Assembly (NCBI RefSeq): GCF_054482525.1
Contig: NZ_CM137006.1
Reading direction: 5' to 3' (one strand)
Length of the DNA stretch: 64,000 nucleotides
Below, one piece after another: positions 1 to 64,000 of the stretch (positions are counted from its first letter, which is position 1; every line of letters begins with the position of its first letter). The notes under the pieces were generated by a model, which worked only from the letters and a program-made list of their open reading frames with translations, did not search any database and was not told the origin of the DNA. The translations under genes were made by a program, and so were the position numbers.

Positions 1-603
1 GTTAATCGCCGCAATGCCATCTGCGCCGCCGCGCTTCGCCGCCAGCGCCACTTCGCACATATCACCGATATTCGGCGTCATCTTCGCCAGCATCGGCAGC
101 GTGGAACCCCGTTTCACTGCCCGACAATATTTTTCTACCAGCTCCGGGCTTTGCCCGACATCGCTACCCATCGCATGAGAAGTCATTTGCGGACAGGAGA
201 AGTTACACTCGATCATATCCGCGCCAGCTTCTTGCACCAGGCGCGCCAGCTCTTCCCACTGCTGCTCATTTTCCCCCATGATTGAAGCTATCAATACTTT
301 GTCCGGGTAATCTTCCTTCAGCCGACGCAGGGCGGCCAGATTCTCTTCCAACGGATGTTCAGCAATCTGCTCCATATTTTTGAAGCCGATAAAACCGGTA
401 TCTTCTTTCACCAGATGATCAAAACGCGGCGAGACTTCGTTGGCGATAAAAAAACCGATCGTTTTAAACACCACGCCACCCCAGCCTGTGTCGTAGGCTT
501 TGGCACACATCTCATAGCAGTTGCCTACCGGCGAAGAAGAGAGGCAGAACGGGTTGGGAAACTTCACGCCGCAAAAAGTAATCGAAAGATCTTTCGTTAA
601 CAT
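1..603 (-). CDS. preA: NAD-dependent dihydropyrimidine dehydrogenase subunit PreA, N-terminal part (gene runs off window start)
   Basis: Minus-strand translation from CAT at 601-603 reads MLTKDLSI..., matching the recalled PreA N-terminus; start overlaps the preT stop (597-599) by 7 nt; not in ORF track because truncated by the window edge. Confidence 0.85.
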
Positions 604-1835
604 GAGCAAGCTCCCTCTAAATAGTGATGAATCGCCTCGGCGGCTTCTTTCCCGGTTTTCACTGCATAGACCACGGTTTTGTCCCCCTCAACAATATCGC
701 CAGCAGCAAAGACTTGCGGGTCGCGGGTCTGGTAATTTTGTGTTTTGATGGTGTTACGCTGCGGCTCTAACTCCGCAAAGGCATCCAGTCTGGCATGCTG
801 ACCGACGGCGAGAATAATTTTATCTGCCGCCATCGTCAGTTCGCCCGGTAACCGTACATGCTTAAACGTGACTTTATTGCCTTCCACGGCTACTGGCGTG
901 AATCCATCGATGATCGAAACGCCCAGCTCCCGGGCGCTGGCAAACTCTTTTTCGCTTGCCGGAAACTCATCTAACTCTTCACGCGCTACGCAAGTTACTG
1001 CCTGACAGCCGAGAACTTTCAGCGTGCTGGCTACGTCCATCGCGACATCACCGCCGCCGATAATTAATGCGCTTTGTGGAATGCTGATATCGCCTTGCGC
1101 CTGTCGTGCACGATGCAAGAAGTCGACGGCAATCTCAATGTCGCTATGCTCAAACAGTGGTAGCCCCGAACCGCTTGATAACCCCACGGTGACCAGTACC
1201 GCGCGGTTTTCCGCTTTCAGTTGCTCCAGGGTGAGTGTTTTACCGATTTCGTTATTGCACTTAATGGTCACGCCCATTTTTTCAATACGGGCGATTTCTG
1301 CATCCAGTACTGATTGCGGTAACCGGAATTGCGGAATGCCGTTACGCAACCAGCCACCGGCTTGTGCTTCTTTCTCATAGATCGTGACGTCATAACCCTG
1401 GTTTGTCAGTGTCACACTGGCCTGCAATCCGGCAGGACCCGCGCCAATAATGGCGACTTTGCCGAGCGTTTTAGTACCGGGTTGATAAATTTCCATCCCA
1501 GTTTGTTGTTCAAAATCAGTAACAAAACGCTGTAAGCGACCGATATCAATGGGAGTATCAACACCGGCACGGGTACAACCGCTTTGGCATAATTTCTCCG
1601 TCGGGCACACTCTGGCACAAACGGCACCGAGGGCATTATTTTCGCGAATTGTCTCGGCAGCGCCTTTAAAATTACGAAAGTAGATTGAGCGAATAAATTT
1701 CCCCGGATCGGTCTGTGCCGGGCAAGCCTGACTACAGGGAGCGTCGTGACATAATAAGCAGCGAGAGGCTTCTTTAATCGCCAGTAACGGTGTAAAAGCC
1801 GGAGTGAGTTCATCCAGATAATTTTGTTGCGGCAT
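597..1835 (-). CDS. preT: NAD-dependent dihydropyrimidine dehydrogenase subunit PreT (FAD/NAD-binding, Fe-S cysteine clusters)
   Basis: 412-aa ORF; Cys-rich motifs ([16 protein letters not shown]) and GAGPAG dinucleotide-binding motif; recalled identity to E. coli PreT/YeiT. Confidence 0.93.
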
Positions 1836-1927
1836 GTGATCTTCCTTAATGCTATGAGTAATTAAGGCGAACGCTAAATAAATATTGCGTGCTGATATTA
1901 AGGCTATGCGCGTGGGGAAATTTAAAC

Positions 1928-1943
1928 TGTGAAAGGATTCACA
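1928..1943. promoter_or_regulatory. CRP-like site TGTGA-N6-TCACA upstream of preT
   Basis: tgtgaaaggattcaca, a perfect match to both CRP half-sites, about 90 bp upstream of the preT start. Confidence 0.45.
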
Positions 1944-2028
1944 AATAGCTGCGGTTCAGAATGTTATATCCGCAGCTTATTGAGTGAAGTAATAATTATT
2001 CTCAATAATTAACAGAAAAGAGAAAATA

Positions 2029-4024
<1,996 letters not shown>

Positions 4025-4083
4025 GGCGTTGCCTCATAATCATGTAATGGGATAACAGTTTACGAACCCGTTATGGCTTTATA

Positions 4084-4149
4084 TGTGATCTGAATCTCAT
4101 TAATTATGCAACGCGTGAAACTTACATCAAAAATGCGCGACGCATCGCA
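4084..4149 (-). promoter_or_regulatory. cdd promoter with tandem CRP sites (CytR/CRP-regulated)
   Basis: CRP-like sites tgtgatctgaatctca (4084-4099) and tgcgcgacgcatcgca (4134-4149) about 50 bp apart upstream of cdd; matches the known cdd promoter architecture. Confidence 0.6.
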
Positions 4150-4153
4150 AATT

Positions 4154-5280
<1,127 letters not shown>

Positions 5281-5482
5281 TTAATTCGTAAAACGTGCTA
5301 CCGATCACATTAAGAAATCAGCGCTTATTTTTTCGCTCCCGGGCATTACGCAATGAGCAGCGAACTCAGGCATACATCAAGAATAGAGAGGGATTGCAGT
5401 TTGCAGCAATCCCTCTTTGCAGACCTTTAATCCGTTGACTATAGGCGCTAACATAGCGCCTCATTTTTTTGCGGGTGATGAT

Positions 5483-6430
5483 ATGCGTGTGTTACTGGCA
5501 CCGATGGAGGGTGTACTCGACTCTCTGGTGCGTGAATTGCTGACCGAAGTTAACGACTACGATCTGTGCATCACCGAGTTTGTCCGCGTGGTGGATCAAC
5601 TGCTGCCGGTAAAAGTCTTTCATCGCATTTGCCCTGAGCTACAAAATGCCAGCCGGACACCTTCCGGTACGCTGGTGCGCGTGCAGTTGTTAGGTCAGTT
5701 CCCACAATGGCTGGCAGAGAACGCCGCCCGTGCGGTGGAGTTAGGTTCCTGGGGCGTGGATCTCAATTGCGGCTGCCCGTCGAAAACGGTTAACGGTAGC
5801 GGCGGTGGGGCGACGTTACTCAAAGAGCCTGAACTCATCTATCAGGGTGCAAAAGCGATGCGTGAAGCTGTACCGGCGCATTTGCCCGTCAGCGTGAAAG
5901 TGCGTCTGGGCTGGGACAGCGGTGAGAAGAAATTTGAAATCGCCGATGCGGTTCAACAGGCTGGTGCTACAGAGCTGGTGGTGCATGGGCGGACGAAAGA
6001 GCAGGGTTACCGCGCGGAGCATATTGACTGGCAGGCGATTGGCGAGATTCGCCAGCGGCTGAATATTCCGGTGATTGCCAACGGTGAAATCTGGGACTGG
6101 CAGAGCGCGCAACAATGCATGGCGATCAGCGGATGCGACGCAGTGATGATTGGTCGCGGGGCGCTCAATATTCCCAACCTGAGCCGGGTGGTAAAATATA
6201 ACGAACCGCGAATGCCGTGGCCGGAGGTGGTTGCTTTGCTGCAAAAATATACTCGTCTGGAAAAGCAGGGCGATACCGGGTTATATCACGTTGCGCGGAT
6301 TAAACAGTGGTTGAGTTATTTGCGTAAAGAATACGATGAAGCAACGGAATTATTTCAGCATGTTCGGGTGTTGAATAATTCCCCTGATATTGCAAGGGCT
6401 ATTCAGGCAATGGATATCGAGAAACTCTAA
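5483..6430 (+). CDS. dusC: tRNA-dihydrouridine(16) synthase DusC
   Basis: Start placed at ATG 5483 ([11 protein letters not shown]...) giving 315 aa; recalled identity to DusC. Confidence 0.93.
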
Positions 6431-6444
6431 AAAACCATAGTGAT

Positions 6445-6760
6445 GTTTTTTGACAATGTGTTAGCTCTTTATCAATAGGCCGCACGGTTGTTTGGTGGCG
6501 TCAAAATCGCCGAGGCGTTCCCCGAAGGCCGGGGCAGCCCACATGGATGTGGGCTGAGGGCGCGTTTTACAGGGATGTTACCTCGCGCCCGACCCGGTAG
6601 CCGTAAGGGATAAGCCGAGGGCACCGCGCAGCGGCGATTTTGTTCGCCAGAGCCCGGGGGTGCAGGGGGCGGCGGCGATTGGTCGCCCCCTGCGCGCTCC
6701 TTGCGCCAGTGATTATATGAAGCAATGCACATGACAGGAGCGCAACAGGATGAGAGACTG
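6445..6760. repeat. GC-rich, palindrome-dense intergenic element of unknown class (not canonical REP)
   Basis: About 300 bp of high-GC sequence with several short hairpins (gcccacatggatgtgggc, ggcgattttgttcgcc, ggcgattggtcgcc) between dusC and yohP; the only ORF in it is Pro/Gly/Arg-rich and looks spurious. Confidence 0.4.
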
Positions 6761-6802
6761 AAATATTCTCGTTATTTTCGGATCTGATGACATTAATTAA
6801 TT

Positions 6803-6886
6803 TTAAAATATCATCTTAAATACGCCAGTCACCACCAGTAGCCCAATCAGGAAAATAATCAATACAGCCCAGAGTATAATTTTCAT
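6803..6886 (-). CDS. yohP: small membrane protein YohP (27 aa)
   Basis: Minus-strand translation MKIILWAVLIIFLIGLLVVTGVFKMIF; below the ORF-track length cut-off; recalled match to YohP. Confidence 0.8.
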   Translation of the reverse strand: MKIILWAVLIIFLIGLLVVTGVFKMIF

Positions 6887-7109
6887 TGGCGTTCCTTTAT
6901 TTGTGAGTGCTGAATAAGTATAGGAAAAAACGAAGCCCTTTGCCGTTATCCATAAACGATTAAGATAAATCGGAAGATATCATTCACTTAGTGTATATTT
7001 TTCTGGATATGTCGTTTTATTGCTACTGATGTATTGCCACGCGAAACTAAAAAATATATCGCAACACACGGTAATCTCCGCGCACCTTTTCTTACCTGAT
7101 TATTCCCCC

Positions 7110-8546
7110 ATGAATCGTGATTCTTTTTATCCAGCCATCGCCTGTTTTCCGCTGTTACTGATGCTGGCCGGGTGTGCGCCTATGCATGAAACCCGCCAGG
7201 CGTTAAGCCAGCAAACGCCCGCTTCACAAGTTGACACCGCATTACCCACGGCGCTGAAAAATGGTTGGCCAGACAGCCAATGGTGGCTGGAGTATCACGA
7301 TAATCAACTCACTTCCTTAATTAATAACGCACTACAGAACGCACCGGATATGCAGGTGGCTGAACAGCGCATTCAACTGGCTGAAGCACAGGCGAAGGCA
7401 GTTGCCACTCAGGATGGTCCGCAGATCGACTTTTCTGCGGATATGGAGCGGCAAAAAATGTCTGCAGAAGGGTTAATGGGGCCGTTTGCTCTGAACGATC
7501 CTGCCGCAGGTACGACCGGTCCGTGGTACACCAACGGTACTTTTGGCTTAACGGCGGGCTGGCATCTCGATATCTGGGGAAAGAATCGGGCGGAGGTAAC
7601 TGCTCGCCTGGGTACGGTTAAAGCACGGGCGGCGGAACGCGAGCAAACCCGCCAATTGCTGGCTGGCAGTGTAGCCCGCCTGTACTGGGAGTGGCAAACC
7701 CAGGCGGCGTTAAACACTGTCTTACAGCAAATCGAAAAAGAGCAGAACACCATTATCGCCACCGATCGCCAGCTATATCAGAACGGGATTACTTCTTCAG
7801 TTGAAGGTGTGGAAACCGATATTAATGCCAGCAAAACCCGGCAGCAGCTCGACGATGTCGCGGGGAAAATGAAAATTATTGAGGCACGGTTAAGCGCACT
7901 TACAAATCACCAGACAAAGGCATTGAAGCTTAATCCGGTCGCGTTGCCGAAAGTGGCAAGCCAGCTTCCTGATGAACTGGGGTACTCCTTACTGGCGCGG
8001 CGGGCAGATTTGCAGGCGGCGCACTGGTACGTTGAGTCATCGTTAAGCACTATTGATGCGGCAAAAGCGGCATTTTATCCTGACATCAACCTGATGGCCT
8101 TCCTGCAACAGGATGCGTTGCACTTAAGCGATCTGTTCCGTCATTCCGCGCAGCAAATGGGCGTTACGGCAGGCCTGACGCTACCCATTTTCGATAGTGG
8201 TCGTCTTAACGCCAACCTCGATATCGCAAAAGCCGAAAGCAACTTGTCTATCGCCAGCTACAACAAAGCGGTGGTTGAAGCGGTGAATGACGTGGCGCAG
8301 GCAGCCAGTCAGGTTCAGACACTGGCGGAGAAAAACCAGCATCAGGCGCAAATTGAGCGCGATGCCTTGCGTGTAGTAGGTCTTGCGCAGGCGCGCTTTA
8401 ACGCGGGCATCATTGCGGGTTCCCGCGTCAGCGAAGCCAGAATCCCCGCGCTGCGTGAGCGGGCCAATGGCCTGTTATTGCAAGGGCAGTGGCTGGATGC
8501 CTCCATTCAACTCACTGGTGCGTTGGGCGGGGGTTACAAACGTTGA
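7110..8546 (+). CDS. mdtQ: outer-membrane efflux lipoprotein (TolC/NodT family) MdtQ, intact
   Basis: Start placed at ATG 7110 (MNRDSFYPAIACFPLLLMLAGC, lipoprotein signal with lipobox Cys); uninterrupted frame, whereas K-12 carries a pseudogene. Confidence 0.85.
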   Translation: MNRDSFYPAIACFPLLLMLAGCAPMHETRQALSQQTPASQVDTALPTALKNGWPDSQWWLEYHDNQLTSLINNALQNAPDMQVAEQRIQLAEAQAKAVATQDGPQIDFSADMERQKMSAEGLMGPFALNDPAAGTTGPWYTNGTFGLTAGWHLDIWGKNRAEVTARLGTVKARAAEREQTRQLLAGSVARLYWEWQTQAALNTVLQQIEKEQNTIIATDRQLYQNGITSSVEGVETDINASKTRQQLDDVAGKMKIIEARLSALTNHQTKALKLNPVALPKVASQLPDELGYSLLARRADLQAAHWYVESSLSTIDAAKAAFYPDINLMAFLQQDALHLSDLFRHSAQQMGVTAGLTLPIFDSGRLNANLDIAKAESNLSIASYNKAVVEAVNDVAQAASQVQTLAEKNQHQAQIERDALRVVGLAQARFNAGIIAGSRVSEARIPALRERANGLLLQGQWLDASIQLTGALGGGYKR

Positions 8547-8598
8547 TGATATGCGCCTTCTATACTTAACGTTTATTCAGCGTTAAGTGGAGAACTCG

Positions 8599-9360
8599 AT
8601 GGCACAGGTCGCGATTATTACCGCCTCCGATTCGGGGATCGGCAAAGAGTGCGCGTTATTACTGGCGCAGCAGGGGTTTGATATTGGTATTACCTGGCAC
8701 TCTGATGAAGAAGGGGCAAAAGATACCGCGCGTGAGGTGGTTAGCCACGGCGTACGTGCGGAGATCGTGCAGCTGGATCTCGGCAATCTACCAGAAGGGG
8801 CACTGGCGCTGGAGAAACTCATTCAACGACTGGGGCGCATCGATGTGCTGGTGAATAATGCGGGTGCAATGACCAAAGCGCCGTTTCTTGATATGGCTTT
8901 CGATGAGTGGCGCAAGATTTTTACCGTTGATGTCGATGGTGCATTTTTATGCTCGCAAATTGCTGCCCGCCAGATGGTGAAGCAAGGGCAGGGCGGTCGC
9001 ATCATCAACATTACATCGGTACATGAACATACGCCGTTGCCGGATGCCAGCGCCTACACAGCCGCTAAACATGCGCTCGGTGGGTTAACCAAAACGATGG
9101 CGCTGGAGCTGGTCAGGCATAAGATTTTGGTGAACGCAGTTGCACCTGGGGCGATCGCCACGCCAATGAATGGCATGGATGACGGGGACGTGAAGCCCGA
9201 CGCGGAGCCTTCGATTCCCTTGCGGCGTTTTGGCGCAACGCATGAGATTGCCAGCCTGGTGGTGTGGCTTTGTTCGGAGGGCGCAAATTACACCACTGGG
9301 CAGTCGTTGATAGTGGATGGCGGCTTTATGCTGGCGAATCCGCAGTTCAACCCAGAATAG
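8599..9360 (+). CDS. yohF: SDR-family oxidoreductase YohF
   Basis: Start placed at MAQVAIITASDSGIGK (Rossmann TGxxxGIG motif); 253 aa. Confidence 0.9.
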   Translation: MAQVAIITASDSGIGKECALLLAQQGFDIGITWHSDEEGAKDTAREVVSHGVRAEIVQLDLGNLPEGALALEKLIQRLGRIDVLVNNAGAMTKAPFLDMAFDEWRKIFTVDVDGAFLCSQIAARQMVKQGQGGRIINITSVHEHTPLPDASAYTAAKHALGGLTKTMALELVRHKILVNAVAPGAIATPMNGMDDGDVKPDAEPSIPLRRFGATHEIASLVVWLCSEGANYTTGQSLIVDGGFMLANPQFNPE

Positions 9361-9389
9361 CGCAGTGAGGTGCGTGGTTATTTCATTGG

Positions 9390-9470
9390 GTTAGGCCAGA
9401 TAAGACACGCCAGCGTCGCATCAGGCATGGTGCACCGGATGTCGGATGCGGCGCGAACACCTTATCCAGG
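9390..9470. repeat. pair of inverted REP elements (BIME-like)
   Basis: aggccagataagacacgccagcgtcgcatcaggcat and caccggatgtcggatgcggcgcgaacaccttatcc between the convergent yohF and yohD. Confidence 0.6.
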
Positions 9471-9479
9471 GCAATGGTT

Positions 9480-10058
9480 TTACGCCTGATGATCCGGCTT
9501 TTTCTTCCCGCGCCGTTTCAGCCACCAGCGCACGCCTACCACCAGAACCACGACCAGAATCAACCAGACCCAGTGCTTCAAATGCTGGTCGAGATTGTGC
9601 AACCACGGTGCAATCACCTGACCACCAGCGTAACCGATAGCGGTAAAAATCAACGCCCAGGCAAATGCGCCGAGAATGTTCAGCGGCAGAAAGATTTTCG
9701 GCGGCAGCTGGCTGGCACCAATCAGCGTCGGGCCAATGACCCGAAAGCCATACATAAAACGCGTACCAATGACAAACAGATACGGATGGCGTTGGATAAG
9801 TTTCTGCGCCCGCTCAATTTTATCCTGATGCTTAGAGAAACGGCGTAATAGCTTGCCGCCAAACCGCCGCCCGCACAGATAAAGCACCTGGTCGCCAATC
9901 ATGCCGCCAAGCGCCACAGAAAGTACCACCAGCGGGAACTTTAATAGCCCCTGATGCGCCGCAACGCCTCCCAGCAAAGTCACGGTTTCACCTTCCGCCA
10001 GGCTACCGATCACCAGCGCGGCATAACCATATTGTGAGATGAGTGTATTGAGATCCAT
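9480..10058 (-). CDS. yohD: DedA-family inner-membrane protein YohD
   Basis: Start placed at MDLNTLISQYGYAAL (192 aa); the ORF-track start at 10145 is an upstream extension. Confidence 0.85.
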   Translation of the reverse strand: MDLNTLISQYGYAALVIGSLAEGETVTLLGGVAAHQGLLKFPLVVLSVALGGMIGDQVLYLCGRRFGGKLLRRFSKHQDKIERAQKLIQRHPYLFVIGTRFMYGFRVIGPTLIGASQLPPKIFLPLNILGAFAWALIFTAIGYAGGQVIAPWLHNLDQHLKHWVWLILVVVLVVGVRWWLKRRGKKKPDHQA

Positions 10059-10227
10059 AGGCCAGTCTGTCTCCCTTTGCTTGCCTGTAAGCATACACCC
10101 TGTGAATAGTTCACGCTGAAAAAGGACGTACATCAGACGGTGCAAATTACATGAGCGAACAAAAAATAATCACAAGCTGACTTATACTTGAACTGTCAGG
10201 TTCATGAACTCACAACAAGGGGGCGGT

Positions 10228-10815
10228 ATGAGCCATGTCTGGGGACTGTTTTCCCATCCCGATCGTGAAATGCAGGTGATTAATCGTGAAAACGAAACGA
10301 TTTCTCATCACTACACCCACCACGTTTTGCTGATGGCGGCGATTCCGGTGATTTGCGCCTTCATTGGCACTACACAGATTGGCTGGAATTTTGGCGATGG
10401 CACTATCCTGAAGTTATCCTGGTTTACCGGACTGGCGCTGGCTGTCTTGTTTTATGGCGTTATGCTGGCTGGGGTCGCGGTGATGGGGCGGGTCATCTGG
10501 TGGATGGCGCGCAATTATCCGCAGCGTCCGTCACTTGCGCACTGCATGGTCTTTGCGGGCTACGTTGCAACTCCGCTGTTTTTAAGCGGTCTGGTGGCGC
10601 TTTATCCGCTGGTCTGGTTGTGTGCGCTGGTCGGCACGGTGGCGCTGTTTTACACCGGCTACCTGCTTTATCTCGGTATTCCGAGCTTCCTGAATATCAA
10701 CAAAGAGGAAGGCCTTAGCTTCTCCAGTTCGACGCTGGCGATTGGCGTGCTGGTACTGGAAGTGCTGCTCGCCCTAACCGTTATACTATGGGGCTACGGT
10801 TATCGTTTGTTCTAG
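10228..10815 (+). CDS. yohC: Yip1-family inner-membrane protein YohC
   Basis: Start placed at MSHVWGLFSHPDRE; multi-pass membrane ORF. Confidence 0.85.
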   Translation: MSHVWGLFSHPDREMQVINRENETISHHYTHHVLLMAAIPVICAFIGTTQIGWNFGDGTILKLSWFTGLALAVLFYGVMLAGVAVMGRVIWWMARNYPQRPSLAHCMVFAGYVATPLFLSGLVALYPLVWLCALVGTVALFYTGYLLYLGIPSFLNINKEEGLSFSSSTLAIGVLVLEVLLALTVILWGYGYRLF

Positions 10816-10988
10816 AAAGTTCTTTTGTGTTGCATTGCTGGCGTAAATGTCAGCAATGCAGCATTTCCTCACGATTCTCCTTTGACGATCGCACTTTTTG
10901 CTCGTTATGATGGCGTCGCTAGCCTCAGTAAATCCTTACTCCGGCGGTGCGCAACCCGTGCGCGTGAACCACTATCTGAATGCTCATC

Positions 10989-11921
10989 ATGCCGAAATTT
11001 CGAGTTTCTTTATTTAGCCTGGCCCTGATGCTGGCTGTGCCTTTTGCACCGCAGGCCGTTGCGAAAACGGCAGCCGCTACCACCGCTTCACAGCCGGAAA
11101 TTGCCTCCGGTAGCGCGATGATTGTTGATCTGAATACCAACAAAGTGATCTATTCGAACCACCCGGATCTGGTGCGTCCGATTGCGTCTATCAGCAAATT
11201 AATGACCGCGATGGTCGTGCTGGATGCGCGACTGCCGCTGGATGAAAAACTAAAAGTGGATATCAGCCAGACGCCGGAGATGAAAGGGGTCTATTCGCGC
11301 GTACGACTGAACAGCGAAATCAGCCGTAAAGATATGCTGTTGCTGGCGCTGATGTCTTCAGAAAACCGCGCGGCGGCAAGCCTTGCGCACCATTATCCCG
11401 GTGGTTACAAAGCCTTTATTAAGGCGATGAATGCGAAAGCGAAATCGCTCGGAATGAACAACACGCGCTTTGTTGAACCGACCGGACTATCGGTGCATAA
11501 CGTTTCAACCGCCCGTGACTTAACCAAACTGCTCATTGCCAGCAAACAATATCCGTTGATCGGGCAGTTAAGTACCACCCGGGAAGATATGGCAACCTTC
11601 TCTAACCCGACGTATACGCTGCCGTTCCGCAATACTAACCATCTGGTGTATCGCGATAACTGGAATATTCAGTTAACCAAAACCGGCTTTACCAATGCGG
11701 CGGGCCATTGTCTGGTGATGCGTACGGTTATCAATAATAAACCGGTGGCGCTGGTAGTGATGGACGCGTTTGGCAAATATACCCATTTTGCCGATGCCAG
11801 CCGCCTGCGTACCTGGATTGAAACCGGTAAAGTGATGCCTGTTCCGGCAGCAGCGTTGAGCTATAAAAAACAAAAAGCCGCCCAAATGGCGGCGGCGGGG
11901 CAGACGGCACAGAACGATTAA
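10989..11921 (+). CDS. pbpG: D-alanyl-D-alanine endopeptidase PBP7
   Basis: Start placed at [25 protein letters not shown] (signal peptide); SxxK active-site motif SISK; recalled identity to PbpG. Confidence 0.9.
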
Positions 11922-11924
11922 ATG

Positions 11925-11960
11925 AATTACGGATGGCGATACTCTGCCATCCGTAATTAT
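11925..11960. terminator. bidirectional rho-independent terminator between convergent pbpG and dld
   Basis: Hairpin aattacggatggc...gccatccgtaatt flanked by A/T runs. Confidence 0.6.
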
Positions 11961-13675
11961 TACTCCACTTCCTGCCAGTTTTTCCGCTTACTGGTTTTAC
12001 CGATCCCCGGATTCATACTGTTGGTCGGATCGTTCTCGCGATAAAACTTCTGCAACGTCTCCGGTGCTTTATACAAATGACCGACGTTATGTTCGGCAGG
12101 GTATTGCGCGCCGCGCTGCTGTAGCAGCTCCAGCATCTGTTCTTTCAACGCATGCACATCCACGCCTTTTTTAACGATGTAATCCTGATGGAAGACATAG
12201 CACATAAAATGGCCGTAATAGAGCTTGTGCACCAGCTGGCTGTCGATCTCCGGCGGTAAATGCTCATACCACTCGGTGTCGTTACGCCGCAGAGCGATAT
12301 CCAGCGCCAGAATGTCTTCGACTTCATCGGAATGCACCGCCTGATAACGAATTGCTGCGCCCGCAGCGGCGAAACGGTGTAAAAACGCTTTGCTACCTTC
12401 CTCCGGCGTACAGACAAAGAAATCGCCTTCGGCCTGTTTGAAATAATCCACCAGCCACGATTTGGCTTCACCGACGCCATCGCCCGCCATTTTTAACAGC
12501 AGATGATGTTCATATTTATCGCGCCAGTTTTTCATGCGCGGCGGTAAATGGCTGGGGAACAGGTGACCGAATTTTTGCATCGCACGGTCGGTAAAATGCG
12601 GACGGAAGAATTTCACTTTCTCCAGCATCGCATCGGTGCGCCCCTTGAGATTAAAGAAGAACGGCATCTTGTCGGTGCCTAACTTATCAATCATCAGGAA
12701 GGTGTCTTTGCCGTATTTTTCCGCAATATCGTAGATATCCCGGTGCATATATTCCCCGGCAACCGGTAGATTTTCGAAATTAGCCAGAATATGACGGCGG
12801 ATTTCGGTCAGTACTTCCGGCTGGTTGGTGCCGATATAAAACACCTGCTGATTTTTTTCCGCTTCGAAGGTATCAAGACGTACCGCAAAGACGGCCAGCT
12901 TCCCGGCGCAACCAGAAGATTCAAATAACCGATCCGGATCGGCGTTATAACGTGCGGGCGTGTCGGCTTCAATATCACGAACGCGGTGGACATAGTCATA
13001 ATCGTGGGCGTGACGACCATCGTGGCGCACATCGTCATCTTTGATGCGATCGTCATCCAGCTTGCTAAGGATCTGCTCCGGCGTTTCGCCCAGATCAATC
13101 CCCAGATGGTTCACCAGCGTCAGTTTGCCGTCTTCATTTATACGCGCAAATAACGACATTTCGGTATACGCCGGGCCACGTTGCACCAGCGAGCCGCCGG
13201 AGTTGTTACAAATACCGCCGATGACCGATGCGCCTATACACGATGATCCAATCACCGAGTGCGGTTCGCGTCCCAGCGGTTTGAGGGCTTTTTCCAGCGA
13301 ATAAAGCGTGGTGCCCGGATAGGCCAGCACTTGTTCGCCCTTGCCGAGAACGTGCAACTTATCGAGACGCTGGGTGCTGATGATCACGATATCGCGATCA
13401 TAGTCGTTACCGTTTGGCGTCGAGCCTTCGGTCAGACCTGTATTGGCAGCCTGCATCAGAATAATTTTGTCAGCGGTGACGCAGGCTTTCAGCACCCGCC
13501 ACAATTCCAGTAGTGAGCCAGGGAAAACGACAGCCAGCGCGTCGCCCTGACCAGAACGGAAGCCCTTGCGATAGCGGGCCGTTTTTGCGGGATCGGTGAG
13601 CAGGTGTGAATGACCGACCAGACGGGCAAGTTCATTCAAAAAGGCTTTATTATCAGTTGTTGTCATGGAAGACAT
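11960..13675 (-). CDS. dld: FAD-dependent D-lactate dehydrogenase
   Basis: Start placed at MSSMTTTDNK (571 aa); recalled identity to E. coli Dld. Confidence 0.93.
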   Translation of the reverse strand: MSSMTTTDNKAFLNELARLVGHSHLLTDPAKTARYRKGFRSGQGDALAVVFPGSLLELWRVLKACVTADKIILMQAANTGLTEGSTPNGNDYDRDIVIISTQRLDKLHVLGKGEQVLAYPGTTLYSLEKALKPLGREPHSVIGSSCIGASVIGGICNNSGGSLVQRGPAYTEMSLFARINEDGKLTLVNHLGIDLGETPEQILSKLDDDRIKDDDVRHDGRHAHDYDYVHRVRDIEADTPARYNADPDRLFESSGCAGKLAVFAVRLDTFEAEKNQQVFYIGTNQPEVLTEIRRHILANFENLPVAGEYMHRDIYDIAEKYGKDTFLMIDKLGTDKMPFFFNLKGRTDAMLEKVKFFRPHFTDRAMQKFGHLFPSHLPPRMKNWRDKYEHHLLLKMAGDGVGEAKSWLVDYFKQAEGDFFVCTPEEGSKAFLHRFAAAGAAIRYQAVHSDEVEDILALDIALRRNDTEWYEHLPPEIDSQLVHKLYYGHFMCYVFHQDYIVKKGVDVHALKEQMLELLQQRGAQYPAEHNVGHLYKAPETLQKFYRENDPTNSMNPGIGKTSKRKNWQEVE

Positions 13676-13870
13676 TTTCCACTCCTTGTGGTGGCGAAAA
13701 AATATCACAAACTAGAATAGCGCCTTGTATGACAATTCAGCGAGTGAATATTTTGAAAATTCAGACAATAAACTGAGCATTCTTTTTCTCTCTCCACCAT
13801 GCTTATGGCAAACTACGGTTTTTGCACCATTTTCGCTGCCACGTCGGGCAACAAAGGAAGAAAAATCCAT

Positions 13871-16168
13871 ATGAAATGGCTATGTTCAGTAGGAATCGCG
13901 GTGAGTCTGGCCCTGCAGCCAGCACTGGCGGATGATTTATTCGGTAACCATCCCTTAACGCCTGAAGCGCGGGATGCGTTCGTCACCGAACTGCTTAAGA
14001 AAATGACGGTTGATGAGAAAATTGGTCAGCTGCGCTTAATCAGCGTCGGCCCGGATAACCCGAAAGAGGCGATCCGCGAGATGATCAAAGACGGGCAGGT
14101 TGGGGCGATTTTCAACACCGTAACCCGTCAGGATATCCGCGCCATGCAGGATCAGGTGATGGAATTAAGCCGCCTGAAAATTCCTCTTTTCTTTGCTTAC
14201 GACGTGCTGCACGGTCAGCGCACGGTGTTCCCGATTAGCCTCGGTCTGGCCTCGTCTTTTAACCTCGATGCGGTGAAAACGGTCGGACGTGTCTCTGCTT
14301 ATGAAGCAGCAGATGATGGCCTGAATATGACCTGGGCACCAATGGTCGATGTTTCGCGCGATCCGCGCTGGGGACGTGCTTCCGAAGGTTTTGGCGAAGA
14401 TACGTATCTCACCTCAATAATGGGTAAAACCATGGTGGAAGCGATGCAGGGTAAAAGCCCGGCAGATCGCTACTCAGTGATGACCAGCGTCAAACACTTT
14501 GCCGCTTACGGCGCGGTAGAAGGCGGTAAAGAGTACAACACCGTCGATATGAGTCCGCAGCGCCTGTTTAATGATTATATGCCGCCGTACAAAGCGGGGC
14601 TGGACGCAGGCAGCGGCGCGGTGATGGTGGCGCTGAACTCGCTGAACGGTACGCCAGCCACCTCCGACTCCTGGCTGCTGAAAGATGTTCTGCGCGACCA
14701 GTGGGGCTTTAAAGGCATCACCGTTTCCGATCACGGCGCAATCAAAGAGCTGATTAAACATGGCACGGCGGCAGACCCGGAAGATGCGGTGCGCGTGGCG
14801 CTGAAATCCGGCATCAACATGAGTATGAGCGACGAGTATTACTCGAAGTATCTGCCTGGGTTGATCAAATCCGGCAAAGTGACCATGGAAGAGCTGGACG
14901 ATGCAGCCCGCCACGTACTGAACGTTAAATATGATATGGGGTTGTTTAACGACCCATACAGCCATTTGGGGCCGAAAGAGTCTGACCCGGTTGACACCAA
15001 TGCCGAAAGCCGCTTGCACCGCAAAGAAGCGCGTGAAGTGGCGCGCGAAAGCCTGGTGTTGCTGAAAAACCGTCTCGAAACGTTACCGCTGAAAAAATCC
15101 GCAACCATTGCGGTGGTTGGCCCGCTGGCAGACAGCAAGCGTGACGTGATGGGCAGCTGGTCGGCGGCAGGGGTTGCCGATCAATCCGTGACCGTGCTGA
15201 CCGGGATTAAAAATGCCGTCGGTGAAAACGGTAAAGTGCTGTATGCCAAAGGGGCGAACGTTACCAGTGACAAAGGCATTATCGACTTCCTGAATCAGTA
15301 TGAAGAAGCGGTAAAAGTCGATCCGCGCTCGCCGCAAGAGATGATTGATGAAGCGGTGCAAACCGCGAAACAATCTGATGTGGTGGTGGCTGTGGTCGGT
15401 GAAGCTCAGGGGATGGCGCACGAGGCTTCCAGCCGTACCGATATTACTATTCCGCAAAGCCAACGTGACTTGATTGCGGCGTTGAAAGCCACTGGTAAAC
15501 CGCTGGTTCTGGTGCTGATGAACGGGCGTCCGCTGGCGATGGTGAAAGAAGATCAGCAGGCTGATGCGATTCTGGAAACCTGGTTTGCGGGTACGGAAGG
15601 GGGGAATGCAATTGCCGATGTATTGTTTGGCGATTACAACCCGTCCGGCAAGCTGCCGATGTCCTTCCCGCGTTCTGTCGGGCAGATCCCGGTGTACTAC
15701 AGCCATCTGAACACCGGGCGTCCGTATAACGCCGATAAGCCGAACAAATACACGTCGCGTTATTTTGATGAAGCTAACGGGGCGCTTTATCCGTTCGGCT
15801 ATGGTCTGAGCTACACCACTTTCACCGTCTCTGATGTGAAACTTTCCGCGCCGACCATGAAGCGTGACGGCAAAGTGACCGCCAGTGTGCAGGTGACGAA
15901 CACCGGTAAGCGCGAAGGGGCGACGGTAGTCCAGATGTACCTGCAGGATGTGACGGCTTCTATGAGTCGCCCGGTGAAACAACTGAAAGGTTTTGAGAAA
16001 ATCACCCTGAAACCGGGCGAAACTCAGACCGTCAGCTTCCCGATTGATATCGAGGCGCTGAAGTTCTGGAATCAACAGATGAAATATGACGCCGAGCCTG
16101 GCAAGTTCAATGTCTTTATCGGCACTGATTCCGCACGCGTTAAGAAAGGCGAGTTTGAGTTGCTGTAA
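13871..16168 (+). CDS. bglX: periplasmic beta-glucosidase (GH3)
   Basis: Start placed at MKWLCSVGIAVSLALQPALA (signal peptide); 765 aa. Confidence 0.93.
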   Translation: MKWLCSVGIAVSLALQPALADDLFGNHPLTPEARDAFVTELLKKMTVDEKIGQLRLISVGPDNPKEAIREMIKDGQVGAIFNTVTRQDIRAMQDQVMELSRLKIPLFFAYDVLHGQRTVFPISLGLASSFNLDAVKTVGRVSAYEAADDGLNMTWAPMVDVSRDPRWGRASEGFGEDTYLTSIMGKTMVEAMQGKSPADRYSVMTSVKHFAAYGAVEGGKEYNTVDMSPQRLFNDYMPPYKAGLDAGSGAVMVALNSLNGTPATSDSWLLKDVLRDQWGFKGITVSDHGAIKELIKHGTAADPEDAVRVALKSGINMSMSDEYYSKYLPGLIKSGKVTMEELDDAARHVLNVKYDMGLFNDPYSHLGPKESDPVDTNAESRLHRKEAREVARESLVLLKNRLETLPLKKSATIAVVGPLADSKRDVMGSWSAAGVADQSVTVLTGIKNAVGENGKVLYAKGANVTSDKGIIDFLNQYEEAVKVDPRSPQEMIDEAVQTAKQSDVVVAVVGEAQGMAHEASSRTDITIPQSQRDLIAALKATGKPLVLVLMNGRPLAMVKEDQQADAILETWFAGTEGGNAIADVLFGDYNPSGKLPMSFPRSVGQIPVYYSHLNTGRPYNADKPNKYTSRYFDEANGALYPFGYGLSYTTFTVSDVKLSAPTMKRDGKVTASVQVTNTGKREGATVVQMYLQDVTASMSRPVKQLKGFEKITLKPGETQTVSFPIDIEALKFWNQQMKYDAEPGKFNVFIGTDSARVKKGEFELL

Positions 16169-16316
16169 TGCTTTAGTAAGGGCGCGACGTCTGCGCCATT
16201 TAAGTATTTATCTGATTCTGCAACTGAATCCGCCCAGACAGGCTAACCCTGTCATTATCAACTATGCTTTTCTCTTAATTCGCTGAAAACAACAGTAAAA
16301 GAATGAGGAAAGCATC

Positions 16317-17234
16317 ATGCCACTCTCAAAGCTCTGGGCAGGTTCACTGGTTATGTTGGCAGCCGTGAGCCTGCCGCTACAGGCGGCTTCCCCCGTTAAG
16401 GTCGGTTCAAAAATCGATACCGAAGGCGCGCTGCTCGGCAATATCATTTTGCAGGTGCTGGAAAGCCACGGCGTTCCTACGGTAAATAAAGTGCAATTGG
16501 GAACGACTCCTGTGGTGCGCGGGGCGATTACTTCCGGTGAACTGGATATCTATCCGGAATATACCGGCAATGGCGCGTTTTTCTTTAAAGATGAAAACGA
16601 TGCGGCGTGGAAAAATGCCGGGCAGGGCTACGAGAAAGTCAAAAAGCTCGATGCAGAGCAAAACAAGTTAATCTGGCTGACGCCCGCACCTGCGAATAAC
16701 ACTTGGACCATCGCCGTGCGTCAGGATGTGGCAGAGAAAAACAAACTCACTTCGCTTGCTGACCTGAGTCGTTATCTGAAAGACGGTGGCACCTTCAAAC
16801 TGGCTGCCTCAGCAGAATTTATTGAACGCGCCGATGCGTTACCCGCGTTTGAAAAAGCCTATGGCTTTAAGCTCGGTCAGGATCAGTTGCTGTCACTGGC
16901 GGGCGGCGATACGGCAGTGACGATCAAAGCCGCTGCTCAGCAAACCTCTGGCGTTAATGCCGCAATGGCTTACGGTACCGACGGTCCGGTCGCGGCGCTG
17001 GGGCTGCAAACCTTAAGCGATCCGCAAGGCGTGCAACCTATCTACGCGCCTGCACCAGTGGTGCGTGAGTCGGTGTTGAAAGAGTATCCGCAAATGGCAC
17101 AGTGGTTACAGCCAGTCTTCGCCAGCCTCGATGAAAAAACATTGCAGCAACTGAATGCCAGCATTGCTGTGGAAGGACTGGATGCCAAAAAAGTGGCTGC
17201 CGACTACCTGAAACAAAAAGGGTGGACGAAGTAA
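16317..17234 (+). CDS. osmF: glycine betaine/osmoprotectant ABC transporter periplasmic binding protein
   Basis: 305-aa ORF with signal peptide; first gene of the osmF-yehYXW arrangement. Confidence 0.88.
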   Translation: MPLSKLWAGSLVMLAAVSLPLQAASPVKVGSKIDTEGALLGNIILQVLESHGVPTVNKVQLGTTPVVRGAITSGELDIYPEYTGNGAFFFKDENDAAWKNAGQGYEKVKKLDAEQNKLIWLTPAPANNTWTIAVRQDVAEKNKLTSLADLSRYLKDGGTFKLAASAEFIERADALPAFEKAYGFKLGQDQLLSLAGGDTAVTIKAAAQQTSGVNAAMAYGTDGPVAALGLQTLSDPQGVQPIYAPAPVVRESVLKEYPQMAQWLQPVFASLDEKTLQQLNASIAVEGLDAKKVAADYLKQKGWTK

Positions 17235-17240
17235 TTTCCC

Positions 17241-18398
17241 GTGACTTATTTCCGTATTAATCCTGTTCTGGCGCTGCTGCTGTTGCTGACGGCAATCGCA
17301 GCGGCGCTGCCGTTTATCAGTTACGCGCCTAATCGTTTAGTTTCGGGTGAGGGGCGTCATCTCTGGCAGCTGTGGCCGCAAACGATCTGGATGCTGGTGG
17401 GCGTTGGTTGCGCCTGGATGACAGCCTGTTTTATTCCCGCTAAAAAAGGCAGCATTTTTGCACTCATTCTGGCGCAATTCGTCTTCGTATTGCTGGTGTG
17501 GGGAGCAGGAAAGGCGGCGACACAACTGGCACAAAATGGCAGTGCGCTGGCGCGTACCAGCCTCGGCAGTGGTTTCTGGCTGGCTGCGGCGCTGGCATTG
17601 CTGGCCTGTAGCGATGCCATCCGCCGAATATCCACGCATCCGCTGTGGCGCTGGTTGTTGCATATGCAGATTGCCATTATTCCGCTGTGGTTGCTGTACG
17701 CCGGCACGCTTAACGATCTCTCGCTAATGAAAGAATACGCCAACCGTCAGGATGTGTTTGACGACGCGCTGGCACAACATCTGACGTTGCTGTTTGGTGC
17801 GGTGCTGCCTGCGTTAGTGATTGGTGTGCCGTTGGGCATCTGGTGCTACTTTTCCACTGCGCGGCAGGGGGCGATTTTTTCGCTACTCAATGTCATTCAG
17901 ACCGTGCCTTCGGTAGCGCTCTTTGGCCTGTTGATTGCGCCGCTTGCCGCGCTGGTTACGGCCTTTCCGTGGCTGGGTAAGCTCGGCATAGCAGGAACAG
18001 GCATGACACCCGCACTGATTGCGCTGGTGCTCTATGCCTTGCTGCCGCTGGTGCGCGGCGTTGTAGTCGGCTTGAACCAGATCCCGCGCGATGTGCTGGA
18101 GAGCGCCAGAGCGATGGGCATGAGCGGGGCGCAGCGATTCCTGCATGTTCAGTTACCGCTGGCGTTACCGGTATTTCTGCGTAGCCTGCGGGTGGTGATG
18201 GTGCAAACCGTCGGCATGGCGGTGATTGCGGCGTTAATCGGCGCAGGCGGTTTTGGTGCGCTGGTTTTCCAGGGGCTGCTAAGCAGTGCCATTGATTTAG
18301 TGTTGCTGGGGGTGATCCCGGTAATTGTTCTGGCGGTGCTGATCGATGCGCTGTTCGATTTGCTTATCGCACTGCTGAAGGTGAAACGTAATGATTGA
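17241..18398 (+). CDS. yehY: osmoprotectant ABC transporter permease YehY
   Basis: 385-aa polytopic ORF with GTG start at 17241; recalled match to YehY. Confidence 0.88.
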
Positions 18399-19317
18399 AT
18401 TTAGCCATGTCAGCAAACTGTTCGGCGCACAAAAAGCCGTTAACGATCTCAATCTCAATTTTCAGGAGGGGAGTTTTTCGGTGCTGATTGGTACATCAGG
18501 CTCCGGTAAATCCACCACTCTGAAAATGATTAACCGCCTGGTGGAGCATGACAGTGGCGTGATCCGCTTTGCCGGAGAAGAAATTCGCTCGCTGCCAGTG
18601 CTGGAGTTGCGCCGCCGGATGGGCTATGCCATTCAATCTATTGGCCTGTTTCCCCACTGGAGCGTGGCGCAAAACATCGCTACCGTGCCGCAATTACAAA
18701 AATGGTCACGGGCGCGGATCGACGATCGTATCGACGAATTAATGGCGCTACTGGGGCTGGAGCCAAATTTGCGTGAGCGTTATCCGCATCAGCTTTCTGG
18801 CGGTCAGCAGCAACGTGTGGGAGTGGCGCGCGCACTGGCTGCCGATCCGCAAGTCTTACTGATGGATGAACCTTTTGGCGCACTGGACCCGGTAACGCGC
18901 GGCGCGTTGCAACAAGAGATGACGCGCATTCACCGTTTGCTGGGGCGCACTATTGTGCTGGTCACTCATGATATTGATGAGGCGCTACGGCTGGCAGAAC
19001 ATCTGGTATTGATGGATCACGGTGAAGTGGTGCAGCAGGGCAATCCGCTGACGATGCTGACTCGTCCGGCGAATGATTTTGTCCGCCAGTTTTTTGGGCA
19101 TAGTGAACTGGGTGTCCGCCTGCTTTCGTTACGTAGTGTGGCGGATTACGTGCGTCGCGAAGAACGGGCAGAAGGTGAGGCACTGGCAGAAGAGATGACG
19201 CTACGCGATGCGCTCTCCCTGTTTGTCGCGCGGGGATGCGAGGTGCTGCCGGTGGTGAACACGCAGGGCCAGCCTTGCGGCACGCTGCATTTTCAGGATC
19301 TGCTGGTGGAGGCGTAA
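18391..19317 (+). CDS. yehX: osmoprotectant ABC transporter ATP-binding protein YehX
   Basis: Walker [10 protein letters not shown] and ABC signature LSGGQQQR; start overlaps yehY end. Confidence 0.9.
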
Positions 19318-19321
19318 GCGT

Positions 19322-20053
19322 ATGAAGATGTTGCGCGATCCGCTGTTCTGGCTCATTGCTTTGTTTGTGGCACTGCTTTTCTGGCTGCCTTACAGCCAGC
19401 CGCTGTTTGCTGCCTTGTTCCCACAACTGCCACGACCCGTTTATCAGCAGGAAAGCTTTGCAGCTCTGGCACTGGCTCATTTCTGGCTGGTGGGAATTTC
19501 GAGTTTGTTTGCGGTGATCATTGGTACTGGTGCCGGAATTATTGTTACTCGCCCGTGGGGCGCGGAATTTCGCCCACTGGTGGAAACTATTGCCGCCGTT
19601 GGGCAGACTTTTCCGCCCGTTGCGGTGCTGGCGATTGCCGTTCCGGTGATCGGCTTTGGTCTGCAACCCGCGATTATCGCCTTGATCCTTTACGGCGTGC
19701 TGCCCGTCCTGCAGGCGACACTTGCCGGGCTGGGAGCGATTGATGTCAGCGTGACAGAAGTTGCGAAAGGTATGGGAATGAGCCGTGGTCAGCGACTGCG
19801 TAAGGTCGAGCTACCGCTGGCGGCTCCGGTGATTCTGGCGGGCGTGCGAACTTCGGTGATTATCAACATTGGTACGGCGACGATCGCCTCAACGGTAGGG
19901 GCCAGCACGCTGGGTACGCCCATCATCATCGGGCTTAGCGGATTTAATACCGCGTATGTGATCCAGGGGGCGTTACTGGTGGCACTGGCGGCGATCATTG
20001 CAGACCGCCTGTTTGAAAGGCTGGTGCAGGCGCTTAGCCAGCACGCAAAATAA
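19322..20053 (+). CDS. yehW: osmoprotectant ABC transporter permease YehW
   Basis: 243-aa polytopic membrane ORF. Confidence 0.88.
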
Positions 20054-20141
20054 AGGTATAACCTGCGAGCATGACGCCACCAATTCCGCCTAACGCCATA
20101 AACAGGAACAGGGCGATGACCCCAATTTTAGCTATGCGCAT
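20034..20141 (-). CDS. yohO: small membrane protein YohO (35 aa)
   Basis: Minus-strand translation [35 protein letters not shown]; 3' end overlaps the yehW 3' end convergently. Confidence 0.7.
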
Positions 20142-20200
20142 AATGCACTCCTTATGTTAACGAAAGGATTGTACAGTAAAGCGCATTTGTTAACGAATGA

Positions 20201-20932
20201 TTAAATGCCGAGTGGGAAAATATCATGGCCTTGTTCCTGCCAACTGGTAAGTTGCTGCTGTTGGGCAGAGGTTCGATTTTCACCGCACCACACCAGCAAT
20301 GTACGGCCTTCGAACAGTTCAGGGCGTAGTTGATTGAGCGAGTGGGCGAGGACATCAATGCGCCATCCTTGTTGACTGGCAATCCAGCCCTCCAGCCACA
20401 GACGGGTGGTATCGTGAATATTCCAGCCAACCACCAGCGCATCTTTACCCTGTTTTTTACGTGCCGAAGCCAGACAAATGGCGATGTAGTTGATCAGTAC
20501 GCCGTCGAGGATCGCCAGCAGCGCCTGGAGAGTCGGTTGTTGGCACTGAAGTCGTCGGCGCAGAGGAATAAACAGATGCGTGGTGAGTGTCTGGGCGGGG
20601 TAATCCTGACCGCGCTCTTTGATCCACGTTCGCAGGCTATGCAGATTGCCGCTTTGCAGGTAAGTCAGTAATGTTTCTTGCTGATCGCGCCAGCCGTTCT
20701 GCACATCAACATTTTCATTACTGAGCAGCATTTTAACTTTGCTGACCTGCACGCCGTTGTCGATCCAGCGTTTGATCTCGCGGATCCGGTCAATATCGGC
20801 ATCGTTGAACAGCCGATGGCCGCCGTCTGTTCGTTGCGGTTTCAGCAATCCGTAACGCCTCTGCCACGCGCGTAACGTGACAGGGTTAATATCACAAAGC
20901 AACGCCACTTCACCAATTGTGTAAAGCGCCAT
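20201..20932 (-). CDS. mlrA: MerR-family transcriptional regulator MlrA (csgD activator)
   Basis: 243-aa ORF with N-terminal MerR-type HTH (MALYTIGEVALLCDINPVTLRAWQRRYGLL). Confidence 0.9.
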   Translation of the reverse strand: MALYTIGEVALLCDINPVTLRAWQRRYGLLKPQRTDGGHRLFNDADIDRIREIKRWIDNGVQVSKVKMLLSNENVDVQNGWRDQQETLLTYLQSGNLHSLRTWIKERGQDYPAQTLTTHLFIPLRRRLQCQQPTLQALLAILDGVLINYIAICLASARKKQGKDALVVGWNIHDTTRLWLEGWIASQQGWRIDVLAHSLNQLRPELFEGRTLLVWCGENRTSAQQQQLTSWQEQGHDIFPLGI

Positions 20933-21153
20933 CGTCTCACCCTTGCTCGCGAGGTCCCGGTTTAACTTTAGACGCAGTTTTGCGAACCAGGTAGTTTTGC
21001 CCGTTTTTTGTGCATCTATAGGGTGATTTTATTTTTGCCAGGCGATTTTGAGTGATCGTACTCACGAATTCTCATTTTTCTGCAAGAGTTCAAAGAAAGT
21101 TAAACGCAGGCAATGTATGTTACGCGTTTTAAAGGGAAGTGTGGTTTGCGGGT

Positions 21154-22839
21154 ATGTACGATTTTAATCTGGTGTTGCTGCTGCTTCAGCAGATGTGCGT
21201 TTTTTTAGTCATTGCGTGGTTAATGAGTAAAACGCCATTATTCATACCGTTAATGCAGGTCACGGTTCGTCTGCCGCATAAATTTCTCTGCTACATCGTC
21301 TTTTCCATCTTCTGCATCATGGGCACCTGGTTTGGGTTGCACATTGACGATTCTATTGCCAATACCCGTGCGATAGGCGCGGTAATGGGCGGCTTGCTCG
21401 GCGGTCCGGTCGTCGGTGGGCTGGTTGGTCTGACCGGCGGGTTACATCGATATTCGATGGGGGGCATGACCGCGCTAAGTTGCATGATCTCGACCATCGT
21501 TGAAGGATTGCTCGGCGGCCTGGTACACAGCATCCTGATCCGTCGCGGGCGCACTGATAAAGTCTTTAACCCCATTACCGCCGGTGCCGTCACGTTCGTC
21601 GCTGAAATGGTGCAAATGTTGATCATCCTGGCGATCGCCCGACCTTATGAAGATGCGGTGCGTCTGGTGAGTAATATTGCTGCGCCAATGATGGTTACCA
21701 ATACCGTCGGCGCGGCGCTGTTTATGCGTATATTGCTCGATAAACGCGCGATGTTTGAAAAATACACTTCGGCTTTTTCTGCCACTGCGCTAAAAGTGGC
21801 TGCCTCGACGGAAGGCATTTTGCGCCAGGGGTTTAACGAAGTTAACAGCATGAAAGTGGCACAGGTGCTGTATCAGGAGCTGGATATTGGTGCAGTCGCG
21901 ATTACCGATCGAGAGAAATTGCTGGCCTTTACCGGAATTGGTGACGATCACCATTTACCCGGCAAACCGATTTCTTCGACTTACACCTTAAAAGCGATTG
22001 AAACCGGTGAAGTGGTCTACGCTGATGGCAACGAAGTACCTTATCGTTGCTCTTTGCATCCGCAATGCAAACTGGGGTCGACGCTGGTAATTCCGTTGCG
22101 TGGTGAAAATCAGCGGGTGATGGGCACCATCAAATTGTATGAAGCCAAAAACCGTTTATTCAGTTCAATCAACCGCACGCTGGGCGAGGGGATTGCGCAA
22201 CTGCTTTCGGCGCAGATCCTCGCCGGGCAATATGAGCGGCAAAAAGCGATGCTCACCCAGTCAGAGATCAAACTGCTTCACGCCCAGGTGAACCCCCATT
22301 TTTTGTTTAATGCGCTTAACACCATTAAAGCGGTGATCCGCCGCGACAGCGAACAGGCCAGCCAGCTGGTCCAGTATCTTTCCACTTTTTTCCGCAAAAA
22401 CTTAAAGCGGCCTTCGGAGTTTGTTACTCTCGCAGACGAAATTGAACATGTGAACGCTTATCTGCAAATTGAAAAGGCGCGCTTCCAGTCGCGGTTGCAG
22501 GTCAACATTGCTATTCCGCAAGAATTATCCCAGCAGCAATTGCCCGCGTTTACCCTGCAACCGATAGTGGAAAACGCCATTAAACATGGGACATCACAAC
22601 TGCTCGATACAGGGCGAGTGGCAATCAGCGCCCGACGTGAGGGGCAACATTTGATGCTGGAGATCGAAGACAATGCCGGTTTGTATCAACCGGTAACCAA
22701 TGCCAGTGGGCTGGGGATGAATCTGGTGGATAAGCGTTTACGTGAACGGTTTGGCGATGACTATGGGATAAGCGTCGCCTGTGAGCCTGATAGTTACACC
22801 CGAATAACGTTACGACTACCATGGAGGGACGAGGCATGA
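21154..22839 (+). CDS. btsS: LytS-type sensor histidine kinase BtsS (YehU)
   Basis: Start placed at [13 protein letters not shown]; N-terminal membrane domain, GAF-like region and His-kinase block ([14 protein letters not shown]). Confidence 0.9.
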
Positions 22840-23555
22840 TTAAAGTCTTAATTGTCGATGATGAACCGTTAGCACGGGAGAACCTGCGCGTATTTTTGCA
22901 GGAGCAGAGCGATATTGAAATTGTTGGAGAGTGTTCAAACGCCGTGGAAGGGATCGGCGCGGTGCATAAACTGCGCCCGGATGTGCTGTTTCTCGATATC
23001 CAGATGCCGCGCATCAGTGGTCTGGAAATGGTGGGGATGCTCGACCCGGAACATCGTCCGTATATTGTTTTTCTCACCGCGTTTGACGAATACGCTATTA
23101 AAGCCTTTGAAGAACATGCCTTTGATTATCTGCTGAAGCCAATTGATGAAGCGCGACTGGAGAAAACGCTGGCGCGATTGCGTCAGGAGCGCAGCAAGCA
23201 GGATGTTTCGCTGTTACCGGAAAATCAACAGGCGCTGAAATTTATCCCTTGTACGGGGCATAGTCGGATTTATTTGCTGCAAATGAAAGATGTGGCATTT
23301 GTCAGCAGTCGGATGAGCGGTGTCTACGTTACGAGTCACGAAGGGAAAGAGGGCTTTACCGAACTGACATTACGTACCCTGGAGAGTCGTACACCACTAC
23401 TACGCTGCCATCGTCAGTATCTGGTTAACCTCGCGCATTTACAGGAGATTCGTCTGGAAGATAACGGCCAGGCCGAGTTGATTTTGCGTAATGGCTTAAC
23501 CGTGCCGGTCAGCCGTCGTTATCTGAAAAGCTTAAAAGAGGCGATTGGCCTGTAA
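22836..23555 (+). CDS. btsR: LytTR-family response regulator BtsR (YehT)
   Basis: Start placed at [15 protein letters not shown]; receiver domain plus C-terminal LytTR domain; 4-nt overlap with btsS. Confidence 0.9.
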
Positions 23556-23601
23556 AAGACTGCTAAAATGGCTTTTTGCCTCATCAACACCTGAAGGCCT
23601 C

Positions 23602-24072
23602 ATGCTAAGTAACGATATTCTGCGCAGCGTGCGCTACATTTTGAAAGCCAATAATAATGACCTGGTGCGTATTCTGGCGCTGGGTAATGTCGAAGCCACC
23701 GCGGAACAGATCGCCGTCTGGCTACGTAAAGAAGACGAAGAGGGTTTTCAGCGTTGTCCGGACATTGTTTTGTCTTCCTTCCTCAATGGCCTGATTTATG
23801 AAAAACGCGGCAAGGATGAGTCTGCTCCGGCACTGGAGCCGGAACGTCGCATTAATAACAACATCGTGCTGAAAAAATTACGCATCGCGTTTTCGCTGAA
23901 AACCGATGACATTCTGGCGATCCTCACCGAACAGCAGTTCCGCGTTTCGATGCCGGAAATTACGGCGATGATGCGTGCACCGGATCATAAAAACTTCCGC
24001 GAATGCGGCGATCAATTTTTACGTTATTTTCTGCGTGGACTGGCAGCGCGCCAGCATGTGAAGAAAAGCTAA
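23602..24072 (+). CDS. yehS: DUF1456 protein YehS
   Basis: Start placed at MLSNDILRSVRYILK; recalled match to YehS. Confidence 0.8.
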   Translation: MLSNDILRSVRYILKANNNDLVRILALGNVEATAEQIAVWLRKEDEEGFQRCPDIVLSSFLNGLIYEKRGKDESAPALEPERRINNNIVLKKLRIAFSLKTDDILAILTEQQFRVSMPEITAMMRAPDHKNFRECGDQFLRYFLRGLAARQHVKKS

Positions 24073-24112
24073 GACGGGTATGGCGGCCATGCGAAACATG
24101 GCCGCCGACAGA

Positions 24113-24574
24113 TTATTTCACTTCTTTAAAACCAGCGGCTTTCATCACCAGTTCCATTTGCGCCATAGTGATACCTTTTTTGGCATCTTCAGCAGAAACG
24201 TTGATTCCTGAAATACCCTGCAGGGCTTTAAAATCCACTTTTTCCATATCGATAGTCACGTTTTCCTGCGCGTAGGTATCGGTATAGGTTAATTTTTCTT
24301 CAACACCCGCGATATTTTTGTATTTGGCGCTTAACGGCTCAAGTGTCTTGGCAGCGTCTTCTTTGGTGGTTGCACCAATGGAGGCAAATTGAATTTTGGT
24401 TTCAGAAGATTGCTTAAGCACCTTGTCACCTTTGTAGACATAGGTAATGGCAATTTCAGTACCGTTCAGATTGGCGCTGAATTTTTTCGATTCTTCTTTG
24501 TCACCGCAGCCAGCAAGAGAGAAAACCAGAACAGATGCAACAACGAGGGAAAACAGCTTATTGAAAGCCTTCAT
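24113..24574 (-). CDS. yehR: lipoprotein YehR (DUF1307)
   Basis: Start placed at MKAFNKLFSLVVASVLVFSLAGC (lipobox). Confidence 0.85.
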   Translation of the reverse strand: MKAFNKLFSLVVASVLVFSLAGCGDKEESKKFSANLNGTEIAITYVYKGDKVLKQSSETKIQFASIGATTKEDAAKTLEPLSAKYKNIAGVEEKLTYTDTYAQENVTIDMEKVDFKALQGISGINVSAEDAKKGITMAQMELVMKAAGFKEVK

Positions 24575-24698
24575 GTAAAACTCCATTTTATTTAATCAAG
24601 AAACTGGTGACTCTCACCAGGGGCTATATAGGATATGCCTAATACCGTGGCGTGAGCAGTCCGGAACTGGAGTAGAACTCTTAGTAAAAAGCACTATT

Positions 24699-26699
24699 TC
24701 ATCCTTGTTGCTGAAGCATGTGGAATAATTGTTCGCAAAGCAAAACACCGTTATTCATTGCTTCTACCCGTGCCTCGCTTTCTGTATTACAAAATTGTGC
24801 CAACACATGTGCCAGCCGATAAAAACCGACCGCGGTGAGGTCATTCGCCAGCAACTCTGCCTGACCAATAGCACTCTGTTCCTGATAGCGCCAGCCGTTA
24901 TGGAGCAGTTGAATAAGTAACGCCTGGCAGCGCATCAGCAACTGATGAGCGGTAGACGGCACAGGCAGAACGCTGGCAGAAGGTAGCGGTGCCACAGGCG
25001 CAGTTTCTGCGTCCAGCGCCCAGGCGCGGGTTTTGGTCATCATTACCCGTGGTTCCAGTGTCAATTGCCCCTCAACAAAACTGACAAAGCCAGAAACCAG
25101 ACTCACGGGGTCGTCTGTGTGTTGCAAAAGTGCCGCCATGCGTTCAACGGCAAAAGGCGCGCTGGCTGAGGCTGGCAGTGATAAAGTCAGCAGATTATCT
25201 TCACCTTCGCCGCTGATTACCTGCGCATCCAGCGTCTGGCGGCTGCTATCCCAACCGAGTGAAATACACTCAGCGACTGGCAGAATAAATAAGTTATCCA
25301 CCTGATTAAGAGGCCGTATGCAGGCGGGGGGACGCTGGCGTAAATATTCCCGCAAAGCCACAATGCCCGACTGGCGCAATGGCGCGCTCAACATTTGCCA
25401 GGCGTCTGGCGACAGCGGCACAACGCTGCTTAAGCGGTTGCGGGTAGCTAACAACAGCTCGCCATCGGCACTGCGTTTTGCTGCTTGTGAAACAATTTGC
25501 CCACCTGCCAGTGCGCCAGCCAGAAAACTAAACAGCCGACGCGTCGCTGCCGGTGAGTTTTCCTGTTCGCTTCTCGGCCAACTACGCGAAAGATGCAAAA
25601 TACTGCCAGTGTCGGGATCGGTAAACCAGATGCGTAAACCATAATGCTCAATATCCTGCCAGCAACGCATACCTAAAGACACCAGCCGCAGATGATCAAG
25701 CTTTGCTTCTCCGGCAATGCCAGAGCCAACGACCGTGCGCCACGGCACAGGAGGAACTTCACCAACACTGTCGCGCCGGGCCATCTCTTGTGCGCAATTT
25801 AATCGACTGTTTAATGCCGCAAGCTGACGTAAGCATTCTCCGACATGATAGTGGCTGGCGCGGGCGTGGAAGGCATCAACGCTGGCGCGCAGTTGCCGTA
25901 GCGATTCACTCACCCAGCGCCAGTTGCAGCGTTCCGCCGCTTGCTGCGCGCGGCTGAAAGCAGCCTTGTAATGAATAAGCGGCTGGCTGATGCCGCCAAG
26001 CCATAACGCCTGGCTTAATTGCTGAACATATTGACGACACGCGTCGCCCTCATCGTTGGCAAACGGATCGTCAGATGATGTGACGTGTTCGCTGCGCATC
26101 TGCCAGATTAAATGAGTAAATTCCGCTTGCTGCGCTTTGGCCTGGACAAAGGCCTGTACTGCCAGTACGACATGTTCGCAAAGTGTGCCGTCAATACAAT
26201 CACAGCGTGCGAAACGAATGCTGCTGCGGGAATAAAAACGTACATCGCTCATCGGTAAGCGGGCAGAGGGAATTTCGCCCGGCGTACAGAACAACTCAAT
26301 GGTGATGCCTTTAGCGACCAGTGTCTGTGCGCGTTTGCGGGTGGCATCGGGCAGGGTAGCCAGTTCTTCCAGCCAGATTGCCGGATCCCACTCTTCTTCT
26401 TTTTCCGTAGGCTGGGTGGTGGCGCAAAGTCGCTGATAACTTAAAACCAGCATCACGCGATGGCGGCACATGCCGCTGGCCCCGCAGCTGCATTGAGCCT
26501 CTTTCAGTGCCTGACCGTTCGCCAGCTGGGTGCGGACACCGTCACTGAAGGTGGCGATTAAAGCGCCGTTCTCATGGCTGATTTCCGGGACGTTGCCATT
26601 TTCCAGTTCTTTAAGGCTGCGCTTAACAAAACCGGCATTGCTTAACGCCGTCAAAGCTTGTGGTGTCAGTTCTAATAATTCCGGCCGTAGTGAATTCAT
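24699..26699 (-). CDS. yehQ: SWIM zinc-finger protein YehQ
   Basis: 666-aa ORF with two CxC-x(n)-CxH motifs (CSCGASGMCRH and CDCIDGTLCEH); start overlaps yehP stop by 4 nt; the true start may be internal. Confidence 0.8.
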   Translation of the reverse strand: MNSLRPELLELTPQALTALSNAGFVKRSLKELENGNVPEISHENGALIATFSDGVRTQLANGQALKEAQCSCGASGMCRHRVMLVLSYQRLCATTQPTEKEEEWDPAIWLEELATLPDATRKRAQTLVAKGITIELFCTPGEIPSARLPMSDVRFYSRSSIRFARCDCIDGTLCEHVVLAVQAFVQAKAQQAEFTHLIWQMRSEHVTSSDDPFANDEGDACRQYVQQLSQALWLGGISQPLIHYKAAFSRAQQAAERCNWRWVSESLRQLRASVDAFHARASHYHVGECLRQLAALNSRLNCAQEMARRDSVGEVPPVPWRTVVGSGIAGEAKLDHLRLVSLGMRCWQDIEHYGLRIWFTDPDTGSILHLSRSWPRSEQENSPAATRRLFSFLAGALAGGQIVSQAAKRSADGELLLATRNRLSSVVPLSPDAWQMLSAPLRQSGIVALREYLRQRPPACIRPLNQVDNLFILPVAECISLGWDSSRQTLDAQVISGEGEDNLLTLSLPASASAPFAVERMAALLQHTDDPVSLVSGFVSFVEGQLTLEPRVMMTKTRAWALDAETAPVAPLPSASVLPVPSTAHQLLMRCQALLIQLLHNGWRYQEQSAIGQAELLANDLTAVGFYRLAHVLAQFCNTESEARVEAMNNGVLLCEQLFHMLQQQG

Positions 26700-27832
26700 G
26701 ACTGAAGATTCTCCGCAAGCCAGGTCGCCAGTTCGCCCGGCGTCATGGCGGCTATTTGTGCGCCGACATTAACCAGCGCCTGGGCCGTATCGTGGTCATA
26801 GCAAGGTGTTGCGGTGCTATCGAGCGCCGCCAGTCCCAGTACTTTGATGCCGCTCTGGACACACTTTTTCACCTGATGCGTCAGTAATGATGATGAACCC
26901 CCTTCGTAAAAATCGCTCACGAGGATAATGACGCTTTTCGCTGGTTGTTCAATAAGTTGCCGACCATATTCCATGGCACTGGCGATATTGGTTCCGCCGC
27001 CTAATTGCACTTTCATTAATAACTCTACCGGATCGGCAACGTCTGCCGTGAGATCAACCACGCTGGTGTCAAACGCCACCAGATGGGTACGAATACCGGG
27101 TAACTGCCATAAACAGGTCGCCATCACCGCTGAGTGGATCACCGAGTCCACCATTGATCCGCTTTGATCAACCAGTAAGACCAGTTGCCATTGTTCACTG
27201 TGGCGCTTAATGCGGCTGTTAAAGCGGGGGGATTCGATATACAACTTGCCGTGTTGCGGATGCCAGTGTTGCAGGTTGGCGCGCAGCGTACTTTTGAAAT
27301 CAAAGTTTCGCGCCAGTGGAATAAATGAGCGGCGACGGCGATCGCGGACACCAGAAAAAGCCTGACGAACTTCCTTTGCCAGTCGCGCCATAATCTCTTC
27401 AACAACCTGGTGCACTATCCGGCGGGCGGCAGCCAGCACTTCGGGATTCATCAGATGTTTAGTGTGCAAAACGGCGCGTAGCAGGCTTTCAGAAGGCTGC
27501 ATACGTTCCAGCACGTCGAGATTCGTCACCACATCTTCAATGCCGTAGCGCAGTACGGCATCGCTTTCCAGCCGCTCGATCACCTGTTGCGGAAACAGCG
27601 TGTGAATACTGTTGATCCACTTAGGGGTGGTGAGATTTGAGTCACCTAATCCACCGGAGCGTTCACCACGCTGGAGCCGTTCAGGATCGCGCCCATACAG
27701 CCACTCCAGCGCGTGGTCTATCTGCCGGGCATTGTCATCCAGCCCACAAAGGGTCGTTTCTGCCGCTTCGCCAAGAATTAATCGCCAGCGATGTAGCTCA
27801 CGGGTGGTCAGAAGATCGTTCAGTTCAGACAT
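26696..27832 (-). CDS. yehP: von Willebrand factor A (vWA) domain protein YehP
   Basis: Start placed at MSELNDLLTTRELHRW (378 aa); MIDAS-like motif VDQSGSM. Confidence 0.85.
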   Translation of the reverse strand: MSELNDLLTTRELHRWRLILGEAAETTLCGLDDNARQIDHALEWLYGRDPERLQRGERSGGLGDSNLTTPKWINSIHTLFPQQVIERLESDAVLRYGIEDVVTNLDVLERMQPSESLLRAVLHTKHLMNPEVLAAARRIVHQVVEEIMARLAKEVRQAFSGVRDRRRRSFIPLARNFDFKSTLRANLQHWHPQHGKLYIESPRFNSRIKRHSEQWQLVLLVDQSGSMVDSVIHSAVMATCLWQLPGIRTHLVAFDTSVVDLTADVADPVELLMKVQLGGGTNIASAMEYGRQLIEQPAKSVIILVSDFYEGGSSSLLTHQVKKCVQSGIKVLGLAALDSTATPCYDHDTAQALVNVGAQIAAMTPGELATWLAENLQS

Positions 27833-30104
27833 GGAAAACTCCCCAGTGTTGCAGCGATGCCAGTGCCTGCTGTTCGAGTTGTTGATGATGTGCAATGGCT
27901 TGCGGTGGACAATGCAACGGCATTTGCAGCGCTGAAACGGGAAGCTGTGCGAGCTGGTAATGCTCAAGCACCTGATGCGCCAGCGTCCCGCGTTCTCGTG
28001 GTGGTAGCCAGGCCATCGCCGCACGCAAATCGGGCAGGGCGTTAATAAAATCGTCGTCACTCAGTTGATTTAAATGACTACTGAAACCGGCGATAAATGC
28101 CGGCTGACAGGCCAGTTGATGGCGGGCCAGCGCCAGCAAACCGTGCAGTGCCTCGCCGGATTGTGCCGGGGATAATTGCGCCAGCATCGTCAGCGCCGCT
28201 TCGGCACTGGCGTTGGGATGTTCCAGACGCATCAGTGCGCCAAGAGCCGCGCCGCGATCCAGCGCCGAGGCATGAATCGCCTGACTGCGGCGCTCAAGTA
28301 AGGCTACCGCCGCAGAAAGCGAAACGCCGGGTAAATTAACGCCGCTATGTAGATCGCGCAGGATATGGCAAAGCGCCTGCCAGCTATGCAGGTGAGCGTG
28401 AAACTCCTTTTCCTCCGGTCTGCCGTTGGATTCACACAGCCAGAGTGTGCGATCGATAGCCGCGCATAACGTCGTCTGTAATATCTGCGCGCCTTGCATA
28501 CCGCTAATTTCATCCAGCCGCCATAAGGCGTATAGCACTTCCAGCGCCTGGCCCATTTCGGCAAACTGATTTTCCTGGGCGATTAATAATGTAAGTTGCT
28601 CCAGTAATTGTTGACTGAAGGACGCCAGACCCGCTAACGCCGCCTGGCTAAGACATGTGGTGATACTGCCGATTCCACCCGCGTCCAGCATATCGGCTTC
28701 TAATTTATTGCGTGCGGCTTCCTGGAGTGTGGCACCAAAGCAGGCGGCCTCAATTAATGCCGCATGTTGGCTAAGCGGGCGGGTTAATTTCCAGCGTTCT
28801 TCACCGTTGCCTGCAAGTGTCAGTGTACTTCCCTGCTGGCGCACAACCCCTGGGATCTCCAGTATTGCCAGCCGATGTAACACCTGACTTTGCGCTAGTC
28901 CATTGGGGTTAAAGCGATTTAAGGTAAGCTCCGCCGGAAGAGAGATTGCGGTACGTTCCAGTTCGCAGGTGACATCTTTTGGCAGAGGCGGTTGTGGCGT
29001 AGAAGGGGCAAGTTTACCGAATCCGTCACCCGCTAATGTGTCTATCAACGTTAGCAGAATCGGATCGGTATCGGGATGAATAACGCCGCGATAGCTCCAC
29101 GGCAACGGCGCATTCAGGGCTTCTTTAATCAGCGAGCCTGCTATGGCATCCAGCCAGTCAGTGCGTAACGGTAGTGTATGACCGCGCAACTGTGCCAGTG
29201 CCATCGCATGCAGATGAGCGGCAGCCATATCCGCTGTTGAAGCAGGCAAGTGGTGCTGGCGCAAACGGGTAAGAACCGTTTTCAGCAGTTGTTCACCTGC
29301 CTGCTGCAAGCCCCACCGCCAGCACCAGTTTTGCCAGACCGGGGCAGGCATACCGGAAAGGTATCCTGCCAGCACATCAAGGCGCTTTTCACTGTAGGGT
29401 GTGAGATAACAACCTGTAACGGCATCATCCAGTAAGAGCAATTCTGGCGTGTTAATTACCTGCGGACATTCGCGCCACATTTTTGCCAGTGCCGGAGCGT
29501 GCCAGCCACCGCAGACAACTAACACGTCGCCATTATTTTGCTGCATCGCCCATCCAATCCAGCGGGCCATAAAGGCTTCGCGCTGACGATTGAGAGCATC
29601 TCCGGGGGAGTCGCCCCGCAGTTGGGCAAAATAGTGCGCAAGTGCAGAGGGTAATGCAGTTTGCTGCCTTTCATCTTCGAACAAGTGATCCCACAGGGTG
29701 TCGCTGTTATCCATGCGGGTGGCACGCAGCAGCAAGGTCTGGCTTTCCTCTTGCGTATCAGGCGAATCGTCCTCTTCTTCACTCTGCGCCCAGCAAGGCA
29801 AATCGATGAAGTAAGTTTGTGCCTGAATACGACGAGCGGCTTGTAGCGCCTGCCACTCCGGCGAAAATTCAGCAAATGGCGTCCAGGCACCACGCCCGGG
29901 GGCCGCACCGTCCTGATACTGGCAATAACTGTAAATAGCTACCGGAAGCTGGTGGGCTAACAACAGTTCGTCTACCCGGTCATTAAAATCAGCCGGGCCT
30001 TCAATCAACACATATCGTGGCCGCTGGCTTTCGATTAACGATTTCACCAGCCGGGCGCAGGCCGGACTATGATGCCGGATGCCGACAATTAACGGCTCGC
30101 TCAT
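27825..30104 (-). CDS. yehM: large uncharacterised protein YehM
   Basis: Start placed at MSEPLIVGIRHHSP (759 aa); overlaps yehP start by 8 nt. Confidence 0.85.
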   Translation of the reverse strand: MSEPLIVGIRHHSPACARLVKSLIESQRPRYVLIEGPADFNDRVDELLLAHQLPVAIYSYCQYQDGAAPGRGAWTPFAEFSPEWQALQAARRIQAQTYFIDLPCWAQSEEEDDSPDTQEESQTLLLRATRMDNSDTLWDHLFEDERQQTALPSALAHYFAQLRGDSPGDALNRQREAFMARWIGWAMQQNNGDVLVVCGGWHAPALAKMWRECPQVINTPELLLLDDAVTGCYLTPYSEKRLDVLAGYLSGMPAPVWQNWCWRWGLQQAGEQLLKTVLTRLRQHHLPASTADMAAAHLHAMALAQLRGHTLPLRTDWLDAIAGSLIKEALNAPLPWSYRGVIHPDTDPILLTLIDTLAGDGFGKLAPSTPQPPLPKDVTCELERTAISLPAELTLNRFNPNGLAQSQVLHRLAILEIPGVVRQQGSTLTLAGNGEERWKLTRPLSQHAALIEAACFGATLQEAARNKLEADMLDAGGIGSITTCLSQAALAGLASFSQQLLEQLTLLIAQENQFAEMGQALEVLYALWRLDEISGMQGAQILQTTLCAAIDRTLWLCESNGRPEEKEFHAHLHSWQALCHILRDLHSGVNLPGVSLSAAVALLERRSQAIHASALDRGAALGALMRLEHPNASAEAALTMLAQLSPAQSGEALHGLLALARHQLACQPAFIAGFSSHLNQLSDDDFINALPDLRAAMAWLPPRERGTLAHQVLEHYQLAQLPVSALQMPLHCPPQAIAHHQQLEQQALASLQHWGVFHV

Positions 30105-30114
30105 GCATCTTTCC

Positions 30115-31203
30115 TCACGGCAGGCGGTGGCGAGCTTGATAATAAGCCTGCCAGTGAGCTTCTTTATGTGTGGCGACGCGCTGTTCGAAGTAACGGCGCA
30201 GACGCGCGCGATCTTCTTCGTTATCTTTGACGATGGTTCCGGCAATACAGTCCACCAGGTCGGCAGGCTCCCCCGCGCGATTCGCTAAAAACCAGGCGCG
30301 GACACCCACAGCATGGGCCACGTTAACGGCTTCAGCGGTGGACATAATCGCTGTCAGTGTATCCATTGACGTTTTCTTTTCGCCGTTGGCACGCAGATCG
30401 CGGAACGTGCGCACCAGTAATTCCAGTACCGTGTCAGGCACTTTATGCGGAATACCGCTATGGGCCAGCAAACGCGCCGAAGCACTGGCGACCAGTTCCA
30501 GCTCCTGGGCGAAATCCATAATCGGAAAGACAGTTTCAAAATCGAAGCGACGCTTTAGCGCAGCACTCATTTCATTGACGCCGCGATCGCGGGTATTGGC
30601 AGTGGCAATAATATTAAAGCCTTCTCGCGCATAGAGCTGACTGGCTTCACCAGTGAGTTCCGGCACCGTCATTACCCTGTCAGAAAGCATACCTAACAGA
30701 CAGTCTTGTACTTCCAGCGGTGTACGCGTTATCTCTTCAAAACGGACAATTTTGCCGTCGCGCATTCCCTGGTAAAGCGGGGCTGGGACCAGCGCTTCCG
30801 TTGACGGACCATGGTTGATAAGCAGGGCGTAGTTCCAGCCGTACTTGATTTGATCTTCAGTGGTAGATGCGCCGCCCTGGATGGTTAACCCGGCATCGCC
30901 GCTAATAGCGGTTGCCAGTAATTCAGACAGGAGAGATTTTGCGGTGCCAGGTTCCCCCACCAACATCAAACCGCGCCCGGTTGCGAGAGTGACTAACATG
31001 CGTTCGACAGCGGAGGGGCTAATCACGACTTTACGGCTAATATTTTGTGCTTCGTCGCCAAGGATAAAAGCGCGGGCCGCAGGCAAACTTAACTGCCAAC
31101 CTGGCGGGCAAGGTGCGTTATCATTTTGTTTTAATTTTGCCAGTTCATCGGCGTATAACACAGCGGCAGGCGGACGCTGCAGATGATTATTCTGCGGTGA
31201 CAT
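30115..31203 (-). CDS. yehL: MoxR-like AAA+ ATPase YehL
   Basis: Start placed at MSPQNNHLQRPPAAVLYADE (362 aa); Walker A-like GEPGTAKS. Confidence 0.85.
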   Translation of the reverse strand: MSPQNNHLQRPPAAVLYADELAKLKQNDNAPCPPGWQLSLPAARAFILGDEAQNISRKVVISPSAVERMLVTLATGRGLMLVGEPGTAKSLLSELLATAISGDAGLTIQGGASTTEDQIKYGWNYALLINHGPSTEALVPAPLYQGMRDGKIVRFEEITRTPLEVQDCLLGMLSDRVMTVPELTGEASQLYAREGFNIIATANTRDRGVNEMSAALKRRFDFETVFPIMDFAQELELVASASARLLAHSGIPHKVPDTVLELLVRTFRDLRANGEKKTSMDTLTAIMSTAEAVNVAHAVGVRAWFLANRAGEPADLVDCIAGTIVKDNEEDRARLRRYFEQRVATHKEAHWQAYYQARHRLP

Positions 31204-31312
31204 ATATTCATCCCTGAAATGTATTAATGAAATAAACGATATTTTACGCGCAATAAATGTTTGGCGCATTAGTTGTTTGAGCGAAAAATATCTGGAAAGC
31301 AGATCACAGTAA

Positions 31313-31397
31313 ATAAAAAAACCTGCTGGTGAGGCAGGTTCTTTGATTTACTACTTTCAGGCCTAACACCACGGCCTGTGCAACATCGTGTTCCAAC
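31313..31397 (-). ncRNA. orzO: putative OrzO-1 antitoxin sRNA (boundaries inferred)
   Basis: Minus-strand promoter (-35 TTGCAA, 17-bp spacer, -10 TATAAT as revcomp of 31404-31409) and minus-strand terminator hairpin acctgc...gcaggt plus T-run (31313-31340); contains the complement of a 19-nt stretch that recurs in the zorO-1 5' UTR (31543-31561). Confidence 0.45.
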
Positions 31398-31426
31398 GAA
31401 CGAATTATAACCATCGGTGGACCCCG

Positions 31427-31454
31427 TTGCAATTAAGATAATGAGATTTATAAT
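31427..31454 (+). promoter_or_regulatory. putative sigma70 promoter of zorO-1 (TTGCAA-16 bp-TATAAT); palindromic -35 shared with the divergent orzO promoter
   Basis: -35 ttgcaa 31427-31432, -10 tataat 31449-31454; predicts a 5' UTR of about 174 nt. Confidence 0.5.
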
Positions 31455-31635
31455 CCTGACTGTTGGGACGTTGCGCCGGATCGAACCCATTTCAAGTCCT
31501 GGCTACCGGACGGGTGGTGCCGCAGGTAGTGCCCTGATCCGGAGTGCAACATCGTGGTCCAACATACGTAAACCAGTATCGACAGGCAGTGTAAGGGTAA
31601 GGTGCTGGTGTTGCGCTCCTTAATAAGGAGAGCGA

Positions 31636-31725
31636 ATGGACACGCTGACACAAAAGTTAACCGTGCTCATTGCTGTACTGGAGCTATTAGTGGCTCTGTT
31701 ACGGTTGATTGATTTGTTGAAGTAA
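31636..31725 (+). CDS. zorO: type I toxin ZorO-like small hydrophobic peptide (29 aa), copy 1
   Basis: ATG preceded by SD aaggag; translation MDTLTQKLTVLIAVLELLVALLRLIDLLK; assignment to ZorO of E. coli O157 is from memory; below the ORF-track cut-off. Confidence 0.65.
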   Translation: MDTLTQKLTVLIAVLELLVALLRLIDLLK

Positions 31726-31746
31726 TGGGCAAATTGAAACGCAACT

Positions 31747-31774
31747 AAGGGGGAAAACCGCTTCCCCCTTTAAT
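31747..31774 (+). terminator. rho-independent terminator downstream of zorO-1
   Basis: aagggggaaaaccgcttccccctttaat: GC stem followed by T-run. Confidence 0.7.
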
Positions 31775-31921
31775 AAAATGATTACATCTTCCATTAATTC
31801 ACCCGATAACTTTTTTCATATTTATAAATTCATCGATTTTATAATCAACGTACTATTTGGCCGGGATGTGAATAATCATGGTGGGCTATTGGCGAAAAAT
31901 ATCTGGAAAGTAGATCGTAGA

Positions 31922-32006
31922 AAATAAAAGAACCTGCTGGTGAGGCAGGTTCTTTTATTTACTACTTTGATGTTAAGTTACTGATAGTGCAACATGGCAT
32001 CTCAAC
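31922..32006 (-). ncRNA. orzO: putative OrzO-2 antitoxin sRNA (boundaries inferred)
   Basis: Same promoter/terminator architecture as copy 1; pairing segment differs from copy 1 and matches its own UTR target (32156-32174). Confidence 0.45.
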
Positions 32007-32244
32007 GAACGAATTATAACCACCGCTGGACCGTGTTGCAATTAAGATAATGAGATTTATAATCCTGACTGTTGGGAAGTTGCGCCGGATCGAACCCATT
32101 TCAAGTCCTGGCTACCGGACGGGTGGTGCCGCAGGTAGTGCTCTGATCCGGAGTGCAACATGGCGACTCAACATACGTAAACCAGTATCGACAGGCAGTG
32201 TAAGGGTAAGGTGCTGGTGTTGCGCTCCTTAATAAGGAGAGCGG

Positions 32245-32334
32245 ATGGACACGCTGACACAAAAGTTAACCGTGCTCATTGCCGTACTGGAGCTATTAGT
32301 GGCTCTGTTACGGTTGATTGATTTGTTGAAGTAA
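32245..32334 (+). CDS. zorO: type I toxin ZorO-like small hydrophobic peptide (29 aa), copy 2
   Basis: Identical 29-aa translation to copy 1; SD aaggag upstream. Confidence 0.65.
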   Translation: MDTLTQKLTVLIAVLELLVALLRLIDLLK

Positions 32335-32355
32335 TGGGCAAATTGAAACGCAACT

Positions 32356-32383
32356 AAGGGGGAAAACCGCTTCCCCCTTTAAT
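32356..32383 (+). terminator. rho-independent terminator downstream of zorO-2
   Basis: aagggggaaaaccgcttccccctttaat. Confidence 0.7.
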
Positions 32384-32455
32384 AAAGTAATATTCTATTA
32401 GTTGGTTGAATATATTCTGTAGTTTACGATTAAAAATTGCTATTACAGTTTCAGG

Positions 32456-32707
32456 TTATTCACCTCGTAATTTCCGCTCATCAATACACTCATCTCTTAT
32501 ATAAATCAACGCATCATTTATTAGCGGGTCAACATCCTCTCGATCACGTTGATGAAATGTTGGACGTAGCCGGAACCGTTCCAGTCGGTAAACGGAACCT
32601 GTAAATAATTCAGAGCATTTATGGATCTCAAGTCTGAAGGAAAACGGATCTTCAGGTACAGGGACCTCATAATTGTAAATAGCGACCAGCTCTTTTTGCA
32701 CGCTCAT
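32456..32707 (-). CDS. small hypothetical protein, possibly YehK-like
   Basis: 83-aa ORF directly downstream of yehI on the same strand; identity not confidently recalled. Confidence 0.45.
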   Translation of the reverse strand: MSVQKELVAIYNYEVPVPEDPFSFRLEIHKCSELFTGSVYRLERFRLRPTFHQRDREDVDPLINDALIYIRDECIDERKLRGE

Positions 32708-32767
32708 CGCTTTTCCCGATGGTAAGTCGTGTTGATAACGGGCAGTCGCATCACTGCCCGTTGTGTT

Positions 32768-35700
32768 TTAATGGAAAATGACGTCGGGTGCGCTTAACGC
32801 CTCACTCAAATCAAACACATCAAGTTCGGCAAAAGTGACAGATTTATTGTCACGGTATACATGAAGAGAACGGAAGCTCATTAGCGCTTTGCTATCAACA
32901 TTGTAGTGGTTAAAACCGGATGAAAACTTAAGGACCAGCCGGTACTCGCCCAGGTCATAGACAAATGCGTTCTCATAGCCTGACTCCCAGCCTTTGTATC
33001 GCATTCCCATAAGTTGCCCAACGGTAGCAGATTTACCTTCCCAGCGATTCAAACTATTACTGGCTGACTCGTCAGGCGTGAGCAGTACTGTGCGCCGTGC
33101 CAATTGGCGAAAAGGCGGCATAATTTCGTAATCGGCAAAAAGCTGTGCAAACTCACTGCGCATTTCTGCTGCCATTTCTAACGGGTGGGCAATGCCAATC
33201 AGAGCATCGGCAGGCAGGTCAATTGGCTCATCTTGCTCATTGCAGAACTCCCCCTCAGCGGCCACACGAAAGGCGTTGAGTAAACGACGCGGTTCATTTG
33301 CCGGATAAACACCCCATATTAATCGCTGAGTAACCAGACGGGTAAAGGGATGATTAACAAACAGAGAATGAAAATCTGCCAGCGACCAGCGTCGGGTGGT
33401 GCGCAGGGCAGTTTCAAGACGCGGGAGCAGGTTTTTGCTCACCTGAGTGGCATCTTTTTTTAGCCCTTTTAGTCGGGCCAGTGCCTCGGGTGCTTTCAGT
33501 TGATCGTCATCGGCGCGCAACCGGGGAACGCTTTTCTGGCGAACGTTTTGCTGATCAAAGATAACCGGGTTAAGGTTTTCATCGAAGCGAACGGTAAATT
33601 GCCGTGGACCAAAATCAAAAATCAACGCCTGCGGATCATCAAGACCCAGTGTTGGGACTAATCTGTCCGCTAACTGTTCCTGGCTTAGCCCTCGATTTTC
33701 TGCGACCACCTGAAGAAATTCCGCCGCGTTATCACGTAAGGGGCGGGATTTCGCCCGTTGCGATATATGATGCAGCTGTATCAGTGCCATATCATTATTC
33801 ATCTGAGTAAGGATGTTCAGGCCGCTGACGGCACGGGCAGATTTGCCTTCCTGTGGCCAGGCAAGGATCTGTGTTGTTAGATCCCGTGCCGTGCTTTCGT
33901 CGCCAAAGAGACTTAACGCCAGAAATGCCCAGTTGTCTTTTGCGGGAGCACCAGCTTGTTGCCACGCGGTGAAAAGATCCCAGGCAAAGGCTGCCAGCGT
34001 TTGCGGCTGGCAAAACGTTTTCAGCTGTTCCAGTCCGCTATAAAAACGTCCGCCCTGGGTAAAGCGCAGCATTTCGCCGATAATTTCCAGAGCGTCATCA
34101 GTAACAGGTTGATTATTCGTGATAAGGCGCGGCCTGGACCACATTGCCGGCTGCCAGAAATCAGGGGCTTTTGGAATGCGTGTCGGGTAAATCTCTATTG
34201 GACTCTGTTTAAGTAATTGCTCCAGGGCAGGCCATACATCTTTACGCTGCCAGCGGTTTGCCACGGTTTGCAGTAACTCGCCATGTCCCTGTTCGTAAAG
34301 TAAACGCAGGGCAAGTAATGCAGCTTCGCTATTATCGCTGGATTTGGTGAAGACAAGAGGGATAAGTGCAGTAGCTGTATGTTCCGGCCATTGTAAAATC
34401 CACTGGCGGGCCAGATCTCGCTGCGCCGCGAAACGTCGCCAGACGCGGGCAACGGGCAGGGCCAGTTCGGTTGCGCCGAAATTTAAAATTAACGGAAATG
34501 TTTCTTTTGGACGATGTGAAAAAGCCAACAGCAGACCTGGTAGAGCATCCAATCCGAAGATACTGAGAAAATAGTCCTCACCCGCAGACAGATGCTTTTT
34601 CTCATTGATACGTAGCCAGAAAGTCAAAGCCATCTCACGCGGCAACTGCGCCAATAAATACAGGTTCCAGATACTCTTTTCCCGACGATAGCGTGAGTAG
34701 CTGTCATTTTCCCATATGTTAATTAACACTTCTACGTGACCGCTGTGAAGCGCCTGTTCTGCTAATTGAGCTTCCGGGGAGCTCCAGCCATTCATGATCT
34801 CTTCAACCCGCCCTGGGTAGTAATGCCACTGAACAATGAGTGAATTGCGTGCAGCATCCAGTTTTCCGGGGAGTATATAATTCAAAAACAGCCATACATC
34901 ATCTCCAAAACCCAGCTCCTGTAGTACAACTCGTCCACTTTTTTGTTCCATGCGTTCCGCAAGAGATTCCGTGCTGAAATAACGGGCAGACGCAGTGGCG
35001 GCAAGCCTCTCTCGTTCGCCTGGTTGCCAGTAAACTTGCGGCGTTAATTCGAACGGTGCCAAATCAAGACGTGGAACTGTCATTTTTTTCTTACTACGCC
35101 ACGGTGGTGAAACGAGGATTTCAGGCATTTGGCTGTTATCGGTGCTATCAATAACCGTTTTGGACGGTGCCGATAAATAACTATTCAGCATTGCCCGGGC
35201 TTGAGTACTTAACCACGGCATCACCTCTTCTGCCAGTTGTGGCTGCGATGCCATCAGCGTTTGTAACAGCGTACGCCAGTATTCATCGCGTGCTTTTTGC
35301 TGTGCAGGCAGCTTTTTGTCTTCAATGATTGGATAACCAGGGCGCGCAGGTGGTTCTTTTAACGCCAGCAGTTCTGCTAATGCGGCGAGCGTCGCATGGG
35401 GGAAGTTTTTACTGTATTTAGCCACACGTTGCAGGCTGGGTTTGTTTTTATCAGCAACTAACAGCAAGGTGCGGATGACTTGCGGATGGTTAATTTGTAC
35501 CAGCAGACTGCCGCAATCTTCTTTATGGGCATACATCGCGAGGCGCGGAACGGCTGCCAGTCCTTGTTCGCGCAAAAGGGCGGCGCAGGCCGCGTAGCCG
35601 AAGCGGTTTTCTTGTGACATGTAGCTGGCTTCGCGATCGCTAAATACGTCCAGGCCCCAGTATCGTTCGAGTTTTTTTACCGCCGTATTATCAGTAGCAA

Positions 35701-36400
35701 CGACCTTTAACCACTCCTTTGAATGGAGACTTGACCGGGAGCTTTCAAAACTGGCGAGTTCATTGGCTATTTCAGGTTTTTCCGGGAGGATCAGCGCAAT
35801 AAAAGGACGGCGAATTTTGGGTATTCCTGGCAGTGCGGCAATGAGTTTATCGGCACAACGCTGCCAGCAACTTTCCTCTGCCAGCGACAGATGCTTACGC
35901 AAACGGAGATCGAAATCGTTATAGGTCGCGGAGCCATAACCGTAGCTATAGTCCTCGTCCTGATACTGCAAAGTGACGACCAGTGAGTCACTCTCATAAC
36001 GCCGCGCAATGCACTGACGCGATATCACTACATCCGTCGCATATTCCAGCCCCTCTTGTTGCACGATTTCATCAAGTAACTGCTGGCTGTCATTTTGCGC
36101 GATACAGATCAGAGCCGCCATGGTAAGGGCTGGGATTGACGGTTTATGCTCGCCAGTCAAATTGATTGCCTGCTGGATGGCGGACTGCCACTCCAGTGAG
36201 CATTTATCATAATTCCAGGTGATATTTTCCTTCTGGCCTGCTTGTTGTAGTAATTCATCTCCCAATGTCTGGATGAGACTTCCAGTGATAACGGACACTG
36301 GTTCGCCCGGCCAGCGACGATGACTGAGCGGCGTTTTGCCTTTTTTATATTTCAGTTCCAGTTGGGCGTTATCCGCCAGCCACGGTAATTCCTTGTCCAT
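32768..36400 (-). CDS. yehI: large DUF4132-family protein YehI
   Basis: 1210-aa ORF; shares long blocks with the adjacent MolR-like ORF (FAWDLFTAWQ.AGAP, LDFGPRQFTV.FDE, RLIWGVY). Confidence 0.85.
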   Translation of the reverse strand: MDKELPWLADNAQLELKYKKGKTPLSHRRWPGEPVSVITGSLIQTLGDELLQQAGQKENITWNYDKCSLEWQSAIQQAINLTGEHKPSIPALTMAALICIAQNDSQQLLDEIVQQEGLEYATDVVISRQCIARRYESDSLVVTLQYQDEDYSYGYGSATYNDFDLRLRKHLSLAEESCWQRCADKLIAALPGIPKIRRPFIALILPEKPEIANELASFESSRSSLHSKEWLKVVATDNTAVKKLERYWGLDVFSDREASYMSQENRFGYAACAALLREQGLAAVPRLAMYAHKEDCGSLLVQINHPQVIRTLLLVADKNKPSLQRVAKYSKNFPHATLAALAELLALKEPPARPGYPIIEDKKLPAQQKARDEYWRTLLQTLMASQPQLAEEVMPWLSTQARAMLNSYLSAPSKTVIDSTDNSQMPEILVSPPWRSKKKMTVPRLDLAPFELTPQVYWQPGERERLAATASARYFSTESLAERMEQKSGRVVLQELGFGDDVWLFLNYILPGKLDAARNSLIVQWHYYPGRVEEIMNGWSSPEAQLAEQALHSGHVEVLINIWENDSYSRYRREKSIWNLYLLAQLPREMALTFWLRINEKKHLSAGEDYFLSIFGLDALPGLLLAFSHRPKETFPLILNFGATELALPVARVWRRFAAQRDLARQWILQWPEHTATALIPLVFTKSSDNSEAALLALRLLYEQGHGELLQTVANRWQRKDVWPALEQLLKQSPIEIYPTRIPKAPDFWQPAMWSRPRLITNNQPVTDDALEIIGEMLRFTQGGRFYSGLEQLKTFCQPQTLAAFAWDLFTAWQQAGAPAKDNWAFLALSLFGDESTARDLTTQILAWPQEGKSARAVSGLNILTQMNNDMALIQLHHISQRAKSRPLRDNAAEFLQVVAENRGLSQEQLADRLVPTLGLDDPQALIFDFGPRQFTVRFDENLNPVIFDQQNVRQKSVPRLRADDDQLKAPEALARLKGLKKDATQVSKNLLPRLETALRTTRRWSLADFHSLFVNHPFTRLVTQRLIWGVYPANEPRRLLNAFRVAAEGEFCNEQDEPIDLPADALIGIAHPLEMAAEMRSEFAQLFADYEIMPPFRQLARRTVLLTPDESASNSLNRWEGKSATVGQLMGMRYKGWESGYENAFVYDLGEYRLVLKFSSGFNHYNVDSKALMSFRSLHVYRDNKSVTFAELDVFDLSEALSAPDVIFH

Positions 36401-36409
36401 GCTCTTTCC

Positions 36410-39400
36410 TTATTCAAACAGGGCTTCAATATCGTTAATTAGCTCGCTGGCGGTGATGGCATCGAGTACGGAGAGCTGCGCTTCCTGTGTTGAATTACTC
36501 CTCCAGCCATAGCTTTCTGCTTTGCCTTCCCATAGCCACAGCTTGCTTAAGATTTGCTCGGCACTCAGTTCGGCTGGTGACATACCCACCGCAAAACCTT
36601 CATCGATTTCCATGATTAACGACCAGCGGCCCAGAGGTTTGATCATCCAGCCGATCCAGCCTGCATCCAGCGGGGTGCCCTTTATCCAACCTTTATTCGC
36701 CAGTCCCATGACCCGACCGCTCGGGCATTTTCTGCCTGCCCAGCGGATCAATTCGCTGGCATTGCGCTCGGTTTCTGTCAGGGCGTAACTGTTACGGTCG
36801 AGCTGGCGAAACGGCGGTAGCAGTTCGTAGTCGGCAAAAAGCTGACCAAAGGCGGCAGCATCCGTGGGTGATATTTCCAGAACGTGAGGAATACCAACAG
36901 AGATATCGCCTTCCGGCGGGGTGAAAAGATCATCGTCAGCGGTGCTGTAGCTGTTATCTTCCGCCACGCGAAAGCAAGCCAGTAGCTCGTTTTCGGCGCT
37001 ATAAACGCCCCAAATCAGACGGCGGGTTAAGTGACGAACCAGCGGATGCTCAACCAGGAAGAGCTGAAAGTTTTCCGGCGACCAGCGGCGGCGCAGGCAC
37101 ATGGCGGATTCCAGCCTTGCTACCTGCTGGGCGGCGACGGTACGCGCATCTTTTTTCAGCAATTTGTAGCGGTTAACAGCATCGTTCGCCTGTGATTCAT
37201 CATCGCTTTTATTGGGTTTAGGTAAGTCTTTCAGGCGGCTGCCGGAAACATCGCGCACAAACGGTTTTAAGGTTTCATCAAAGCTGACGGTGAACTGCCG
37301 TGGGCCAAAATCCAGCAGCAGCGAACCGTTATCATCCAGACCGAGATCCGGTGCTAACCGGTCTTCAAGTTCCGCCACCGTGAGTTCGCGGCTCTCGGCA
37401 ATGTCGGCAATTTTTTCTTTCGCCCGCTCCTGTAAGGCTTTGAATTTCAGTTTCTGGGCGATGCCGTTAAGCTGCATCAGGGCGATATCGCTGCCGATAG
37501 CAGCGAGAATATCCAACCCAACGGTGGCACGTTTATGCTGAGATTCGCCAGGCCAGGCGCGGATTAATGGCGTCAGTTTGCGGGCGGCGTCATCGTTACC
37601 GAGAACGCCTAACGCAGTGAACGCCCAACTCTCTTTCGACGGCGCGCCAGCGGTCTGCCAGGCGGTAAACAGATCCCAGGCAAATTCAGCCAGTGAGTCG
37701 GCGGTACAGGCATCTTTCACCTGCAATAATCCCGGATACAGCGCCTCCTCCTGATGGAAGCGGAGCATTTCACCGAGGTGCTGGAGTGCGCTATCGGGCA
37801 GTGATTGGGCGCTTGCTTTTAATACCGGGCGGTTCCAGAGCGATGGCTGATAAAAGGCCGGAAGAGTGGGGATTTTTGTCGGGTGATTATCTAAGGGATC
37901 GAGCGCAAGCAGAGCGTTCACCGCGTCTGTTACTTCCGGCTGGTTATAACGCCGGGCGATTTCTTGCAGTAATGGCTGATGACCGTTTTCGGTAAGCATA
38001 CGCAAGGCAGCGCGGGCGTTATCCTGTGCTTCACCGGATTTGCCGAGCGCCGAAGGTAGCAGGCCGGTAATGGCGTGTTCCGGGTATTTCAGCAGCCAGG
38101 TGCGGGCGTCTTGTCGTAGGGTTTTGAGTTTGTTGAAGGCGCGGGCGATCAGTGGCGCTAATTCGATAGCCGCAAAATATTGTGCTACAGGCAGAGCTTC
38201 TTGTGGATAGCGTGAAAAGGAGTGAATAAAACCCTGTAACCCAGTGAGTTGCAGGTGCGTCATGACAAACTCGACACCGACGTGTGGCTCTTTACTGAGG
38301 ACATTCCACGCCTGCGCTGTCTTTTCGATAGGCAGGGTGGCTAACATGTAAAGCTGCCATTCCCGTTGATAGGAGTGCCAGAAGGTTTTAAATTCGCTGA
38401 TCAGCGCGGAATAATGTCCCCTTTGCCAGAGATCTATAGCAGCATCAGGCGCTTTCATATACTGGCCATTATTCCAGCGATTGAAACCCAGACGTGCCAG
38501 GTAGTTCTGAATATCCTCTTTTTGGCCGATGTCTATTTGATGTGCGTGCCAGCGATGCCTTGCATGAATCTCTTTTTCTGCCGTCTCGGTCAATGTGCAG
38601 CATGACTCCAACGATAATGGCGTTAAATCCAATACCGGTATAACAGATTTTTTCTTTTTCGAAAGCCAGGGCGGTGAGACTAATACGGCAGGCAGTAGAT
38701 CGGCGCAGGCATGGTTTGAGGGCTGTGTCAGTTGTTGCAGGCATGCTTTCAGCACTGCAACTGCGGGTGTTGAGAGCCAGGGAGTGACCTGTTCTGCTAG
38801 TGCCGGTTGCGAGATAAGCATCGTCATTAGCATAATGCGCCAACTATTCTCTTCTTTTTGCGCAAGAAGTTCCGCCAGTGCCGCCAGTGCCGTGTGTGGG
38901 AACGCAGCGCAAGCCTTAGTCATTCGTTCATGGCAGCGTTTAGTTTTGCCAGACACACGTATAAGTAGCATTAATGCTTGTGGGTGATTGATCTCTGCGA
39001 GAATACTTCCGCAAAGATCAGCATAAGCATAGGGGGCGAAGCGAGCGATTCCGGCAATCCCTTGCTCCTGCAAAACGGTGACATTCCAGATGCAACCATG
39101 GTAATAGTCATTAAAAAGGTCGTACGCGCAATAAGATTCCAGTGCTTTGAGCAAGGAAGATTCTTGTACAACAAGTTTCAGCCATTCAACAGTTTGGATA
39201 TTTTTCTGCTCCAGTAACCGTCGTGCGATTTCTTCTGCAATCTCCGGGCGTTCCGGTAGCATTAGCGCTACCATCGGTTGTTGAACGGGAGGAATATCAG
39301 GCAAAGCTGTAATGAATTTATCTACACAGCGTTGCCACAAAGTTTCTTCTGCTAGAGCCAAATGTTTACGCAGTCGAACGTCAAAGGGGGTAACACAATG

Positions 39401-40159
39401 TGCATGGTTTAATAATGGCTGAAAAGTAATGTGTATGCTTATTCTGTGATAAGTGCAATCGAACGAGATATATTGCATGGCAATAAACATATCCACGGCA
39501 AATTCTAGTCCGTAGACATAGACAATTTCATCCATGAGTTCAGGGCATTCGTCCCAGAATTTACGTGAAACCAGAACAACCTGTACAGCCAACGCAGCAG
39601 GAGAAAGTGGACCATTAGCGAGAGCTTCATTGATATTCTGCTGCCAGTTAGCAGAACATGCACTGAAATCGTATGTTGTTATTTTTCCTGATAGATTATG
39701 AATATCCTGACCTAAATTCATAAGGAGGCTGTCTTGTGGTTCGCTTACAGCATCCCCAGGAAAACGTCGGGAAGGTAAGGCCTCCTGAGACTTTTTCTCC
39801 GATAGATGGATAGTGGAATCATCTGTCAGCCACGGGCATGGTGTCTCAGCAGGTTCAGCAACCATACTTTGGTCAAATACGACTGTGGTTTCTGCCACGC
39901 CAGTTGTATCTACTTCGATCGTTTCTATTTTGATTGCGGGTTGGGATGGCGAAGATAATTCTTCCACATACCCCTTCTTCACCTTCTCCGCAATCAGCTT
40001 CAGTCCCGCTTTTTCCGCCGCTGCTGCATCCGCAAAGCTTTTTACCTGGTTTTGCCCTTTGGTGCCAACTTTTCCCCAACAGATATGCAACTCGTTTCCC
40101 TGTTGCTCCACCGCCCAGAATTTATGTGATTTTTCGTCCTGAAAGATAAAGTGCCTCAT
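36410..40159 (-). CDS. molR: WGR-domain / DUF4132 protein MolR (YehH), intact
   Basis: 1249-aa uninterrupted ORF; N-terminus MRHFIFQDEKSHKFWAVEQQGNELHICWGKVGTKG resembles a WGR domain; K-12 carries a split pseudogene. Confidence 0.8.
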   Translation of the reverse strand: MRHFIFQDEKSHKFWAVEQQGNELHICWGKVGTKGQNQVKSFADAAAAEKAGLKLIAEKVKKGYVEELSSPSQPAIKIETIEVDTTGVAETTVVFDQSMVAEPAETPCPWLTDDSTIHLSEKKSQEALPSRRFPGDAVSEPQDSLLMNLGQDIHNLSGKITTYDFSACSANWQQNINEALANGPLSPAALAVQVVLVSRKFWDECPELMDEIVYVYGLEFAVDMFIAMQYISFDCTYHRISIHITFQPLLNHAHCVTPFDVRLRKHLALAEETLWQRCVDKFITALPDIPPVQQPMVALMLPERPEIAEEIARRLLEQKNIQTVEWLKLVVQESSLLKALESYCAYDLFNDYYHGCIWNVTVLQEQGIAGIARFAPYAYADLCGSILAEINHPQALMLLIRVSGKTKRCHERMTKACAAFPHTALAALAELLAQKEENSWRIMLMTMLISQPALAEQVTPWLSTPAVAVLKACLQQLTQPSNHACADLLPAVLVSPPWLSKKKKSVIPVLDLTPLSLESCCTLTETAEKEIHARHRWHAHQIDIGQKEDIQNYLARLGFNRWNNGQYMKAPDAAIDLWQRGHYSALISEFKTFWHSYQREWQLYMLATLPIEKTAQAWNVLSKEPHVGVEFVMTHLQLTGLQGFIHSFSRYPQEALPVAQYFAAIELAPLIARAFNKLKTLRQDARTWLLKYPEHAITGLLPSALGKSGEAQDNARAALRMLTENGHQPLLQEIARRYNQPEVTDAVNALLALDPLDNHPTKIPTLPAFYQPSLWNRPVLKASAQSLPDSALQHLGEMLRFHQEEALYPGLLQVKDACTADSLAEFAWDLFTAWQTAGAPSKESWAFTALGVLGNDDAARKLTPLIRAWPGESQHKRATVGLDILAAIGSDIALMQLNGIAQKLKFKALQERAKEKIADIAESRELTVAELEDRLAPDLGLDDNGSLLLDFGPRQFTVSFDETLKPFVRDVSGSRLKDLPKPNKSDDESQANDAVNRYKLLKKDARTVAAQQVARLESAMCLRRRWSPENFQLFLVEHPLVRHLTRRLIWGVYSAENELLACFRVAEDNSYSTADDDLFTPPEGDISVGIPHVLEISPTDAAAFGQLFADYELLPPFRQLDRNSYALTETERNASELIRWAGRKCPSGRVMGLANKGWIKGTPLDAGWIGWMIKPLGRWSLIMEIDEGFAVGMSPAELSAEQILSKLWLWEGKAESYGWRSNSTQEAQLSVLDAITASELINDIEALFE

Positions 40160-40257
40160 TCTGCATCCCTGTAATTTTATCCAGTTGAATGCTGATGCTA
40201 CCAGTATTTATGCGGGTTAGAGAGAGACAAAATCGCAAGAAAACAACTTTAGGAATT

Positions 40258-40290
40258 TATAAAGAAAAGGCGCTGTCGATACAGCGCCTT
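40258..40290 (-). terminator. rho-independent terminator downstream of metG
   Basis: Minus-strand hairpin aaggcgctgtcgatacagcgcctt followed by a U-run. Confidence 0.7.
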
Positions 40291-40299
40291 GAAAGGAGA

Positions 40300-42333
40300 T
40301 TATTTCACCTGATGACCCGGTTTAGCACCGGCATCCGGGCTTAGCAGGAAAATATCTTTCCCGCCAGGACCGGCAGCCATCACCATGCCTTCGGAGATAC
40401 CGAAGCGCATTTTACGTGGTGCCAGGTTAGCCACCATAATGGTGTGACGACCAATCAGTGCCTGCGGATCCGGGTAAGCAGAACGAATGCCGGAGAAGAC
40501 ATTGCGTTTTTCACCGCCGAGATCCAGCGTCAGGCGCAGCAGTTTGTCAGAACCTTCAACAAACTCTGCGTTTTCAATCAGTGCCACGCGCAGGTCAACT
40601 TTGGCGAAGTCATCAAAGGTGATAGTTTCCTGGATTGGATCGTCAGCCAGCGGGCCAGTTACCGGCGCGGCAGCGGCTTTTACTTCTTCTTTAGATGCTT
40701 CCACCAGTGCTTCAACCTGCTTCATATCGATGCGGTTATACAGCGCCTTGAACGGATTCACTTTATGGCCCAACAGCGGTTGCTGGATACCATGCCAGGT
40801 CAGTTCTGTATTGAGGAATGCTTCTGCACGCTCGGTCAGTTTCGGCAGTACCGGCTTCAGGTAAGTCATCAGCACGCGGAACAGGTTGATGCCCATCGAG
40901 CAAATTGCCTGCAGGTCGGCATCGCGGTCTTCCTGTTTCGCCACCACCCACGGAGCCTGTTCATCGACATAGCGGTTAGCCAGATCAGCCAGCGCCATAA
41001 TTTCGCGTACTGCTTTACCAAATTCGCGGCTTTCCCACGCTTCACCAATCACTTCAGCGGCATCAGTGAAGGTTTTGTACAGTTGCGGGTCAGCCAGTTC
41101 GCTTGCCAGCACACCGTCAAAACGCTTGTTGATAAAGCCAGCGTTACGGGAGGCCAGGTTAACCACTTTATTCACGATATCGGCATTCACGCGCTGAACG
41201 AAATCTTCCAGGTTGAGATCGATATCATCAATGCGCGAAGAGAGTTTCGCAGTGTAGTAGTAACGCAGGCTGTCAGCGTCAAAATGATTCAGCCAGGTGC
41301 TGGCTTTAATAAAGGTGCCGCGAGACTTGGACATCTTCGCGCCGTTCACCGTCACATAGCCATGAACAAACAGGTTAGTCGGCTTGCGGAAGTTGCTGCC
41401 TTCCAGCATGGCAGGCCAGAACAGGCTGTGGAAGTAAACGATATCTTTACCGATGAAGTGGTACAGCTCGGCGGTGGAATCTTTCTTCCAGTATTCATCG
41501 AAGCTGGTGGTGTCGCCGCGTTTGTCGCACAGATTCTTGAAGGAACCCATGTAGCCAATCGGCGCGTCCAGCCAGACGTAGAAATATTTGCCCGGTGCGT
41601 TCGGAATTTCAAAACCGAAGTACGGCGCATCGCGGGAGATATCCCACTGTTGCAGGCCAGATTCAAACCACTCCTGCATTTTGTTTGCCACCTGCTCCTG
41701 CAACGCACCGCTGCGGGTCCATGCCTGCAACATTTCGCTGAAAGAGGGCAGATCAAAGAAGAAGTGTTCAGAATCACGCATTACCGGCGTAGCACCAGAA
41801 ACCACCGATTTCGGCTCGATCAATTCAGTCGGGCTGTAGGTCGCGCCGCAGACTTCGCAGTTATCGCCGTATTGATCCGGGGATTTACATTTCGGGCAGG
41901 TGCCTTTCACAAAACGGTCCGGTAGGAACATGCCTTTTTCCGGATCGTACAGCTGAGAAATAGTGCGGTTTTTAATAAAACCGTTTTCTTTCAGGCGAGA
42001 GTAGATAAGTTCTGACAACTGGCGGTTCTCTTCGCTGTGCGTCGAGTGATAGTTGTCATAGCTGATGTTAAAGCCTGCGAAATCAGTCTGATGCTCCTGA
42101 CTCATTTCGCCAATCATCTGCTCCGGGGTGATACCGAGCTGCTGAGCTTTCAGCATGATCGGTGTACCGTGGGCATCGTCGGCGCAGATGAAGTTGACCT
42201 CGTGGCCGCGCATTCGCTGGTAACGGACCCAGACATCAGCCTGGATGTGCTCCAGCATATGGCCGAGGTGGATTGAGCCGTTAGCGTACGGCAGTGCGCA
42301 CGTCACCAGAATTTTCTTCGCGACTTGAGTCAT
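40300..42333 (-). CDS. metG: methionine--tRNA ligase
   Basis: Start placed at [25 protein letters not shown] (HIGH motif); KMSKS present; 677 aa. Confidence 0.96.
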
Positions 42334-42464
42334 AGTAGGCATTACTTCTTAATAGTGAAAAGGGGTTAGATAGTACCAAATGGGAAAATGTTAAGTAAGT
42401 ACTTCTCTATATTCTTCAGGTAAACTATCAGCTGATGGTTTATCTATACAAAAAAGGAGTCGGG

Positions 42465-43574
42465 ATGAACGAACAATCCCAGGCCAAATCACCAGAAGCC
42501 TTGCGCGCAATGGTCGCCGGGACACTGGCCAATTTTCAGCACCCAACCCTGAAGCATAACCTCACCACGCTGAAAGCGTTGCACCATGTCGCCTGGATGG
42601 ACGACACGTTGCATGTGGAACTGGTTATGCCATTCGTCTGGCATAGCGCGTTCGAAGAGTTAAAAGAGCAATGTAGCGCCGAACTGCTGCGCATCACCGG
42701 GGCGAAAGCTATCGACTGGAAACTGTCGCACAATATCGCCACCTTAAAACGCGTGAAGAATCAGCCGGGAATTAACGGCGTGAAGAACATCATTGCGGTC
42801 AGCTCCGGTAAAGGCGGCGTGGGTAAATCCTCCACGGCGGTAAACCTGGCGCTGGCACTGGCGGCGGAAGGGGCGAAAGTCGGCATTCTGGACGCCGATA
42901 TCTACGGCCCATCAATCCCCACCATGCTGGGCGCAGAAAATCAGCGTCCAACTTCGCCGGACGGTACCCATATGGCACCGATTATGTCTCATGGACTGGC
43001 AACCAATTCAATTGGTTATCTGGTCACTGACGACAATGCGATGGTGTGGCGTGGTCCGATGGCGAGCAAGGCGTTAATGCAGATGTTGCAGGAAACCTTG
43101 TGGCCGGATCTCGACTATCTGGTGCTTGATATGCCGCCAGGCACCGGTGACATTCAATTGACACTGGCACAAAACATTCCAGTAACTGGCGCGGTAGTGG
43201 TCACCACCCCGCAGGACATTGCGTTGATCGATGCGAAAAAAGGCATTGTGATGTTCGAGAAAGTCGAGGTTCCGGTGCTCGGTATTGTCGAGAACATGAG
43301 TGTGCATATTTGCAGTAACTGTGGTCACCATGAACCGATTTTCGGTACCGGTGGTGCAGAGAAACTGGCCGAGAAATACCACACGCAGTTGCTGGGGCAG
43401 ATGCCGTTACACATCTCCTTACGTGAAGATCTCGATAAAGGCACGCCAACGGTTATCAGCCGTCCGGAGAGCGAATTTACCGCTATCTACCGCCAGCTGG
43501 CTGACCGCGTTGCAGCCCAGCTTTATTGGCAGGGAGAAGTCATTCCTGGCGAGATTTCCTTCCGCGCGGTCTGA
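42465..43574 (+). CDS. apbC: Fe-S cluster carrier ATPase ApbC (Mrp)
   Basis: Start placed at MNEQSQAKSPEAL; Walker A SGKGGVGKSS; CxxC motif CSNCGH. Confidence 0.95.
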   Translation: MNEQSQAKSPEALRAMVAGTLANFQHPTLKHNLTTLKALHHVAWMDDTLHVELVMPFVWHSAFEELKEQCSAELLRITGAKAIDWKLSHNIATLKRVKNQPGINGVKNIIAVSSGKGGVGKSSTAVNLALALAAEGAKVGILDADIYGPSIPTMLGAENQRPTSPDGTHMAPIMSHGLATNSIGYLVTDDNAMVWRGPMASKALMQMLQETLWPDLDYLVLDMPPGTGDIQLTLAQNIPVTGAVVVTTPQDIALIDAKKGIVMFEKVEVPVLGIVENMSVHICSNCGHHEPIFGTGGAEKLAEKYHTQLLGQMPLHISLREDLDKGTPTVISRPESEFTAIYRQLADRVAAQLYWQGEVIPGEISFRAV

Positions 43575-43604
43575 CGCGCATTAACCTTTTTGGTTGTTTT
43601 TCAT

Positions 43605-43645
43605 ACACCGCAGAGATGTTACATTGATGCGGTGTATTTGTTTTT
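43605..43645 (+). terminator. rho-independent terminator downstream of apbC
   Basis: Hairpin acaccgcagagatgttacattgatgcggtgt followed by a T-run. Confidence 0.6.
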
Positions 43646-43836
43646 GCCGCATTAATGAACACTTATTTAATGCTGTGAATATTCTGCGGACCTTCGTCCG
43701 AAACTCTATAAAGTCGATTGATCGTACAGGCAATGCTTCATTATCATCCTTCGTGGCTGTGTAGTGGATGTACAGCTATAGTTTGTTATGCACTCATTCT
43801 ATCCAGGCATAACCTTTACTACAGGGATAACGTTCA

Positions 43837-44118
43837 ATGAATAAGTACTGGCTGTCAGGAATTATTTTTCTTGCCTATGGAATGGCTTCTCCCGCGTTCT
43901 CTTCACAGACTGCCACATTAACGATTAATGGCAGGATCAGTCCCCCAACATGCAGTATGGTTATGGTTAATGGTCAACCTCAACAGCATTGTGGTCAGTT
44001 AACGTATGATGTTGATACCCGTCATCAGGTTTCTTCGCCAGTCAAAGGTGTAACGACAGAAGTGGTTGTTGCAGGTAGCGATAGCAAACGTCGAATCGTG
44101 TTAAATCGCTACGATTAA
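43837..44118 (+). CDS. yehE: secreted small protein YehE
   Basis: 93-aa ORF with signal peptide; recalled match to YehE. Confidence 0.8.
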   Translation: MNKYWLSGIIFLAYGMASPAFSSQTATLTINGRISPPTCSMVMVNGQPQQHCGQLTYDVDTRHQVSSPVKGVTTEVVVAGSDSKRRIVLNRYD

Positions 44119-44150
44119 TTTGCCACCCTGGTTTTTTAATCGGATTTAGA

Positions 44151-44190
44151 AAGCTGAAATCATTCGTGTGAATGATTTCAGCTTTTTTAT
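44151..44190 (+). terminator. rho-independent terminator downstream of yehE
   Basis: Hairpin aagctgaaatcatt...aatgatttcagctt followed by ttttttatt. Confidence 0.75.
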
Positions 44191-44413
44191 TGATATCAAT
44201 AATACCATTTACAAAAATCTGCATTAATTAATAGATGTGATAAATATTTAATATGCTTAAGTATTTGTTGTATTTATATTGCAATAGTTAATTTGTTTTA
44301 AATCAATAAAACAATATGTTTACATTGCGGCAACTTTTTTGATGTGAGAAATTTGTTTCCAAGAGATACAGACTCTTAACAACCAAAAAATAAATTTTAT
44401 TAAGGAACATATT

Positions 44414-44956
44414 ATGAAACGTTCAATTATTGCTGCCGCTGTCTTTTCTTCTTTTTTTATGAGCGCTGGGGTATTTGCCGCAGACGTTGATACCGGAACA
44501 TTAACCATTAAAGGGAATATTGCAGAATCTCCGTGTAAATTCGAAGCGGGTGGCGACTCAGTAAGTATTAATATGCCAACTGTACCAACCACTGTCTTTG
44601 AAGGTAAAGCTAAATACTCGACCTATGATGATGCAGTCGGTGTAACCAGCAGCATGTTAAAAATTAGCTGTCCGAAAGAAGTTGCTGGTGTAAAACTCTC
44701 GTTGATTACCAACGATAAAATAACCGGAAACGATAAGGCGATAGCCAGTAGCAACGATACCGTGGGGTACTATCTCTATTTAGGTGATAACAGCGATGTC
44801 CTGGATGTTTCTGCACCTTTTAACATTGAGAGTTATAAAACAGCGGAAGGTCAATATGCTATTCCGTTTAAAGCAAAATACCTGAAGCTGACAGATAATT
44901 CAGTGCAATCAGGTGATGTGTTATCTTCTCTGGTTATGCGTGTGGCGCAGGATTAA
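44414..44956 (+). CDS. yehD: chaperone-usher fimbrial major subunit YehD
   Basis: 180-aa ORF with signal peptide and fimbrial-subunit Cys pair. Confidence 0.85.
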   Translation: MKRSIIAAAVFSSFFMSAGVFAADVDTGTLTIKGNIAESPCKFEAGGDSVSINMPTVPTTVFEGKAKYSTYDDAVGVTSSMLKISCPKEVAGVKLSLITNDKITGNDKAIASSNDTVGYYLYLGDNSDVLDVSAPFNIESYKTAEGQYAIPFKAKYLKLTDNSVQSGDVLSSLVMRVAQD

Positions 44957-44993
44957 TAAATAAAATTTCAAGTTTCTCCAGGTAATAAACATG

Positions 44994-45023
44994 GCCGCTA
45001 TCCCCATGGCGGCCTTTTAATTT
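44994..45023 (+). terminator. intra-operon hairpin (possible attenuator) between yehD and yehC
   Basis: ggccgc...gcggcc stem followed by ttttaattt, in the position typical of fimbrial-operon attenuators. Confidence 0.4.
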
Positions 45024-45036
45024 AAGAGGCATTAAG

Positions 45037-45711
45037 ATGAAAGGATTATTAGCTTTACTCATTTCTTCTATGGTCCTTCCTGCACATGCCGGTATTGTTA
45101 TCTACGGGACGCGTATTATTTACCCGGCAGAAAATAAAGAAGTGATGGTGCAGTTGATGAATCAGGGAAACCGTTCTTCGCTGCTGCAGGCGTGGATTGA
45201 TGATGGTGATACGTCGTTACCACCAGAAAAAATTCAGGTTCCTTTCATGTTAACGCCACCAGTGGCAAAAATAGGGGCAAATTCCGGGCAGCAAGTAAAA
45301 ATCAAAATTATGCCGAATAAACTGCCCACTAATAAAGAGAGCATTTTTTATCTGAATGTTCTGGATATTCCACCAAATAGTCCAGAGCAAGAGGGCAAGA
45401 ATGCACTGAAATTTGCAATGCAAAACAGAATAAAATTGTTTTACCGGCCTGCGGGTATTGCACCGGTAAATAAAGCGACATTTAAAAAGTTACTGGTAAA
45501 TCGCAGTGGCAATGGATTGGTGATAAAAAATGACGCAGCAAATTGGGTGACGATTTCGGATGTCAAAGCTAATAATGTCAAAGTCAATTATGAAACTATT
45601 ATGATTGCCCCCTTAGAAAGTCAGAGTATTAATGTCAAAAGTAATAATGCGAATAACTGGTATCTGACCATTATCGATGACCATGGCAACTATATTAGTG
45701 ACAAAATTTAA
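45037..45711 (+). CDS. yehC: periplasmic fimbrial chaperone (PapD-like) YehC
   Basis: 224-aa ORF with signal peptide MKGLLALLISSMVLPAHA. Confidence 0.85.
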   Translation: MKGLLALLISSMVLPAHAGIVIYGTRIIYPAENKEVMVQLMNQGNRSSLLQAWIDDGDTSLPPEKIQVPFMLTPPVAKIGANSGQQVKIKIMPNKLPTNKESIFYLNVLDIPPNSPEQEGKNALKFAMQNRIKLFYRPAGIAPVNKATFKKLLVNRSGNGLVIKNDAANWVTISDVKANNVKVNYETIMIAPLESQSINVKSNNANNWYLTIIDDHGNYISDKI

Positions 45712-45726
45712 TTGCAGGAGCTGCCT

Positions 45727-48207
45727 ATGTTGAGAATGACCCCACTTGCATCAGCAATCGTAGCGTTATTGCTCGGCATTGAAGCTTATGCAGCTGAAGA
45801 AACCTTTGATACCCATTTTATGATAGGTGCAGTGAAAGATCAGCAGGTTGCAAATATTCGTCTTGATGATAATCAACCCTTGCCGGGGCAGTATGACATC
45901 GATATTTATGTCAATAAGCAATGGCGCGGGAAATATGAGATTATTGTTAAAGACAACCCGCAAGAAACATGTTTATCAAGGGAAATTATCAAGCGGTTAG
46001 GCATTAATACCGATAACTTTGCCAGCGGTAAGCAATGTTTAACATTTGAGCAACTTGTTCAGGGTGGGAGCTATACCTGGGATATCGGAGTTTTTCGTCT
46101 CGATTTCAGTGTCCCGCAGGCGTGGGTGGAAGAACTGGAAAGTGGCTATGTTCCACCGGAAAACTGGGAGCGGGGTATTAATGCGTTTTATACCTCTTAT
46201 TATGTGAGTCAGTATTACAGCGACTATAAAGCGTCGGGTAATAGTAAGAGTACATATGTACGTTTTAACAGCGGGTTAAACTTACTGGGGTGGCAACTGC
46301 ATTCTGATGCCAGTTTCAGTAAAACAAATAGCAATCCAGGGGTGTGGAAAAGCAATACCCTGTATCTGGAACGTGGATTTGCCCAACTTCTCGGCACGCT
46401 TCGCGTGGGTGATATGTACACATCAAGCGATATTTTTGATTCTGTTCGCTTCAGCGGTGTGCGGTTGTTTCGTGATATGCAGATGTTGCCTAACTCGAAA
46501 CAAAATTTTACTCCACGGGTGCAGGGGATTGCTCAGAGTAACGCGCTGGTAACTATTGAACAGAATGGTTTTGTGGTTTATCAGAAAGAGGTTCCTCCTG
46601 GCCCGTTTGCGATTACAGATTTGCAGTTGGCCGGGGGTGGAGCGGATCTTGATGTCAGCGTGAAAGAGGCGGACGGTTCGGTAACCACCTATCTGGTGCC
46701 TTATGCAGCGGTGCCGAATATGCTGCAACCTGGCGTGTCGAAATATGATTTTGCGGCGGGTCGTAGCCATATTGAAGGGGCGAGCAAACAAAGTGATTTT
46801 GTCCAGGCGGGTTATCAGTATGGTTTTAATAACTTATTGACGCTGTATGGTGGATCGATGGTCGCGAATAATTATTACGCGTTCACTTTGGGGACTGGCT
46901 GGAATACACGCATTGGTGCCATTTCCGTCGATGCCACGAAGTCGCATAGTAAACAAGACAACGGCGATGTGTTTGACGGGCAAAGTTATCAAATTGCCTA
47001 CAACAAATTTGTGAGCCAAACGTCGACGCGTTTTGGTCTGGCGGCCTGGCGTTATTCGTCGCGTGATTACCGGACATTTAACGATCACGTTTGGGCAAAC
47101 AATAAAGATAATTATCGCCGTGATGAAAACGATATCTATGACATTGCCGATTATTACCAGAACGATTTTGGCCGTAAAAATAGCTTTTCTGCCAATATGA
47201 GCCAGTCATTGCCAGAAGGCTGGGGTTCTGTGTCCTTAAGTACGTTATGGCGAGATTACTGGGGGCGTAGCGGCAGCAGTAAGGATTATCAGTTGAGTTA
47301 TTCCTACAACCTGCGACAGATAAGCTATACCCTCGCGGCAAGCCAGGCTTATGACGAGAATCATCATGAAGAGAAACGTTTTAATATTTTTATATCGATT
47401 CCCTTTGATTGGGGTGATGACGTTACGACGCCTCGTCGGCAAATATATATGTCTAACTCAACGACGTTTGATGATCAGGGTTTTGCCTCAAATAATACGG
47501 GATTATCAGGAACCGTTGGAAGCCGGTATCAATTTAACTATGGGGTCAACCTGAGTCATCAGCATCAGGGAAATGAAACGACAGCTGGAGCGAATTTAAC
47601 CTGGAACGCGCCGGTGGCAACGGTGAATGGCAGTTATAGTCAGTCGAGTACTTATCGACAGGCTGGAGCCAGTGTTTCAGGGGGCATTGTCGCCTGGTCG
47701 GGTGGCGTTAATCTGGCGAACCGTCTTTCCGAAACGTTTGCTGTGATGAATGCGCCAGGAATTAAAGATGCTTATGTCAATGGGCAAAAATATCGCACAA
47801 CAAACCGTAATGGAGTGGTGGTATACGACGGAATGACACCTTATCGGGAAAATCACCTGATGCTGGATGTGTCGCAAAGCGATAGCGAAGCAGAATTACG
47901 TGGCAACCGGAAAATTGCCGCCCCTTTTCGCGGCGCGGTTGTACTGGTTAATTTTGATACCGATCAGCGCAAGCCCTGGTTTATAAAAGCGTTAAGAACG
48001 GATGGGCAACCATTAACGTTTGGTTATGAAGTCAATGATATCCATGGTCATAATATTGGCGTTGTCGGCCAGGGAAGCCAGTTATTTATTCGCACCAATG
48101 AAGTACCGCCATCGGTTAATGTAGCAATTGATAAGCAACAAGGACTTTCATGCACAATCACCTTCGGTAAAGAGATTGATGAAAGTAGAAATTATATTTG
48201 CCAGTAA
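45727..48207 (+). CDS. yehB: outer-membrane fimbrial usher YehB
   Basis: ATG at 45727 preceded by SD gcaggag (the ORF-track start at 45712 is TTG); 826 aa with signal peptide. Confidence 0.9.
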   Translation: MLRMTPLASAIVALLLGIEAYAAEETFDTHFMIGAVKDQQVANIRLDDNQPLPGQYDIDIYVNKQWRGKYEIIVKDNPQETCLSREIIKRLGINTDNFASGKQCLTFEQLVQGGSYTWDIGVFRLDFSVPQAWVEELESGYVPPENWERGINAFYTSYYVSQYYSDYKASGNSKSTYVRFNSGLNLLGWQLHSDASFSKTNSNPGVWKSNTLYLERGFAQLLGTLRVGDMYTSSDIFDSVRFSGVRLFRDMQMLPNSKQNFTPRVQGIAQSNALVTIEQNGFVVYQKEVPPGPFAITDLQLAGGGADLDVSVKEADGSVTTYLVPYAAVPNMLQPGVSKYDFAAGRSHIEGASKQSDFVQAGYQYGFNNLLTLYGGSMVANNYYAFTLGTGWNTRIGAISVDATKSHSKQDNGDVFDGQSYQIAYNKFVSQTSTRFGLAAWRYSSRDYRTFNDHVWANNKDNYRRDENDIYDIADYYQNDFGRKNSFSANMSQSLPEGWGSVSLSTLWRDYWGRSGSSKDYQLSYSYNLRQISYTLAASQAYDENHHEEKRFNIFISIPFDWGDDVTTPRRQIYMSNSTTFDDQGFASNNTGLSGTVGSRYQFNYGVNLSHQHQGNETTAGANLTWNAPVATVNGSYSQSSTYRQAGASVSGGIVAWSGGVNLANRLSETFAVMNAPGIKDAYVNGQKYRTTNRNGVVVYDGMTPYRENHLMLDVSQSDSEAELRGNRKIAAPFRGAVVLVNFDTDQRKPWFIKALRTDGQPLTFGYEVNDIHGHNIGVVGQGSQLFIRTNEVPPSVNVAIDKQQGLSCTITFGKEIDESRNYICQ

Positions 48208-48222
48208 TAGTCAGGTGGTTCT

Positions 48223-49257
48223 ATGAAAATTCGCATAATGCTATTTATATTAATGATGATAGTTATGCCTGTGAGCTATGCGGCATGTTATAGTGAGTTA
48301 TCTGTTCAGCACAATTTGGTTGTTCAGGGGGATTTTGCACTTAGTCAAACACAAATAGCGACATATGAGCATAATTTTAATGATTCGTCATGCGTGAGTA
48401 CAAATACTATCACCCCTATGAGCCCATCGGATATTATTGTTGGACTTTATAACGATACCATTAAATTAAATTTACATTTTGAATGGACCAATAAAAACAA
48501 CATCACGTTGTCAAATAATCAGACCAGTTTCACCAGTGGTTATTCGGTAACGGTGACACCTGCGGCCAGTAATGCAAAAGTGAATGTTTCTGCGGGGGGC
48601 GGCGGTTCAGTGATGATTAATGGTGTTGCGACATTATCCAGTGCTTCATCATCGACACGCGGGAGTGCTGCAGTACAATTTTTACTGTGTTTATTAGGTG
48701 GCAAGTCATGGGATGCATGTGTAAATAGCTACAGAAATGCATTGGCACAAAATGCAGGTGTCTATTCCTTTAATCTGGCATTGTCATATAACCCGATAAC
48801 CACAACCTGCAAACCGGACGATTTATTAATTACTTTAGAGAGTATTCCCGTTTCACAATTACCAGTCACAGGTAACAAAGCAACAATAAATAGTAACAAA
48901 GGGGATATTGTTCTGCGTTGTAAAAACTTATTAGGTCAACAAAATCAAACATCACGGAAAATGCAGGTGTATTTATCAAGTTCTGACTTGTTAAACAACA
49001 GCAACACGATACTTAAAGGTGCAAAAGATAATGGCGTAGAATTTGTTCTTGAAAGTAATGGTTCGCCAGTCACACTTTTAAATATCACTGACAGCAGTAA
49101 AGGATACACAAATTTAAAAGAAATTGCGGCGAAGTCAAAACTTACAGATACAACGGTTTCAATTCCGATAACAGCCAGTTACTACGTCTACGATACAAAC
49201 AAAGTTAAATCCGGCGCACTGGAGACAACCGCATTAATCAACGTGAAATACGACTAA
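48223..49257 (+). CDS. yehA: fimbrial adhesin-like / minor subunit YehA
   Basis: 344-aa ORF with signal peptide; last gene of yehDCBA. Confidence 0.8.
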   Translation: MKIRIMLFILMMIVMPVSYAACYSELSVQHNLVVQGDFALSQTQIATYEHNFNDSSCVSTNTITPMSPSDIIVGLYNDTIKLNLHFEWTNKNNITLSNNQTSFTSGYSVTVTPAASNAKVNVSAGGGGSVMINGVATLSSASSSTRGSAAVQFLLCLLGGKSWDACVNSYRNALAQNAGVYSFNLALSYNPITTTCKPDDLLITLESIPVSQLPVTGNKATINSNKGDIVLRCKNLLGQQNQTSRKMQVYLSSSDLLNNSNTILKGAKDNGVEFVLESNGSPVTLLNITDSSKGYTNLKEIAAKSKLTDTTVSIPITASYYVYDTNKVKSGALETTALINVKYD

Positions 49258-49312
49258 TAACAAGCAAGACGAGCAAGTGGTTAATAATAAAAAATAATAA
49301 GGTGTCTGCATT

Positions 49313-49340
49313 TCCCCCTCATGATGAGGGGGCTTTTTTT
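49313..49340. terminator. bidirectional terminator between yehA and rcnB
   Basis: ccccctcatgatgaggggg followed by ctttttttag. Confidence 0.7.
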
Positions 49341-49677
49341 AGCGATGATAAAAAATCTCACCGTCGTAGGCTTTAACGATTTTACCGTCGGTGTCGCTGA
49401 TCAACACATATGCGCCACCCATATAGGTCCAGTGCGTCCCGGCATCAGGCGCGGGCAGGTTACGTAACTGCCACTGCTTAATGTTGTACTCATCGGTGCG
49501 GTACATCTCTGGGACGGTATCGCCTGGTTTGAAATGCTTAAAGTCAGCAATGAAACTACTTAACTCATACTTAGAAATTCCCGAGGTATTGGTCGAACCC
49601 GCGGTGGCTGGTGCGGCCCAGGCGGCACTGGTAACCAGCAAAAGCGCACCCAGCAACATCTTATTTTTAATGGTCAT
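49339..49677 (-). CDS. rcnB: periplasmic nickel/cobalt homeostasis protein RcnB
   Basis: Start placed at MTIKNKMLLGALLLVTSAAWA (signal peptide); 112 aa. Confidence 0.88.
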   Translation of the reverse strand: MTIKNKMLLGALLLVTSAAWAAPATAGSTNTSGISKYELSSFIADFKHFKPGDTVPEMYRTDEYNIKQWQLRNLPAPDAGTHWTYMGGAYVLISDTDGKIVKAYDGEIFYHR

Positions 49678-49895
49678 AAACTCTCCACTTTGGGGATCTG
49701 TAATATCAGTCGCATATCTTTCCTGCCATACAATATAACTGACAAGCGATATTTTGTTAGTGATCCCATGATTTCGTAAAAAGTGTAAATGAAAGGATGC
49801 CCTAAAAGCATCCTTAGCGAGCAGAGAGTCAGCGGAAATAGCTGATTTAAGAATCATCCTGGGCTGAAGATAACATGCAAGCCTAAAGGATAGAG

Positions 49896-50729
49896 TTATC
49901 GCATTATGCCCATAAAGCCATGCACACCCATATACACACCAACTAAGCCAATCAACAGACTGGAAAAATAGGGGGCGCGTTTAGCGAGAGTGTTAAATCC
50001 GCTCCAGCGTTTTGCGACCTGCTGAACGCTGATTGCTGCGCCAACGCCTACGGTGACCAGCGTTAACGCCAGGCCGATGCTGAAACTGACGACCAGTGTT
50101 GCGCCCAGTGTCAGGGCTTTCAACTGAATGCAAATCAACAGCACGGTAATTGCTGCCGGGCAGGGGATAAGGCCACCGGTTAAGCCAAATAACAAAATTT
50201 GCCAGTTGGTGACCTCTCTACCATCAAAGCGTCGTTTAATGTCATTGGCATGGGCTCGTGCATGAGCATCCTGATACTCCCCATGTTCGTGATGGTGATG
50301 ATGTCCATGGTCGTGGTGATCTTCGTGATCGTGATGATGATGGTGATGATGCTCATGATCATGCCCGTGCATATTCTCCAGCCAGTTGCGTTCGCCGCGC
50401 CAGGTACGCCAGAACATCCAGAACGCGGTGCCAATAATGATCACCGCGGAAATCAACTGGAGCCACGGTTCTGCTGATTGAGCAGTAAAGCGCTTACTGA
50501 TCACCATCCCGCCAAAGGCAATCAACCAGACCACCGCGGTATGCGAAATGGTTGCTGCCAGTCCGAGCATCACCGCCTGTTTAATGGTGCCTTTGATGGC
50601 GATGATAAACGCCGCCATCATCGTTTTTGAGTGCCCTGGTTCCAGGCCATGAAGCGCACCAAGTAAGATGGCGCTGGGGATGAAGAACCAGGCGTTTCCT
50701 TGCTGAAGAAGAGTGGTAAATTCGGTCAT
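49896..50729 (-). CDS. rcnA: nickel/cobalt efflux pump RcnA
   Basis: 277-aa membrane ORF with a histidine-rich loop (HGHDHEHHHHHHHDHEDHHDHGHHHHHEHG). Confidence 0.92.
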   Translation of the reverse strand: MTEFTTLLQQGNAWFFIPSAILLGALHGLEPGHSKTMMAAFIIAIKGTIKQAVMLGLAATISHTAVVWLIAFGGMVISKRFTAQSAEPWLQLISAVIIIGTAFWMFWRTWRGERNWLENMHGHDHEHHHHHHHDHEDHHDHGHHHHHEHGEYQDAHARAHANDIKRRFDGREVTNWQILLFGLTGGLIPCPAAITVLLICIQLKALTLGATLVVSFSIGLALTLVTVGVGAAISVQQVAKRWSGFNTLAKRAPYFSSLLIGLVGVYMGVHGFMGIMR

Positions 50730-50766
50730 GATAATAATTCTTAGTATTAATTCGGCAATCCGATTC

Positions 50767-50801
50767 TACTCCCCCCCAGTACCTGATACTACCCCCCAGT
50801 A
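50767..50801. promoter_or_regulatory. tandem RcnR operator sites (TACT-G6-N-AGTA type) in the rcnA-rcnR intergenic region
   Basis: tactcccccccagta (50767-50781) and tactaccccccagta (50787-50801) between the divergent rcnA and rcnR. Confidence 0.7.
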
Positions 50802-50849
50802 GATTAATAGTGCTATGATTTTTCATGTTCTTGTTAACCAGGTGTTGCC

Positions 50850-51122
50850 ATGTCTCATACCATCCGTGATAAACAGAAACTGAAAGCGCGTGCCAGTAAG
50901 ATTCAGGGCCAGGTCGTGGCGCTCAAGAAAATGCTCGACGAGCCGCACGAATGCGCTGCAGTTTTACAACAGATTGCTGCTATCCGTGGCGCGGTAAACG
51001 GTCTGATGCGGGAAGTGATTAAAGGTCATCTGACGGAACACATCGTTCACCAGGGGGATGAGCTAAAACGTGAAGAAGATCTGGATGTCGTTCTGAAGGT
51101 GCTGGATTCTTATATCAAATAA
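50850..51122 (+). CDS. rcnR: Ni/Co-responsive repressor RcnR (CsoR/RcnR family)
   Basis: 90-aa [24 protein letters not shown]...; recalled identity to RcnR. Confidence 0.9.
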
Positions 51123-51210
51123 TTTATTAACGCTATTGTAAAACTGCCGTTTTTCCTCGTTTACAACGGGTGCGCTGGACATTACCATCCTCCTCTGCGA
51201 TTTATCATCG

Positions 51211-51292
51211 CAACCAAACGACTCGGGGTGCCCTTCTGCGTGAAGGCTGAGAAATACCCGTATCACCTGATCTGGATAATGCCAGCGTAGGG
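51211..51292 (+). repeat. attL: left copy of the 82-bp direct repeat (thiM riboswitch aptamer segment)
   Basis: Identical to 59101-59182. Confidence 0.8.
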
Positions 51293-51375
51293 GGCCAAAA
51301 TAGTCTTGAAAATTATGTGGTTGTATCTCTTTTTGACCATAAATCATGCTGTTAAGGTACAAAAAGGGGTCGTTT

Positions 51376-52683
51376 ATGAGGTCAAGAACTCTCCCATACA
51401 CATTTCAGCGAAACGGTAATTACTATCTACAAATCCGGCTTTCGGATGGTCGGATATACAAAAAATCACTTTTTACTGACAGTTATCGCGAAGCATCGGC
51501 GTTGATGATTGGCCTTACTCCGCACATTCCTTTCGTTAAATCACTCGCTACTCCGTTGCCGCAATTTAATAAGTTTGTTTCAAACTTGATCGCTTCGTCA
51601 CGTAACGTAATGATTCCGTTGCCACTCCCTCAGCAATTGAACAATATTTCTAAAGAAGTTTTGCAGCTTCAACCACCAGCCAAACCGGAAAAGGTACTAA
51701 CACTTGCTGATGCGTGGGCTATGTACAAGGAGGAAAGAGGTCGAAATTGGACAAAATCGATCTCAATAGCAAATGAGCGTTATATGGAGGTATTGCTTGT
51801 TGTCTTGGGAAAAGAAACAGACGTAACGGCAATCACCAAACAAGATATTAAGCGAGTAATGGAAACTGTCGAAAACTTACCAAAGCGTGTAGTGCAACCG
51901 TATAGGTCAATGACTATTCAGCAACTAATCGAATGTGATGATGTGCTGCCAGAGGATTTAGTTGGTGCTGAGGCTGTACATAAGCACCTTAAAATCTACA
52001 AATCGTTATTCAAAACATTTCTGACTGAAAACAAAGATATTCTATCTAAGTCTCCGACTGATGGAATAGTAGCGGCACCATCCAAAGCTAGGTTTGGTGC
52101 ATACAGTGCAGCAGAAATGAAAAAATTTGTAGGATGGGCACTAAAGCAGCCTGATGGATGGCAGAAGTGGATCACTTTGTTGTTGGCGTACACAGGAGCC
52201 AGAAGAGGTGAGATTGCTAAACTGGAGAAGTCGCAGATCAAATTTGATGAAGATAGCCAGCGGCACTATCTTCTGATCGCGGAAAGAAGGCTGGGTAAAA
52301 CTGAGAATGCTACAAGACAGGTAGTGATTCATCCCAAACTGATTGAGTGGGGGTTTCTGGATTTTGTTAACCGCCAATGGAAAGAGAAAATCTTTTCGGA
52401 AGTCTCAGGTCGAAATATGTCAAAGATAGGTAAAGTTCTTTCAGATGTTCGTGATCAGCTTGATATTCCTTATCTTGATGATTATGGGCAGCGGCGCTTG
52501 GTGCATAGTTTCCGGCATACTATGATTTCTACTTGTTTAGCTGGTTGGGTGAGTAATTTGGCGCATCTGCAACAGGTGGTAGGTCATGAAAAGAGTGGAG
52601 TAGGGATTACCCAGCGTTATCTGCACACATTCCCACTTTCCACCGTTTGTTATGTGATCGATGGTCTTTGTTGGGAGACTTAG
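51376..52683 (+). CDS. int: tyrosine site-specific integrase
   Basis: ATG at 51376 preceded by SD aaaagggg; C-terminal catalytic block HSFRHTMISTCLAGW...GHEKSGVGITQRYLH (R, H-x-x-R, Y). Confidence 0.85.
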   Translation: MRSRTLPYTFQRNGNYYLQIRLSDGRIYKKSLFTDSYREASALMIGLTPHIPFVKSLATPLPQFNKFVSNLIASSRNVMIPLPLPQQLNNISKEVLQLQPPAKPEKVLTLADAWAMYKEERGRNWTKSISIANERYMEVLLVVLGKETDVTAITKQDIKRVMETVENLPKRVVQPYRSMTIQQLIECDDVLPEDLVGAEAVHKHLKIYKSLFKTFLTENKDILSKSPTDGIVAAPSKARFGAYSAAEMKKFVGWALKQPDGWQKWITLLLAYTGARRGEIAKLEKSQIKFDEDSQRHYLLIAERRLGKTENATRQVVIHPKLIEWGFLDFVNRQWKEKIFSEVSGRNMSKIGKVLSDVRDQLDIPYLDDYGQRRLVHSFRHTMISTCLAGWVSNLAHLQQVVGHEKSGVGITQRYLHTFPLSTVCYVIDGLCWET

Positions 52684-52811
52684 TTATTCGTGTATCCTTC
52701 TTAGTGTATAACCAGCTAATAATTTGTAGATTTTTATTGTCTGAGATCAAAAATTTTCACAACTAATTTACAATAATAACTTAAGATGAATTTAGGCTTA
52801 GTGAGTCTTCT

Positions 52812-53537
52812 ATGGTTAAAAATTTAGGCAAAAAATACAAGTATGGCGATCAACCGATAAGAGCTATTACCATACAGATAATTGCTAATCAGTTTGGTGG
52901 GGCTGCAACGGCTAAGCAGGTAGATGATTATCTTAGAAAGCTATTTCCATCTTATAAAGATAATACTTGGCTCAATTTAATTGCTAATACAGTTAATTGT
53001 AAGCGGAGCTACTGGAGTTTCAACAAAACTGCCCGACGAACTGATGATGTAACTCATCGGCATCATAAGTATGACCGATTGTTCAAGCGTGGAAATATTT
53101 TTGAAATCTATCAACCATCTGTGCACGGTATTTGGGAATTATACCAGGATTTAGAAGGGATGTGGCGTTATCGTCAAGTAAAATCGGTTTTCGAAGAAGC
53201 TGTTGAGACGGCTGCAAAATTATCTTCAGTGGAACGAAAGCAAATTTTAGCGACAGAAAGTAAAATCCCGGAACTAATCGAAGTAACAACACGAGTTTAT
53301 AAACGAAGCCCATATGTAGTTGCTGAAGTTCTTTTGAGAGCAAATGGAAAATGTCAATATTGTAAGCGAGATGCTCCTTTTCTAAAGGAAGATGGTACTC
53401 CATTTCTAGAAGTTCATCATATTGAGTGGCTTTCAAAGGGGGGGGAGGACTCTGTGGAAAATGCTATTGCATTATGTCCTAATTGCCATAGACAAGCCCA
53501 TTATGGCGATCTGACATTACTACCTGTTAATAAATAG
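52812..53537 (+). CDS. McrA-like HNH endonuclease (candidate type IV / modification-dependent restriction or defense nuclease)
   Basis: C-terminal CQYCKRDAPF...LEVHHIEWLSKGGEDSVENAIALCPNCHRQAHY closely resembles the recalled McrA HNH region; N-terminal about 190 aa unrecognised. Confidence 0.65.
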   Translation: MVKNLGKKYKYGDQPIRAITIQIIANQFGGAATAKQVDDYLRKLFPSYKDNTWLNLIANTVNCKRSYWSFNKTARRTDDVTHRHHKYDRLFKRGNIFEIYQPSVHGIWELYQDLEGMWRYRQVKSVFEEAVETAAKLSSVERKQILATESKIPELIEVTTRVYKRSPYVVAEVLLRANGKCQYCKRDAPFLKEDGTPFLEVHHIEWLSKGGEDSVENAIALCPNCHRQAHYGDLTLLPVNK

Positions 53538-53614
53538 GCTTGATGAAAGTTCTATTTCTATATTTTTCAATATACAAATTTCCCCAAAAACGGCGTGAAT
53601 ATCACGCCGATCAA

Positions 53615-53962
53615 TCATACTTCAGAACACATACTCAATGTGTAAACAGCCATCTCCCCATCGGGATTAGAAGGGCGTAATACAAATATCGGTATACTGC
53701 CATTGTCAATGTATGTGGCTGCAACCCCTCCGTCAGGTGTAGCATACATCTTTGCGATGCTTTTTTGACCTACAAAATCAAGTCTCCAAGTTTTACCGCC
53801 AAGATTTATGGTCATTTTTTTATCTTGTATATCAAAAGTTGAATCTACAGAAACTTTCTGACTTCCCGAGTCAATATGACCTTCCTGTATTGCTTTACAG
53901 GAAAAGGTTGTGGCGTGGCCCATCACTGGAATTAACAAAGCGGCAAATACTAGTTTTTTCAT
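53615..53962 (-). CDS. hypothetical secreted protein
   Basis: Start placed at MKKLVFAALLIPVMGHA (signal peptide); divergent from the XRE-family gene. Confidence 0.45.
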   Translation of the reverse strand: MKKLVFAALLIPVMGHATTFSCKAIQEGHIDSGSQKVSVDSTFDIQDKKMTINLGGKTWRLDFVGQKSIAKMYATPDGGVAATYIDNGSIPIFVLRPSNPDGEMAVYTLSMCSEV

Positions 53963-54072
53963 TTGTCTCCCTTGGTGTGTCAAATGGATGGTGATGCTAA
54001 TAATACATGATTGATTCAAAATGTCACGATTAGTGCGTGGTTAATTGGTGCGTCAAATTGCATCTTTGTGCC

Positions 54073-54537
54073 ATGCGAAAGAATCTGAGATACCTTTTTG
54101 GACAACGAGTAAAAGAGTTCCGTATAGCTATTGGCTTAAGCCAAGAGGCCTTTGCAGATCGGTGTGGTTTTGCACGTAGTTATATGAGTCGAATTGAGCG
54201 TGGTTGCTCTAATGCATCTCTTGATGCAATTGAGGTTCTGGCTGACGCTTTGCGTATTGAGCCTTGGCAGTTACTGGCTTCTGATTCAAGGAAACCTGAT
54301 GATCAGGAGGTACTTGTTCCTTATGCTGCAGATGGGTCGTGTTTTCATCCAGGATTGGCAAGTACTCGCGATGGTTCGTTTAGAGTAGGGGAAAAATCAG
54401 CCCAGAAACGTTTCAGTTCGTTCAATGAAGCTCTCGAATACCTTCGTGGAATGGAAACCGCGAAGTGGCGTAGGCCTAATGCTAGTGGTAATTGGGGAAT
54501 TGTATCTGCGGTTAAATGGGATCGACTGAATCAATAA
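54073..54537 (+). CDS. XRE-family helix-turn-helix transcriptional regulator with C-terminal extension
   Basis: N-terminal HTH (LRYLFGQRVKEFRIAIGLSQEAFADRCGFARSYMSRIERG); start could also be 54037. Confidence 0.6.
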   Translation: MRKNLRYLFGQRVKEFRIAIGLSQEAFADRCGFARSYMSRIERGCSNASLDAIEVLADALRIEPWQLLASDSRKPDDQEVLVPYAADGSCFHPGLASTRDGSFRVGEKSAQKRFSSFNEALEYLRGMETAKWRRPNASGNWGIVSAVKWDRLNQ

Positions 54538-54703
54538 GATATCAGTAATTTTCGGGCCACTCCACAAGGCAATAAGTGGCTTAGTGGTGATTATCGAAGG
54601 GGAATACAAGCGAGCACCTAGGCACCATTGCAAGAACCGCTCAACGCTGAGATCAGCAAGCCCCGATTTTTGCCGACCGTCCCTGTCAAATATCAAGGAG
54701 GCA

Positions 54704-55255
54704 TTACGCCACCTGCTCTTTCTTGATACGTTGCACCGTCTGCGTGCTGACACTGAAATCTTTTGCTACGCTCCGAATTGAGCCACCATTCGCGAGAGCG
54801 GCAGCAATTCCCGCTCGATCAATTGCTTTTCCATTACCACGTTTTGCTATACGTCCAGCGGCCTTGGCTGCGGCGATCCCTTCACGTTGACGCTCAAGCA
54901 TCATTTCACGTTCCATTTGTGCCACTGCTGCAAGAACTGTGAGCATCATATTCCCTGCGGGAGAGTTCTTTCCTGTCTTAAAGTCTTCTTTATGGAAATG
55001 CACAGACACGCCGCGCTTTGTTAATTGCTCTACAGTTGCCAGAAGGTCGGCTGTATTACGACAAAGGCGATCAATACTATGGACGTGTAACACGTCACCC
55101 TCCCGCACATAGTTCATCATTGCCTCAAACTGTGGGCGCTGAGTGTTCTTGCCTGACGCTTTATCTTCAAAGACTTTATCAAGAGTTACTCCTGCTAATT
55201 GACGGTCTGTGTTTTGTTGCACAGTCGATACCCTAATGTATCCAATATTAGCCAT
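54704..55255 (-). CDS. small serine recombinase (resolvase/invertase family)
   Basis: N-terminal catalytic motif GYIRVSTVQQ (Ser nucleophile) and C-terminal HTH; 183 aa. Confidence 0.8.
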   Translation of the reverse strand: MANIGYIRVSTVQQNTDRQLAGVTLDKVFEDKASGKNTQRPQFEAMMNYVREGDVLHVHSIDRLCRNTADLLATVEQLTKRGVSVHFHKEDFKTGKNSPAGNMMLTVLAAVAQMEREMMLERQREGIAAAKAAGRIAKRGNGKAIDRAGIAAALANGGSIRSVAKDFSVSTQTVQRIKKEQVA

Positions 55256-55741
55256 CTTCTTTTTTCTTCTGTATTGATTTGTGTGTAGTGATTATTGAAC
55301 GTGTTGATTAGGTGTGTAAAGTACTTTTTTCACTACGAAATTCGAAGTTTTTTAGTGTGGTGATTTAGCCTGCCTTATCACTACACTTCTTGCATGAGAA
55401 TCATGTAGTTACATTTTGGTAAAATTAGCAAGCTATTAAATTGTGTGTTTATTTTGAAAAAATAATTTTTGTTGCATTAAAGAAAACTTGTTCGACAAAT
55501 AATAGGTTGATTTTTGATCAATAATTTCTGATAGTGCTCTGTAAGCCGCATTACACAAGGCGCAGCGAAAGTGATGTAAAAGTGAAGAAAGCTAACATTG
55601 CACTTTTAAACTACTTTTCATTGAATTTTTTAGTATGGAATTACACAGGAATAAGTTAGGGATATTCTATGATTTACACAGGGAATATAGGGGGATTATG
55701 GTATTACACAGAGTGAGTGCTATGTGATGATTGGTAGTAAC

Positions 55742-55850
55742 GGTAGGTCACTGTGAACTAGGGGGGTAGGTCACTGTGAACTAGGGGGGTAGGTCACTGT
55801 GAGCTAGGGGGTAGGTCACTGTGAACTAGGGGGTAGGTCACTGTGAACTA
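55742..55850 (+). repeat. iteron array (5 direct repeats of about 22-24 bp), candidate replication origin
   Basis: ggtaggtcactgtgaactaggggg repeated five times head-to-tail, flanked by AT-rich DNA and further ttacacag / gtgtaatt motifs. Confidence 0.7.
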
Positions 55851-57106
55851 CAATAAGACTATAATAAGACTATTAATAAAACTATATTAGATTATTAATT
55901 AGATCATAATAATAATATTCTTTATATCTATATATATATGATCTTTTGCCTTCCGGCGTTAGCTTCACTCTCTGGCAAGCAGCCTTACTCCGCTACCTTT
56001 CGGGCTACGTTGGCTGGCCCGTTCCGCTCACACCGAAAGCAAAGCGTTACTTTCTTCGTGTAACTTCGTTGGCGGTAACGCCCACGAAGGAATACTATTG
56101 CGCTGTGCGCAGTAAGAGTAATCACCTAACCAATCATCTGATTGCTTACGTGTTAACTCTCTCTAACTCTTAATTACCCTCCTACATTTAATAACTCTCG
56201 TTATTCTCTGTAGTTGTGTAATTACTCGAAGAGAGAGCGGCTAAAGCTCAATTACACTCTGCTTTCCTCGTGTAATTTCACTAAGCCTCAATACAATTTC
56301 ACTTCCTACATTCTGTAGTCGTGTAATTGTTTTCGGTGGAAAAGCCAGAGGCGACACCGAAAGAGAATTCTGATCTTATTAATCTTATCTATCTTAGTTA
56401 TCTTACTTACTTTATCTACTTTATTATTAATAATAGCTTTATAAGCTCTCTGTGTAGCTCTCTGACGCAAGAAACAGAGTTCAGGAAGGGAATCACCTTA
56501 GAAAAGTGTTCTTTGCGTCATAATGTGTTTTATGAAGGATTCAGAGGTGTTTCATAACAGAGATGTATAGAGGATACTTTAGGTAATTAAAAATAAGGGG
56601 TCTAAATGCTTCTCTAACAGCATTAAGCAGGGTAGAGAATGGAAACCGCTTTGCCTACATATATAAACTCACTACAGGGCTTTACAGAGCGTTTTATAAA
56701 GTGACTCTCTGTTTTATATCTACCATCACCTTTTCATATACCTAACAAATACAAAATAAGCCCCTTAAATAAGCCTCTGGCGAGCTAAACAGCCATTACA
56801 TAAGAGAATGTATTGCTTTTATCAAAACCTCGTTAGAACGCGTTTTAGAGCGTTTTAGCGGATAATGAAGAATAGCACTACACAGGAGAGCACGAATTGC
56901 TAAGAAAAAATGTAACTACATGAAAAAGATCAGATTTTTTGTGAAAAGGTATTGACAAACGTCTCTTTCTGTGCAATAATAGGTATTAGAGGGACAGGAA
57001 TAGATTCTTATCCTCTAAATAATTAAACCAATGCACCGCACTTTGAAGCCCAAGGCTTGTAAGGTGTGTTTTTTCTTTTAACCAAATAGAATAAGGAGGC
57101 TAATTA

Positions 57107-57295
57107 ATGAAATATTTTACTCCACAGGATGTAGTAGAAGCCTGGAAACGTGGTGAGATCAACCGCTTTAAAGTAAGGATGTATAGAAACACCGCTCGCC
57201 GTTGTGGTTATCCAGAGCGTGAAAAATGTTTTGACGATGCACTAAAAATTATTGATGAACTGCGTAAAGCTGAGAAAGAAGCAGAGAAAAAATAA
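57107..57295 (+). CDS. hypothetical small protein (62 aa)
   Basis: ATG preceded by strong SD aaggagg; first of four co-directional genes each with a strong SD. Confidence 0.45.
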   Translation: MKYFTPQDVVEAWKRGEINRFKVRMYRNTARRCGYPEREKCFDDALKIIDELRKAEKEAEKK

Positions 57296-57317
57296 TAGAC
57301 AAGAGAAGGAGAAAACT

Positions 57318-57485
57318 ATGAGCGAAACTAAGAAACCAATTCCGCGCACTTACCTACACGTTGACCCTGAAATCTTCAAGGTTTTATTTGCTGAAGCCAA
57401 GAAAAGGCAAATTATGGTCAGTGATTTGATGTTAGAAATCATTACTGAAGCAGCAGAGAACATCAAACAAAAAAAGGGTAAGTGA
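57318..57485 (+). CDS. hypothetical small protein, possibly ribbon-helix-helix DNA-binding (56 aa)
   Basis: ATG preceded by SD aaggag; below the ORF-track cut-off from this start; RHH call is weak pattern-based inference. Confidence 0.4.
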   Translation: MSETKKPIPRTYLHVDPEIFKVLFAEAKKRQIMVSDLMLEIITEAAENIKQKKGK

Positions 57486-57536
57486 TCCTCATTCACTTTA
57501 GTAGCGCATTAAGCGTGATTTATAAGGAGATTTTTA

Positions 57537-58226
57537 ATGATTAATCAACTAACTTTTACAAAACACTATGACACGTTTGATAATGTATCAAAGATTTATT
57601 CTGATAAATTCCCTCAAGGAAAAGATTTAGATCTATTACATATTGTGCTTTATTTTCGATTCCTTAGTTATCAGGAAAACAACCTTAATTGTTATGAAAG
57701 TCACGAAACATTAGCTAAGATTTTTAAGTCTTCAGCGTCAACAATTAAACGTAAGATAAACGATCTTAAAGAGATGGGATTATTAGAAACATCCCCACAT
57801 CCTGATCCGTATATTTCATCTTTGATTTACAATGCTCTCCCTCTCACAGATGCACATATTACTCCCCCAGGAGAATCATCACTCTCTGATCTTTCTGAGG
57901 CAGAAGAAGCACAGGAACAACCTAAAGGCCATAAACAGCCTTCTTTTGATGTTCTTGATGATTGGGATACGCCTTTACCCTGGGAGACGGAAGAAACACC
58001 TGTTTCATCAAGTGAAAAAGTAGCTAATGATAATGAGGAGGATGTGTTAGAGAATTTTGCCTCTCTTATCATCCAGGAGAAACACACAAGAACAGGAGGA
58101 GCATCATTTATTGAGTTTGCAAATTCACTAGCTTGTAGATACGGGCTAAAACGACCAAATGGTATTGAGGCATATTTTTCTAAGAATTACCCAAATATAT
58201 ACGATGACTTTGATATTCCATTTTAA
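57537..58226 (+). CDS. putative winged-helix DNA-binding / replication-initiator-like protein
   Basis: 229-aa ORF with SD aaggag; N-terminal HTH-like segment and acidic C-terminus; lies downstream of the iteron array. Confidence 0.4.
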   Translation: MINQLTFTKHYDTFDNVSKIYSDKFPQGKDLDLLHIVLYFRFLSYQENNLNCYESHETLAKIFKSSASTIKRKINDLKEMGLLETSPHPDPYISSLIYNALPLTDAHITPPGESSLSDLSEAEEAQEQPKGHKQPSFDVLDDWDTPLPWETEETPVSSSEKVANDNEEDVLENFASLIIQEKHTRTGGASFIEFANSLACRYGLKRPNGIEAYFSKNYPNIYDDFDIPF

Positions 58227-58237
58227 TAAGGAGGGTT

Positions 58238-58483
58238 ATGATTCAATATTTAGTAAAAAATCAAGTAGACAGAATTCAGTGTAATGACACAGGAAAACGC
58301 ATCTACGAGACACTTGTTTACCTCTATAAAGGAAAGCCAACACCGCTAAAATATAGCGATGTGTTACATCGAGCAGGTTGCTCTGAGTCAGGTTTAAAAT
58401 TCTGGCTGAAACAGCTATCAAATTTCGGTGTTATTGAAATGAAAGAGCTGTCTTTTTCTACATTCAACCTCAAGAAGTTATAG
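58238..58483 (+). CDS. hypothetical small DNA-binding-like protein (81 aa)
   Basis: ATG preceded by SD aaggagg. Confidence 0.4.
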   Translation: MIQYLVKNQVDRIQCNDTGKRIYETLVYLYKGKPTPLKYSDVLHRAGCSESGLKFWLKQLSNFGVIEMKELSFSTFNLKKL

Positions 58484-58648
58484 AAAATAGAATTCATCTA
58501 TTCCACGCTCTAATTCTATTTCTCTGTTTAATATAAAAGGAAAACATTATTATGGTAATAGCTATGTGGTGGTTGTTGTTTTTTATGCTCGTAGAAACAT
58601 ATGCAAGTAAGTCTGGAAAACAAAAATAATATATTGATGATTTGTTTT

Positions 58649-58888
58649 TTATAACTTCGTGGTGTCAAGTCCAGCAGCTTTGAGTCGCTCGGTAAGATTT
58701 CTCATTTTGCTGAACTCTGTACCAAAGCTGGCTTTAAGTCCTACACCTTCACAAAACTCTTTTGCCGTAACCTTTTTCAGATGGTCAGCATATTTGATCA
58801 TCTGGAGGTGCATTTCCATCGTTTGGCTATTTCGTGGTGCGCTGCTAATGGCTTGCTTAATGTTCTCGTAGATCTGGGTTTCTGTCAT
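58649..58888 (-). CDS. hypothetical small HTH-like protein (79 aa)
   Basis: 79-aa ORF convergent with the four-gene module; possible HTH (VTAKEFCEGVGLKASFGTEFSKM). Confidence 0.35.
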   Translation of the reverse strand: MTETQIYENIKQAISSAPRNSQTMEMHLQMIKYADHLKKVTAKEFCEGVGLKASFGTEFSKMRNLTERLKAAGLDTTKL

Positions 58889-59100
58889 TTTTTATCTCAC
58901 CTATCAAATTTAGATAAATAATATAAATTAGCAAATTAAGATAATCAATAGTTTTTATCATCTGAATGATAGATGTTAAATGTTTCTTTTTCATTTCTGA
59001 TATGGGGTACAAAATGGGGTACACAGAGAAGAAGCAATTAATGGAGGCGAGCTTGCATCTGCAAGCCACTTCCCCTAAGCTGGCACAAAATATAGAGATT

Positions 59101-59234
59101 CAACCAAACGACTCGGGGTGCCCTTCTGCGTGAAGGCTGAGAAATACCCGTATCACCTGATCTGGATAATGCCAGCGTAGGGAAGTCACGGACCACCAGG
59201 TCATTGCTTCTTCACGTTATGGCAGGAGCAAACT
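59101..59234 (+). promoter_or_regulatory. thiM TPP riboswitch (thi-box aptamer plus expression platform)
   Basis: Sequence cgactcggggtgcccttctgcgtgaaggctgagaaatacccgtatcacctgatctggataatgccagcgtagggaagtc... matches the E. coli thiM riboswitch from memory; ends at the thiM start codon; the first 82 nt double as attR. Confidence 0.85.
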
Positions 59235-60023
59235 ATGCAAGTCGACCTGCTGAGTTCCGCGCAATCTGCGCACGCGTTACACCTTTTTCACCAACATTCC
59301 CCTCTTGTGCACTGCATGACCAACGATGTGGTGCAAACCTTTACTGCCAATACCTTGCTGGCGCTCGGTGCATCGCCAGCGATGGTTATCGAAACCGAAG
59401 AGGCCAGTCAGTTTGCGGCTATCGCCAGTGCGTTGCTGATTAACGTTGGCACGCTGACGCAGCCACGCGCACAGGCGATGCGTGCCGCCGTTGAACAGGC
59501 AAAACGCTCTCAAACACCCTGGATGCTTGATCCAGTAGCGGTGGGTGCACTCGATTATCGCCGCCGTTTTTGTCTGGAACTTCTGTCTCATAAGCCAACC
59601 GCCATACGTGGTAATGCTTCGGAAATCATGGCATTAGCTGGCGTTGCTAATGGTGGACGGGGAGTGGATACCACTGACGCCGCAGCTAACGCGATACCCG
59701 CTGCACAAACACTGGCACGGGAAACTGGCGCAATCGTCGTGGTCACTGGCGAGATGGATTATGTTACCGATGGACATCGTATCATTGGTATTCACGGTGG
59801 CGATCCGTTAATGACCAAAGTGGTAGGAACTGGCTGTGCATTATCGGCGGTTGTCGCTGCCTGTTGTGCGTTACCAGGCGATATGCTGGAAAATGTCGCA
59901 TCTGCCTGTCACTGGATGAAACAAGCCGGAGAACGCGCAGTCGCCAGAAGCGAGGGGCCAGGCAGTTTTGTTCCACATTTCCTTGATGCGCTCTGGCAAT
60001 TGACGCAGGAGGTGCAGGCATGA
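59235..60023 (+). CDS. thiM: hydroxyethylthiazole kinase
   Basis: 262-aa [23 protein letters not shown]...; recalled identity to ThiM. Confidence 0.95.
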
Positions 60024-60820
60024 AACGAATTAACGCTCTGACGATTGCCGGTACTGATCCGAGTGGTGGTGCGGGGATTCAGGCCGATCTTAAAACCTTC
60101 TCGGCACTTGGCGCTTATGGTTGCTCAGTGATTACTGCACTGGTGGCGCAAAATACCCGTGGCGTACAGTCGGTGTATCGCATTGAGCCTGATTTTGTCG
60201 CCGCCCAGCTCGATTCGGTGTTCAGCGATGTGCGAATCGACACCACTAAAATCGGTATGTTGGCGGAAACCGATATTGTTGAAGCGGTGGCAGAACGGTT
60301 GCAACGTTATCAGATCCAAAACGTGGTACTCGACACCGTTATGCTGGCAAAAAGCGGCGACCCGCTGCTTTCACCTTCGGCGGTTGCTACGCTGCGCAGT
60401 CGATTATTGCCACAGGTTTCATTAATAACGCCAAACTTGCCCGAAGCTGCTGCCTTGCTCGACGCGCCACACGCGCGCACCGAACAGGAAATGCTGGAAC
60501 AAGGGCGATCGCTGTTGGCGATGGGCTGTGGCGCAGTGCTAATGAAAGGTGGTCATCTGGATGATGAACAAAGCCCGGACTGGCTGTTTACCCGCGAGGG
60601 TGAACAACGGTTTACGGCACCGCGCATTATGACCAAAAACACCCACGGCACTGGTTGTACACTCTCTGCGGCGTTGGCTGCACTACGCCCGCGCCATACA
60701 AACTGGGCAGACACCGTCCAGGAGGCAAAAAGCTGGCTTTCATCGGCGTTAGCCCAGGCCGACACGCTGGAAGTTGGTCACGGTATTGGTCCGGTTCACC
60801 ACTTCCACGCCTGGTGGTGA
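60020..60820 (+). CDS. thiD: hydroxymethylpyrimidine / phosphomethylpyrimidine kinase
   Basis: 266-aa ORF; 4-nt overlap with thiM. Confidence 0.95.
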
Positions 60821-60875
60821 GCACCTTACTATAGCTGCTTTGGTTATTGTCAGCCTTTGGCGCTGACATTCAGGG

Positions 60876-61703
60876 ATGAAACCAATGCAGCTGAAAATCA
60901 CCAGTCGAAAAAAATTCACCGCTTTATTATGCTCTCTTGGGCTAATTTCCATCGTTGCAATTTATCCGCGTCAGACGGTGAATTTTTTCTATTCGACAGC
61001 AGTTCAGATTAAAGACTACATCCACTTCTACGGTTATCGCCCGGTTAAATCTTTCGCTATTCGCATTCCTGCCAGTTACACCATTCATGGTATTGATGTT
61101 TCACGCTGGCAGGAGCGAATCGACTGGCAGCGGGTGGCAAAAATGCGCGATAACGGTATTCGCTTGCAGTTTGCCTTTATCAAGGCGACGGAAGGCGAAA
61201 AGCTGGTGGACCCCTATTTTTCGCGTAACTGGCAACTAAGCCGCGAAAATGGCCTGCTGCGCGGGGCGTATCATTATTTTTCCCCGTCGGTATCCGCTTC
61301 AGTTCAGGCGAGATTATTTCTGCAAACGGTGGATTTCTCACAAGGCGATTTCCCTGCCGTGCTGGACGTAGAAGAACGGGGAAAATTATCGGCAAAAGAA
61401 TTACGCAAGCGGGTAAGTCAGTGGCTAAAAATGGTCGAAAAAAGTACGGGGAAAAAGCCGATTATTTACTCAGGAGCCGTTTTTTATCACACGAATCTGG
61501 CGGGCTATTTCAATGAATATCCGTGGTGGGTGGCTCACTACTATCAACGTCGTCCGGACAATGACGGAATGGCCTGGCGCTTCTGGCAGCATTCCGACCG
61601 TGGACAGGTAGATGGCATCAATGGTCCGGTGGATTTTAATGTATTTAATGGCACGGTGGAGGAGTTGCAGGCATTCGTTGATGGGATTAAAGAAACGCCT
61701 TAA
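60876..61703 (+). CDS. yegX: GH25-family muramidase-like protein YegX
   Basis: 275-aa ORF with N-terminal membrane anchor and GH25-like blocks (GIDVSRWQ, GAYHYF). Confidence 0.8.
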   Translation: MKPMQLKITSRKKFTALLCSLGLISIVAIYPRQTVNFFYSTAVQIKDYIHFYGYRPVKSFAIRIPASYTIHGIDVSRWQERIDWQRVAKMRDNGIRLQFAFIKATEGEKLVDPYFSRNWQLSRENGLLRGAYHYFSPSVSASVQARLFLQTVDFSQGDFPAVLDVEERGKLSAKELRKRVSQWLKMVEKSTGKKPIIYSGAVFYHTNLAGYFNEYPWWVAHYYQRRPDNDGMAWRFWQHSDRGQVDGINGPVDFNVFNGTVEELQAFVDGIKETP

Positions 61704-61754
61704 ATAAGAAGCAGTGATATACTCCCACCAGACTCCCTGGCAGGAAAAAGACAA

Positions 61755-62501
61755 ATGGAACAAGCGCATACCCAGCTGATTGCCCAACTGAACGAACGTA
61801 TTTTAGCGGCGGATAACACGCCGCTTTATATTAAGTTTGCCGAAACGGTAAAAAATGCCGTGCGCAGCGGGGTGCTGGAGCATGGCAATATTTTGCCCGG
61901 TGAGCGTGATTTAAGTCAGTTAACCGGCGTTTCGCGCATTACGGTGCGCAAGGCGATGCAGGCGCTGGAAGAAGAGGGCGTGGTGACGCGTTCGCGTGGT
62001 TACGGTACGCAGATCAACAACATCTTCGAATACTCGTTGAAAGAAGCGCGAGGTTTTTCTCAGCAGGTGGTATTGCGCGGGAAAAAGCCCGATACACTAT
62101 GGGTTAACAAGCGTGTCGTGAAATGTCCCGAAGAAGTCGCGCAGCAGCTAGCGGTCGAAGCAGGAAGTAATGTCTTTTTGCTTAAGCGTATTCGCTATGT
62201 CGATGAAGAAGCGGTATCAATTGAGGAATCGTGGGTTCCTGCGCATTTAATTCATGATGTTGATGCCATCGGAATTTCTCTTTATGACTACTTCCGCAGC
62301 CAGCACATTTACCCACAACGTACGCGTTCCCGCGTTAGCGCCCGGATGCCGGATGCCGAGTTTCAGTCACATATTCAGTTAGATAGCAAAATACCGGTGC
62401 TGGTGATCAAGCAAGTGGCGCTTGACCAACAGCAACGGCCTATTGAGTACAGCATCAGCCACTGTCGCAGCGATCTATACGTTTTTGTGTGCGAGGAGTA
62501 G
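61755..62501 (+). CDS. yegW: GntR/HutC-family transcriptional regulator YegW
   Basis: N-terminal GntR HTH (ERDLSQLTGVSRITVRKAMQALEEEGVV) plus UTRA-like C-terminus. Confidence 0.85.
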   Translation: MEQAHTQLIAQLNERILAADNTPLYIKFAETVKNAVRSGVLEHGNILPGERDLSQLTGVSRITVRKAMQALEEEGVVTRSRGYGTQINNIFEYSLKEARGFSQQVVLRGKKPDTLWVNKRVVKCPEEVAQQLAVEAGSNVFLLKRIRYVDEEAVSIEESWVPAHLIHDVDAIGISLYDYFRSQHIYPQRTRSRVSARMPDAEFQSHIQLDSKIPVLVIKQVALDQQQRPIEYSISHCRSDLYVFVCEE

Positions 62502-63440
62502 TTCCTCGCGCGTTGGCGCACAATCACCGCCCCGATGCCCGACAACCCACGACGCCACTGCATTGCCCAGTAATACGGCATCCGCCAGTGGCAGACCAGA
62601 GGCTAGCCCGGCAAGTACGCCACCTGCATGACTGTCGCCCGCCCCAATGGTGTCTACAACTTGCGTTGGAAATGCCGGAATGCAGCCAGAAGCGTCGTTG
62701 CTGAAATACCATGCGCCCTCTTTATCGAGACGAATGATCAACGGCGCGGCAAATTTCTCCTGCCATTGCTTGCCAAGTGTTGTTATCTCTGCGGATAAAG
62801 CAAAACGTTCGGCGGCAATCTCAGCCTCCTGACGATTGAGTGACACTAAAGGTCGACAGGTCATGATCCGCGCCAGCAATGCATCCGGGATATCGCCAAT
62901 ACGTGGGCCAAAATCGATAAACGGCGTCACGTCTTGCAGCTTTTCCAGCCATTCCACTAATAATTCGCCGCAGGGCGAGGCCAGTTGATAACCGGAAAAA
63001 TAGAGCAGGCTGCCAGGCGCAACGGTTAATCGCGCCAGCCACTGGCGATTCCACTGATTTTCCACACCGCTGAATGACATAAAAGTGCGTTCGCCATCCG
63101 GCTCAACCAGCGCCAGACACCAGCCGTTATCACCTTCGGCGTTATCGATCAGGCTGATTAAGTCCTCTTTTGCCATCCGGTTGCGAATAATCTCCGCCCA
63201 CACCCCCTGACCGAGCGGCAAGGCATTACCCGCTTCGATGCCGAGGCGCTTTAATGCCACGGCAATATTCAGTGCACAGCCGCCAACGTTAACGCTCTGC
63301 TGTTTCAGTTCGATATCGCACCCACGCCAGGGGAGGGCATAAGCGTCGGCGATCACATCAATGACCGCCGCGCCGACGACCATCACCGGCTGACGCGTGG
63401 CTAATTCAGGCAGCAGCGTGTGTAATCGAGCGCCGCTCAT
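62475..63440 (-). CDS. yegV: PfkB-family sugar/nucleoside kinase YegV
   Basis: 321-aa ORF with PfkB motif DTIGAGDSHAGG; start overlaps yegU stop by 4 nt. Confidence 0.85.
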   Translation of the reverse strand: MSGARLHTLLPELATRQPVMVVGAAVIDVIADAYALPWRGCDIELKQQSVNVGGCALNIAVALKRLGIEAGNALPLGQGVWAEIIRNRMAKEDLISLIDNAEGDNGWCLALVEPDGERTFMSFSGVENQWNRQWLARLTVAPGSLLYFSGYQLASPCGELLVEWLEKLQDVTPFIDFGPRIGDIPDALLARIMTCRPLVSLNRQEAEIAAERFALSAEITTLGKQWQEKFAAPLIIRLDKEGAWYFSNDASGCIPAFPTQVVDTIGAGDSHAGGVLAGLASGLPLADAVLLGNAVASWVVGHRGGDCAPTREELLLAHKNV

Positions 63441-64000
63441 ATCGCCTCCCGTTGTTGGCGATACTTCGCCAGCGCCGTGGCATAGCGGTTGAAATCAAGC
63501 TGATTTACTGCATCCAGTTCCGCCTTTAACGCAGGATCGATAGCGTTAACGCCATGCAACGCGCCACAAATTGCCGTCGCCATAGCACCGATGGTGTCTG
63601 TGTCGCCGCCAAGGTTAGCGCACAGGACGGCGCAACGGTTCGGGTCGGTTTGTGCCAGTTCAACCAGCGCAATGGCGCACGGAACGGACTCAATAGTGCT
63701 GGTACCTGCGCCAACGACCTGGTAAAGCTGTTCGCTGGCGGATTCGGTGCCGTCGGCATTGCGCACAATTTTCAGCGCAATCTCCAGACGTGCTGCCAGT
63801 GAGGCGCTGAAGGTAGTGATGCGTTTTTGTTGAGCATGTCGCGCAATTGAAGGCAGTGAATCAACAATTGCTGACCAGCTTTCTCCGTCAATGGCACGAG
63901 AAATCGCCCATGCGATGACTACCGCCCCCGCAACCGCCAGATCGGATTTATGTGTCGGGCTGGAGGCCAGCGCCACATCATCAATAAAGGAATCAACATC
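63437..64000 (-). CDS. yegU: ADP-ribosylglycohydrolase-family protein YegU, C-terminal part (gene extends beyond window end)
   Basis: The ORF track gives a 179-aa ORF (63437..63976) at the window edge; extension past the window is inferred from the recalled length of YegU (about 334 aa). Confidence 0.7.
   Translation of the reverse strand, partial: DVDSFIDDVALASSPTHKSDLAVAGAVVIAWAISRAIDGESWSAIVDSLPSIARHAQQKRITTFSASLAARLEIALKIVRNADGTESASEQLYQVVGAGTSTIESVPCAIALVELAQTDPNRCAVLCANLGGDTDTIGAMATAICGALHGVNAIDPALKAELDAVNQLDFNRYATALAKYRQQREAI

Follow-up and report, generated by a model that had tools for sequence, protein, structure and literature searches.

The yehL-yehK intergenic site of the window, the whole 64,000-nucleotide stretch of DNA analyzed here, almost certainly carries a tandem pair of complete zor/orz modules, which belong to a known type I toxin-antitoxin family of Escherichia. 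A tandemly duplicated, zorO-orzO-like type I locus had been proposed in an earlier note made from the sequence, and the proposal is borne out by Rfam OrzO-P matches, an exact ZorO peptide and the published duplicated locus. The locus is already known, having been described by Fozo's group (Wen 2014, Wen 2017, mSystems 2024).

Layout and Chromosomal Site

The two units form a tandem pair of ∼610 bp each, in agreement with the ∼609 bp given earlier. A repeat finder returns a 300-nt direct repeat (31378-31677 / 31987-32286) with 94% identity and a spacing of 609, together with a 77-nt repeat (31281-31357 / 31892-31968) with 92% identity and a spacing of 611. The units are flanked by yehL and a yehK pseudogene. 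The chromosomal site from yehL to yehK/yehI is confirmed by annotation, both that of PCN033, whose sequence matches the window at 100% identity, and that of 12 further genomes; an O157-like strain carries zor/orz at the same position, and the locus is conserved in three further Escherichia species. A second locus elsewhere, suggested by two matches per record, was rejected, since the pattern tracks two-copy genomes; the paired matches are put down to a tandem repeat aligning out of register with itself.

In all 14 records examined (14/14), zor and orz go without RefSeq annotation, a gap that covers both the toxin open reading frames (ORFs) and the small RNAs (sRNAs) of the genomes inspected.

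Toxin Genes

31636-31725, plus strand: zor copy 1 ORF, 29 aa plus stop codon, protein identical to ZorO
31747-31770, plus strand: terminator-like GC-rich hairpin after zor copy 1, inverted repeat AAGGGGGAAAACCGCTTCCCCCTT
32245-32334, plus strand: zor copy 2 ORF, 29 aa plus stop codon, same protein with A20, not the A20S "ZorQ" variant
32356-32379, plus strand: terminator-like hairpin after zor copy 2, from the inverted-repeat/terminator scan

Both ORFs encode the identical 29-aa peptide MDTLTQKLTVLIAVLELLVALLRLIDLLK, as had been noted before. The comparison with ZorO in a database, proposed at the same time, returns an exact match by sequence look-up to UniProt ZORO_ECO57, the "Small toxic protein ZorO" of E. 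coli O157:H7. The peptide also equals the synthetic ZorO peptide of PMC6669753 and contains all of the residues addressed in mutant studies, namely, D2, K7, E16, R23, D26, K29 and the ALLRL stretch at positions 20 to 24. Scans of Pfam and NCBIfam assign it to no family. The toxicity of ZorO and its rescue by OrzO have been shown experimentally (PMC3919570), and toxicity, rescue by the cognate Orz, a need for RNase III and independence of Hfq are published for the identical peptide with an O-type leader and sRNA. The hairpin at 31747-31770 was scored by the scan on the minus strand; on the plus strand, it is followed by TTTAATAAAA.

Divergent Promoters and zor Leaders

31404-31432, minus strand: orz copy 1 promoter, −35 TTGCAA (31432-31427), 17-nt spacer, −10 TATAAT (31409-31404)
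31427-31454, plus strand: zor copy 1 promoter, −35 TTGCAA (hexamer common to orz), 16-nt spacer, −10 TATAAT (31449-31454)
31462-31635, plus strand: zor copy 1 5′ untranslated region (UTR), 174 nt, start placed by mapping the published coordinates
32013-32063, both strands: unit 2 divergent promoters, orz −10 at 32018-32013 (minus), −35 TTGCAA at 32036-32041, zor −10 at 32058-32063 (plus)
32071-32244, plus strand: zor copy 2 5′ UTR, 174 nt, same geometry as zor copy 1

A scan of positions 31200-32500 shows only four promoter-like sites, which make up two divergent pairs. Each pair contains one TTGCAA hexamer (31427-31432; 32036-32041) that is the −35 element on both strands, with TATAAT as the −10 boxes, so that the palindromic −35 described earlier is recovered by the scan. 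The Orz promoter hexamers are identical in Table 3 of PMC11264685. Transcription starts in the window are placed from published geometry: a UTR of 174 nt, with the ribosome-binding site (RBS) at +164 to +169 and the EAP region at +73 to +102, fits exactly with a start at 31462, in line with the long toxin 5′ UTR previously claimed. The leader of copy 1 then contains the EAP region at 31534-31563, a standby-like GGAGTG motif, as described in PMC11264685, at 31541-31546 and the RBS AAGGAG at 31625-31630. In the leader of copy 2, GGAGTG lies at 32150-32155, the Orz target at 32155-32172 and the RBS at 32234-32239.

With this arrangement, the single palindromic −35 of each module would serve two divergent sigma-70 promoters. 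The rightward product would be a zor mRNA with a 174-nt leader and the ORF of a 29-aa membrane toxin, and the leftward product would be an Orz RNA of ∼83 nt. By homology to the published zorO-orzO system, folding of the full-length leader would bury the RBS, and loss of the first 28 nt would open the EAP region, a probable ribosome standby site, so that the processed mRNA would be better translated. The single-stranded 5′ 18 nt of Orz would pair with the leader at +85 to +102, again by homology, which would block the standby site and lead to RNase III-dependent decay, with Hfq being dispensable. ZorO in excess would be expected to insert into the inner membrane, as published for zorO-orzO, causing depolarization and ATP depletion.

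Thermodynamic folding predicts the RBS of zor copy 1 as paired, with a probability of being unpaired of ∼0.1, and this burial is as published. Shortening the leader by 28 nt raises the unpaired probability of the target in copy 1 (0.35 to 0.44) and lowers it in copy 2 (0.52 to 0.27). These small and opposed shifts do not clearly reproduce the opening of the EAP region upon removal of 28 nt, and they are not taken to speak against the mechanism.

Orz Small RNAs

31315-31397, minus strand: orz copy 1, ∼83 nt, orzP pairing type, 5′ end GUUGGAACACGAUGUUGC, intrinsic terminator at the 3′ end
31924-32006, minus strand: orz copy 2, ∼83 nt, third pairing type, putative orzQ, 5′ end GUUGAGAUGCCAUGUUGC

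Both sRNAs match the full-length model of Rfam family RF02083 (OrzO-P; gathering score, 60) on the minus strand, copy 1 at 31315-31390 with 91.9 bits and copy 2 at 31926-31999 with 90.2 bits. Matches to a Trp-leader-like attenuator and to STnc370, both below threshold in Rfam, were rejected, as both overlap the OrzO-P matches and are weaker than these. The 5′ end of orz copy 1 is placed from the −10 box 6 nt upstream and the published pairing of the first 18 nt of Orz. The RNAs of about 85 nt ending at 31313 and 31922 that had been predicted come close to the present values, with lengths of ∼81 to 83 nt and ends at ∼31315 and ∼31924. The predicted terminator is present at the 3′ end of orz copy 1, and only two Orz terminators occur within the window. 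The extended terminator stem of copy 1 contains a G at 31345 where other strains have a T.

Pairing and Predicted Insulation of the Two Copies

31380-31397, minus strand: Orz copy 1 pairing region, first 18 nt of the sRNA, V1 = ACG at nt 9 to 11
31546-31563, plus strand: Orz target in the zor copy 1 leader (+85 to +102), GCAACATCGTGGTCCAAC, from sequence comparison and duplex
31989-32006, minus strand: Orz copy 2 pairing region, V1 = GCC at nt 9 to 11
32155-32172, plus strand: Orz target in the zor copy 2 leader (+85 to +102), GCAACATGGCGACTCAAC, from sequence comparison and duplex

The first 18 nt of Orz are known to pair with zor (PMC3919570). Both cognate duplexes of the window show the arrangement 6(1)11, with one internal mismatch at nt 7 of the sRNA. 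Copy 1 forms 17 Watson-Crick pairs within 18 nt around one A·G mismatch (−26.5 kcal/mol), and copy 2 forms 16 Watson-Crick pairs and 1 G-U pair around one A·A mismatch (−25.7 kcal/mol). In the cross duplexes, runs of contiguous pairs are only 4 to 7 long, and the energies are −13.8 and −13.9 kcal/mol; the latter energy belongs to Orz copy 2 with the copy 1 target, where at most 7 pairs are contiguous. The published rule for repression calls for at least 15 contiguous pairs or at least 17 discontinuous pairs with one internal mismatch (PMC3919570, PMC11264685), and both cognate pairs (17/18) lie exactly at this threshold, not comfortably above it. An engineered OrzO with 6(1)11 pairing fully represses zorO, which OrzP leaves unrepressed, and a swap of V1 transfers specificity (PMC3919570); the published repression experiments concern the O-type pair of EDL933.

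Since each sRNA pairs with its own leader at 17 of 18 positions and with the other leader only in short runs, each antitoxin is predicted from these sequences to control only its cognate toxin mRNA, in keeping with the cognate tuning suggested before. The copy-specific pairing stressed there is the published "V1" specificity determinant: the duplicated locus, the target-specific V1 pairing region and the absence of cross-repression are all in print (PMC3919570; PMC11264685). The 19-nt stretches said to recur between each sRNA and its UTR are correct in position (31380-31398 versus a stretch from 31547, with the target 18-mer at 31546-31563, and 31989-32007 versus the target at 32155-32172). 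They are not exact recurrences, as the 19th base never matches and the pairing, which extends over 18 nt, is interrupted by one internal mismatch. This pairing is usefully measured by Watson-Crick counts and duplex energies. A scan of the window for complements of the Orz 5′ ends that counted G-U as pairs is not discriminating, because G-U-rich chance sites reach 16 to 17 of 18.

A comparison of the two units shows 5 differences within the 18 nt of each pairing segment (28%), against 4 in the 296 remaining positions of the zor transcript; for the whole unit, the contrast between pairing segments and the remainder gives a Fisher p value of 1.4e−4. The changes in the pairing segments are compensatory. 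The earlier statement that the copies differ in exactly this segment holds for the matched compensatory changes and fails for exclusivity: the greatest divergence between the sRNAs lies in their middle part (31358-31379), which differs at 64% of positions, and not in the pairing segment. A nonfunctional duplication or generic intergenic repeat, with a fortuitous small ORF and fortuitous complementarity, would fit the missing RefSeq annotation in 14 records and the lack of a Pfam or NCBIfam model for the peptide. This explanation is already refuted by the Rfam matches, the exact UniProt name, the experimental literature, the conservation in three other Escherichia species and the concentration of mutually compensatory substitutions in the pairing segments, and its probability is practically nil.

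Pairing Types across Escherichia Genomes

Copy 1 is of the zorP/orzP pairing type, with the sRNA 5′ end GUUGGAACACGAUGUUGC, the target GCAACATCGTGGTCCAAC and a V1 (ACG) equal to the published OrzP V1. Its pairing segments are identical to those of the yehL-proximal copy of the O157-like strain and of O157:H7 PV15-279, yet the encoded protein has the ZorO sequence and not T3S. The zorO/orzO pairing type of EDL933 (V1 GAA; sRNA GUUGGUACGAAAUGUUGC, target GCAACGTTTCGTACCAAC) is found in neither copy of the window. Compared to this O type, copy 2 differs at 5 of 18 positions in the sRNA 5′ end and at 6 of 18 in the leader target, and most of these differences compensate each other.

Copy 2 represents a third pairing type, putatively the published zorQ/orzQ, which commonly encodes the A20S "ZorQ" variant and was termed the "third locus type" by Shore et al. 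(2024, mSystems; PMC11264685). This assignment depends on the linkage of the pairing type to A20S, which is seen in four genomes, namely, strain 2015C-3121 and three others in which a distance of 302 nt separates the Q-type orz 37-mer from the A20S 37-mer. The pairing type of window copy 2 is the one linked to A20S, whereas its ORF encodes A20, the ZorO sequence. Of 5,426 complete E. coli genomes, 818 contain the Q-type orz 37-mer; with A20S occurring in 300 genomes, it is estimated that ∼60% of Q-type loci appear to encode A20. The orzP-type 37-mer is present in 4,679 of the 5,426 genomes, far above the number holding a second module.

The sRNA type is coupled to the matching leader type in every full unit (12 E. 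coli loci and 3 other Escherichia species), with compensatory changes at pairing positions 5, 6, 9, 10 and 11. E. coli, E. whittamii and two unnamed Escherichia species share the same P and O pairing sequences, and the combinations P+O, P+Q and O+Q are observed. The mismatch at sRNA nt 7 is kept in the P, Q and Q′ types, whereas the O type pairs perfectly; the natural O pair, like copy 2, contains one G-U.

The internal mismatch, together with the G-U pair of copy 2, might instead mark a module in decay, having lost control or function rather than being tuned. Imperfect cognate pairing in both copies, the terminator-stem change of Orz copy 1 at 31345 with its Rfam score of 91.9 bits compared to 99.9 bits for the orz of K-12, and the recombinational instability of the tandem locus, which has collapsed to one hybrid unit in one O157:H7 strain, would agree with such decay. 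It is nevertheless very improbable. The P-type mismatch is found in 12 of 12 full P-type units (the window, 9 E. coli loci, E. whittamii and Escherichia sp. MOD1-EC7003) and is therefore ancient and maintained; consensus promoters, RBS, intact ORFs and terminators are kept in both modules; 6(1)11 pairing is experimentally sufficient for repression (PMC3919570); and 804 genomes contain an exact copy (at least 99%) of the Q-type 37-mer.

For the functional modules favored here, the conserved nt 7 mismatch could be selected for repression strength or RNase III cleavage rather than result from drift. The site may also preserve a few mutually orthogonal alleles of pairing specificity (P, O, Q and the Q′ sRNA variant) as an old trans-species polymorphism, a possible but rather doubtful view. 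The variability of the pairing region, and the idea that it may prevent cross talk in multicopy strains, have already been published (PMC11264685); only the conserved mismatch and the trans-species aspect would be new.

The Orphan Antitoxin of K-12

The reported absence of the locus from K-12 holds for the toxin only. At the same site, the orz of K-12 MC1061 is intact (Rfam, 99.9 bits), and the two promoters are kept together with ∼29 nt of the zor leader. This intact orphan orzP has been published as OrzPmg, and ∼30% of E. coli strains, K-12 included, contain a conserved and expressed orphan orzP with no toxin, taken by those authors to suggest functions beyond toxin repression (PMC11264685). 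The sRNA pairing region and the promoters of OrzPmg are the same as those of window copy 1. In K-12, the leader breaks off at about +29 and both the target site and the toxin ORF are missing, whereas the window modules are complete.

These findings bear on the proposal that the main task of zor/orz is not that of a toxin-antitoxin system, its benefit being, e.g., aminoglycoside tolerance or metabolic tuning, with the Orz RNAs also acting in trans on other targets. The conserved orphan, confirmed as intact in MC1061, the excess of the orzP-type 37-mer over second modules, and the published improvement of growth in kanamycin by the nontoxic ZorO variant R23L are in its favor. On the other hand, the toxicity of ZorO and the rescue by OrzO are experimental results, and the tight covariation of sRNA and leader indicates selection on this particular RNA-RNA interaction. 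Such a role is unlikely to be the main one, and it would supplement the toxin-antitoxin mechanism without replacing it.

Relation to Known Systems

The zorO-orzO/zorP-orzP locus of E. coli O157:H7 EDL933 (Fozo 2010; Wen, Won & Fozo 2014, PMC3919570; Wen, Harp & Fozo 2017, PMC5397157) resembles the window in its yehL-yehK site, two-module tandem, promoters, 174-nt leader, RBS position, target at +85 to +102, 29-aa toxin and Rfam sRNA family. Two differences set the window apart: copy 1 encodes the ZorO sequence (T3) and not ZorP (S3), and copy 2 is not of the O type. As earlier publications cover the locus, its mechanism, V1, the third type and the orphan antitoxin of K-12, the value of the locus as a discovery is low. 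It serves as a positive control, in which a genuine type I toxin-antitoxin pair was recognized from the raw sequence alone, down to the common −35 and the cognate pairing. In addition, the natural P, O and Q pairs provide a ready orthogonal set of 18-nt sRNAs and targets for studies of minimal specificity.

Among other type I systems, Ibs/Sib and Ldr/Rdl likewise comprise several paralogous modules per genome; each sRNA represses its own toxin mRNA and is not known to repress the others. Sib and Rdl are true cis-antisense RNAs overlapping the toxin gene, whereas Orz is encoded divergently and is complementary to its target over just 18 nt. In other divergent-sRNA systems, such as that of OhsC, the sRNA pairs far upstream of a sequestered RBS, as Orz does, and the mRNA is activated by 5′ processing with a standby-site logic, as for zor. 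In contrast to zor/orz, their toxins and pairing sequences are unrelated, and they are single-copy in E. coli, without orthogonal specificity types. Orz copy 2 scores 35.4 bits against the Rfam OhsC model, below its gathering score of 50.

Organization of the Tandem zor/orz Locus

Two tandem units are found inside positions 31275-32400 of the window, where the repeat finder returns a 300-nt direct repeat (31378-31677 and 31987-32286, 94% identity, spacing of 609) and a further repeat of 77 nt (31281-31357 and 31892-31968, 92%, spacing of 611). A promoter scan of 31200-32500 yields only four promoter-like sites, which form two divergent pairs. The repeat finder and the ORF and promoter scans thus bear out the earlier note in its account of tandem units with identical ORFs, a shared -35 box, and a terminator for each small RNA. 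The zor starts were placed at 31462 and 32071, which is 174 nt before the ATG and 8 nt past the -10 box, which puts the ribosome-binding site (RBS), the target, and the GGAGTG motif at their published offsets. The orz starts were placed by promoter geometry and homology.

Features of the two units (copy 1; copy 2)
31427-31432; 32036-32041 (both strands): shared palindromic -35 box TTGCAA with rightward and leftward TATAAT promoters
31397; 32006 (-): putative starts of the Orz RNAs, length of ~83 nt, pairing region in the first 18 nt
~31316-31344; ~31927-31955 (-): terminator-like hairpins after the leftward transcripts (repeat and terminator scans)
31541-31546; 32150-32155 (+): GGAGTG motif, directly upstream of the target
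31546-31563; 32155-32172 (+): complementary 18-mer, the Orz target, offset +85 to +102
31625-31630; 32234-32239 (+): RBS AAGGAG, offset +164 to +169, as published
31636-31725 (+): zor copy 1 ORF, 29 aa, translation MDTLTQKLTVLIAVLELLVALLRLIDLLK
32245-32334 (+): zor copy 2 ORF, 29 aa, same translation (MDTLTQKLTVLIAVLELLVALLRLIDLLK)
31747-31770; 32356-32379 (+): GC-rich hairpin after each ORF (repeat and terminator scans)

Identity of the Small RNAs and the Peptide

An Rfam scan of 30500-33500 gives two full-length minus-strand matches to RF02083 ("OrzO-P RNA antitoxin family"), for which the gathering score is 60: copy 1 at 31315-31390 reaches 91.9 bits, and copy 2 at 31926-31999 reaches 90.2 bits. 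Orz copy 1 carries a G at position 31345 (C in the RNA), where alignments show a T in orzP of K-12, an O157-like strain, and Escherichia whittamii. With this G the extended terminator stem loses a pair, flagged by cmscan as nonstandard; the 91.9 bits of this copy compare with 99.9 bits in K-12 and the O157-like strain. Orz copy 2 (31922-32006, -) also has subthreshold hits to STnc370 and to the antitoxin OhsC (35.4 bits against a gathering score of 50, E = 0.006), which reflect the resemblance of divergent type I antitoxin RNAs to one another in the terminator and 3' half.

The earlier note had named a peptide lacking a ZorO counterpart in the databases as one outcome that would speak against its reading; the 29-aa peptide stands in the protein collection as UniProt "Small toxic protein ZorO" (ZORO_ECO57). 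Pfam and NCBIfam scans of the peptide found no model. The same 29 residues, letter for letter, make up the synthetic ZorO peptide used by Otsuka et al. 2019 (PMC6669753).

Relation to the Characterized zorO-orzO System

The interpretation given in the earlier note is supported, but nothing essential about the locus is new, and the copy-specific pairing stressed in that note has also been published. This same duplicated locus was described in O157:H7 EDL933 as zorO-orzO and zorP-orzP (Wen, Won & Fozo 2014, PMC3919570). Published experiments on the O-type pair demonstrate the toxicity of excess ZorO and its rescue by OrzO, with repression requiring RNase III, Hfq being dispensable, and the first 18 nt of OrzO sufficing (PMC3919570). 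OrzP cannot repress zorO, specificity being set by the 3-nt V1 block (GAA in OrzO and ACG in OrzP); the minimum for repression is 15 contiguous pairs, or 17 discontinuous pairs interrupted by a single internal mismatch, and an engineered OrzO with 6(1)11 pairing (6 pairs, 1 internal mismatch, 11 pairs) represses fully (PMC3919570). Leader processing has been demonstrated as well: the 174-nt leader hides the RBS at +164 to +169, and loss of 28 nt from it opens the EAP region (+73 to +102), a probable standby site, to whose 3' end OrzO binds, also blocking translation (Wen, Harp & Fozo 2017, PMC5397157). In predicted folds of the leaders of the window, the RBS is buried (P[unpaired] of ~0.1), and no clear opening of the EAP is seen.

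All parts of the window locus are identical in sequence to the characterized family, with the pairing geometry, the covariation, and the conserved signals directly observed. The P and Q pairs of the window (see below) probably work like the O pair and are probably insulated from each other. A 2024 mSystems survey describes the Orz pairing region as "quite variable," its authors suggesting that this variability prevents cross talk, and finds that, by the pairing rule, 99.8% of Orz RNAs are able to repress the zor to which they belong (PMC11264685).

Copy-Specific Covariation

The two units differ at 5 of 18 positions (28%) in each pairing segment, compared with 2/84 in leader positions +1 to +84, 1/72 in +103 to +174, 1/90 in the ORF, and 0/50 at the 3' end (Fisher p = 1.4e-4, pairing segments versus the rest of the unit). 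The cognate duplexes form 17 of 18 pairs (-26.5 and -25.7 kcal/mol), whereas the cross duplexes contain 4 and 3 mismatches with longest runs of 7 (-13.8 and -13.9 kcal/mol). Among the types, pairing positions 5, 6, 9, 10, and 11 vary on both sides with Watson-Crick pairs kept. The matched differences between the copies proposed in the earlier note are therefore real covariation, in line with the published V1 result, to which a third natural type is now added. Two details of that proposal need correction. The pairing segment is enriched in differences, but they do not lie "exactly" there, as the middle stem-loop of the sRNA differs more (64%). The complementarity behind the 19-nt recurrence is present but imperfect, both cognate duplexes being mismatched at sRNA nt 7. 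This position (window 31391 and 32000) is mismatched in the cognate duplexes of types P (A.G), Q (A.A), and Q' (G.A) and paired in type O only; P-type units have the same mismatch whether they come from E. coli, E. whittamii, or Escherichia sp. MOD1-EC7003.

Pairing Types

All units of the window were compared with those of 12 E. coli loci and of 3 loci from other Escherichia species; their pairing sequences form discrete types.

Pairing types (sRNA 5' end; leader target; pairing)
P: GUUGGAACACGAUGUUGC; GCAACATCGTGGTCCAAC; 6(1)11
O: GUUGGUACGAAAUGUUGC; GCAACGTTTCGTACCAAC; 18 with one G-U
Third type (Q): GUUGAGAUGCCAUGUUGC; GCAACATGGCGACTCAAC; 6(1)11 with one G-U
Q': sRNA variant GUUGGGGCGCCAUGUUGC, in one strain, beside the target of the third type

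The naming is fixed by the published V1 blocks (OrzO GAA and OrzP ACG), the 15 nt of OrzP-zorO complementarity, and the 5(1)12 pairing of the OrzP V1 mutant; accordingly, O157-like strains have a P copy on the yehL side and an O copy on the yehK side. In the window, copy 1 is P type, although its protein has the ZorO sequence and not T3S. Copy 2 is of the third type, and its ORF encodes A20. Copy 2 probably represents the published zorQ/orzQ type, since the third type is linked to an A20S ("ZorQ") ORF in strain 2015C-3121, and three further genomes carry the orz 37-mer specific to this type at a distance of 302 nt from the A20S 37-mer.

Distribution and Rearranged Loci

The query is matched at least in part by 5,232 of 5,426 complete E. 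coli genomes; the P-type 37-mer occurs in 4,679 of these 5,426, the O-type in 1,255, and the third type in 818. In the loci compared, modules occur as P+O, P+Q (the window), O+Q, or alone. When one genome per species was scanned with the Orz terminator core, the locus also turned up in E. whittamii (P+O), Escherichia sp. MOD1-EC7003 (P), and Escherichia sp. E1V33 (O), with the same pairing sequences as in E. coli. At the genus level, the range of E. coli and Shigella given in 2014 (PMC3919570) is therefore a little too narrow.

The supposed absence from K-12 holds for the toxin and most of the leader, which are missing in MC1061, but not for orz. At the same site, MC1061 retains an intact orz (Rfam, 99.9 bits) with a P-type pairing region, both promoters, and ~29 nt of the zor leader. 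This orphan is the published OrzPmg, the product of an orz gene standing without zor in ~30% of genomes, including MG1655, where it is expressed (PMC11264685). In the MC1061 locus (positions 2041-2225), orphan orzP, the promoters, and the ~29 nt of leader are followed by a jump to the yehK-proximal flank (GAATTATTTAGAGTATATT). In two other loci (L013 and L014), this flank closes an additional repeat-like insert, ~130 to 200 nt long and downstream of zor, which we take to resemble an ERIC/IRU-type element. E. coli O157:H7 PV15-279 shows a single unit (positions 1131-1770 of its locus) where the O157-like strain has two, with orzP and a P-type target joined to an ORF and 3' flank resembling the second (O) copy. 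This unit looks like a tandem pair that has collapsed through recombination in the conserved part of the leader or in the ORF.

Genomic Neighborhood and Annotation

E. coli PCN033 is 100% identical to the window segment; its locus is flanked by yehL on one side and the yehK pseudogene and yehI on the other, and the O157-like strain carries zor/orz at the same chromosomal site. The zor ORFs and orz RNAs are annotated in none of the 14 fetched RefSeq records, whose feature lists give yeh genes only or "none"; standard annotation thus misses this known toxin-antitoxin locus. In the window, yehK (32354-32707, -) is a pseudogene, listed by RefSeq in PCN033 as "hypothetical protein, internal stop." Its longest intact ORF is 83 aa (32456-32707), compared with ~105 aa in other strains, and, as annotated, yehK extends at its 3' end into the terminator hairpin of zor copy 2. 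The locus lies inside the yeh cluster (window ~26000-43000), a MoxR/VWA-like gene set comprising yehQ (SWIM zinc finger), yehP (VWA), yehM (DUF5682), and yehL (AAA ATPase) and continuing with yehI and a second DUF4132 protein. In two O157-type strains, yehM contains an internal stop.

Follow-up and report, generated by a model that had tools for sequence, protein, structure and literature searches.

The giant tandem genes molR and yehI belong to an array that forms the variable part of a conserved five-part cassette, the other parts being YehL, YehM, YehP and YehQ. Among 78 loci of unrelated genera, such as Erwinia, Serratia, Burkholderia, Variovorax, Lysobacter, Stenotrophomonas, Mycolicibacterium and Trichlorobacter, 50 have genes for proteins of the [WGR–helical repeat–DUF4132]n type beside YehL/M/P/Q homologs, with the gene order permuted at times. 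The five-part cassette is found in both Proteobacteria and Actinobacteria. The array has three members in Escherichia and Klebsiella and at least 5–7 in Massilia. The family comprises 5871 clusters at 50% identity, with family-wide conservation limited to the C-terminal half. This neighborhood suggests that MolR and YehI are functionally tied to YehLMPQ. In E. coli, yehI and yehL are 1.5 kb apart, with yehK and zor-orz between them, which makes a single operon uncertain.

In the window, a 64,000-nucleotide stretch of contig NZ_CM137006.1 of strain SCU-102, the genes of the cassette are all on the minus strand. yehL (30115–31203) encodes a MoxR-family AAA+ ATPase (AAA_5, Pfam E 1.6e-34) with the Walker A motif GEPGTAKS, and is the type of the YehL subfamily of MoxR (PMC3893208). 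It is followed by yehM (27825–30104), encoding a DUF5682 protein; yehP (26696–27832), encoding a VWA_CoxE protein (E 3e-70) with the MIDAS motif DQSGS; and yehQ (24699–26699), encoding a SWIM zinc-finger protein that is intact here and a pseudogene in K-12. An intact Walker A ATPase is thus found beside a MIDAS-bearing VWA protein, as in MoxR-VWA pairs. On the array side lies yehK (32354–32707, minus strand), a pseudogene here due to an internal stop, with a terminator-like hairpin after it (32356–32379).

The array itself consists of molR (36410–40159, minus strand; a B-clade WGR and DUF4132 protein of 1249 aa) and yehI (32768–36400, minus strand; 1210 aa), both intact. That these are tandem paralogs separated by 9 bp had been noticed from the sequence, and is borne out by 38% identity across 1180 aa in a pairwise comparison of the translations, a similarity that is not confined to one short region. 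Both carry DUF4132 (PF13569; 170.5 bits in MolR and 160.6 bits in YehI, cutoff 27). As the original prediction also had it, and as the Pfam domains agree, WGR (PF05406, recognized by sequence model as well as by fold) is found in MolR and is lacking in YehI, as it is in some other array paralogs. Co-transcription, likewise proposed at the outset, is likely, since the 9-bp spacer (36401–36409, minus strand) contains a Shine-Dalgarno (SD)-like AAGGA, no terminator was found between the two genes, and the K-12 promoter has been mapped upstream of molR. There, the transcription start was determined by 5'-RACE, and BglJ-RcsB activates transcription (PMC3950696). The promoter region of the window (40160–40266, minus strand) is nearly identical to that of K-12, and a terminator-like hairpin of metG (40267–40290, minus strand; 10-bp stem and T tail) marks the upstream limit of the transcription unit.

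A LexA (SOS) box, AACTGGATAAAATTACAGGG, is located 7–26 nt upstream of the molR ATG (40167–40186, minus strand). Its core, CTGG-ATAAAATT-ACAG (40169–40184), is of the form CTGG-N8-ACAG, with one mismatch to the consensus (CTGT-N8-ACAG type). Although the remaining spacer diverges, the box itself is kept in E. coli, E. whittamii and K. oxytoca, and molR has been counted among the genes of the LexA regulon whose SOS box is known (PMC6590174). The molR-yehI array would thus be under SOS control in Escherichia. The box is not a universal trait of the system: it occurred in only three of 54 upstream regions, confined to Escherichia and Klebsiella, and was absent from Erwinia, Serratia and Betaproteobacteria. 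In Deinococcus, DUF4132 and WGR genes belong to the DdrO radiation regulon, an independent form of DNA-damage control.

The MolR protein is a mosaic of conserved and hypervariable segments (coordinates on the minus strand). The WGR domain (aa 1–67; 39959–40159) is followed by a disordered linker (aa 70–103; 39851–39952; pLDDT 32–33) that is unalignable between alleles (11–26% identity). Next come cassette V1 (aa 109–400; 38960–39835), predicted to be a folded helical-repeat domain (pLDDT mostly 75–98), a conserved spacer segment (aa 401–500; 38660–38959) with 75–88% aa identity between alleles, and cassette V2 (aa 501–700; 38060–38659). The remainder is a conserved core (aa 701–1249; 36413–38059) of HEAT/ARM-like repeats and the alpha/beta DUF4132 (Pfam domain at aa 973–1158), which is 91–98% identical between alleles, has a dN/dS of 0.10–0.15 and an AF2 pLDDT of 95, and ends with an invariant Ser1238-Glu1239. 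YehI has milder variable segments (aa 1–300 and 401–600) at the positions of V1 and V2.

The hypervariable cassettes are a new finding: they are deep, recombining, trans-species alleles. V1 falls into at least four classes (36–59% aa identity between classes) and V2 into at least three (51–58%). V2 reassorts independently of V1, since for two V1 and two V2 classes all four combinations were seen. These cassette alleles also occur in E. fergusonii, and the V1 of the window is 51–62% identical to Klebsiella versus 28–56% to other E. coli alleles; this V1 allele is present in 153 of 5426 complete genomes. Synonymous divergence (dS) is saturated in V1, compared to 0.1–0.2 in metG, apbC and yehLMP. 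A raised background mutation rate across the locus was ruled out, because the dS of flanking metG and apbC and of yehLMP equals that of the conserved halves. Gene conversion of V1 from paralog A or YehI was also ruled out, the identity being 25–46%. Within cassette classes dN/dS is 0.24–0.6. A test for positive selection did not show it: omega stays below 1 throughout, and between classes dS is saturated. The conserved halves and yehL/M/P, at 0.03–0.15, are under purifying selection, and dN/dS, the comparison suggested at the outset, came to 0.09–0.15 in the conserved halves of the intact genes. The sequence-only reading had caught the paralogy, but neither the hypervariable cassettes nor the variation in copy number nor the connection with the yehLMPQ MoxR/VWA genes.

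How did the locus of this strain arise? About 30% of E. coli, as well as E. whittamii and Klebsiella, have three paralogs (A, B and YehI), each of them an orthologous clade, and so did the common ancestor of Escherichia and Klebsiella. The molR of this strain is an A'/B deletion chimera, made up of the A promoter and first ~60 nt followed by the B body, and left by a deletion of ~3.8 kb. In comparison with A and B of PEC1003, informative sites match paralog A upstream and paralog B downstream of a junction zone at about nt 57–105 of molR (40055–40103, minus strand). The 5' ends of A and B, which code for WGR, recombined; this removed A and placed the B body behind the A promoter. The locus had been taken as the ancestral state, a notion that is corrected by its being a two-gene array with a chimera. 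That K-12 molR is a pseudogene was confirmed, its two lesions being a stop codon and a +1 G. Intactness is nothing special: of 18 complete genomes sampled, 14 have an intact molR, full-length MolR proteins form large clusters, and an intact gene is the E. coli norm. Nor is the gene of the window an intact version of the K-12 gene, since its cassette class differs. Across aa 71–400 it shares ~40% aa identity with the intact alleles that come closest to K-12 there, those of IMT5155 and MRSN346647, and 48–61% nt identity with K-12 molR itself over the same region.

Housekeeping genes flank the locus, whose place in the core genome is fixed and outside mobile defense islands. At least one component has a pseudogene or an IS/Tn disruption in nine of the 18 sampled genomes, and in one strain the entire molR-to-yehQ block is deleted. 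Decay has recurred independently, and the sampled genomes together with PMC9334617 document both this and the loss of the whole block. Loss of components is tolerated in many strains, and K-12 and many pathogens are without intact copies.

The cassette resembles several known systems in part. With the MoxR AAA+/VWA pairs RavA-ViaA, CbbQ-CbbO and NorQ-NorD, it shares the adjacent AAA_5 MoxR ATPase and MIDAS VWA protein, and both are presumed to remodel a dedicated partner. The Yeh cassette, however, adds three conserved partners (DUF5682, SWIM and the giant WGR-DUF4132 proteins), one of which is hypervariable and multi-copy. The vWA-MoxR ternary conflict systems (bpMoxR, beta-propeller) likewise have a MoxR and vWA core with a diversified third component. 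Here, the third component is instead the WGR-helical repeat-DUF4132 protein, YehL matches bpMoxR below threshold (18.4 bits, cutoff 27, E 0.0012), matches in related contigs are weak or faint, and none of the cassette proteins has the beta-propeller that characterizes bpMoxR ternary systems. Recognized effector-associated or death-like domains and PADLOC matches are also lacking, unlike in the conflict systems. The nearest solved sequence relative of YehL is the AAA ring of midasin (Rea1/MDN1; E 7e-10), a protein in which AAA_5 modules are likewise joined with a MIDAS domain and which acts on large HEAT-repeat-rich assemblies; midasin, however, is a single eukaryotic ribosome-biogenesis polypeptide of 4,700–4,900 aa, while the Yeh modules are separate bacterial proteins. 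The closest known counterparts of the MolR WGR domain are those of PARP1/2/3 and of B. fragilis Q64V53 (PDB 2ra8). MolR is not a PARP, as neither Pfam nor fold searches found a catalytic domain; it is without the helical regulatory domain of PARPs, and its WGR is tied by the disordered linker to a helical-repeat body.

Database searches gave little beyond these relationships. PADLOC-DB 2.0 returned no families for any of the six proteins, and no nuclease or other recognizable effector domain was found in the cassette proteins. The NCBIfam matches (GvpN, McrB and cobaltochelatase-like) were all below threshold. Pfam at E up to 10 returned DUF5682 and SWIM for YehM and YehQ and nothing else, so a likeness of the YehM N-terminus (GIRHHSP) to TraB/TIKI-type motifs is unsupported. 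PHROGs matches had profiles as long as the E. coli proteins and nearly identical to them; most likely, these families are chromosomal sequence caught in prophage predictions and are uninformative. In the literature on DUF4132, DUF5682, yeh gene combinations and WGR with MoxR and vWA, no functional study was found.

What, then, might the arrays do? The explanation that we tentatively prefer is that MolR and YehI are exchangeable target-recognition adaptors of a MoxR/VWA remodeling machine with a possible role in genetic conflict. Each array member has an optional nucleic acid-binding WGR head, a helical-repeat body with two swappable cassettes, and a conserved tail. The HEAT/ARM-like and DUF4132 tail would dock the paralogs onto the YehL-YehP(-YehM-YehQ) machine, V1 and V2 would select the bound target, and the WGR head would position the complex on DNA or RNA. 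MolR and YehI would then be interchangeable specificity subunits, similar in design to HsdS of type I restriction-modification systems, in which two variable recognition modules reassort within a conserved framework. (MolR is related to HsdS neither in sequence nor in fold.) Given the SOS-box promoter in Escherichia and Klebsiella, the array would be deployed there when DNA is damaged, also when a prophage is induced or DNA comes in. The deep, recombining, trans-species alleles, the paralog expansion and the frequent gene loss point to a conflict role (anti-phage or anti-mobile-element) rather than housekeeping. Counted against this reading are the blank PADLOC result, the lack of an effector domain, the core-genome site, the restriction of the SOS box to Escherichia and Klebsiella, the 1.5-kb gap between yehI and yehL, the tolerated loss of components, and the lack of omega above 1 in the cassette classes. 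More doubtful is the further possibility of a widespread but unrecognized surveillance or immune-like system, in which arrays of giant sensor proteins, their HsdS-like reassorting cassettes kept as ancient alleles shared between species, pass targets to a midasin-like MoxR/VWA motor (YehLMPQ). If true, E. coli would have such a system in its core genome and control it by the SOS response, with K-12 a natural double mutant (molR and yehQ).

The genes yehI, molR and yehLMPQ rank among the largest uncharacterized genes of E. coli, and the YehL subfamily, one of seven in MoxR, has no assigned function. Three results make a concrete hypothesis that can be tested out of what was a vague cluster of "y-genes", and do so in the organism best suited to genetics: the giant genes are the variable, multi-copy, cassette-shuffling part of a cassette conserved across phyla, at least 4 × 3 deeply diverged cassette classes are present in E. 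coli populations, and the usual laboratory strain is without both molR and yehQ.

Alternatively, MolR and YehI could be clients that are matured or remodeled by the YehL/YehP chaperone and carry the actual activity themselves, as Rubisco is for CbbQ-CbbO and NorB for NorQ-NorD. Characterized MoxR-VWA pairs do serve dedicated client complexes (PMC3893208), molR and yehI are tightly linked to yehLMPQ, and the invariant polar residues of DUF4132 (W, D, R, H, Q and S-E) are a candidate active or binding site. However, fold searches recognized no catalytic fold, one machine is paired with anywhere from one to at least seven divergent paralogs, and the variation is concentrated outside the conserved domain; the last two points suit specificity subunits more than they do a single-activity client, and we consider the client explanation unlikely. 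It is also improbable that the system is an accessory of the DNA-damage response or repair, with WGR sensing breaks as in PARPs and recruiting the AAA+/VWA remodeler, which would clear or rearrange protein-DNA complexes. Such a role would suit the SOS box, the Deinococcus regulon, the core-genome location, the match of the MolR WGR fold to PARP1 WGR bound to a double-strand break, and the SWIM zinc finger of YehQ, a candidate nucleic acid or protein binder; it treats the allelic variation as tolerated drift and recombination rather than driven by conflict. Within a species, however, repair factors do not normally vary down to 40% aa identity, and they are not usually expanded into arrays of seven. 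Moreover, YehI and other paralogs are without WGR, the SOS box is missing outside Escherichia and Klebsiella, and K-12 and many pathogens manage without intact copies.

The disruptions in half of the sampled genomes and the wholesale deletion in one strain might also suggest a functionless, cryptic cluster that is being lost piecemeal, its variable segments reflecting relaxed constraint. This is very unlikely, and for the intact alleles it is largely refuted by the low dN/dS of the conserved halves and yehL/M/P, by ORFs of more than 1200 aa that are intact in most strains, by retention of the cassette from Actinobacteria to Proteobacteria, and by variable cassettes that are confidently predicted to fold and have omega below 1 within classes. 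Finally, the historical view that MolR regulates molybdate metabolism at the level of transcription, which rests on the gene name, on older annotations ("molybdate metabolism regulator", "MolR family transcriptional regulator") and on WGR having been termed a DNA-binding domain of "MolR-like TFs" (PMC7824862), is hardly credible, as K-12, the host of molybdate genetics, has the two-lesion pseudogene, Pfam finds no HTH or other transcription-factor domain in MolR, the conserved neighbors in all taxa are the yehLMPQ MoxR/VWA genes rather than mod or moa, and the Deinococcus study saw no effect on molybdenum genes. The name "molybdate regulator" is corrected accordingly.

The MolR-type ORF (36410..40159, minus strand, 1249 aa) and the YehI ORF (32768..36400, minus strand, 1210 aa) are tandem paralogs of the sizes originally predicted, and in pairwise BLASTP they share 38% identity over 1180 aligned positions (E = 0), most of the length of both proteins, as had also been proposed. 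The WGR domain was expected in molR only, and this is what Pfam finds: WGR at aa 5-67 and DUF4132 at aa 973-1158 of the upstream protein, MolR, and only DUF4132 (aa 954-1138) in the downstream protein, YehI. Since the YehI start aligns with MolR residue 109, YehI has neither the WGR domain nor the linker. The predicted 9-bp separation is correct; the spacer contains an SD-like AAGGA, no terminator-like hairpin was found on the coding strand between the two genes, and the unit is flanked on one side by the metG terminator (40290-40267) and, beyond yehK, by a hairpin at 32379-32356. Among the residues invariant across the family are a C-terminal Ser-Glu (S1238-E1239 in MolR) as well as a number of Trp, Asp, Arg, His and Gln residues. 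The window is E. coli DNA, and strain SCU-102 is 100% identical to it over molR-yehI. The neighboring yehK (32354-32707, minus strand), which has no Pfam family, is a pseudogene here through an internal stop; it is frameshifted in several other strains (AVS0790, IMT5155 and AHB10) and intact in K-12.

Parts of molR are hypervariable. Flanking DNA is 96–97% identical to K-12, but molR nt ~150-1350 and ~1650-2100 are only 51–65% identical. The hypervariable cassette V1 (aa 109-400) occurs in at least four classes, with between-class amino acid identity of 36–59%, and V2 (aa 501-700) in at least three, with 51–58%, while aa 701-1249 are 91–98% identical across all Escherichia alleles. The classes combine freely (alpha+i in the window, alpha+ii in P0033, gamma+i in P0040 and gamma+ii in MRSN_B), so that recombination between V1 and V2 is evident, and the polymorphic cassettes have been reassorted. 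At ≥80% coverage, the V1 allele of the window is found in only 153 of 5426 genomes; E. fergusonii has it too, at 96% identity. It resembles the molR-type (B) genes of Klebsiella (51–62%) more than it does the remaining B alleles of E. coli (28–56%). An origin of V1 from YehI or from paralog A, a gene upstream of molR in other strains, is ruled out by identities of only 25–46%. Between cassette classes dS is saturated; within classes omega (dN/dS) is 0.24–0.37, or 0.6 where there are very few changes. The dN/dS comparison across strains that had been suggested gives 0.09–0.15 in the conserved core, and the cores are under purifying selection. The dS of metG, apbC and yehL/M/P equals that of the core (0.1–0.2), and thus the cassettes alone are exceptional. 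A milder form of the same layout is seen in yehI, where aa 1-300 are 83–86% identical to most strains and 99% to an O157 strain, and aa 401-600 are 76–96% identical.

How did the two-gene array arise? The prediction took an intact molR as the ancestral state. The gene is indeed intact here, but this is not distinctive: B is intact in 14 of 18 complete genomes inspected (all six core genes, B, yehI and yehL, M, P and Q, in 9 of them), and clusters of full-length MolR (1233–1264 aa) are numerous in E. coli and E. fergusonii, with 931 and 1361 member sequences in two of them. Nor is the locus ancestral. Paralog A (WGR + DUF4132, 1265 aa) is present upstream in at least 1630 of 5426 E. coli genomes, and E. 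whittamii, two other Escherichia species, K. oxytoca and K. spallanzanii likewise have a three-gene array, in which two WGR+ genes are followed by a WGR-less one. In a tree built on the C-terminal 600 aa, A, B and YehI form three clades, each with Klebsiella and Escherichia, which places the triplication before their split; the window molR falls in the B clade. Strain PEC1003 has the same molR allele in a three-gene array, in the middle position. When the window molR is compared with A and B of PEC1003, its seven most 5' informative sites (nt 5-60) are A-type. After a short zone of mixed type, the sequence past ~nt 140 is B-type, except for an isolated A-type site near nt 300. The window molR is thus an A'/B chimera, and the two-gene array is the product of a ~3.8-kb deletion. 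Recombination joined A and B within their WGR-coding 5' ends, which are nearly identical, and left the B body behind the promoter of A. The same A-type sequence starts the K-12 molR.

Copy-number variation is accompanied by frequent decay. The K-12 molR, annotated as "frameshifted; internal stop", is a fragmented pseudogene, as stated in the prediction: measured against the closest intact allele, codon 275 is changed from TTA to TGA and an additional G is present at nt 2846, two lesions that account for the three known fragments. The K-12 yehQ (21627-23627 in comparison locus L001) is also a pseudogene, with an internal stop, so K-12 is missing two cassette components; its counterpart in the window (24699-26699) is intact. 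In strain FG92-1, IS1 has removed the entire molR-to-yehQ block as a unit. In ST131 sublineage L1a (E. coli 21368, locus L005, 1-9325), a blaCTX-M-15 transposon has taken the place of paralog A and of the 5' portion of B (PMC9334617); it includes IS26/Tn3 fragments and aac(3)-IIe, making the molR locus a chromosomal landing site for resistance genes.

The K-12 molR promoter has been mapped and is activated by BglJ-RcsB, with no H-NS repression (PMC3950696), and molR appears in a list of LexA-regulon genes whose SOS box is known (PMC6590174). This box, AACTGGATAAAATTACAGGG (40186-40167, minus strand), lies 7–26 nt upstream of the molR ATG and is kept in E. whittamii and also in K. oxytoca, even though Klebsiella has diverged in the remaining spacer. 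It was not found upstream of homologues in Erwinia, Serratia or Betaproteobacteria, and of 54 upstream regions only three have a good box, each of them from Escherichia or Klebsiella. Among the strongly induced genes of the Deinococcus DdrO radiation regulon are one with DUF4132 and one with WGR (PMC8533742). A second, weaker LexA-like element, ACTGGTAGCATCAGCAT (40191-40206, minus strand), lies ~20 nt upstream of the SOS box, where E. whittamii has CTGT-N8-ACAT. The sole zero-mismatch LexA-box-like site in the window is a perfect CTGT-N8-ACAG palindrome, CTGTATTGCTTTACAG, at 53885-53900.

Downstream of molR-yehI, the window encodes YehL, an AAA_5 MoxR ATPase (Walker A GEPGTAKS) whose nearest solved relative is midasin; YehM (DUF5682); YehP, a VWA_CoxE protein with the MIDAS motif DQSGS; and YehQ, a SWIM zinc-finger protein. 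YehL gives its name to one of seven MoxR subfamilies, without assigned function (PMC3893208). The MolR family comprises 5871 representative clusters (50% identity, E ≤ 1e-3), across which conservation is limited to the C-terminal ~620 aa. The linkage of the giant genes with the MoxR/VWA pair and the DUF5682 and SWIM proteins is conserved: in 50 of 78 loci from other organisms (Erwinia, Serratia, Burkholderia, Variovorax, Lysobacter, Stenotrophomonas, Mycolicibacterium, Trichlorobacter and metagenomic contigs included), at least one [WGR]-N-DUF4132 gene directly adjoins YehL, YehM, YehP and YehQ homologues, with the gene order permuted in some. There is usually one such gene, but tandem copies number at least four in Duganella and at least five to seven in Massilia (M. 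rubra, L061; M. aquatica, L049, L072 and L085; M. frigida, L068), some of them without WGR. Some Massilia arrays sit apart from the cassette, with no YehLMPQ genes in the 21-kb locus and a full cassette at another locus of the same genome. In metagenomic locus L013 (6883-12213), a HAMP-HisKA-HATPase histidine kinase is joined to WGR-DUF4132 in a 1776-aa gene call, beside a response regulator and upstream of a MoxR gene; this is either a real fusion or a missed stop.

What might such a system do? MoxR-VWA systems with accessory partners are a known kind, and the molR/yehI cassette belongs among them. We infer that the conserved MolR/YehI tail docks onto a YehL-YehP machine, that V1 and V2 would specify targets, and that the WGR domain may bind nucleic acid, the whole perhaps serving in genetic conflict or in the surveillance of damage. 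In the main alternative readings, MolR and YehI are clients of the chaperone, or the system has an accessory role in repair, or it is a relic in decay. An immune role has several points against it: no PADLOC match, recognizable effector domain or defence-island context was found, and omega >1 was never seen. The label "molybdate regulator" is supported by nothing seen in the analysis. Existing annotation already covers the genes, their paralogy and the K-12 pseudogene; our literature search found no paper on the cassette polymorphism, on the ancestral array of three genes and its A'/B deletion, or on the paralog expansions, and none reading MolR/YehI as the variable subunit of a YehL-type MoxR/VWA cassette.

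Six PHROGs families (phrog_20839, 36602, 30700, 33984, 31592 and 29006) match YehI, YehM, YehP and YehQ nearly end to end (E ~0); these look like E. coli chromosomal genes in a prophage-derived set, not phage genes. Between yehK and yehL, the zor-orz type I toxin-antitoxin locus is present twice in tandem (31281-32321), with Rfam OrzO-P antitoxin RNAs at 31315-31390 and 31926-31999 (both minus strand, ~90 bits each) and a 300-nt direct repeat (31378-31677 and 31987-32286, 94% identity). This insert explains the low G+C (0.43) of 31000-32500; K-12 has only a ~215-bp remnant at this position.

Follow-up and report, generated by a model that had tools for sequence, protein, structure and literature searches.

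Between the major fimbrial subunit gene yehD and the chaperone gene yehC, the window (the whole 64-kb stretch of DNA analyzed here) carries a GC-rich hairpin followed by a U-run, which we propose is probably a leaky Rho-independent terminator, with a stem that would also protect the 3' end of the yehD message and with yehC starting at the ATG at 45037. Good comparative evidence suggests that this hairpin is under selection: it recurs at the same place in related pilus operons, although its sequence differs among genera.

The region carries metG, apbC (mrp), yehE, yehD, yehC, yehB, yehA, rcnB, rcnA and rcnR, and it is identical (100%) to that of Escherichia coli strain PCN033, the RefSeq annotation of which fits the yehC start given above. 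Pfam assignments confirm that yehDCBA supplies all four components expected of a minimal chaperone-usher pilus operon (Table 1), in which YehA is a two-domain adhesin with its fimbrial domain at the C-terminal end. The yeh operon is presumably poorly expressed in the laboratory. On its 5' side, the yehDCBA transcription unit is bounded by the terminator behind yehE, and the promoter of the unit must therefore fall within 44186-44413. The Hultgren nomenclature names these genes in transcription order, such that its yehA corresponds to K-12 yehD and its yehD to K-12 yehA (PMC12778044).

Table 1. Features of the yeh region, in coordinates of the window.
Feature	Position	Strand	Description	Evidence
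yehE	43837-44118	+	gene upstream of yehDCBA	
yehE terminator	44150-44185	+	16-bp stem, TTTATTG tail; dG -21.1, tail score -4.30	hairpin scan
yehD	44414-44956	+	major fimbrial subunit, 180 aa	ORF list; RefSeq PCN033; Pfam PF00419 Fimbrial
9-codon ORF	44991-45020	+	MAAIPMAAF*, through the hairpin, stops in the U-run	translation
Hairpin	44993-45014	+	GGCCGCTAT-CCCC-ATGGCGGCC, between yehD and yehC	fold; terminator scan
Hairpin loop	45002-45005	+	polymorphic C-run, CCCC here and CCC in K-12-type strains	alignments
U-rich tail	45015-45024	+	TTTTAATTTA, predicted release zone of intrinsic terminator	sequence; terminator scan
yehC Shine-Dalgarno	45024-45029	+	AAGAGG, 7 nt before ATG	
yehC	45037-45711	+	periplasmic chaperone, 224 aa	ORF list; RefSeq PCN033; Pfam PapD_N + PapD_C
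yehB	45727-48207	+	outer-membrane usher	RefSeq PCN033 coordinates; Pfam Usher, PapC_N, PapC_C
yehA	48223-49257	+	tip adhesin, 344 aa	ORF list; Pfam Fimbrial domain at C-terminus
Operon-end terminator	49314-49332	+	CCCCCTCATGATGAGGGGG then CTTTTTTT; dG -13.9, tail score -3.85	terminator scan

The arms of the yehD-yehC hairpin, GGCCGCUAU (44993-45001) and AUGGCGGCC (45006-45014), pair into a stem of 9 bp that includes 6 G-C pairs and one U.G pair and is closed by a 4-nt loop (-14.5 kcal/mol). An earlier note on this DNA had recognized the GC stem and the T-run, seeing of the former a 6-bp core. The hairpin lies 36 nt past the yehD stop and 22 nt ahead of the yehC ATG, is the sole element of the centroid fold, and is also detected by the terminator scan. 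Its tail, UUUUAAUUUA, has U at 6 of the first 8 positions and a tail score of -4.55. The element has the hallmarks of an intrinsic terminator, namely a GC-rich stem of 5-14 bp with a loop of 3-8 nt and a U-rich tract right after the stem, as well as those of a post-major-subunit hairpin, being positioned on the coding strand between the major subunit and the assembly genes and conserved with compensatory changes. It resembles canonical terminators, such as the one after yehA (49314-49332), in that a stop codon is followed on the coding strand by a GC-rich stem with a short loop and then by a U-rich tail; unlike them, it is internal to an operon, and its U-tract is interrupted after four U (UUUUAAUUU) and is not conserved in sister species. 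The broken U-tract suggests that termination efficiency is probably partial, and the position inside the operon means that the terminator must be leaky if the pilus is to be assembled.

Within the window, perfect hairpins with a dG of -12 or lower and a T-rich tail (score <= -3.8) are rare, with only 7 on both strands of the 64 kb, and the three that were checked against genes are positioned at the ends of yehE, yehA and metG. The tail of the yehD-yehC hairpin falls within the range of the other T-tailed hairpins of the window (-3.85 to -5.81), compared with about -1.5 to -2.7 for hairpins lacking a T-rich tail. Generic tests gave no signal: the terminator pattern scan found 3 sites in 6.1 kb, fewer than the 5.5 expected from shuffles, and the z-score of the 96-nt fold was only -0.64 and not significant. 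As these generic significance tests were uninformative, we relied on comparative evidence. An Rfam scan of the whole window at gathering scores placed no family at the yehD-yehC spacer.

A single YehC scan of species-representative genomes yielded 80 loci, 78 of them usable, and the 34 closest (yeh/yhl/stc-like) were from Escherichia, Salmonella, Citrobacter, Klebsiella, Superficieibacter, Pseudescherichia and Edwardsiella. All 34 contain a YehD homologue, a perfect GC-rich hairpin (dG -12 to -23) and the chaperone gene, with a median of 24.5 nt from the end of the stem to the chaperone ATG (IQR 22-25), and in any one of them at most 3 of 100 dinucleotide-preserving shuffles matched the observed hairpin energy. 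Across the 78 loci, which are phylogenetically related, 71% have a hairpin with a dG of -12 or lower, vs 1.7% of the coding-sequence windows that served as the main control (Mann-Whitney p = 3e-20). The stem sequences are unrelated between genera, which indicates that the hairpin has been maintained while its sequence turns over. Within Escherichia, 96% of the cells of the stem alignment are paired, in a small sample of 11 sequences, and compensatory changes were observed at three pairs, comprising G-C to A-U replacements at two core positions and one pair of an outer stem extension that is present in only four non-coli sequences; nearly all of this signal disappeared when the partner column was slid by 1-3 positions. 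In addition, a U-rich tail (score <= -3.5) follows the stem in 47% of the 34 loci vs 8.5% of random positions in the same regions, an approximately five-fold excess.

We propose that transcription would start upstream of yehD and that a fraction of polymerases would stop at about 45019-45024, giving a short, 3'-protected mRNA for yehD only, while the remaining polymerases would read through into yehC, yehB and yehA, genes without a recognizable promoter of their own. A sequence scan of the stretch from the yehD stop to yehC found nothing promoter-like, from which we infer that read-through must occur. A single promoter would in this way yield major subunit in excess over chaperone, usher and adhesin. 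The earlier note had described the hairpin as expected for an attenuator setting the stoichiometry of subunit to chaperone; this idea gains comparative support from the occurrence of the hairpin in all 34 operons, the compensatory changes and the enriched U-tails, and the effect on stoichiometry remains its predicted consequence.

Similar arrangements are known from other operons. In the fim operon, a stem-loop likewise lies right after the major subunit gene, between fimA and fimI, and before the rest of the chaperone-usher operon, and it is thought to give an excess of major-subunit message (bioRxiv 10.1101/2022.02.17.480891). Klemm (1984, as cited in the same preprint) proposed that it serves as the terminator of fimA, and Term-seq mapped a primary fimA 3' end to position 4543708, just past the hairpin (eLife 2021, PMC7815308 supplement), a position that in the K-12 annotation is also the 3' end of the sRNA FimR2, the function and RNase E processing of which have been described (bioRxiv 10.1101/2022.02.17.480891). 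However, the fim and yeh hairpins share no sequence similarity, the fim hairpin does not have the canonical U-run of its E. coli yeh counterpart, and the gene that follows is the subunit-like fimI in fim and the chaperone gene in yeh. In the pap operon, as in the model proposed here, the message of the major pilin (papA) exceeds those of the assembly genes via RNA structure at transcript boundaries (PMC5927463). The documented pap mechanism, with its stable papA message and processed papBA transcript, relies chiefly on RNase E cleavage between papB and papA and on a 5' hairpin, whereas the yeh unit has no papB-like gene upstream.

The main rival to a leaky terminator is a decay-only mechanism, in which the hairpin would be a purely 3'-protective stem-loop of the malE-malF type and the ratio of subunit to machinery would be set by mRNA decay rather than by termination. 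Read-through would then be full, RNase E would cut in the AU-rich stretch or in the body of yehCBA, and 3'-exonucleases would trim the products back to the hairpin, such that only the yehD segment survives. The general mechanism, in which protective 3' structures increase the level of an operon's upstream gene, is documented (PMC5927463), and in malE-malF, as in yeh, a stable hairpin that blocks 3'-exonucleases is positioned in the spacer after the most-needed gene (PMC5927463). Moreover, the hairpin is universal among the 34 closest operons, while the U-tail is missing in about 20% of them, including all four non-coli Escherichia; the fimA-fimI hairpin also marks a mapped 3' end without a U-run, and the segment 3' of the yeh stem (UUUUAAUUUAAG) is AU-rich and single-stranded in the centroid fold. 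The malEF element consists of non-terminating REP repeats, whereas the yeh hairpin is single-copy and has a terminator-type U-tail in E. coli. Against protection alone, this E. coli tail scores as well as the other T-tailed hairpins of the window, among them those after yehE, yehA and metG, and U-rich tails are enriched across the family. Protection and termination are not mutually exclusive. We therefore regard protection alone as an unlikely explanation, albeit one deserving serious consideration, and leaky termination as the preferred one.

The sister species of E. coli are informative in this respect. In the other Escherichia species the stem, at -17 to -19 kcal/mol, is stronger than that of E. 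coli and is followed by GCAUAAAUAU, and in the non-coli Escherichia GCATAAATAT takes the place of the U-run (tail score -2.1 to -2.5). Since these species keep a stronger hairpin without a U-run, the conserved function may be protection of the 3' end and not termination. One evolutionary reading, for which we see only a rather slim chance, is that a stronger, tail-less protective hairpin was the ancestral state and became a true leaky terminator in the E. coli lineage, with the stem having been weakened (C-G to U.G, with loss of the basal pair) and a U-run gained, and that the 3' fragment of yehD might in addition function like FimR2 as an sRNA. If this conversion were true, control of the subunit-to-machinery ratio would have moved from mRNA decay to transcription termination.

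It is very unlikely that the hairpin defines an sRNA from the yehD 3' UTR with trans-acting targets, a possibility raised by analogy with FimR2. The K-12 ncRNA fimR2 (b4838) is annotated exactly on the fimA-fimI hairpin, and the same layout is found in yeh, where a single-stranded stretch of about 36 nt, followed by a hairpin and U-tail, resembles a typical sRNA 3' end; however, FimR2 is an experimentally shown sRNA, its yeh counterpart a putative one. An Rfam search of 43500-46500 at a permissive threshold returned chance-level eukaryotic matches only (best E 0.37-5.7), conservation of the 36-nt spacer is only moderate even among Escherichia, and the lack of relationship among the stems of different genera also argues against such an RNA.

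Control of yehC translation, either by a leader peptide whose translation would melt the stem or by access to the Shine-Dalgarno sequence, appears highly improbable. A short upstream ORF ending in a stop, mentioned in the earlier note, is indeed present (Table 1) and covers the whole stem, the stem ends only 9 nt before the Shine-Dalgarno sequence, and the distance from hairpin to ATG is tightly conserved. This spacing is, however, the minimum that the tail, the Shine-Dalgarno sequence and a spacer require, and neither the Shine-Dalgarno sequence nor the ATG is sequestered in the centroid fold. The ORF start is CTG or TTG in Escherichia whittamii and Escherichia albertii, the AGG ahead of it is gone in strain ATCC 25922, and no such ORF exists in other genera. 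A leader peptide was rejected because the start codon is not conserved, and we regard the ORF as a side effect of the palindrome rather than as a gene.

The evidence favours the ATG at 45037 (MKGLL...) as the start of yehC in every strain. This start, already chosen in the earlier note, matches RefSeq PCN033 and has AAGAGG at -7, within a region, TAAGAGGCAT(T/C)AA(G/A)ATG, that is common to Escherichia and its two nearest other relatives (loci L020 and L043), with the exception of TAGAGG at locus L014. Residues 1-18 of YehC form a signal peptide, MKGLLALLISSMVLPAHA, and PapD_N starts at residue 19. In all 34 closest loci the chaperone has a signal peptide of 18-20 residues that opens with Met-Lys/Arg, continues with a hydrophobic core and an A-x-A-like site, and is followed by the invariant mature sequence G-x-x-I-Y-G-T-R-(I/V)-I-Y-P. 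A stop codon is found 0-1 codon upstream of the chaperone start in 4 of the 34, and among the 28 loci outside Escherichia an in-frame upstream ATG occurs in none (0/28) and an upstream GTG or TTG in only four.

In K-12 (NC_000913), as the earlier note had stated, yehC is annotated with a longer form, of 720 nt and 239 aa, starting MAAIPWRPFNLRGIKMKGLL at an ATG that lies in the hairpin's 5' arm. The note had taken the window strain to have lost an N-terminal extension, and K-12-type strains would accordingly make a longer YehC precursor that a +1 frameshift had removed here. Identity with K-12 at this site, which the note had named as refuting its reading, was not observed: by alignment, the K-12 loop is CCC and thus one base shorter than the CCCC of the window, and on this single base depends the frame of the ATG at 44991 relative to yehC. 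The K-12 sequence has this upstream ATG in an open frame with yehC, the curated record uses it, and in-frame upstream ATGs also occur in some non-coli Escherichia; in the window, the 16 codons that precede 45037 in the yehC frame contain neither a stop nor a start codon. The direction of change, however, is the reverse of a loss. E. whittamii, E. albertii and two further Escherichia species have the 4-nt loop AUUC at the same position, which indicates that a 4-nt loop is ancestral and that CCC is a derived one-base deletion; the 15-codon extension of K-12 results from this deletion, which brings the ATG of the 5' arm into frame. The spacer is carried by about 4890 of 5426 complete E. coli genomes, and the CCC core by 2002 of these yeh-bearing genomes (~41%), leaving ~59% in which the frame is absent.

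Other observations also argue against a longer precursor. The upstream ATG is buried in the first base-paired part of a -14 kcal/mol stem and preceded only by the weak AGG. Neither a conserved in-frame start nor a ribosome-binding site with an accessible start codon, as expected of a genuine N-terminally extended YehC, was found. PGAP rejects the long start even for K-12, calling 224 aa on the MG1655 assembly as it does in all other strains sampled. At least 1000 contigs in the protein collection carry the short K-12 form and 191 the 239-aa form, with the original K-12 GenBank entry and UniProt YEHC_ECOLI among the records of the long form. The long form would have a signal peptide of 33 residues, with PapD_N starting at residue 34, vs the 18-20 residues typical of the family, and both precursors would be cleaved after AHA, giving the same mature protein. 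A true longer precursor in K-12-type strains is thus hardly credible; we conclude that the window strain has lost no N-terminal extension and that the 239-aa K-12 YehC is almost certainly an annotation artefact. The curated K-12 record (b2110, UniProt YEHC_ECOLI) most likely has the wrong start and should be changed to 224 aa, as PGAP has it. This is an ordinary annotation error, corrected in practice by RefSeq.

The chance that the hairpin is a fortuitous palindrome or a copy of a dispersed repeat (REP) without function here is practically negligible, since, despite the terminator count below shuffle expectation and the weak fold z-score, it recurs at the same position in 34/34 operons with differing stems and compensatory changes, and the sequence is single-copy (in about 4890 genomes, median 1 place per genome, maximum 2), on which grounds a REP element was rejected.

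A hairpin after the major subunit gene is a long-known motif, and no description of the yeh one was found in the literature. The Term-seq tables in the supplements of PMC7815308 and PMC12207403 contain no entry for yehD or yehC 3' ends, a literature search for a yehD/yehC terminator returned nothing but unrelated riboswitch screens of whole genomes, in which the operon is listed as a neighbour, transcriptome papers that mention yeh genes say nothing on transcript structure, and terminators and stem-loops are not mentioned in a review of chaperone-usher regulation (PMC9820224). The survey adds that a hairpin before the chaperone gene is near-universal in the pilus clade of yeh, yhl, stc and relatives, and it lends support to the long-standing view that RNA structure is how these operons set an excess of subunit. 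In practical terms the value is modest, and no new question is opened; when Yeh pili are expressed from a foreign promoter, it is relevant that a terminator-like hairpin separates the subunit gene from the chaperone gene.

The hairpin is also variable within E. coli. The exact 65-mer of the window is present in 565 complete E. coli genomes, and further alleles sampled have the 4-nt loops TCCC and CTCC. A functional effect of the one-base loop indel is unlikely, as the predicted stability is nearly the same (-14.5 kcal/mol for CCCC vs -14.1 kcal/mol for CCC, a difference of 0.4). In addition, some E. coli alleles have a C-to-U change at the last stem position, by which a G.U pair is kept and the U-run is lengthened.

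Upstream of the pilus operon yehDCBA, a strong hairpin (Table), together with its TTTATTG tail, lies right after yehE, which therefore constitutes a separate transcription unit, and the yehDCBA promoter must fall in 44186-44413. In addition, DUF2574, the YehE family, gave a weak match to the N-terminus of YehD (residues 1-44, 44414-44545), with an E-value of 8e-4 that is below the cut-off. This suggests that yehE (43837-44118) is akin to the leader and N-terminal portion of a fimbrial subunit.

The yehD-yehC spacer was also compared among other Escherichia. In E. coli ES1 (L010, NZ_CM184353.1), an IS1 element is inserted in the U-run, two bases past the hairpin stem (about 195-260 of the compared locus), and parts yehD and the hairpin from the yehC ribosome-binding site. 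The yehC frame is open upstream too in four loci from non-coli Escherichia (L016, L038, L015 and L017; 50 nt before yehC), in which the arms of the hairpin contain in-frame ATG or TTG codons (codon positions -16 and -11). Gene callers could produce the same spurious yehC extension there as that annotated in K-12. A second chaperone locus, 55-57% identical, was observed in E. whittamii and Escherichia sp. E1V33 (L033 and L035); these second loci probably represent Yhl, the Yeh-like operon described in PMC12778044. They carry an unrelated hairpin of their own, ATCGGCG(A/G)C-loop-G(T/C)CGCCGAT, located 21-22 nt upstream of the chaperone ATG.

Several further elements were observed in the window. 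A 7.9-kb island (51211-59182) is bounded by a perfect direct repeat. This repeat is the aptamer of the TPP riboswitch (Rfam RF00059) in the thiM leader, and the riboswitch aptamer appears to be the attachment site of the island. The island encodes a tyrosine integrase, the gene for which is now preceded by the left-hand aptamer copy, and its other products include an HNH endonuclease, a serine resolvase/invertase and HTH proteins. Elsewhere, a 609-nt tandem duplication (31281-32286) with two OrzO/OrzP antitoxin RNAs resembles zorO/zorP, a type I toxin-antitoxin pair. Finally, an ORF (10980-11921) is positioned immediately downstream of the match to the Peptidase-S11 RNA motif.

Table. Positions of RNA elements, repeats and the integrase gene in the window
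Feature	Coordinates	Strand	Remark
Peptidase-S11 RNA motif (RF03039)	10904-10984		72.8 bits vs gathering score 34.8
OrzO/OrzP antitoxin RNAs (RF02083)	31315-31390 and 31926-31999	minus	Rfam match
Hairpin directly 3' of yehE	44150-44185		16 bp, TTTATTG tail, dG -21
Island direct repeat, two copies	51211-51292 and 59101-59182		Perfect, 82 nt
RF00059 matches at island ends	51214-51309 and 59104-59200		Rfam
Tyrosine integrase, island-encoded	51346-52683

Follow-up and report, generated by a model that had tools for sequence, protein, structure and literature searches.

A TPP aptamer copy beside the integrase gene of a small thiM island is probably a displaced by-product of its attachment site

In genomic islands of the Islander type (PMC4383910), which occupy tRNA and tmRNA genes, a tyrosine integrase hits a conserved segment of a structured RNA, the attP holds a copy of the target segment so that the target is rebuilt, and a displaced partial copy stays at the other end of the island, with the integrase gene (int) beside one of the att sites. 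In the integrative element ICEclc, the Pcirc/Pint system (Sentchilo et al. 2003, via PMC5812530) places a promoter at the element's distal end, which points outward in the integrated form and comes to lie before int in the circular form. In the KplE1 intS modules (PMC2951348), attL overlaps the regulatory region of the integrase gene, recombinase sites lie over the start of int, and negative autoregulation has been suggested. Concerning the E. coli thiM riboswitch (RF00059), its control by TPP consists of the sequestration of the Shine-Dalgarno (SD) sequence and the AUG, plus Rho termination at codons 20–34; all of it was obtained under arabinose-driven fusions, and transcriptional fusions of 6, 10 and 20 codons gave no repression (PMC5499598). 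The locus described here is compared with each of these systems below.

The DNA analyzed, from here on the window, was a stretch of 64,000 nucleotides of contig NZ_CM137006.1 (assembly GCF_054482525.1). It contains two 82-nt direct repeats in perfect match (51211–51292 and 59101–59182), which are 7890 bp apart and bracket a 7.89-kb island. Rfam locates TPP aptamers on the plus strand at 51214–51309 (61.3 bits) and 59104–59200 (71.2 bits), the gathering score of RF00059 being 54.3 bits, and in the 100%-identical strain SCU-102 both copies carry the PGAP label of TPP riboswitch. The upstream host gene rcnR (50850–51122, plus strand; an ORF in the window, RcnR in SCU-102) delimits the thiM regulatory region on its left. 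Of 5426 complete E. coli genomes, 4728 have 51123–51292 joined directly to 59183–59300, which means that the island was inserted into a site that is otherwise intact; K-12 MG1655 has the joined sequence with 98.6% identity. The uninterrupted thiM site is absent from about 13% of the complete E. coli genomes. The first-pass annotation of this DNA had placed the native thiM promoter and leader before int and thiM itself behind the island, and this layout is confirmed by the repeats, the aptamers and the gene starts.

The island body (51293–59100) holds int and genes for an HNH protein, an HTH regulator, a serine recombinase, a Rep-like protein and an HTH_73 protein, besides iterons at 55739–55855. 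Scans of 10 island ORFs against PHROG and NCBIfam returned an integrase, an HNH protein, an HTH regulator, a DNA invertase and a Rep-like protein; the HNH gene resembles a type IV restriction enzyme. Membership in the PICI or P4-like satellite class was rejected, as no packaging or capsid function was found in these scans. The island is 100% identical in two other genomes (strains), and at least 80% of it is covered in 64 genomes; island-bearing strains include SCU-102 and PCN033.

The integrase gene (51376–52683, plus strand, start according to PGAP) encodes a tyrosine integrase of 435 amino acids (PHROG 1, 9e-27; PF00589, 4e-6), and the catalytic motifs ARRGE, HSFRH and GITQRY are seen in its translation. 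Its ATG at 51376 is 83 nt past the end of the repeat and 181 nt past the native thiM transcription start site (TSS). Integrase relatives of 64–84% identity occur in about 20 genera of Enterobacterales, and in all of them a TPP aptamer copy ends about 85 nt 5′ of int, on the same strand. No TPP motif was found upstream of more distant homologues (29–36% identity, from marine gammaproteobacteria), so that riboswitch targeting is confined to the integrase clade of the Enterobacterales. The attB of this clade is probably the aptamer 3′ end at thiM (around GCCAGCGTAGGG), and its mobile-element integrases would thus target a riboswitch aptamer instead of a tRNA gene. A literature search of incomplete coverage gave no report of islands at thiM or of att sites in riboswitches.

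The likeness to the Islander-type islands thus extends to the integrase and its structured-RNA target, to the target copy in attP, to the displaced partial copy at the other island end and to the position of int beside one att site. Unlike in those islands, the target here is not an RNA gene but a cis-regulatory aptamer in a 5′ leader, and the displaced piece is made of host promoter plus aptamer and faces int. The thiM island replaces the 5′ part of its target and so has to supply transcription signals from upstream as well. Direct observations are the repeat, the empty site and the integrase clade, with int always at the same place beside the aptamer, and the reading that we consider probable is that the region before int is the attL, or left junction, of a small site-specific integrative island, the aptamer at attL being a displaced by-product and not a working riboswitch.

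In 9 of the 11 loci compared, attL and attR differ in the 5′ part of the aptamer copy. Over the 27 nt that precede the junction the two are identical, except for three bases in the decayed P5 loop of the attL of one locus (L004), and this identity puts the putative crossover at the aptamer 3′ end. Type B islands show a clear core inverted repeat (GGATAATGCCAG / CTGGCGATTATCC), and type A islands, the subtype of the window's own island, show GGTACA repeats in both att arms. All three matches of RGGTACAMA in the 64-kb window fall in the att flanks. One arm-type repeat, AGGTACAAA (51355–51363, plus strand), overlies the int SD; it belongs to the left arm of the island (P′ arm, 51293–51375, plus strand), which extends between the core and int and is conserved in type A relatives. 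Two more, GGGTACA(A/C)A (59005–59025, plus strand), are in the right arm (P arm), where relatives have three arm-type copies. Position and conservation point to the GGTACA repeats as putative Int sites. Arm-type repeats extend over the int SD and into the gene (codons 2–5), and such putative sites over the SD and the first codons suggest that int may be autoregulated. In the overlap of attL with the integrase regulatory region, and in the putative recombinase sites over the int start, the locus is like the KplE1 intS modules; unlike in them, no recognisable int promoter is found inside attL.

The attL repeat (51211–51292, plus strand) is host-derived thiM leader and aptamer displaced from thiM, with the P1 5′ strand and P2, P3, P4 and P5. 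The copy keeps P2–P5 in identical sequence to the E. coli thiM riboswitch (PMC5499598) and, unlike the latter, is without the P1 3′ strand, the anti-sequestering partner, the SD-sequestering stem and the Rho-dependent element of codons 20–34. So, its earlier description as truncated is correct for the P1 3′ strand and the expression platform, which are lost, and incorrect for the P1 5′ strand and P2–P5, which are kept. There is no closed P1 helix at attL: the native AGUC 3′ strand is swapped for island sequence, and two of the five pairs of the modelled P1 are non-standard. There is no expression platform either, the native one remaining at 59183–59234. A P1 rebuilt from the island AGTC at 51302–51305 was considered and discarded: a 9-nt insertion would precede it and it would count no more than 4 bp, the type A consensus forms a GGCCGAAATTCGGCC hairpin at this place, and no conserved substitute was found. 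The attL copy of the window passes the Rfam threshold, and the type A copies score 57–61 bits, while those of type B and of L004 are below the threshold. The copies of L004 and L042 are changed at otherwise invariant aptamer positions, which indicates decay. In type B, the core hairpin out-competes the aptamer fold, and forcing the latter costs 8–14 kcal/mol. The type A copy, which passes the threshold, may bind TPP. With the P1 3′ strand and the platform gone, the host aptamer copy before int would be a by-product of the att architecture.

The earlier annotation had gone further and proposed that the retained promoter and aptamer tie int, and hence excision and integration, to thiamine or TPP. 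Several features speak for this: the type A attL copies keep all the ligand-contacting helices (61.3 versus 54.3 bits for that of the window), the aptamer is on the path of the int transcript with no terminator in between, a thiM-type promoter plus aptamer would precede int in both the integrated and the circular forms, and in the window's island the P1 5′ strand is able to pair with the int SD region. Against it, the known control is not at the thiM promoter, and the notion of a thiamine-regulated promoter is not supported: control sits in the platform and codons 20–34, and was shown under a foreign promoter (PMC5499598). Platform and codons 20–34 remain with thiM at attR, so that a thiamine coupling of int is left unsupported. 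The loss of the P1 3′ strand, the poor scores and costly aptamer fold of type B, and the decay of L004 and L042 also argue against it. Two family-wide links between the aptamer and int were considered and rejected. Forcing the aptamer helices barely moved the predicted accessibility of the int SD and translation initiation region (TIR), the shift being 0.14 at most in 17 loci, and the pairing of the P1 5′ strand with the int TIR is not conserved, with mean energies of −5.6 kcal/mol for cognate and −5.2 kcal/mol for non-cognate combinations. The proposed coupling of recombination to thiamine is thus not supported, there being no conserved link between attL and the int ribosome binding site (RBS), and the thiamine model is regarded as very unlikely. 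On these models, thiamine should have no effect on int expression, and we infer that int lacks a TPP response. For genome annotation, it follows from the by-product reading that a second "TPP riboswitch" before an integrase gene would be the remnant of an att site and not a sign of thiamine-regulated recombination.

Transcription of int is a separate matter. The native thiM promoter (PthiM, 51160–51195, plus strand), a sigma-70-like site in promoter scans, has a −35 box TTTACA at 51160–51165, a 17-nt spacer, a −10 box TACCAT at 51183–51188 and its TSS at C51195. This TSS was derived from the numbering in PMC5499598 (U152A AUG mutant, G142C RBS mutant, CUGC initiator), and 51195–51198 of the window reads CTGC; the supplements of Mendoza-Vargas 2009 contain a primer only and do not list a thiM TSS. 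Homologous TTTACA-17-TAYCMT promoters are carried by Citrobacter, Enterobacter and Pluralibacter. PthiM and 82 nt of TPP aptamer now face int in the same orientation, with 181 nt between, and no terminator-like site was found between the native TSS or aptamer and int. Promoter scans gave no plus-strand sigma-70 match of at least 9/12 between 51189 and 51376. The claim that int can be transcribed from PthiM therefore stands as to orientation, lack of terminator and lack of a promoter match of that quality, and lacks support as to the thiamine regulation of the promoter. Read-through from PthiM into int is plausible from these sequence features, and int would probably be transcribed by read-through from a thiM-type promoter, that of the host when the island is integrated and that of the island when it is circular.

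Alternatively, int could be transcribed from a weak or factor-dependent promoter of its own in the left arm, autoregulated by Int as in KplE1 intS; useful amounts of transcription from PthiM would then never arrive at int, and the juxtaposition with PthiM would be irrelevant. Prophages commonly have an integrase promoter that overlaps attL and is under negative autoregulation (PMC2951348), and the arm-type repeats over the int SD and codons 2–5 fit such a scheme. A leftward promoter-like site (TGGTCA-16-CATAAT, 51339–51312, minus strand; a consensus match only, 9/12) converges on PthiM, and this site, or Int bound at the arm sites, could block the read-through. The untranslated 181-nt leader could moreover be a Rho target. 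The best candidate for an int-proximal sigma-70 promoter is a hybrid 8/12 site across the junction (TGGATA 51273 / 17 / CAAAAT 51296); it was rejected because the type A consensus does not keep it and has G as the second base of the −10 box. TSS candidates near the SD would leave almost no leader. Considering also the lack of any plus-strand match of at least 9/12, an own promoter of int seems unlikely, and read-through from the thiM-type promoter is preferred.

In the minimum free energy (MFE) fold of 51195–51405, the aptamer helices are closed by a 9-bp helix between AAACGACUC (51217–51225) and GGGGUCGUUU (51366–51375), the former in the P1 5′ strand and the latter in the int SD region, the unpaired probability of the SD being about 0.1. 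Some coupling of the aptamer to int is thus conceivable for this variant. The duplex energy of the helix is −12.1 kcal/mol, compared to a mean of −5.9 kcal/mol (sd 2.0) for shuffled sequences. The helix might then be a substitute P1 that hides the int RBS, with a constitutive damping of Int translation, TPP at most adding to the stability of the helix; the energy and the predicted occlusion of the SD are in favour. On the other hand, the helix is confined to the window's variant, nothing comparable being found in 23 relatives, and 73 nt separate P4 from the substitute strand, so that the geometry of the three-way junction would be lost. Since 0.9% of the shuffled sequences attain this energy and the helix comes from an inspection of several regions, a chance origin is realistic, and we give little credence to the substitute P1. 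Still more doubtful is that the type A aptamer binds TPP and tunes Int, here via the substitute P1 helix and the int RBS, as a riboswitch-controlled recombinase; if that were true, island integration and excision would sense the thiamine state of the cell.

Returning to the reading of the attL copy as a displaced by-product, the other junction shows what thiM has received. The attR repeat (59101–59182, plus strand) is an island-borne aptamer copy that now serves thiM. It is followed by the host-derived P1 3′ strand and thiM expression platform, with anti-SD and SD GGAG (59183–59234, plus strand), which stay with thiM, and by intact thiM (59235–60023) and thiD (60020–60820), both on the plus strand. 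Compared to the E. coli thiM riboswitch (PMC5499598), the attR copy is complete and canonical from 59101 onward and, unlike native thiM, it lacks the native promoter and the initial 16 nt of the native transcript. In relatives, the attR copies score 73–78 bits and keep 100% of 230 pair cells, with three compensatory P3 pairs. The statement that integration duplicated the aptamer has to be corrected accordingly: the island brings its own copy, as seen from the compensatory P3 changes and from the attL and attR copies of relatives, which differ in their 5′ part.

Directly 5′ of the island aptamer there is a conserved block (59053–59100, plus strand), invariant among the type A islands of six genera, including those whose DNA farther upstream is different. 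Candidate promoters at this right end, read by eye and proposed on grounds of conservation rather than from a scored scan, are TTGCAT (59053–59058) / 17 / TAAGCT (59076–59081), or a −10 box TATAGA at 59091–59096. These type A candidates are weak (about 7/12, or a −10 box without a −35 box). The right ends of type B islands have TTTACA-17-TACTAT, homologous to native thiM promoters. From these sequences we infer that the right end has promoter activity for thiM. So, the island gives thiM its own aptamer copy and, probably, a promoter.

The attP of the island would then consist of upstream promoter-like DNA plus a full aptamer copy up to the crossover, so that integration would swap regulatory regions. 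The operon thiMD would gain island upstream DNA and an aptamer placed on the host P1 3′ strand and platform, by which the thiM riboswitch would be rebuilt after the insertion, and int would gain the host thiM promoter and the host aptamer copy. This arrangement would be like that of ICEclc in that a promoter at the far end would point outward in the integrated form and lie before int in the circular form. Unlike in ICEclc (PMC5812530), the outward DNA, with its candidate promoter, would in addition serve thiMD, an essential operon of the host, and the place before int is taken by a host promoter.

The dependence of thiM on the right end of the island, which the first-pass annotation had raised as a possibility, is supported by the type B promoter and by 340 of the 5426 complete E. 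coli genomes, O157:H7 strains included, in which the native promoter is deleted and rcnR is fused to an island remnant. In these genomes only island DNA precedes thiMD, with thiM and thiD intact in the one example inspected; island DNA has there permanently taken the place of the native thiMD promoter. Expression of thiMD in such strains may thus differ from the K-12 model, which is the basis of the work on the thiM riboswitch. An inverted and altered copy of the att core is also present at the right end of the window's island, at 59068–59085.

A perfect direct repeat of 82 nt (51211–51292 and 59101–59182) lies between the host genes rcnR (50850–51122, + strand) and thiM (59235–60023) and encloses 7.89 kb of foreign DNA; in the local gene order, rcnA (− strand) is left of rcnR, and thiD (60020–60820) comes after thiM. 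Rfam recognized a TPP aptamer at either repeat (left copy 61.3 bits, right copy 71.2 bits; threshold 54.3), and both copies are labelled as riboswitches by PGAP. When 51123–51292 is joined to 59183–59300, the sequence obtained is found without a break in K-12 and, in all, in 4728 of 5426 complete E. coli genomes. The repeat, the aptamers, the gene content and the uninterrupted site elsewhere therefore indicate that the layout described in the first-pass annotation, with the thiM promoter and leader followed by an integrase gene and thiM itself displaced behind island DNA, is correct. The window is part of an E. coli chromosome, and across the island region it shows 100% identity with strain SCU-102.

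The foreign DNA starts with the tyrosine integrase gene, int (51376–52683; PHROG 1 at 9e-27, PF00589 at 4e-6), the catalytic motifs of which were seen in the translation. It is followed by genes for an HNH protein (type IV restriction enzyme-like), an HTH regulator and a small serine recombinase, then by one Rep-like and one HTH_73 gene; these are not the genes of a PICI or P4-like satellite. Five iterons of 22–23 bp (55739–55855) and the Rep-like ORF (57537–58226, PHROG 270 match) make up a plasmid-like replication module within the island, and the stretch ~57306–57875, which takes in small ORFs and the first part of the Rep-like gene, is shared at 97–99% identity with inny and muut, two lytic Escherichia phages. 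The HNH protein (52812–53537) was matched by PADLOC (1e-23) to a type IV methyl-directed restriction enzyme, and a related island that also occupies this site (locus L003, 18195–19805) contains an AIPR (abortive infection) gene, so from its sequence the cargo looks defensive. The gene for the 79-aa HTH_73 (PF24718) protein (58649–58888, − strand), a candidate directionality factor or regulator, adjoins the thiM-side repeat, attR; it is also beside attR in most islands of the window's att subtype (type A) and in the O157:H7 remnant.

Concerning the origin of the repeat, a scan with the Int protein, run on one genome per species, returned 41 loci, with Int relatives at 64–84% identity in about 20 Enterobacterales genera. 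In every such relative with the int start and upstream DNA present, a TPP aptamer copy on the same strand ends ~85 nt 5′ of int; no TPP motif was found upstream of the Int homologues, ~30% identical, of marine gammaproteobacteria. The int-side repeat, attL, was compared with attR in the 11 loci with both island ends in reach. The aptamer copies differ in their 5′ part (P1 flank, P3 or J3/2) in nine of them, and the final 27 nt of the two copies, up to the junction, agree in all 11, save three P5-loop bases in the decayed attL copy of locus L004. For instance, the thiM-side P3 of L003, an E. coli relative, is GCCCCAUCAAUGAUGGGC, and its int-side copy has the E. coli GCCCUUCUGCGUGAAGGC. Ten thiM-side copies keep a standard pair in 230/230 pair cells, three P3 pairs being altered on both sides. 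The 5′ differences, together with the kept pairing and the identical 3′ end, indicate that the island has in its attachment site an aptamer copy of its own, kept under structural constraint, and the earlier view that integration duplicated the aptamer has to be abandoned. The identity of the last 27 nt next to differing 5′ parts also places the crossover at the aptamer 3′ end, around GCCAGCGTAG(GG). Two att subtypes can be distinguished. Island DNA begins after GTAGGG in type A. In type B it follows GTAG, and its first bases, CTGGCGATTATCC, form an inverted repeat with GGATAATGCCAG, a pattern typical of core-type recombinase sites.

The island works like those targeting tRNA and tmRNA genes, which rebuild the conserved target from a copy of it present in their attP. 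Because the target here, unlike in those islands, is the aptamer of a riboswitch within a 5′ leader, it is the 5′ side that the island replaces, and it has to supply transcription signals as well. The literature searched, the coverage of which is partial, yielded no account of islands located at the thiM riboswitch.

The island right end is joined to thiM in 543 genomes, and the rcnR–promoter–int junction occurs in only 167. In 340 genomes, O157:H7 strains among them, a degraded island is fused directly to rcnR; their match to the empty-site query starts only at position 89, exactly at the beginning of the repeat, and occurs once per genome, which means that the native promoter is gone. In the example inspected of the 340, E. 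coli CDC#03-98, thiM and thiD are annotated intact. Type B right ends contain an obvious thiM-type promoter, TTTACA-17-TACTAT. This comparative evidence bears out the suggestion that thiM may depend on the island right end, and argues that it is transcribed from island DNA. In type A, the ~110 bp 5′ of the aptamer are conserved across six genera, even where the DNA further upstream is unrelated; the promoter matches there are weak (TTGCAT 59053, 17-nt spacing, TAAGCT 59076, or −10 TATAGA 59091) and were read by eye, so that promoter activity of the type A right end is something we infer rather than observe. Concerning the CDC#03-98 remnant (L002, 12318–14590), with the junction common to the 340 genomes, it is a degraded island without int, from which the native thiM promoter (PthiM), attL and one GGTACA arm repeat have been lost, and only island DNA precedes thiMD.

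In several other species (L006, L010, L022, L024, L017 and L023), what looks like the host side of attL (~110 nt 5′ of the attL aptamer) is itself an old island right end, which shows repeated turnover at this site and indicates that islands integrated and decayed there one after another. At 59068–59085, the right end also contains the att core and the host-side P1 3′ strand once more, in inverted orientation and with slight changes (TGCCAGCTTAGGGGAAGT vs TGCCAGCGTAGGGAAGT), with equivalents in L010, L012, L019, L023, L024, L042 and L043; in type B the equivalent sits in the spacer of the thiM-type promoter. If transcribed, this copy is predicted to pair with the aptamer 3′ part, like the native anti-sequestering partner. 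It could serve as an Int binding site for control of the promoter, act at the RNA level, or be a historical relic.

On the int side, the best sigma-70-like site 5′ of the left repeat is TTTACA (51160–51165), a 17-nt spacer and TACCAT (51183–51188); thiM has homologous promoters (TTTACA-17-TAYCMT) in other taxa, among them Citrobacter koseri, Enterobacter and Pluralibacter. In the numbering of Bastet et al. 2017, the thiM AUG is 151–153 (mutant U152A), the RBS includes G142 and in vitro transcripts begin CUGC (PMC5499598). Counting back from the thiM ATG by that numbering, minus the 7890-bp island, placed the native TSS at C51195, and CTGC occurs at 51195–51198. Therefore, both the promoter native to thiM and the initial 98 nt of its native transcript now point into int, the ATG of which is 181 nt from the TSS. 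PthiM and int are co-oriented, no terminator-like site was found between them, and no + strand promoter match of at least 9/12 was found between 51189 and 51376, the best one (8/12) straddling the junction without conservation. So, judged from sequence, the proposed transcription of the integrase from the thiM promoter by read-through is plausible, but two features argue against its simple form. One is a leftward promoter-like site in the island left arm (TGGTCA-16-CATAAT, 51312–51339, − strand, 9/12), convergent on PthiM in the integrated island. The other is the presence of GGTACA repeats over the int SD (51355–51363) and codons 2–5, with two to three further ones in the opposite arm, an arrangement resembling autoregulated integrases such as KplE1 IntS (PMC2951348). 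In the circular form, int would be preceded by upstream DNA and an aptamer copy that both belong to the island, and would thus always be behind a thiM-type leader, recalling the Pcirc arrangement of ICEclc (PMC5812530); the leftward site would then read through attP towards the HTH_73 gene.

The central idea of the first-pass annotation, that island recombination is coupled to thiamine status, finds no support in the evidence and appears improbable. TPP control of thiM, shown with arabinose-driven fusions, consists of SD/AUG sequestration and Rho termination requiring codons 20–34, transcriptional fusions of 6, 10 or 20 codons being unrepressed (PMC5499598); all these elements stay at attR. 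In the int-side copy, the P1 3′ strand is missing, and two of the five modelled P1 pairs are non-standard. Across the family, thiM-side copies score 73–78 bits, and int-side copies 57–61 bits in type A and below the Rfam threshold in type B and L004. The int-side copies of L004 and L042 are altered at otherwise invariant aptamer positions, which is consistent with relaxed constraint (L004 9869–9916 and L042 3594–3656: P5 loop GGGGAT for GATAAT, P2 CGAAG, P4 CCAGCTG). Forcing the aptamer helices shifted the predicted accessibility of the int SD/start region by 0.14 at most (17 loci), and in type B the aptamer fold costs 8–14 kcal/mol because a core hairpin competes. Pairing of the P1 5′ strand with the int translation initiation region was no better for cognate (−5.6 kcal/mol) than for non-cognate partners (−5.2 kcal/mol). 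In this island, AAACGACUC (51217–51225) can pair with GGGGUCGUUU (51366–51375), closing the aptamer and hiding the int SD in the MFE fold, with a duplex energy of −12.1 kcal/mol attained by 0.9% of shuffles. Since the pairing is not conserved in relatives, the modelled helix is probably due to chance; with it, thiamine coupling of int in this particular island keeps a small probability.

Two elements unrelated to the island were also observed in the window: a zor-orz type I toxin-antitoxin locus with two OrzO-P antitoxin RNAs (31315–31390 and 31926–31999, − strand), and a Peptidase-S11 RNA motif (10904–10984, + strand).
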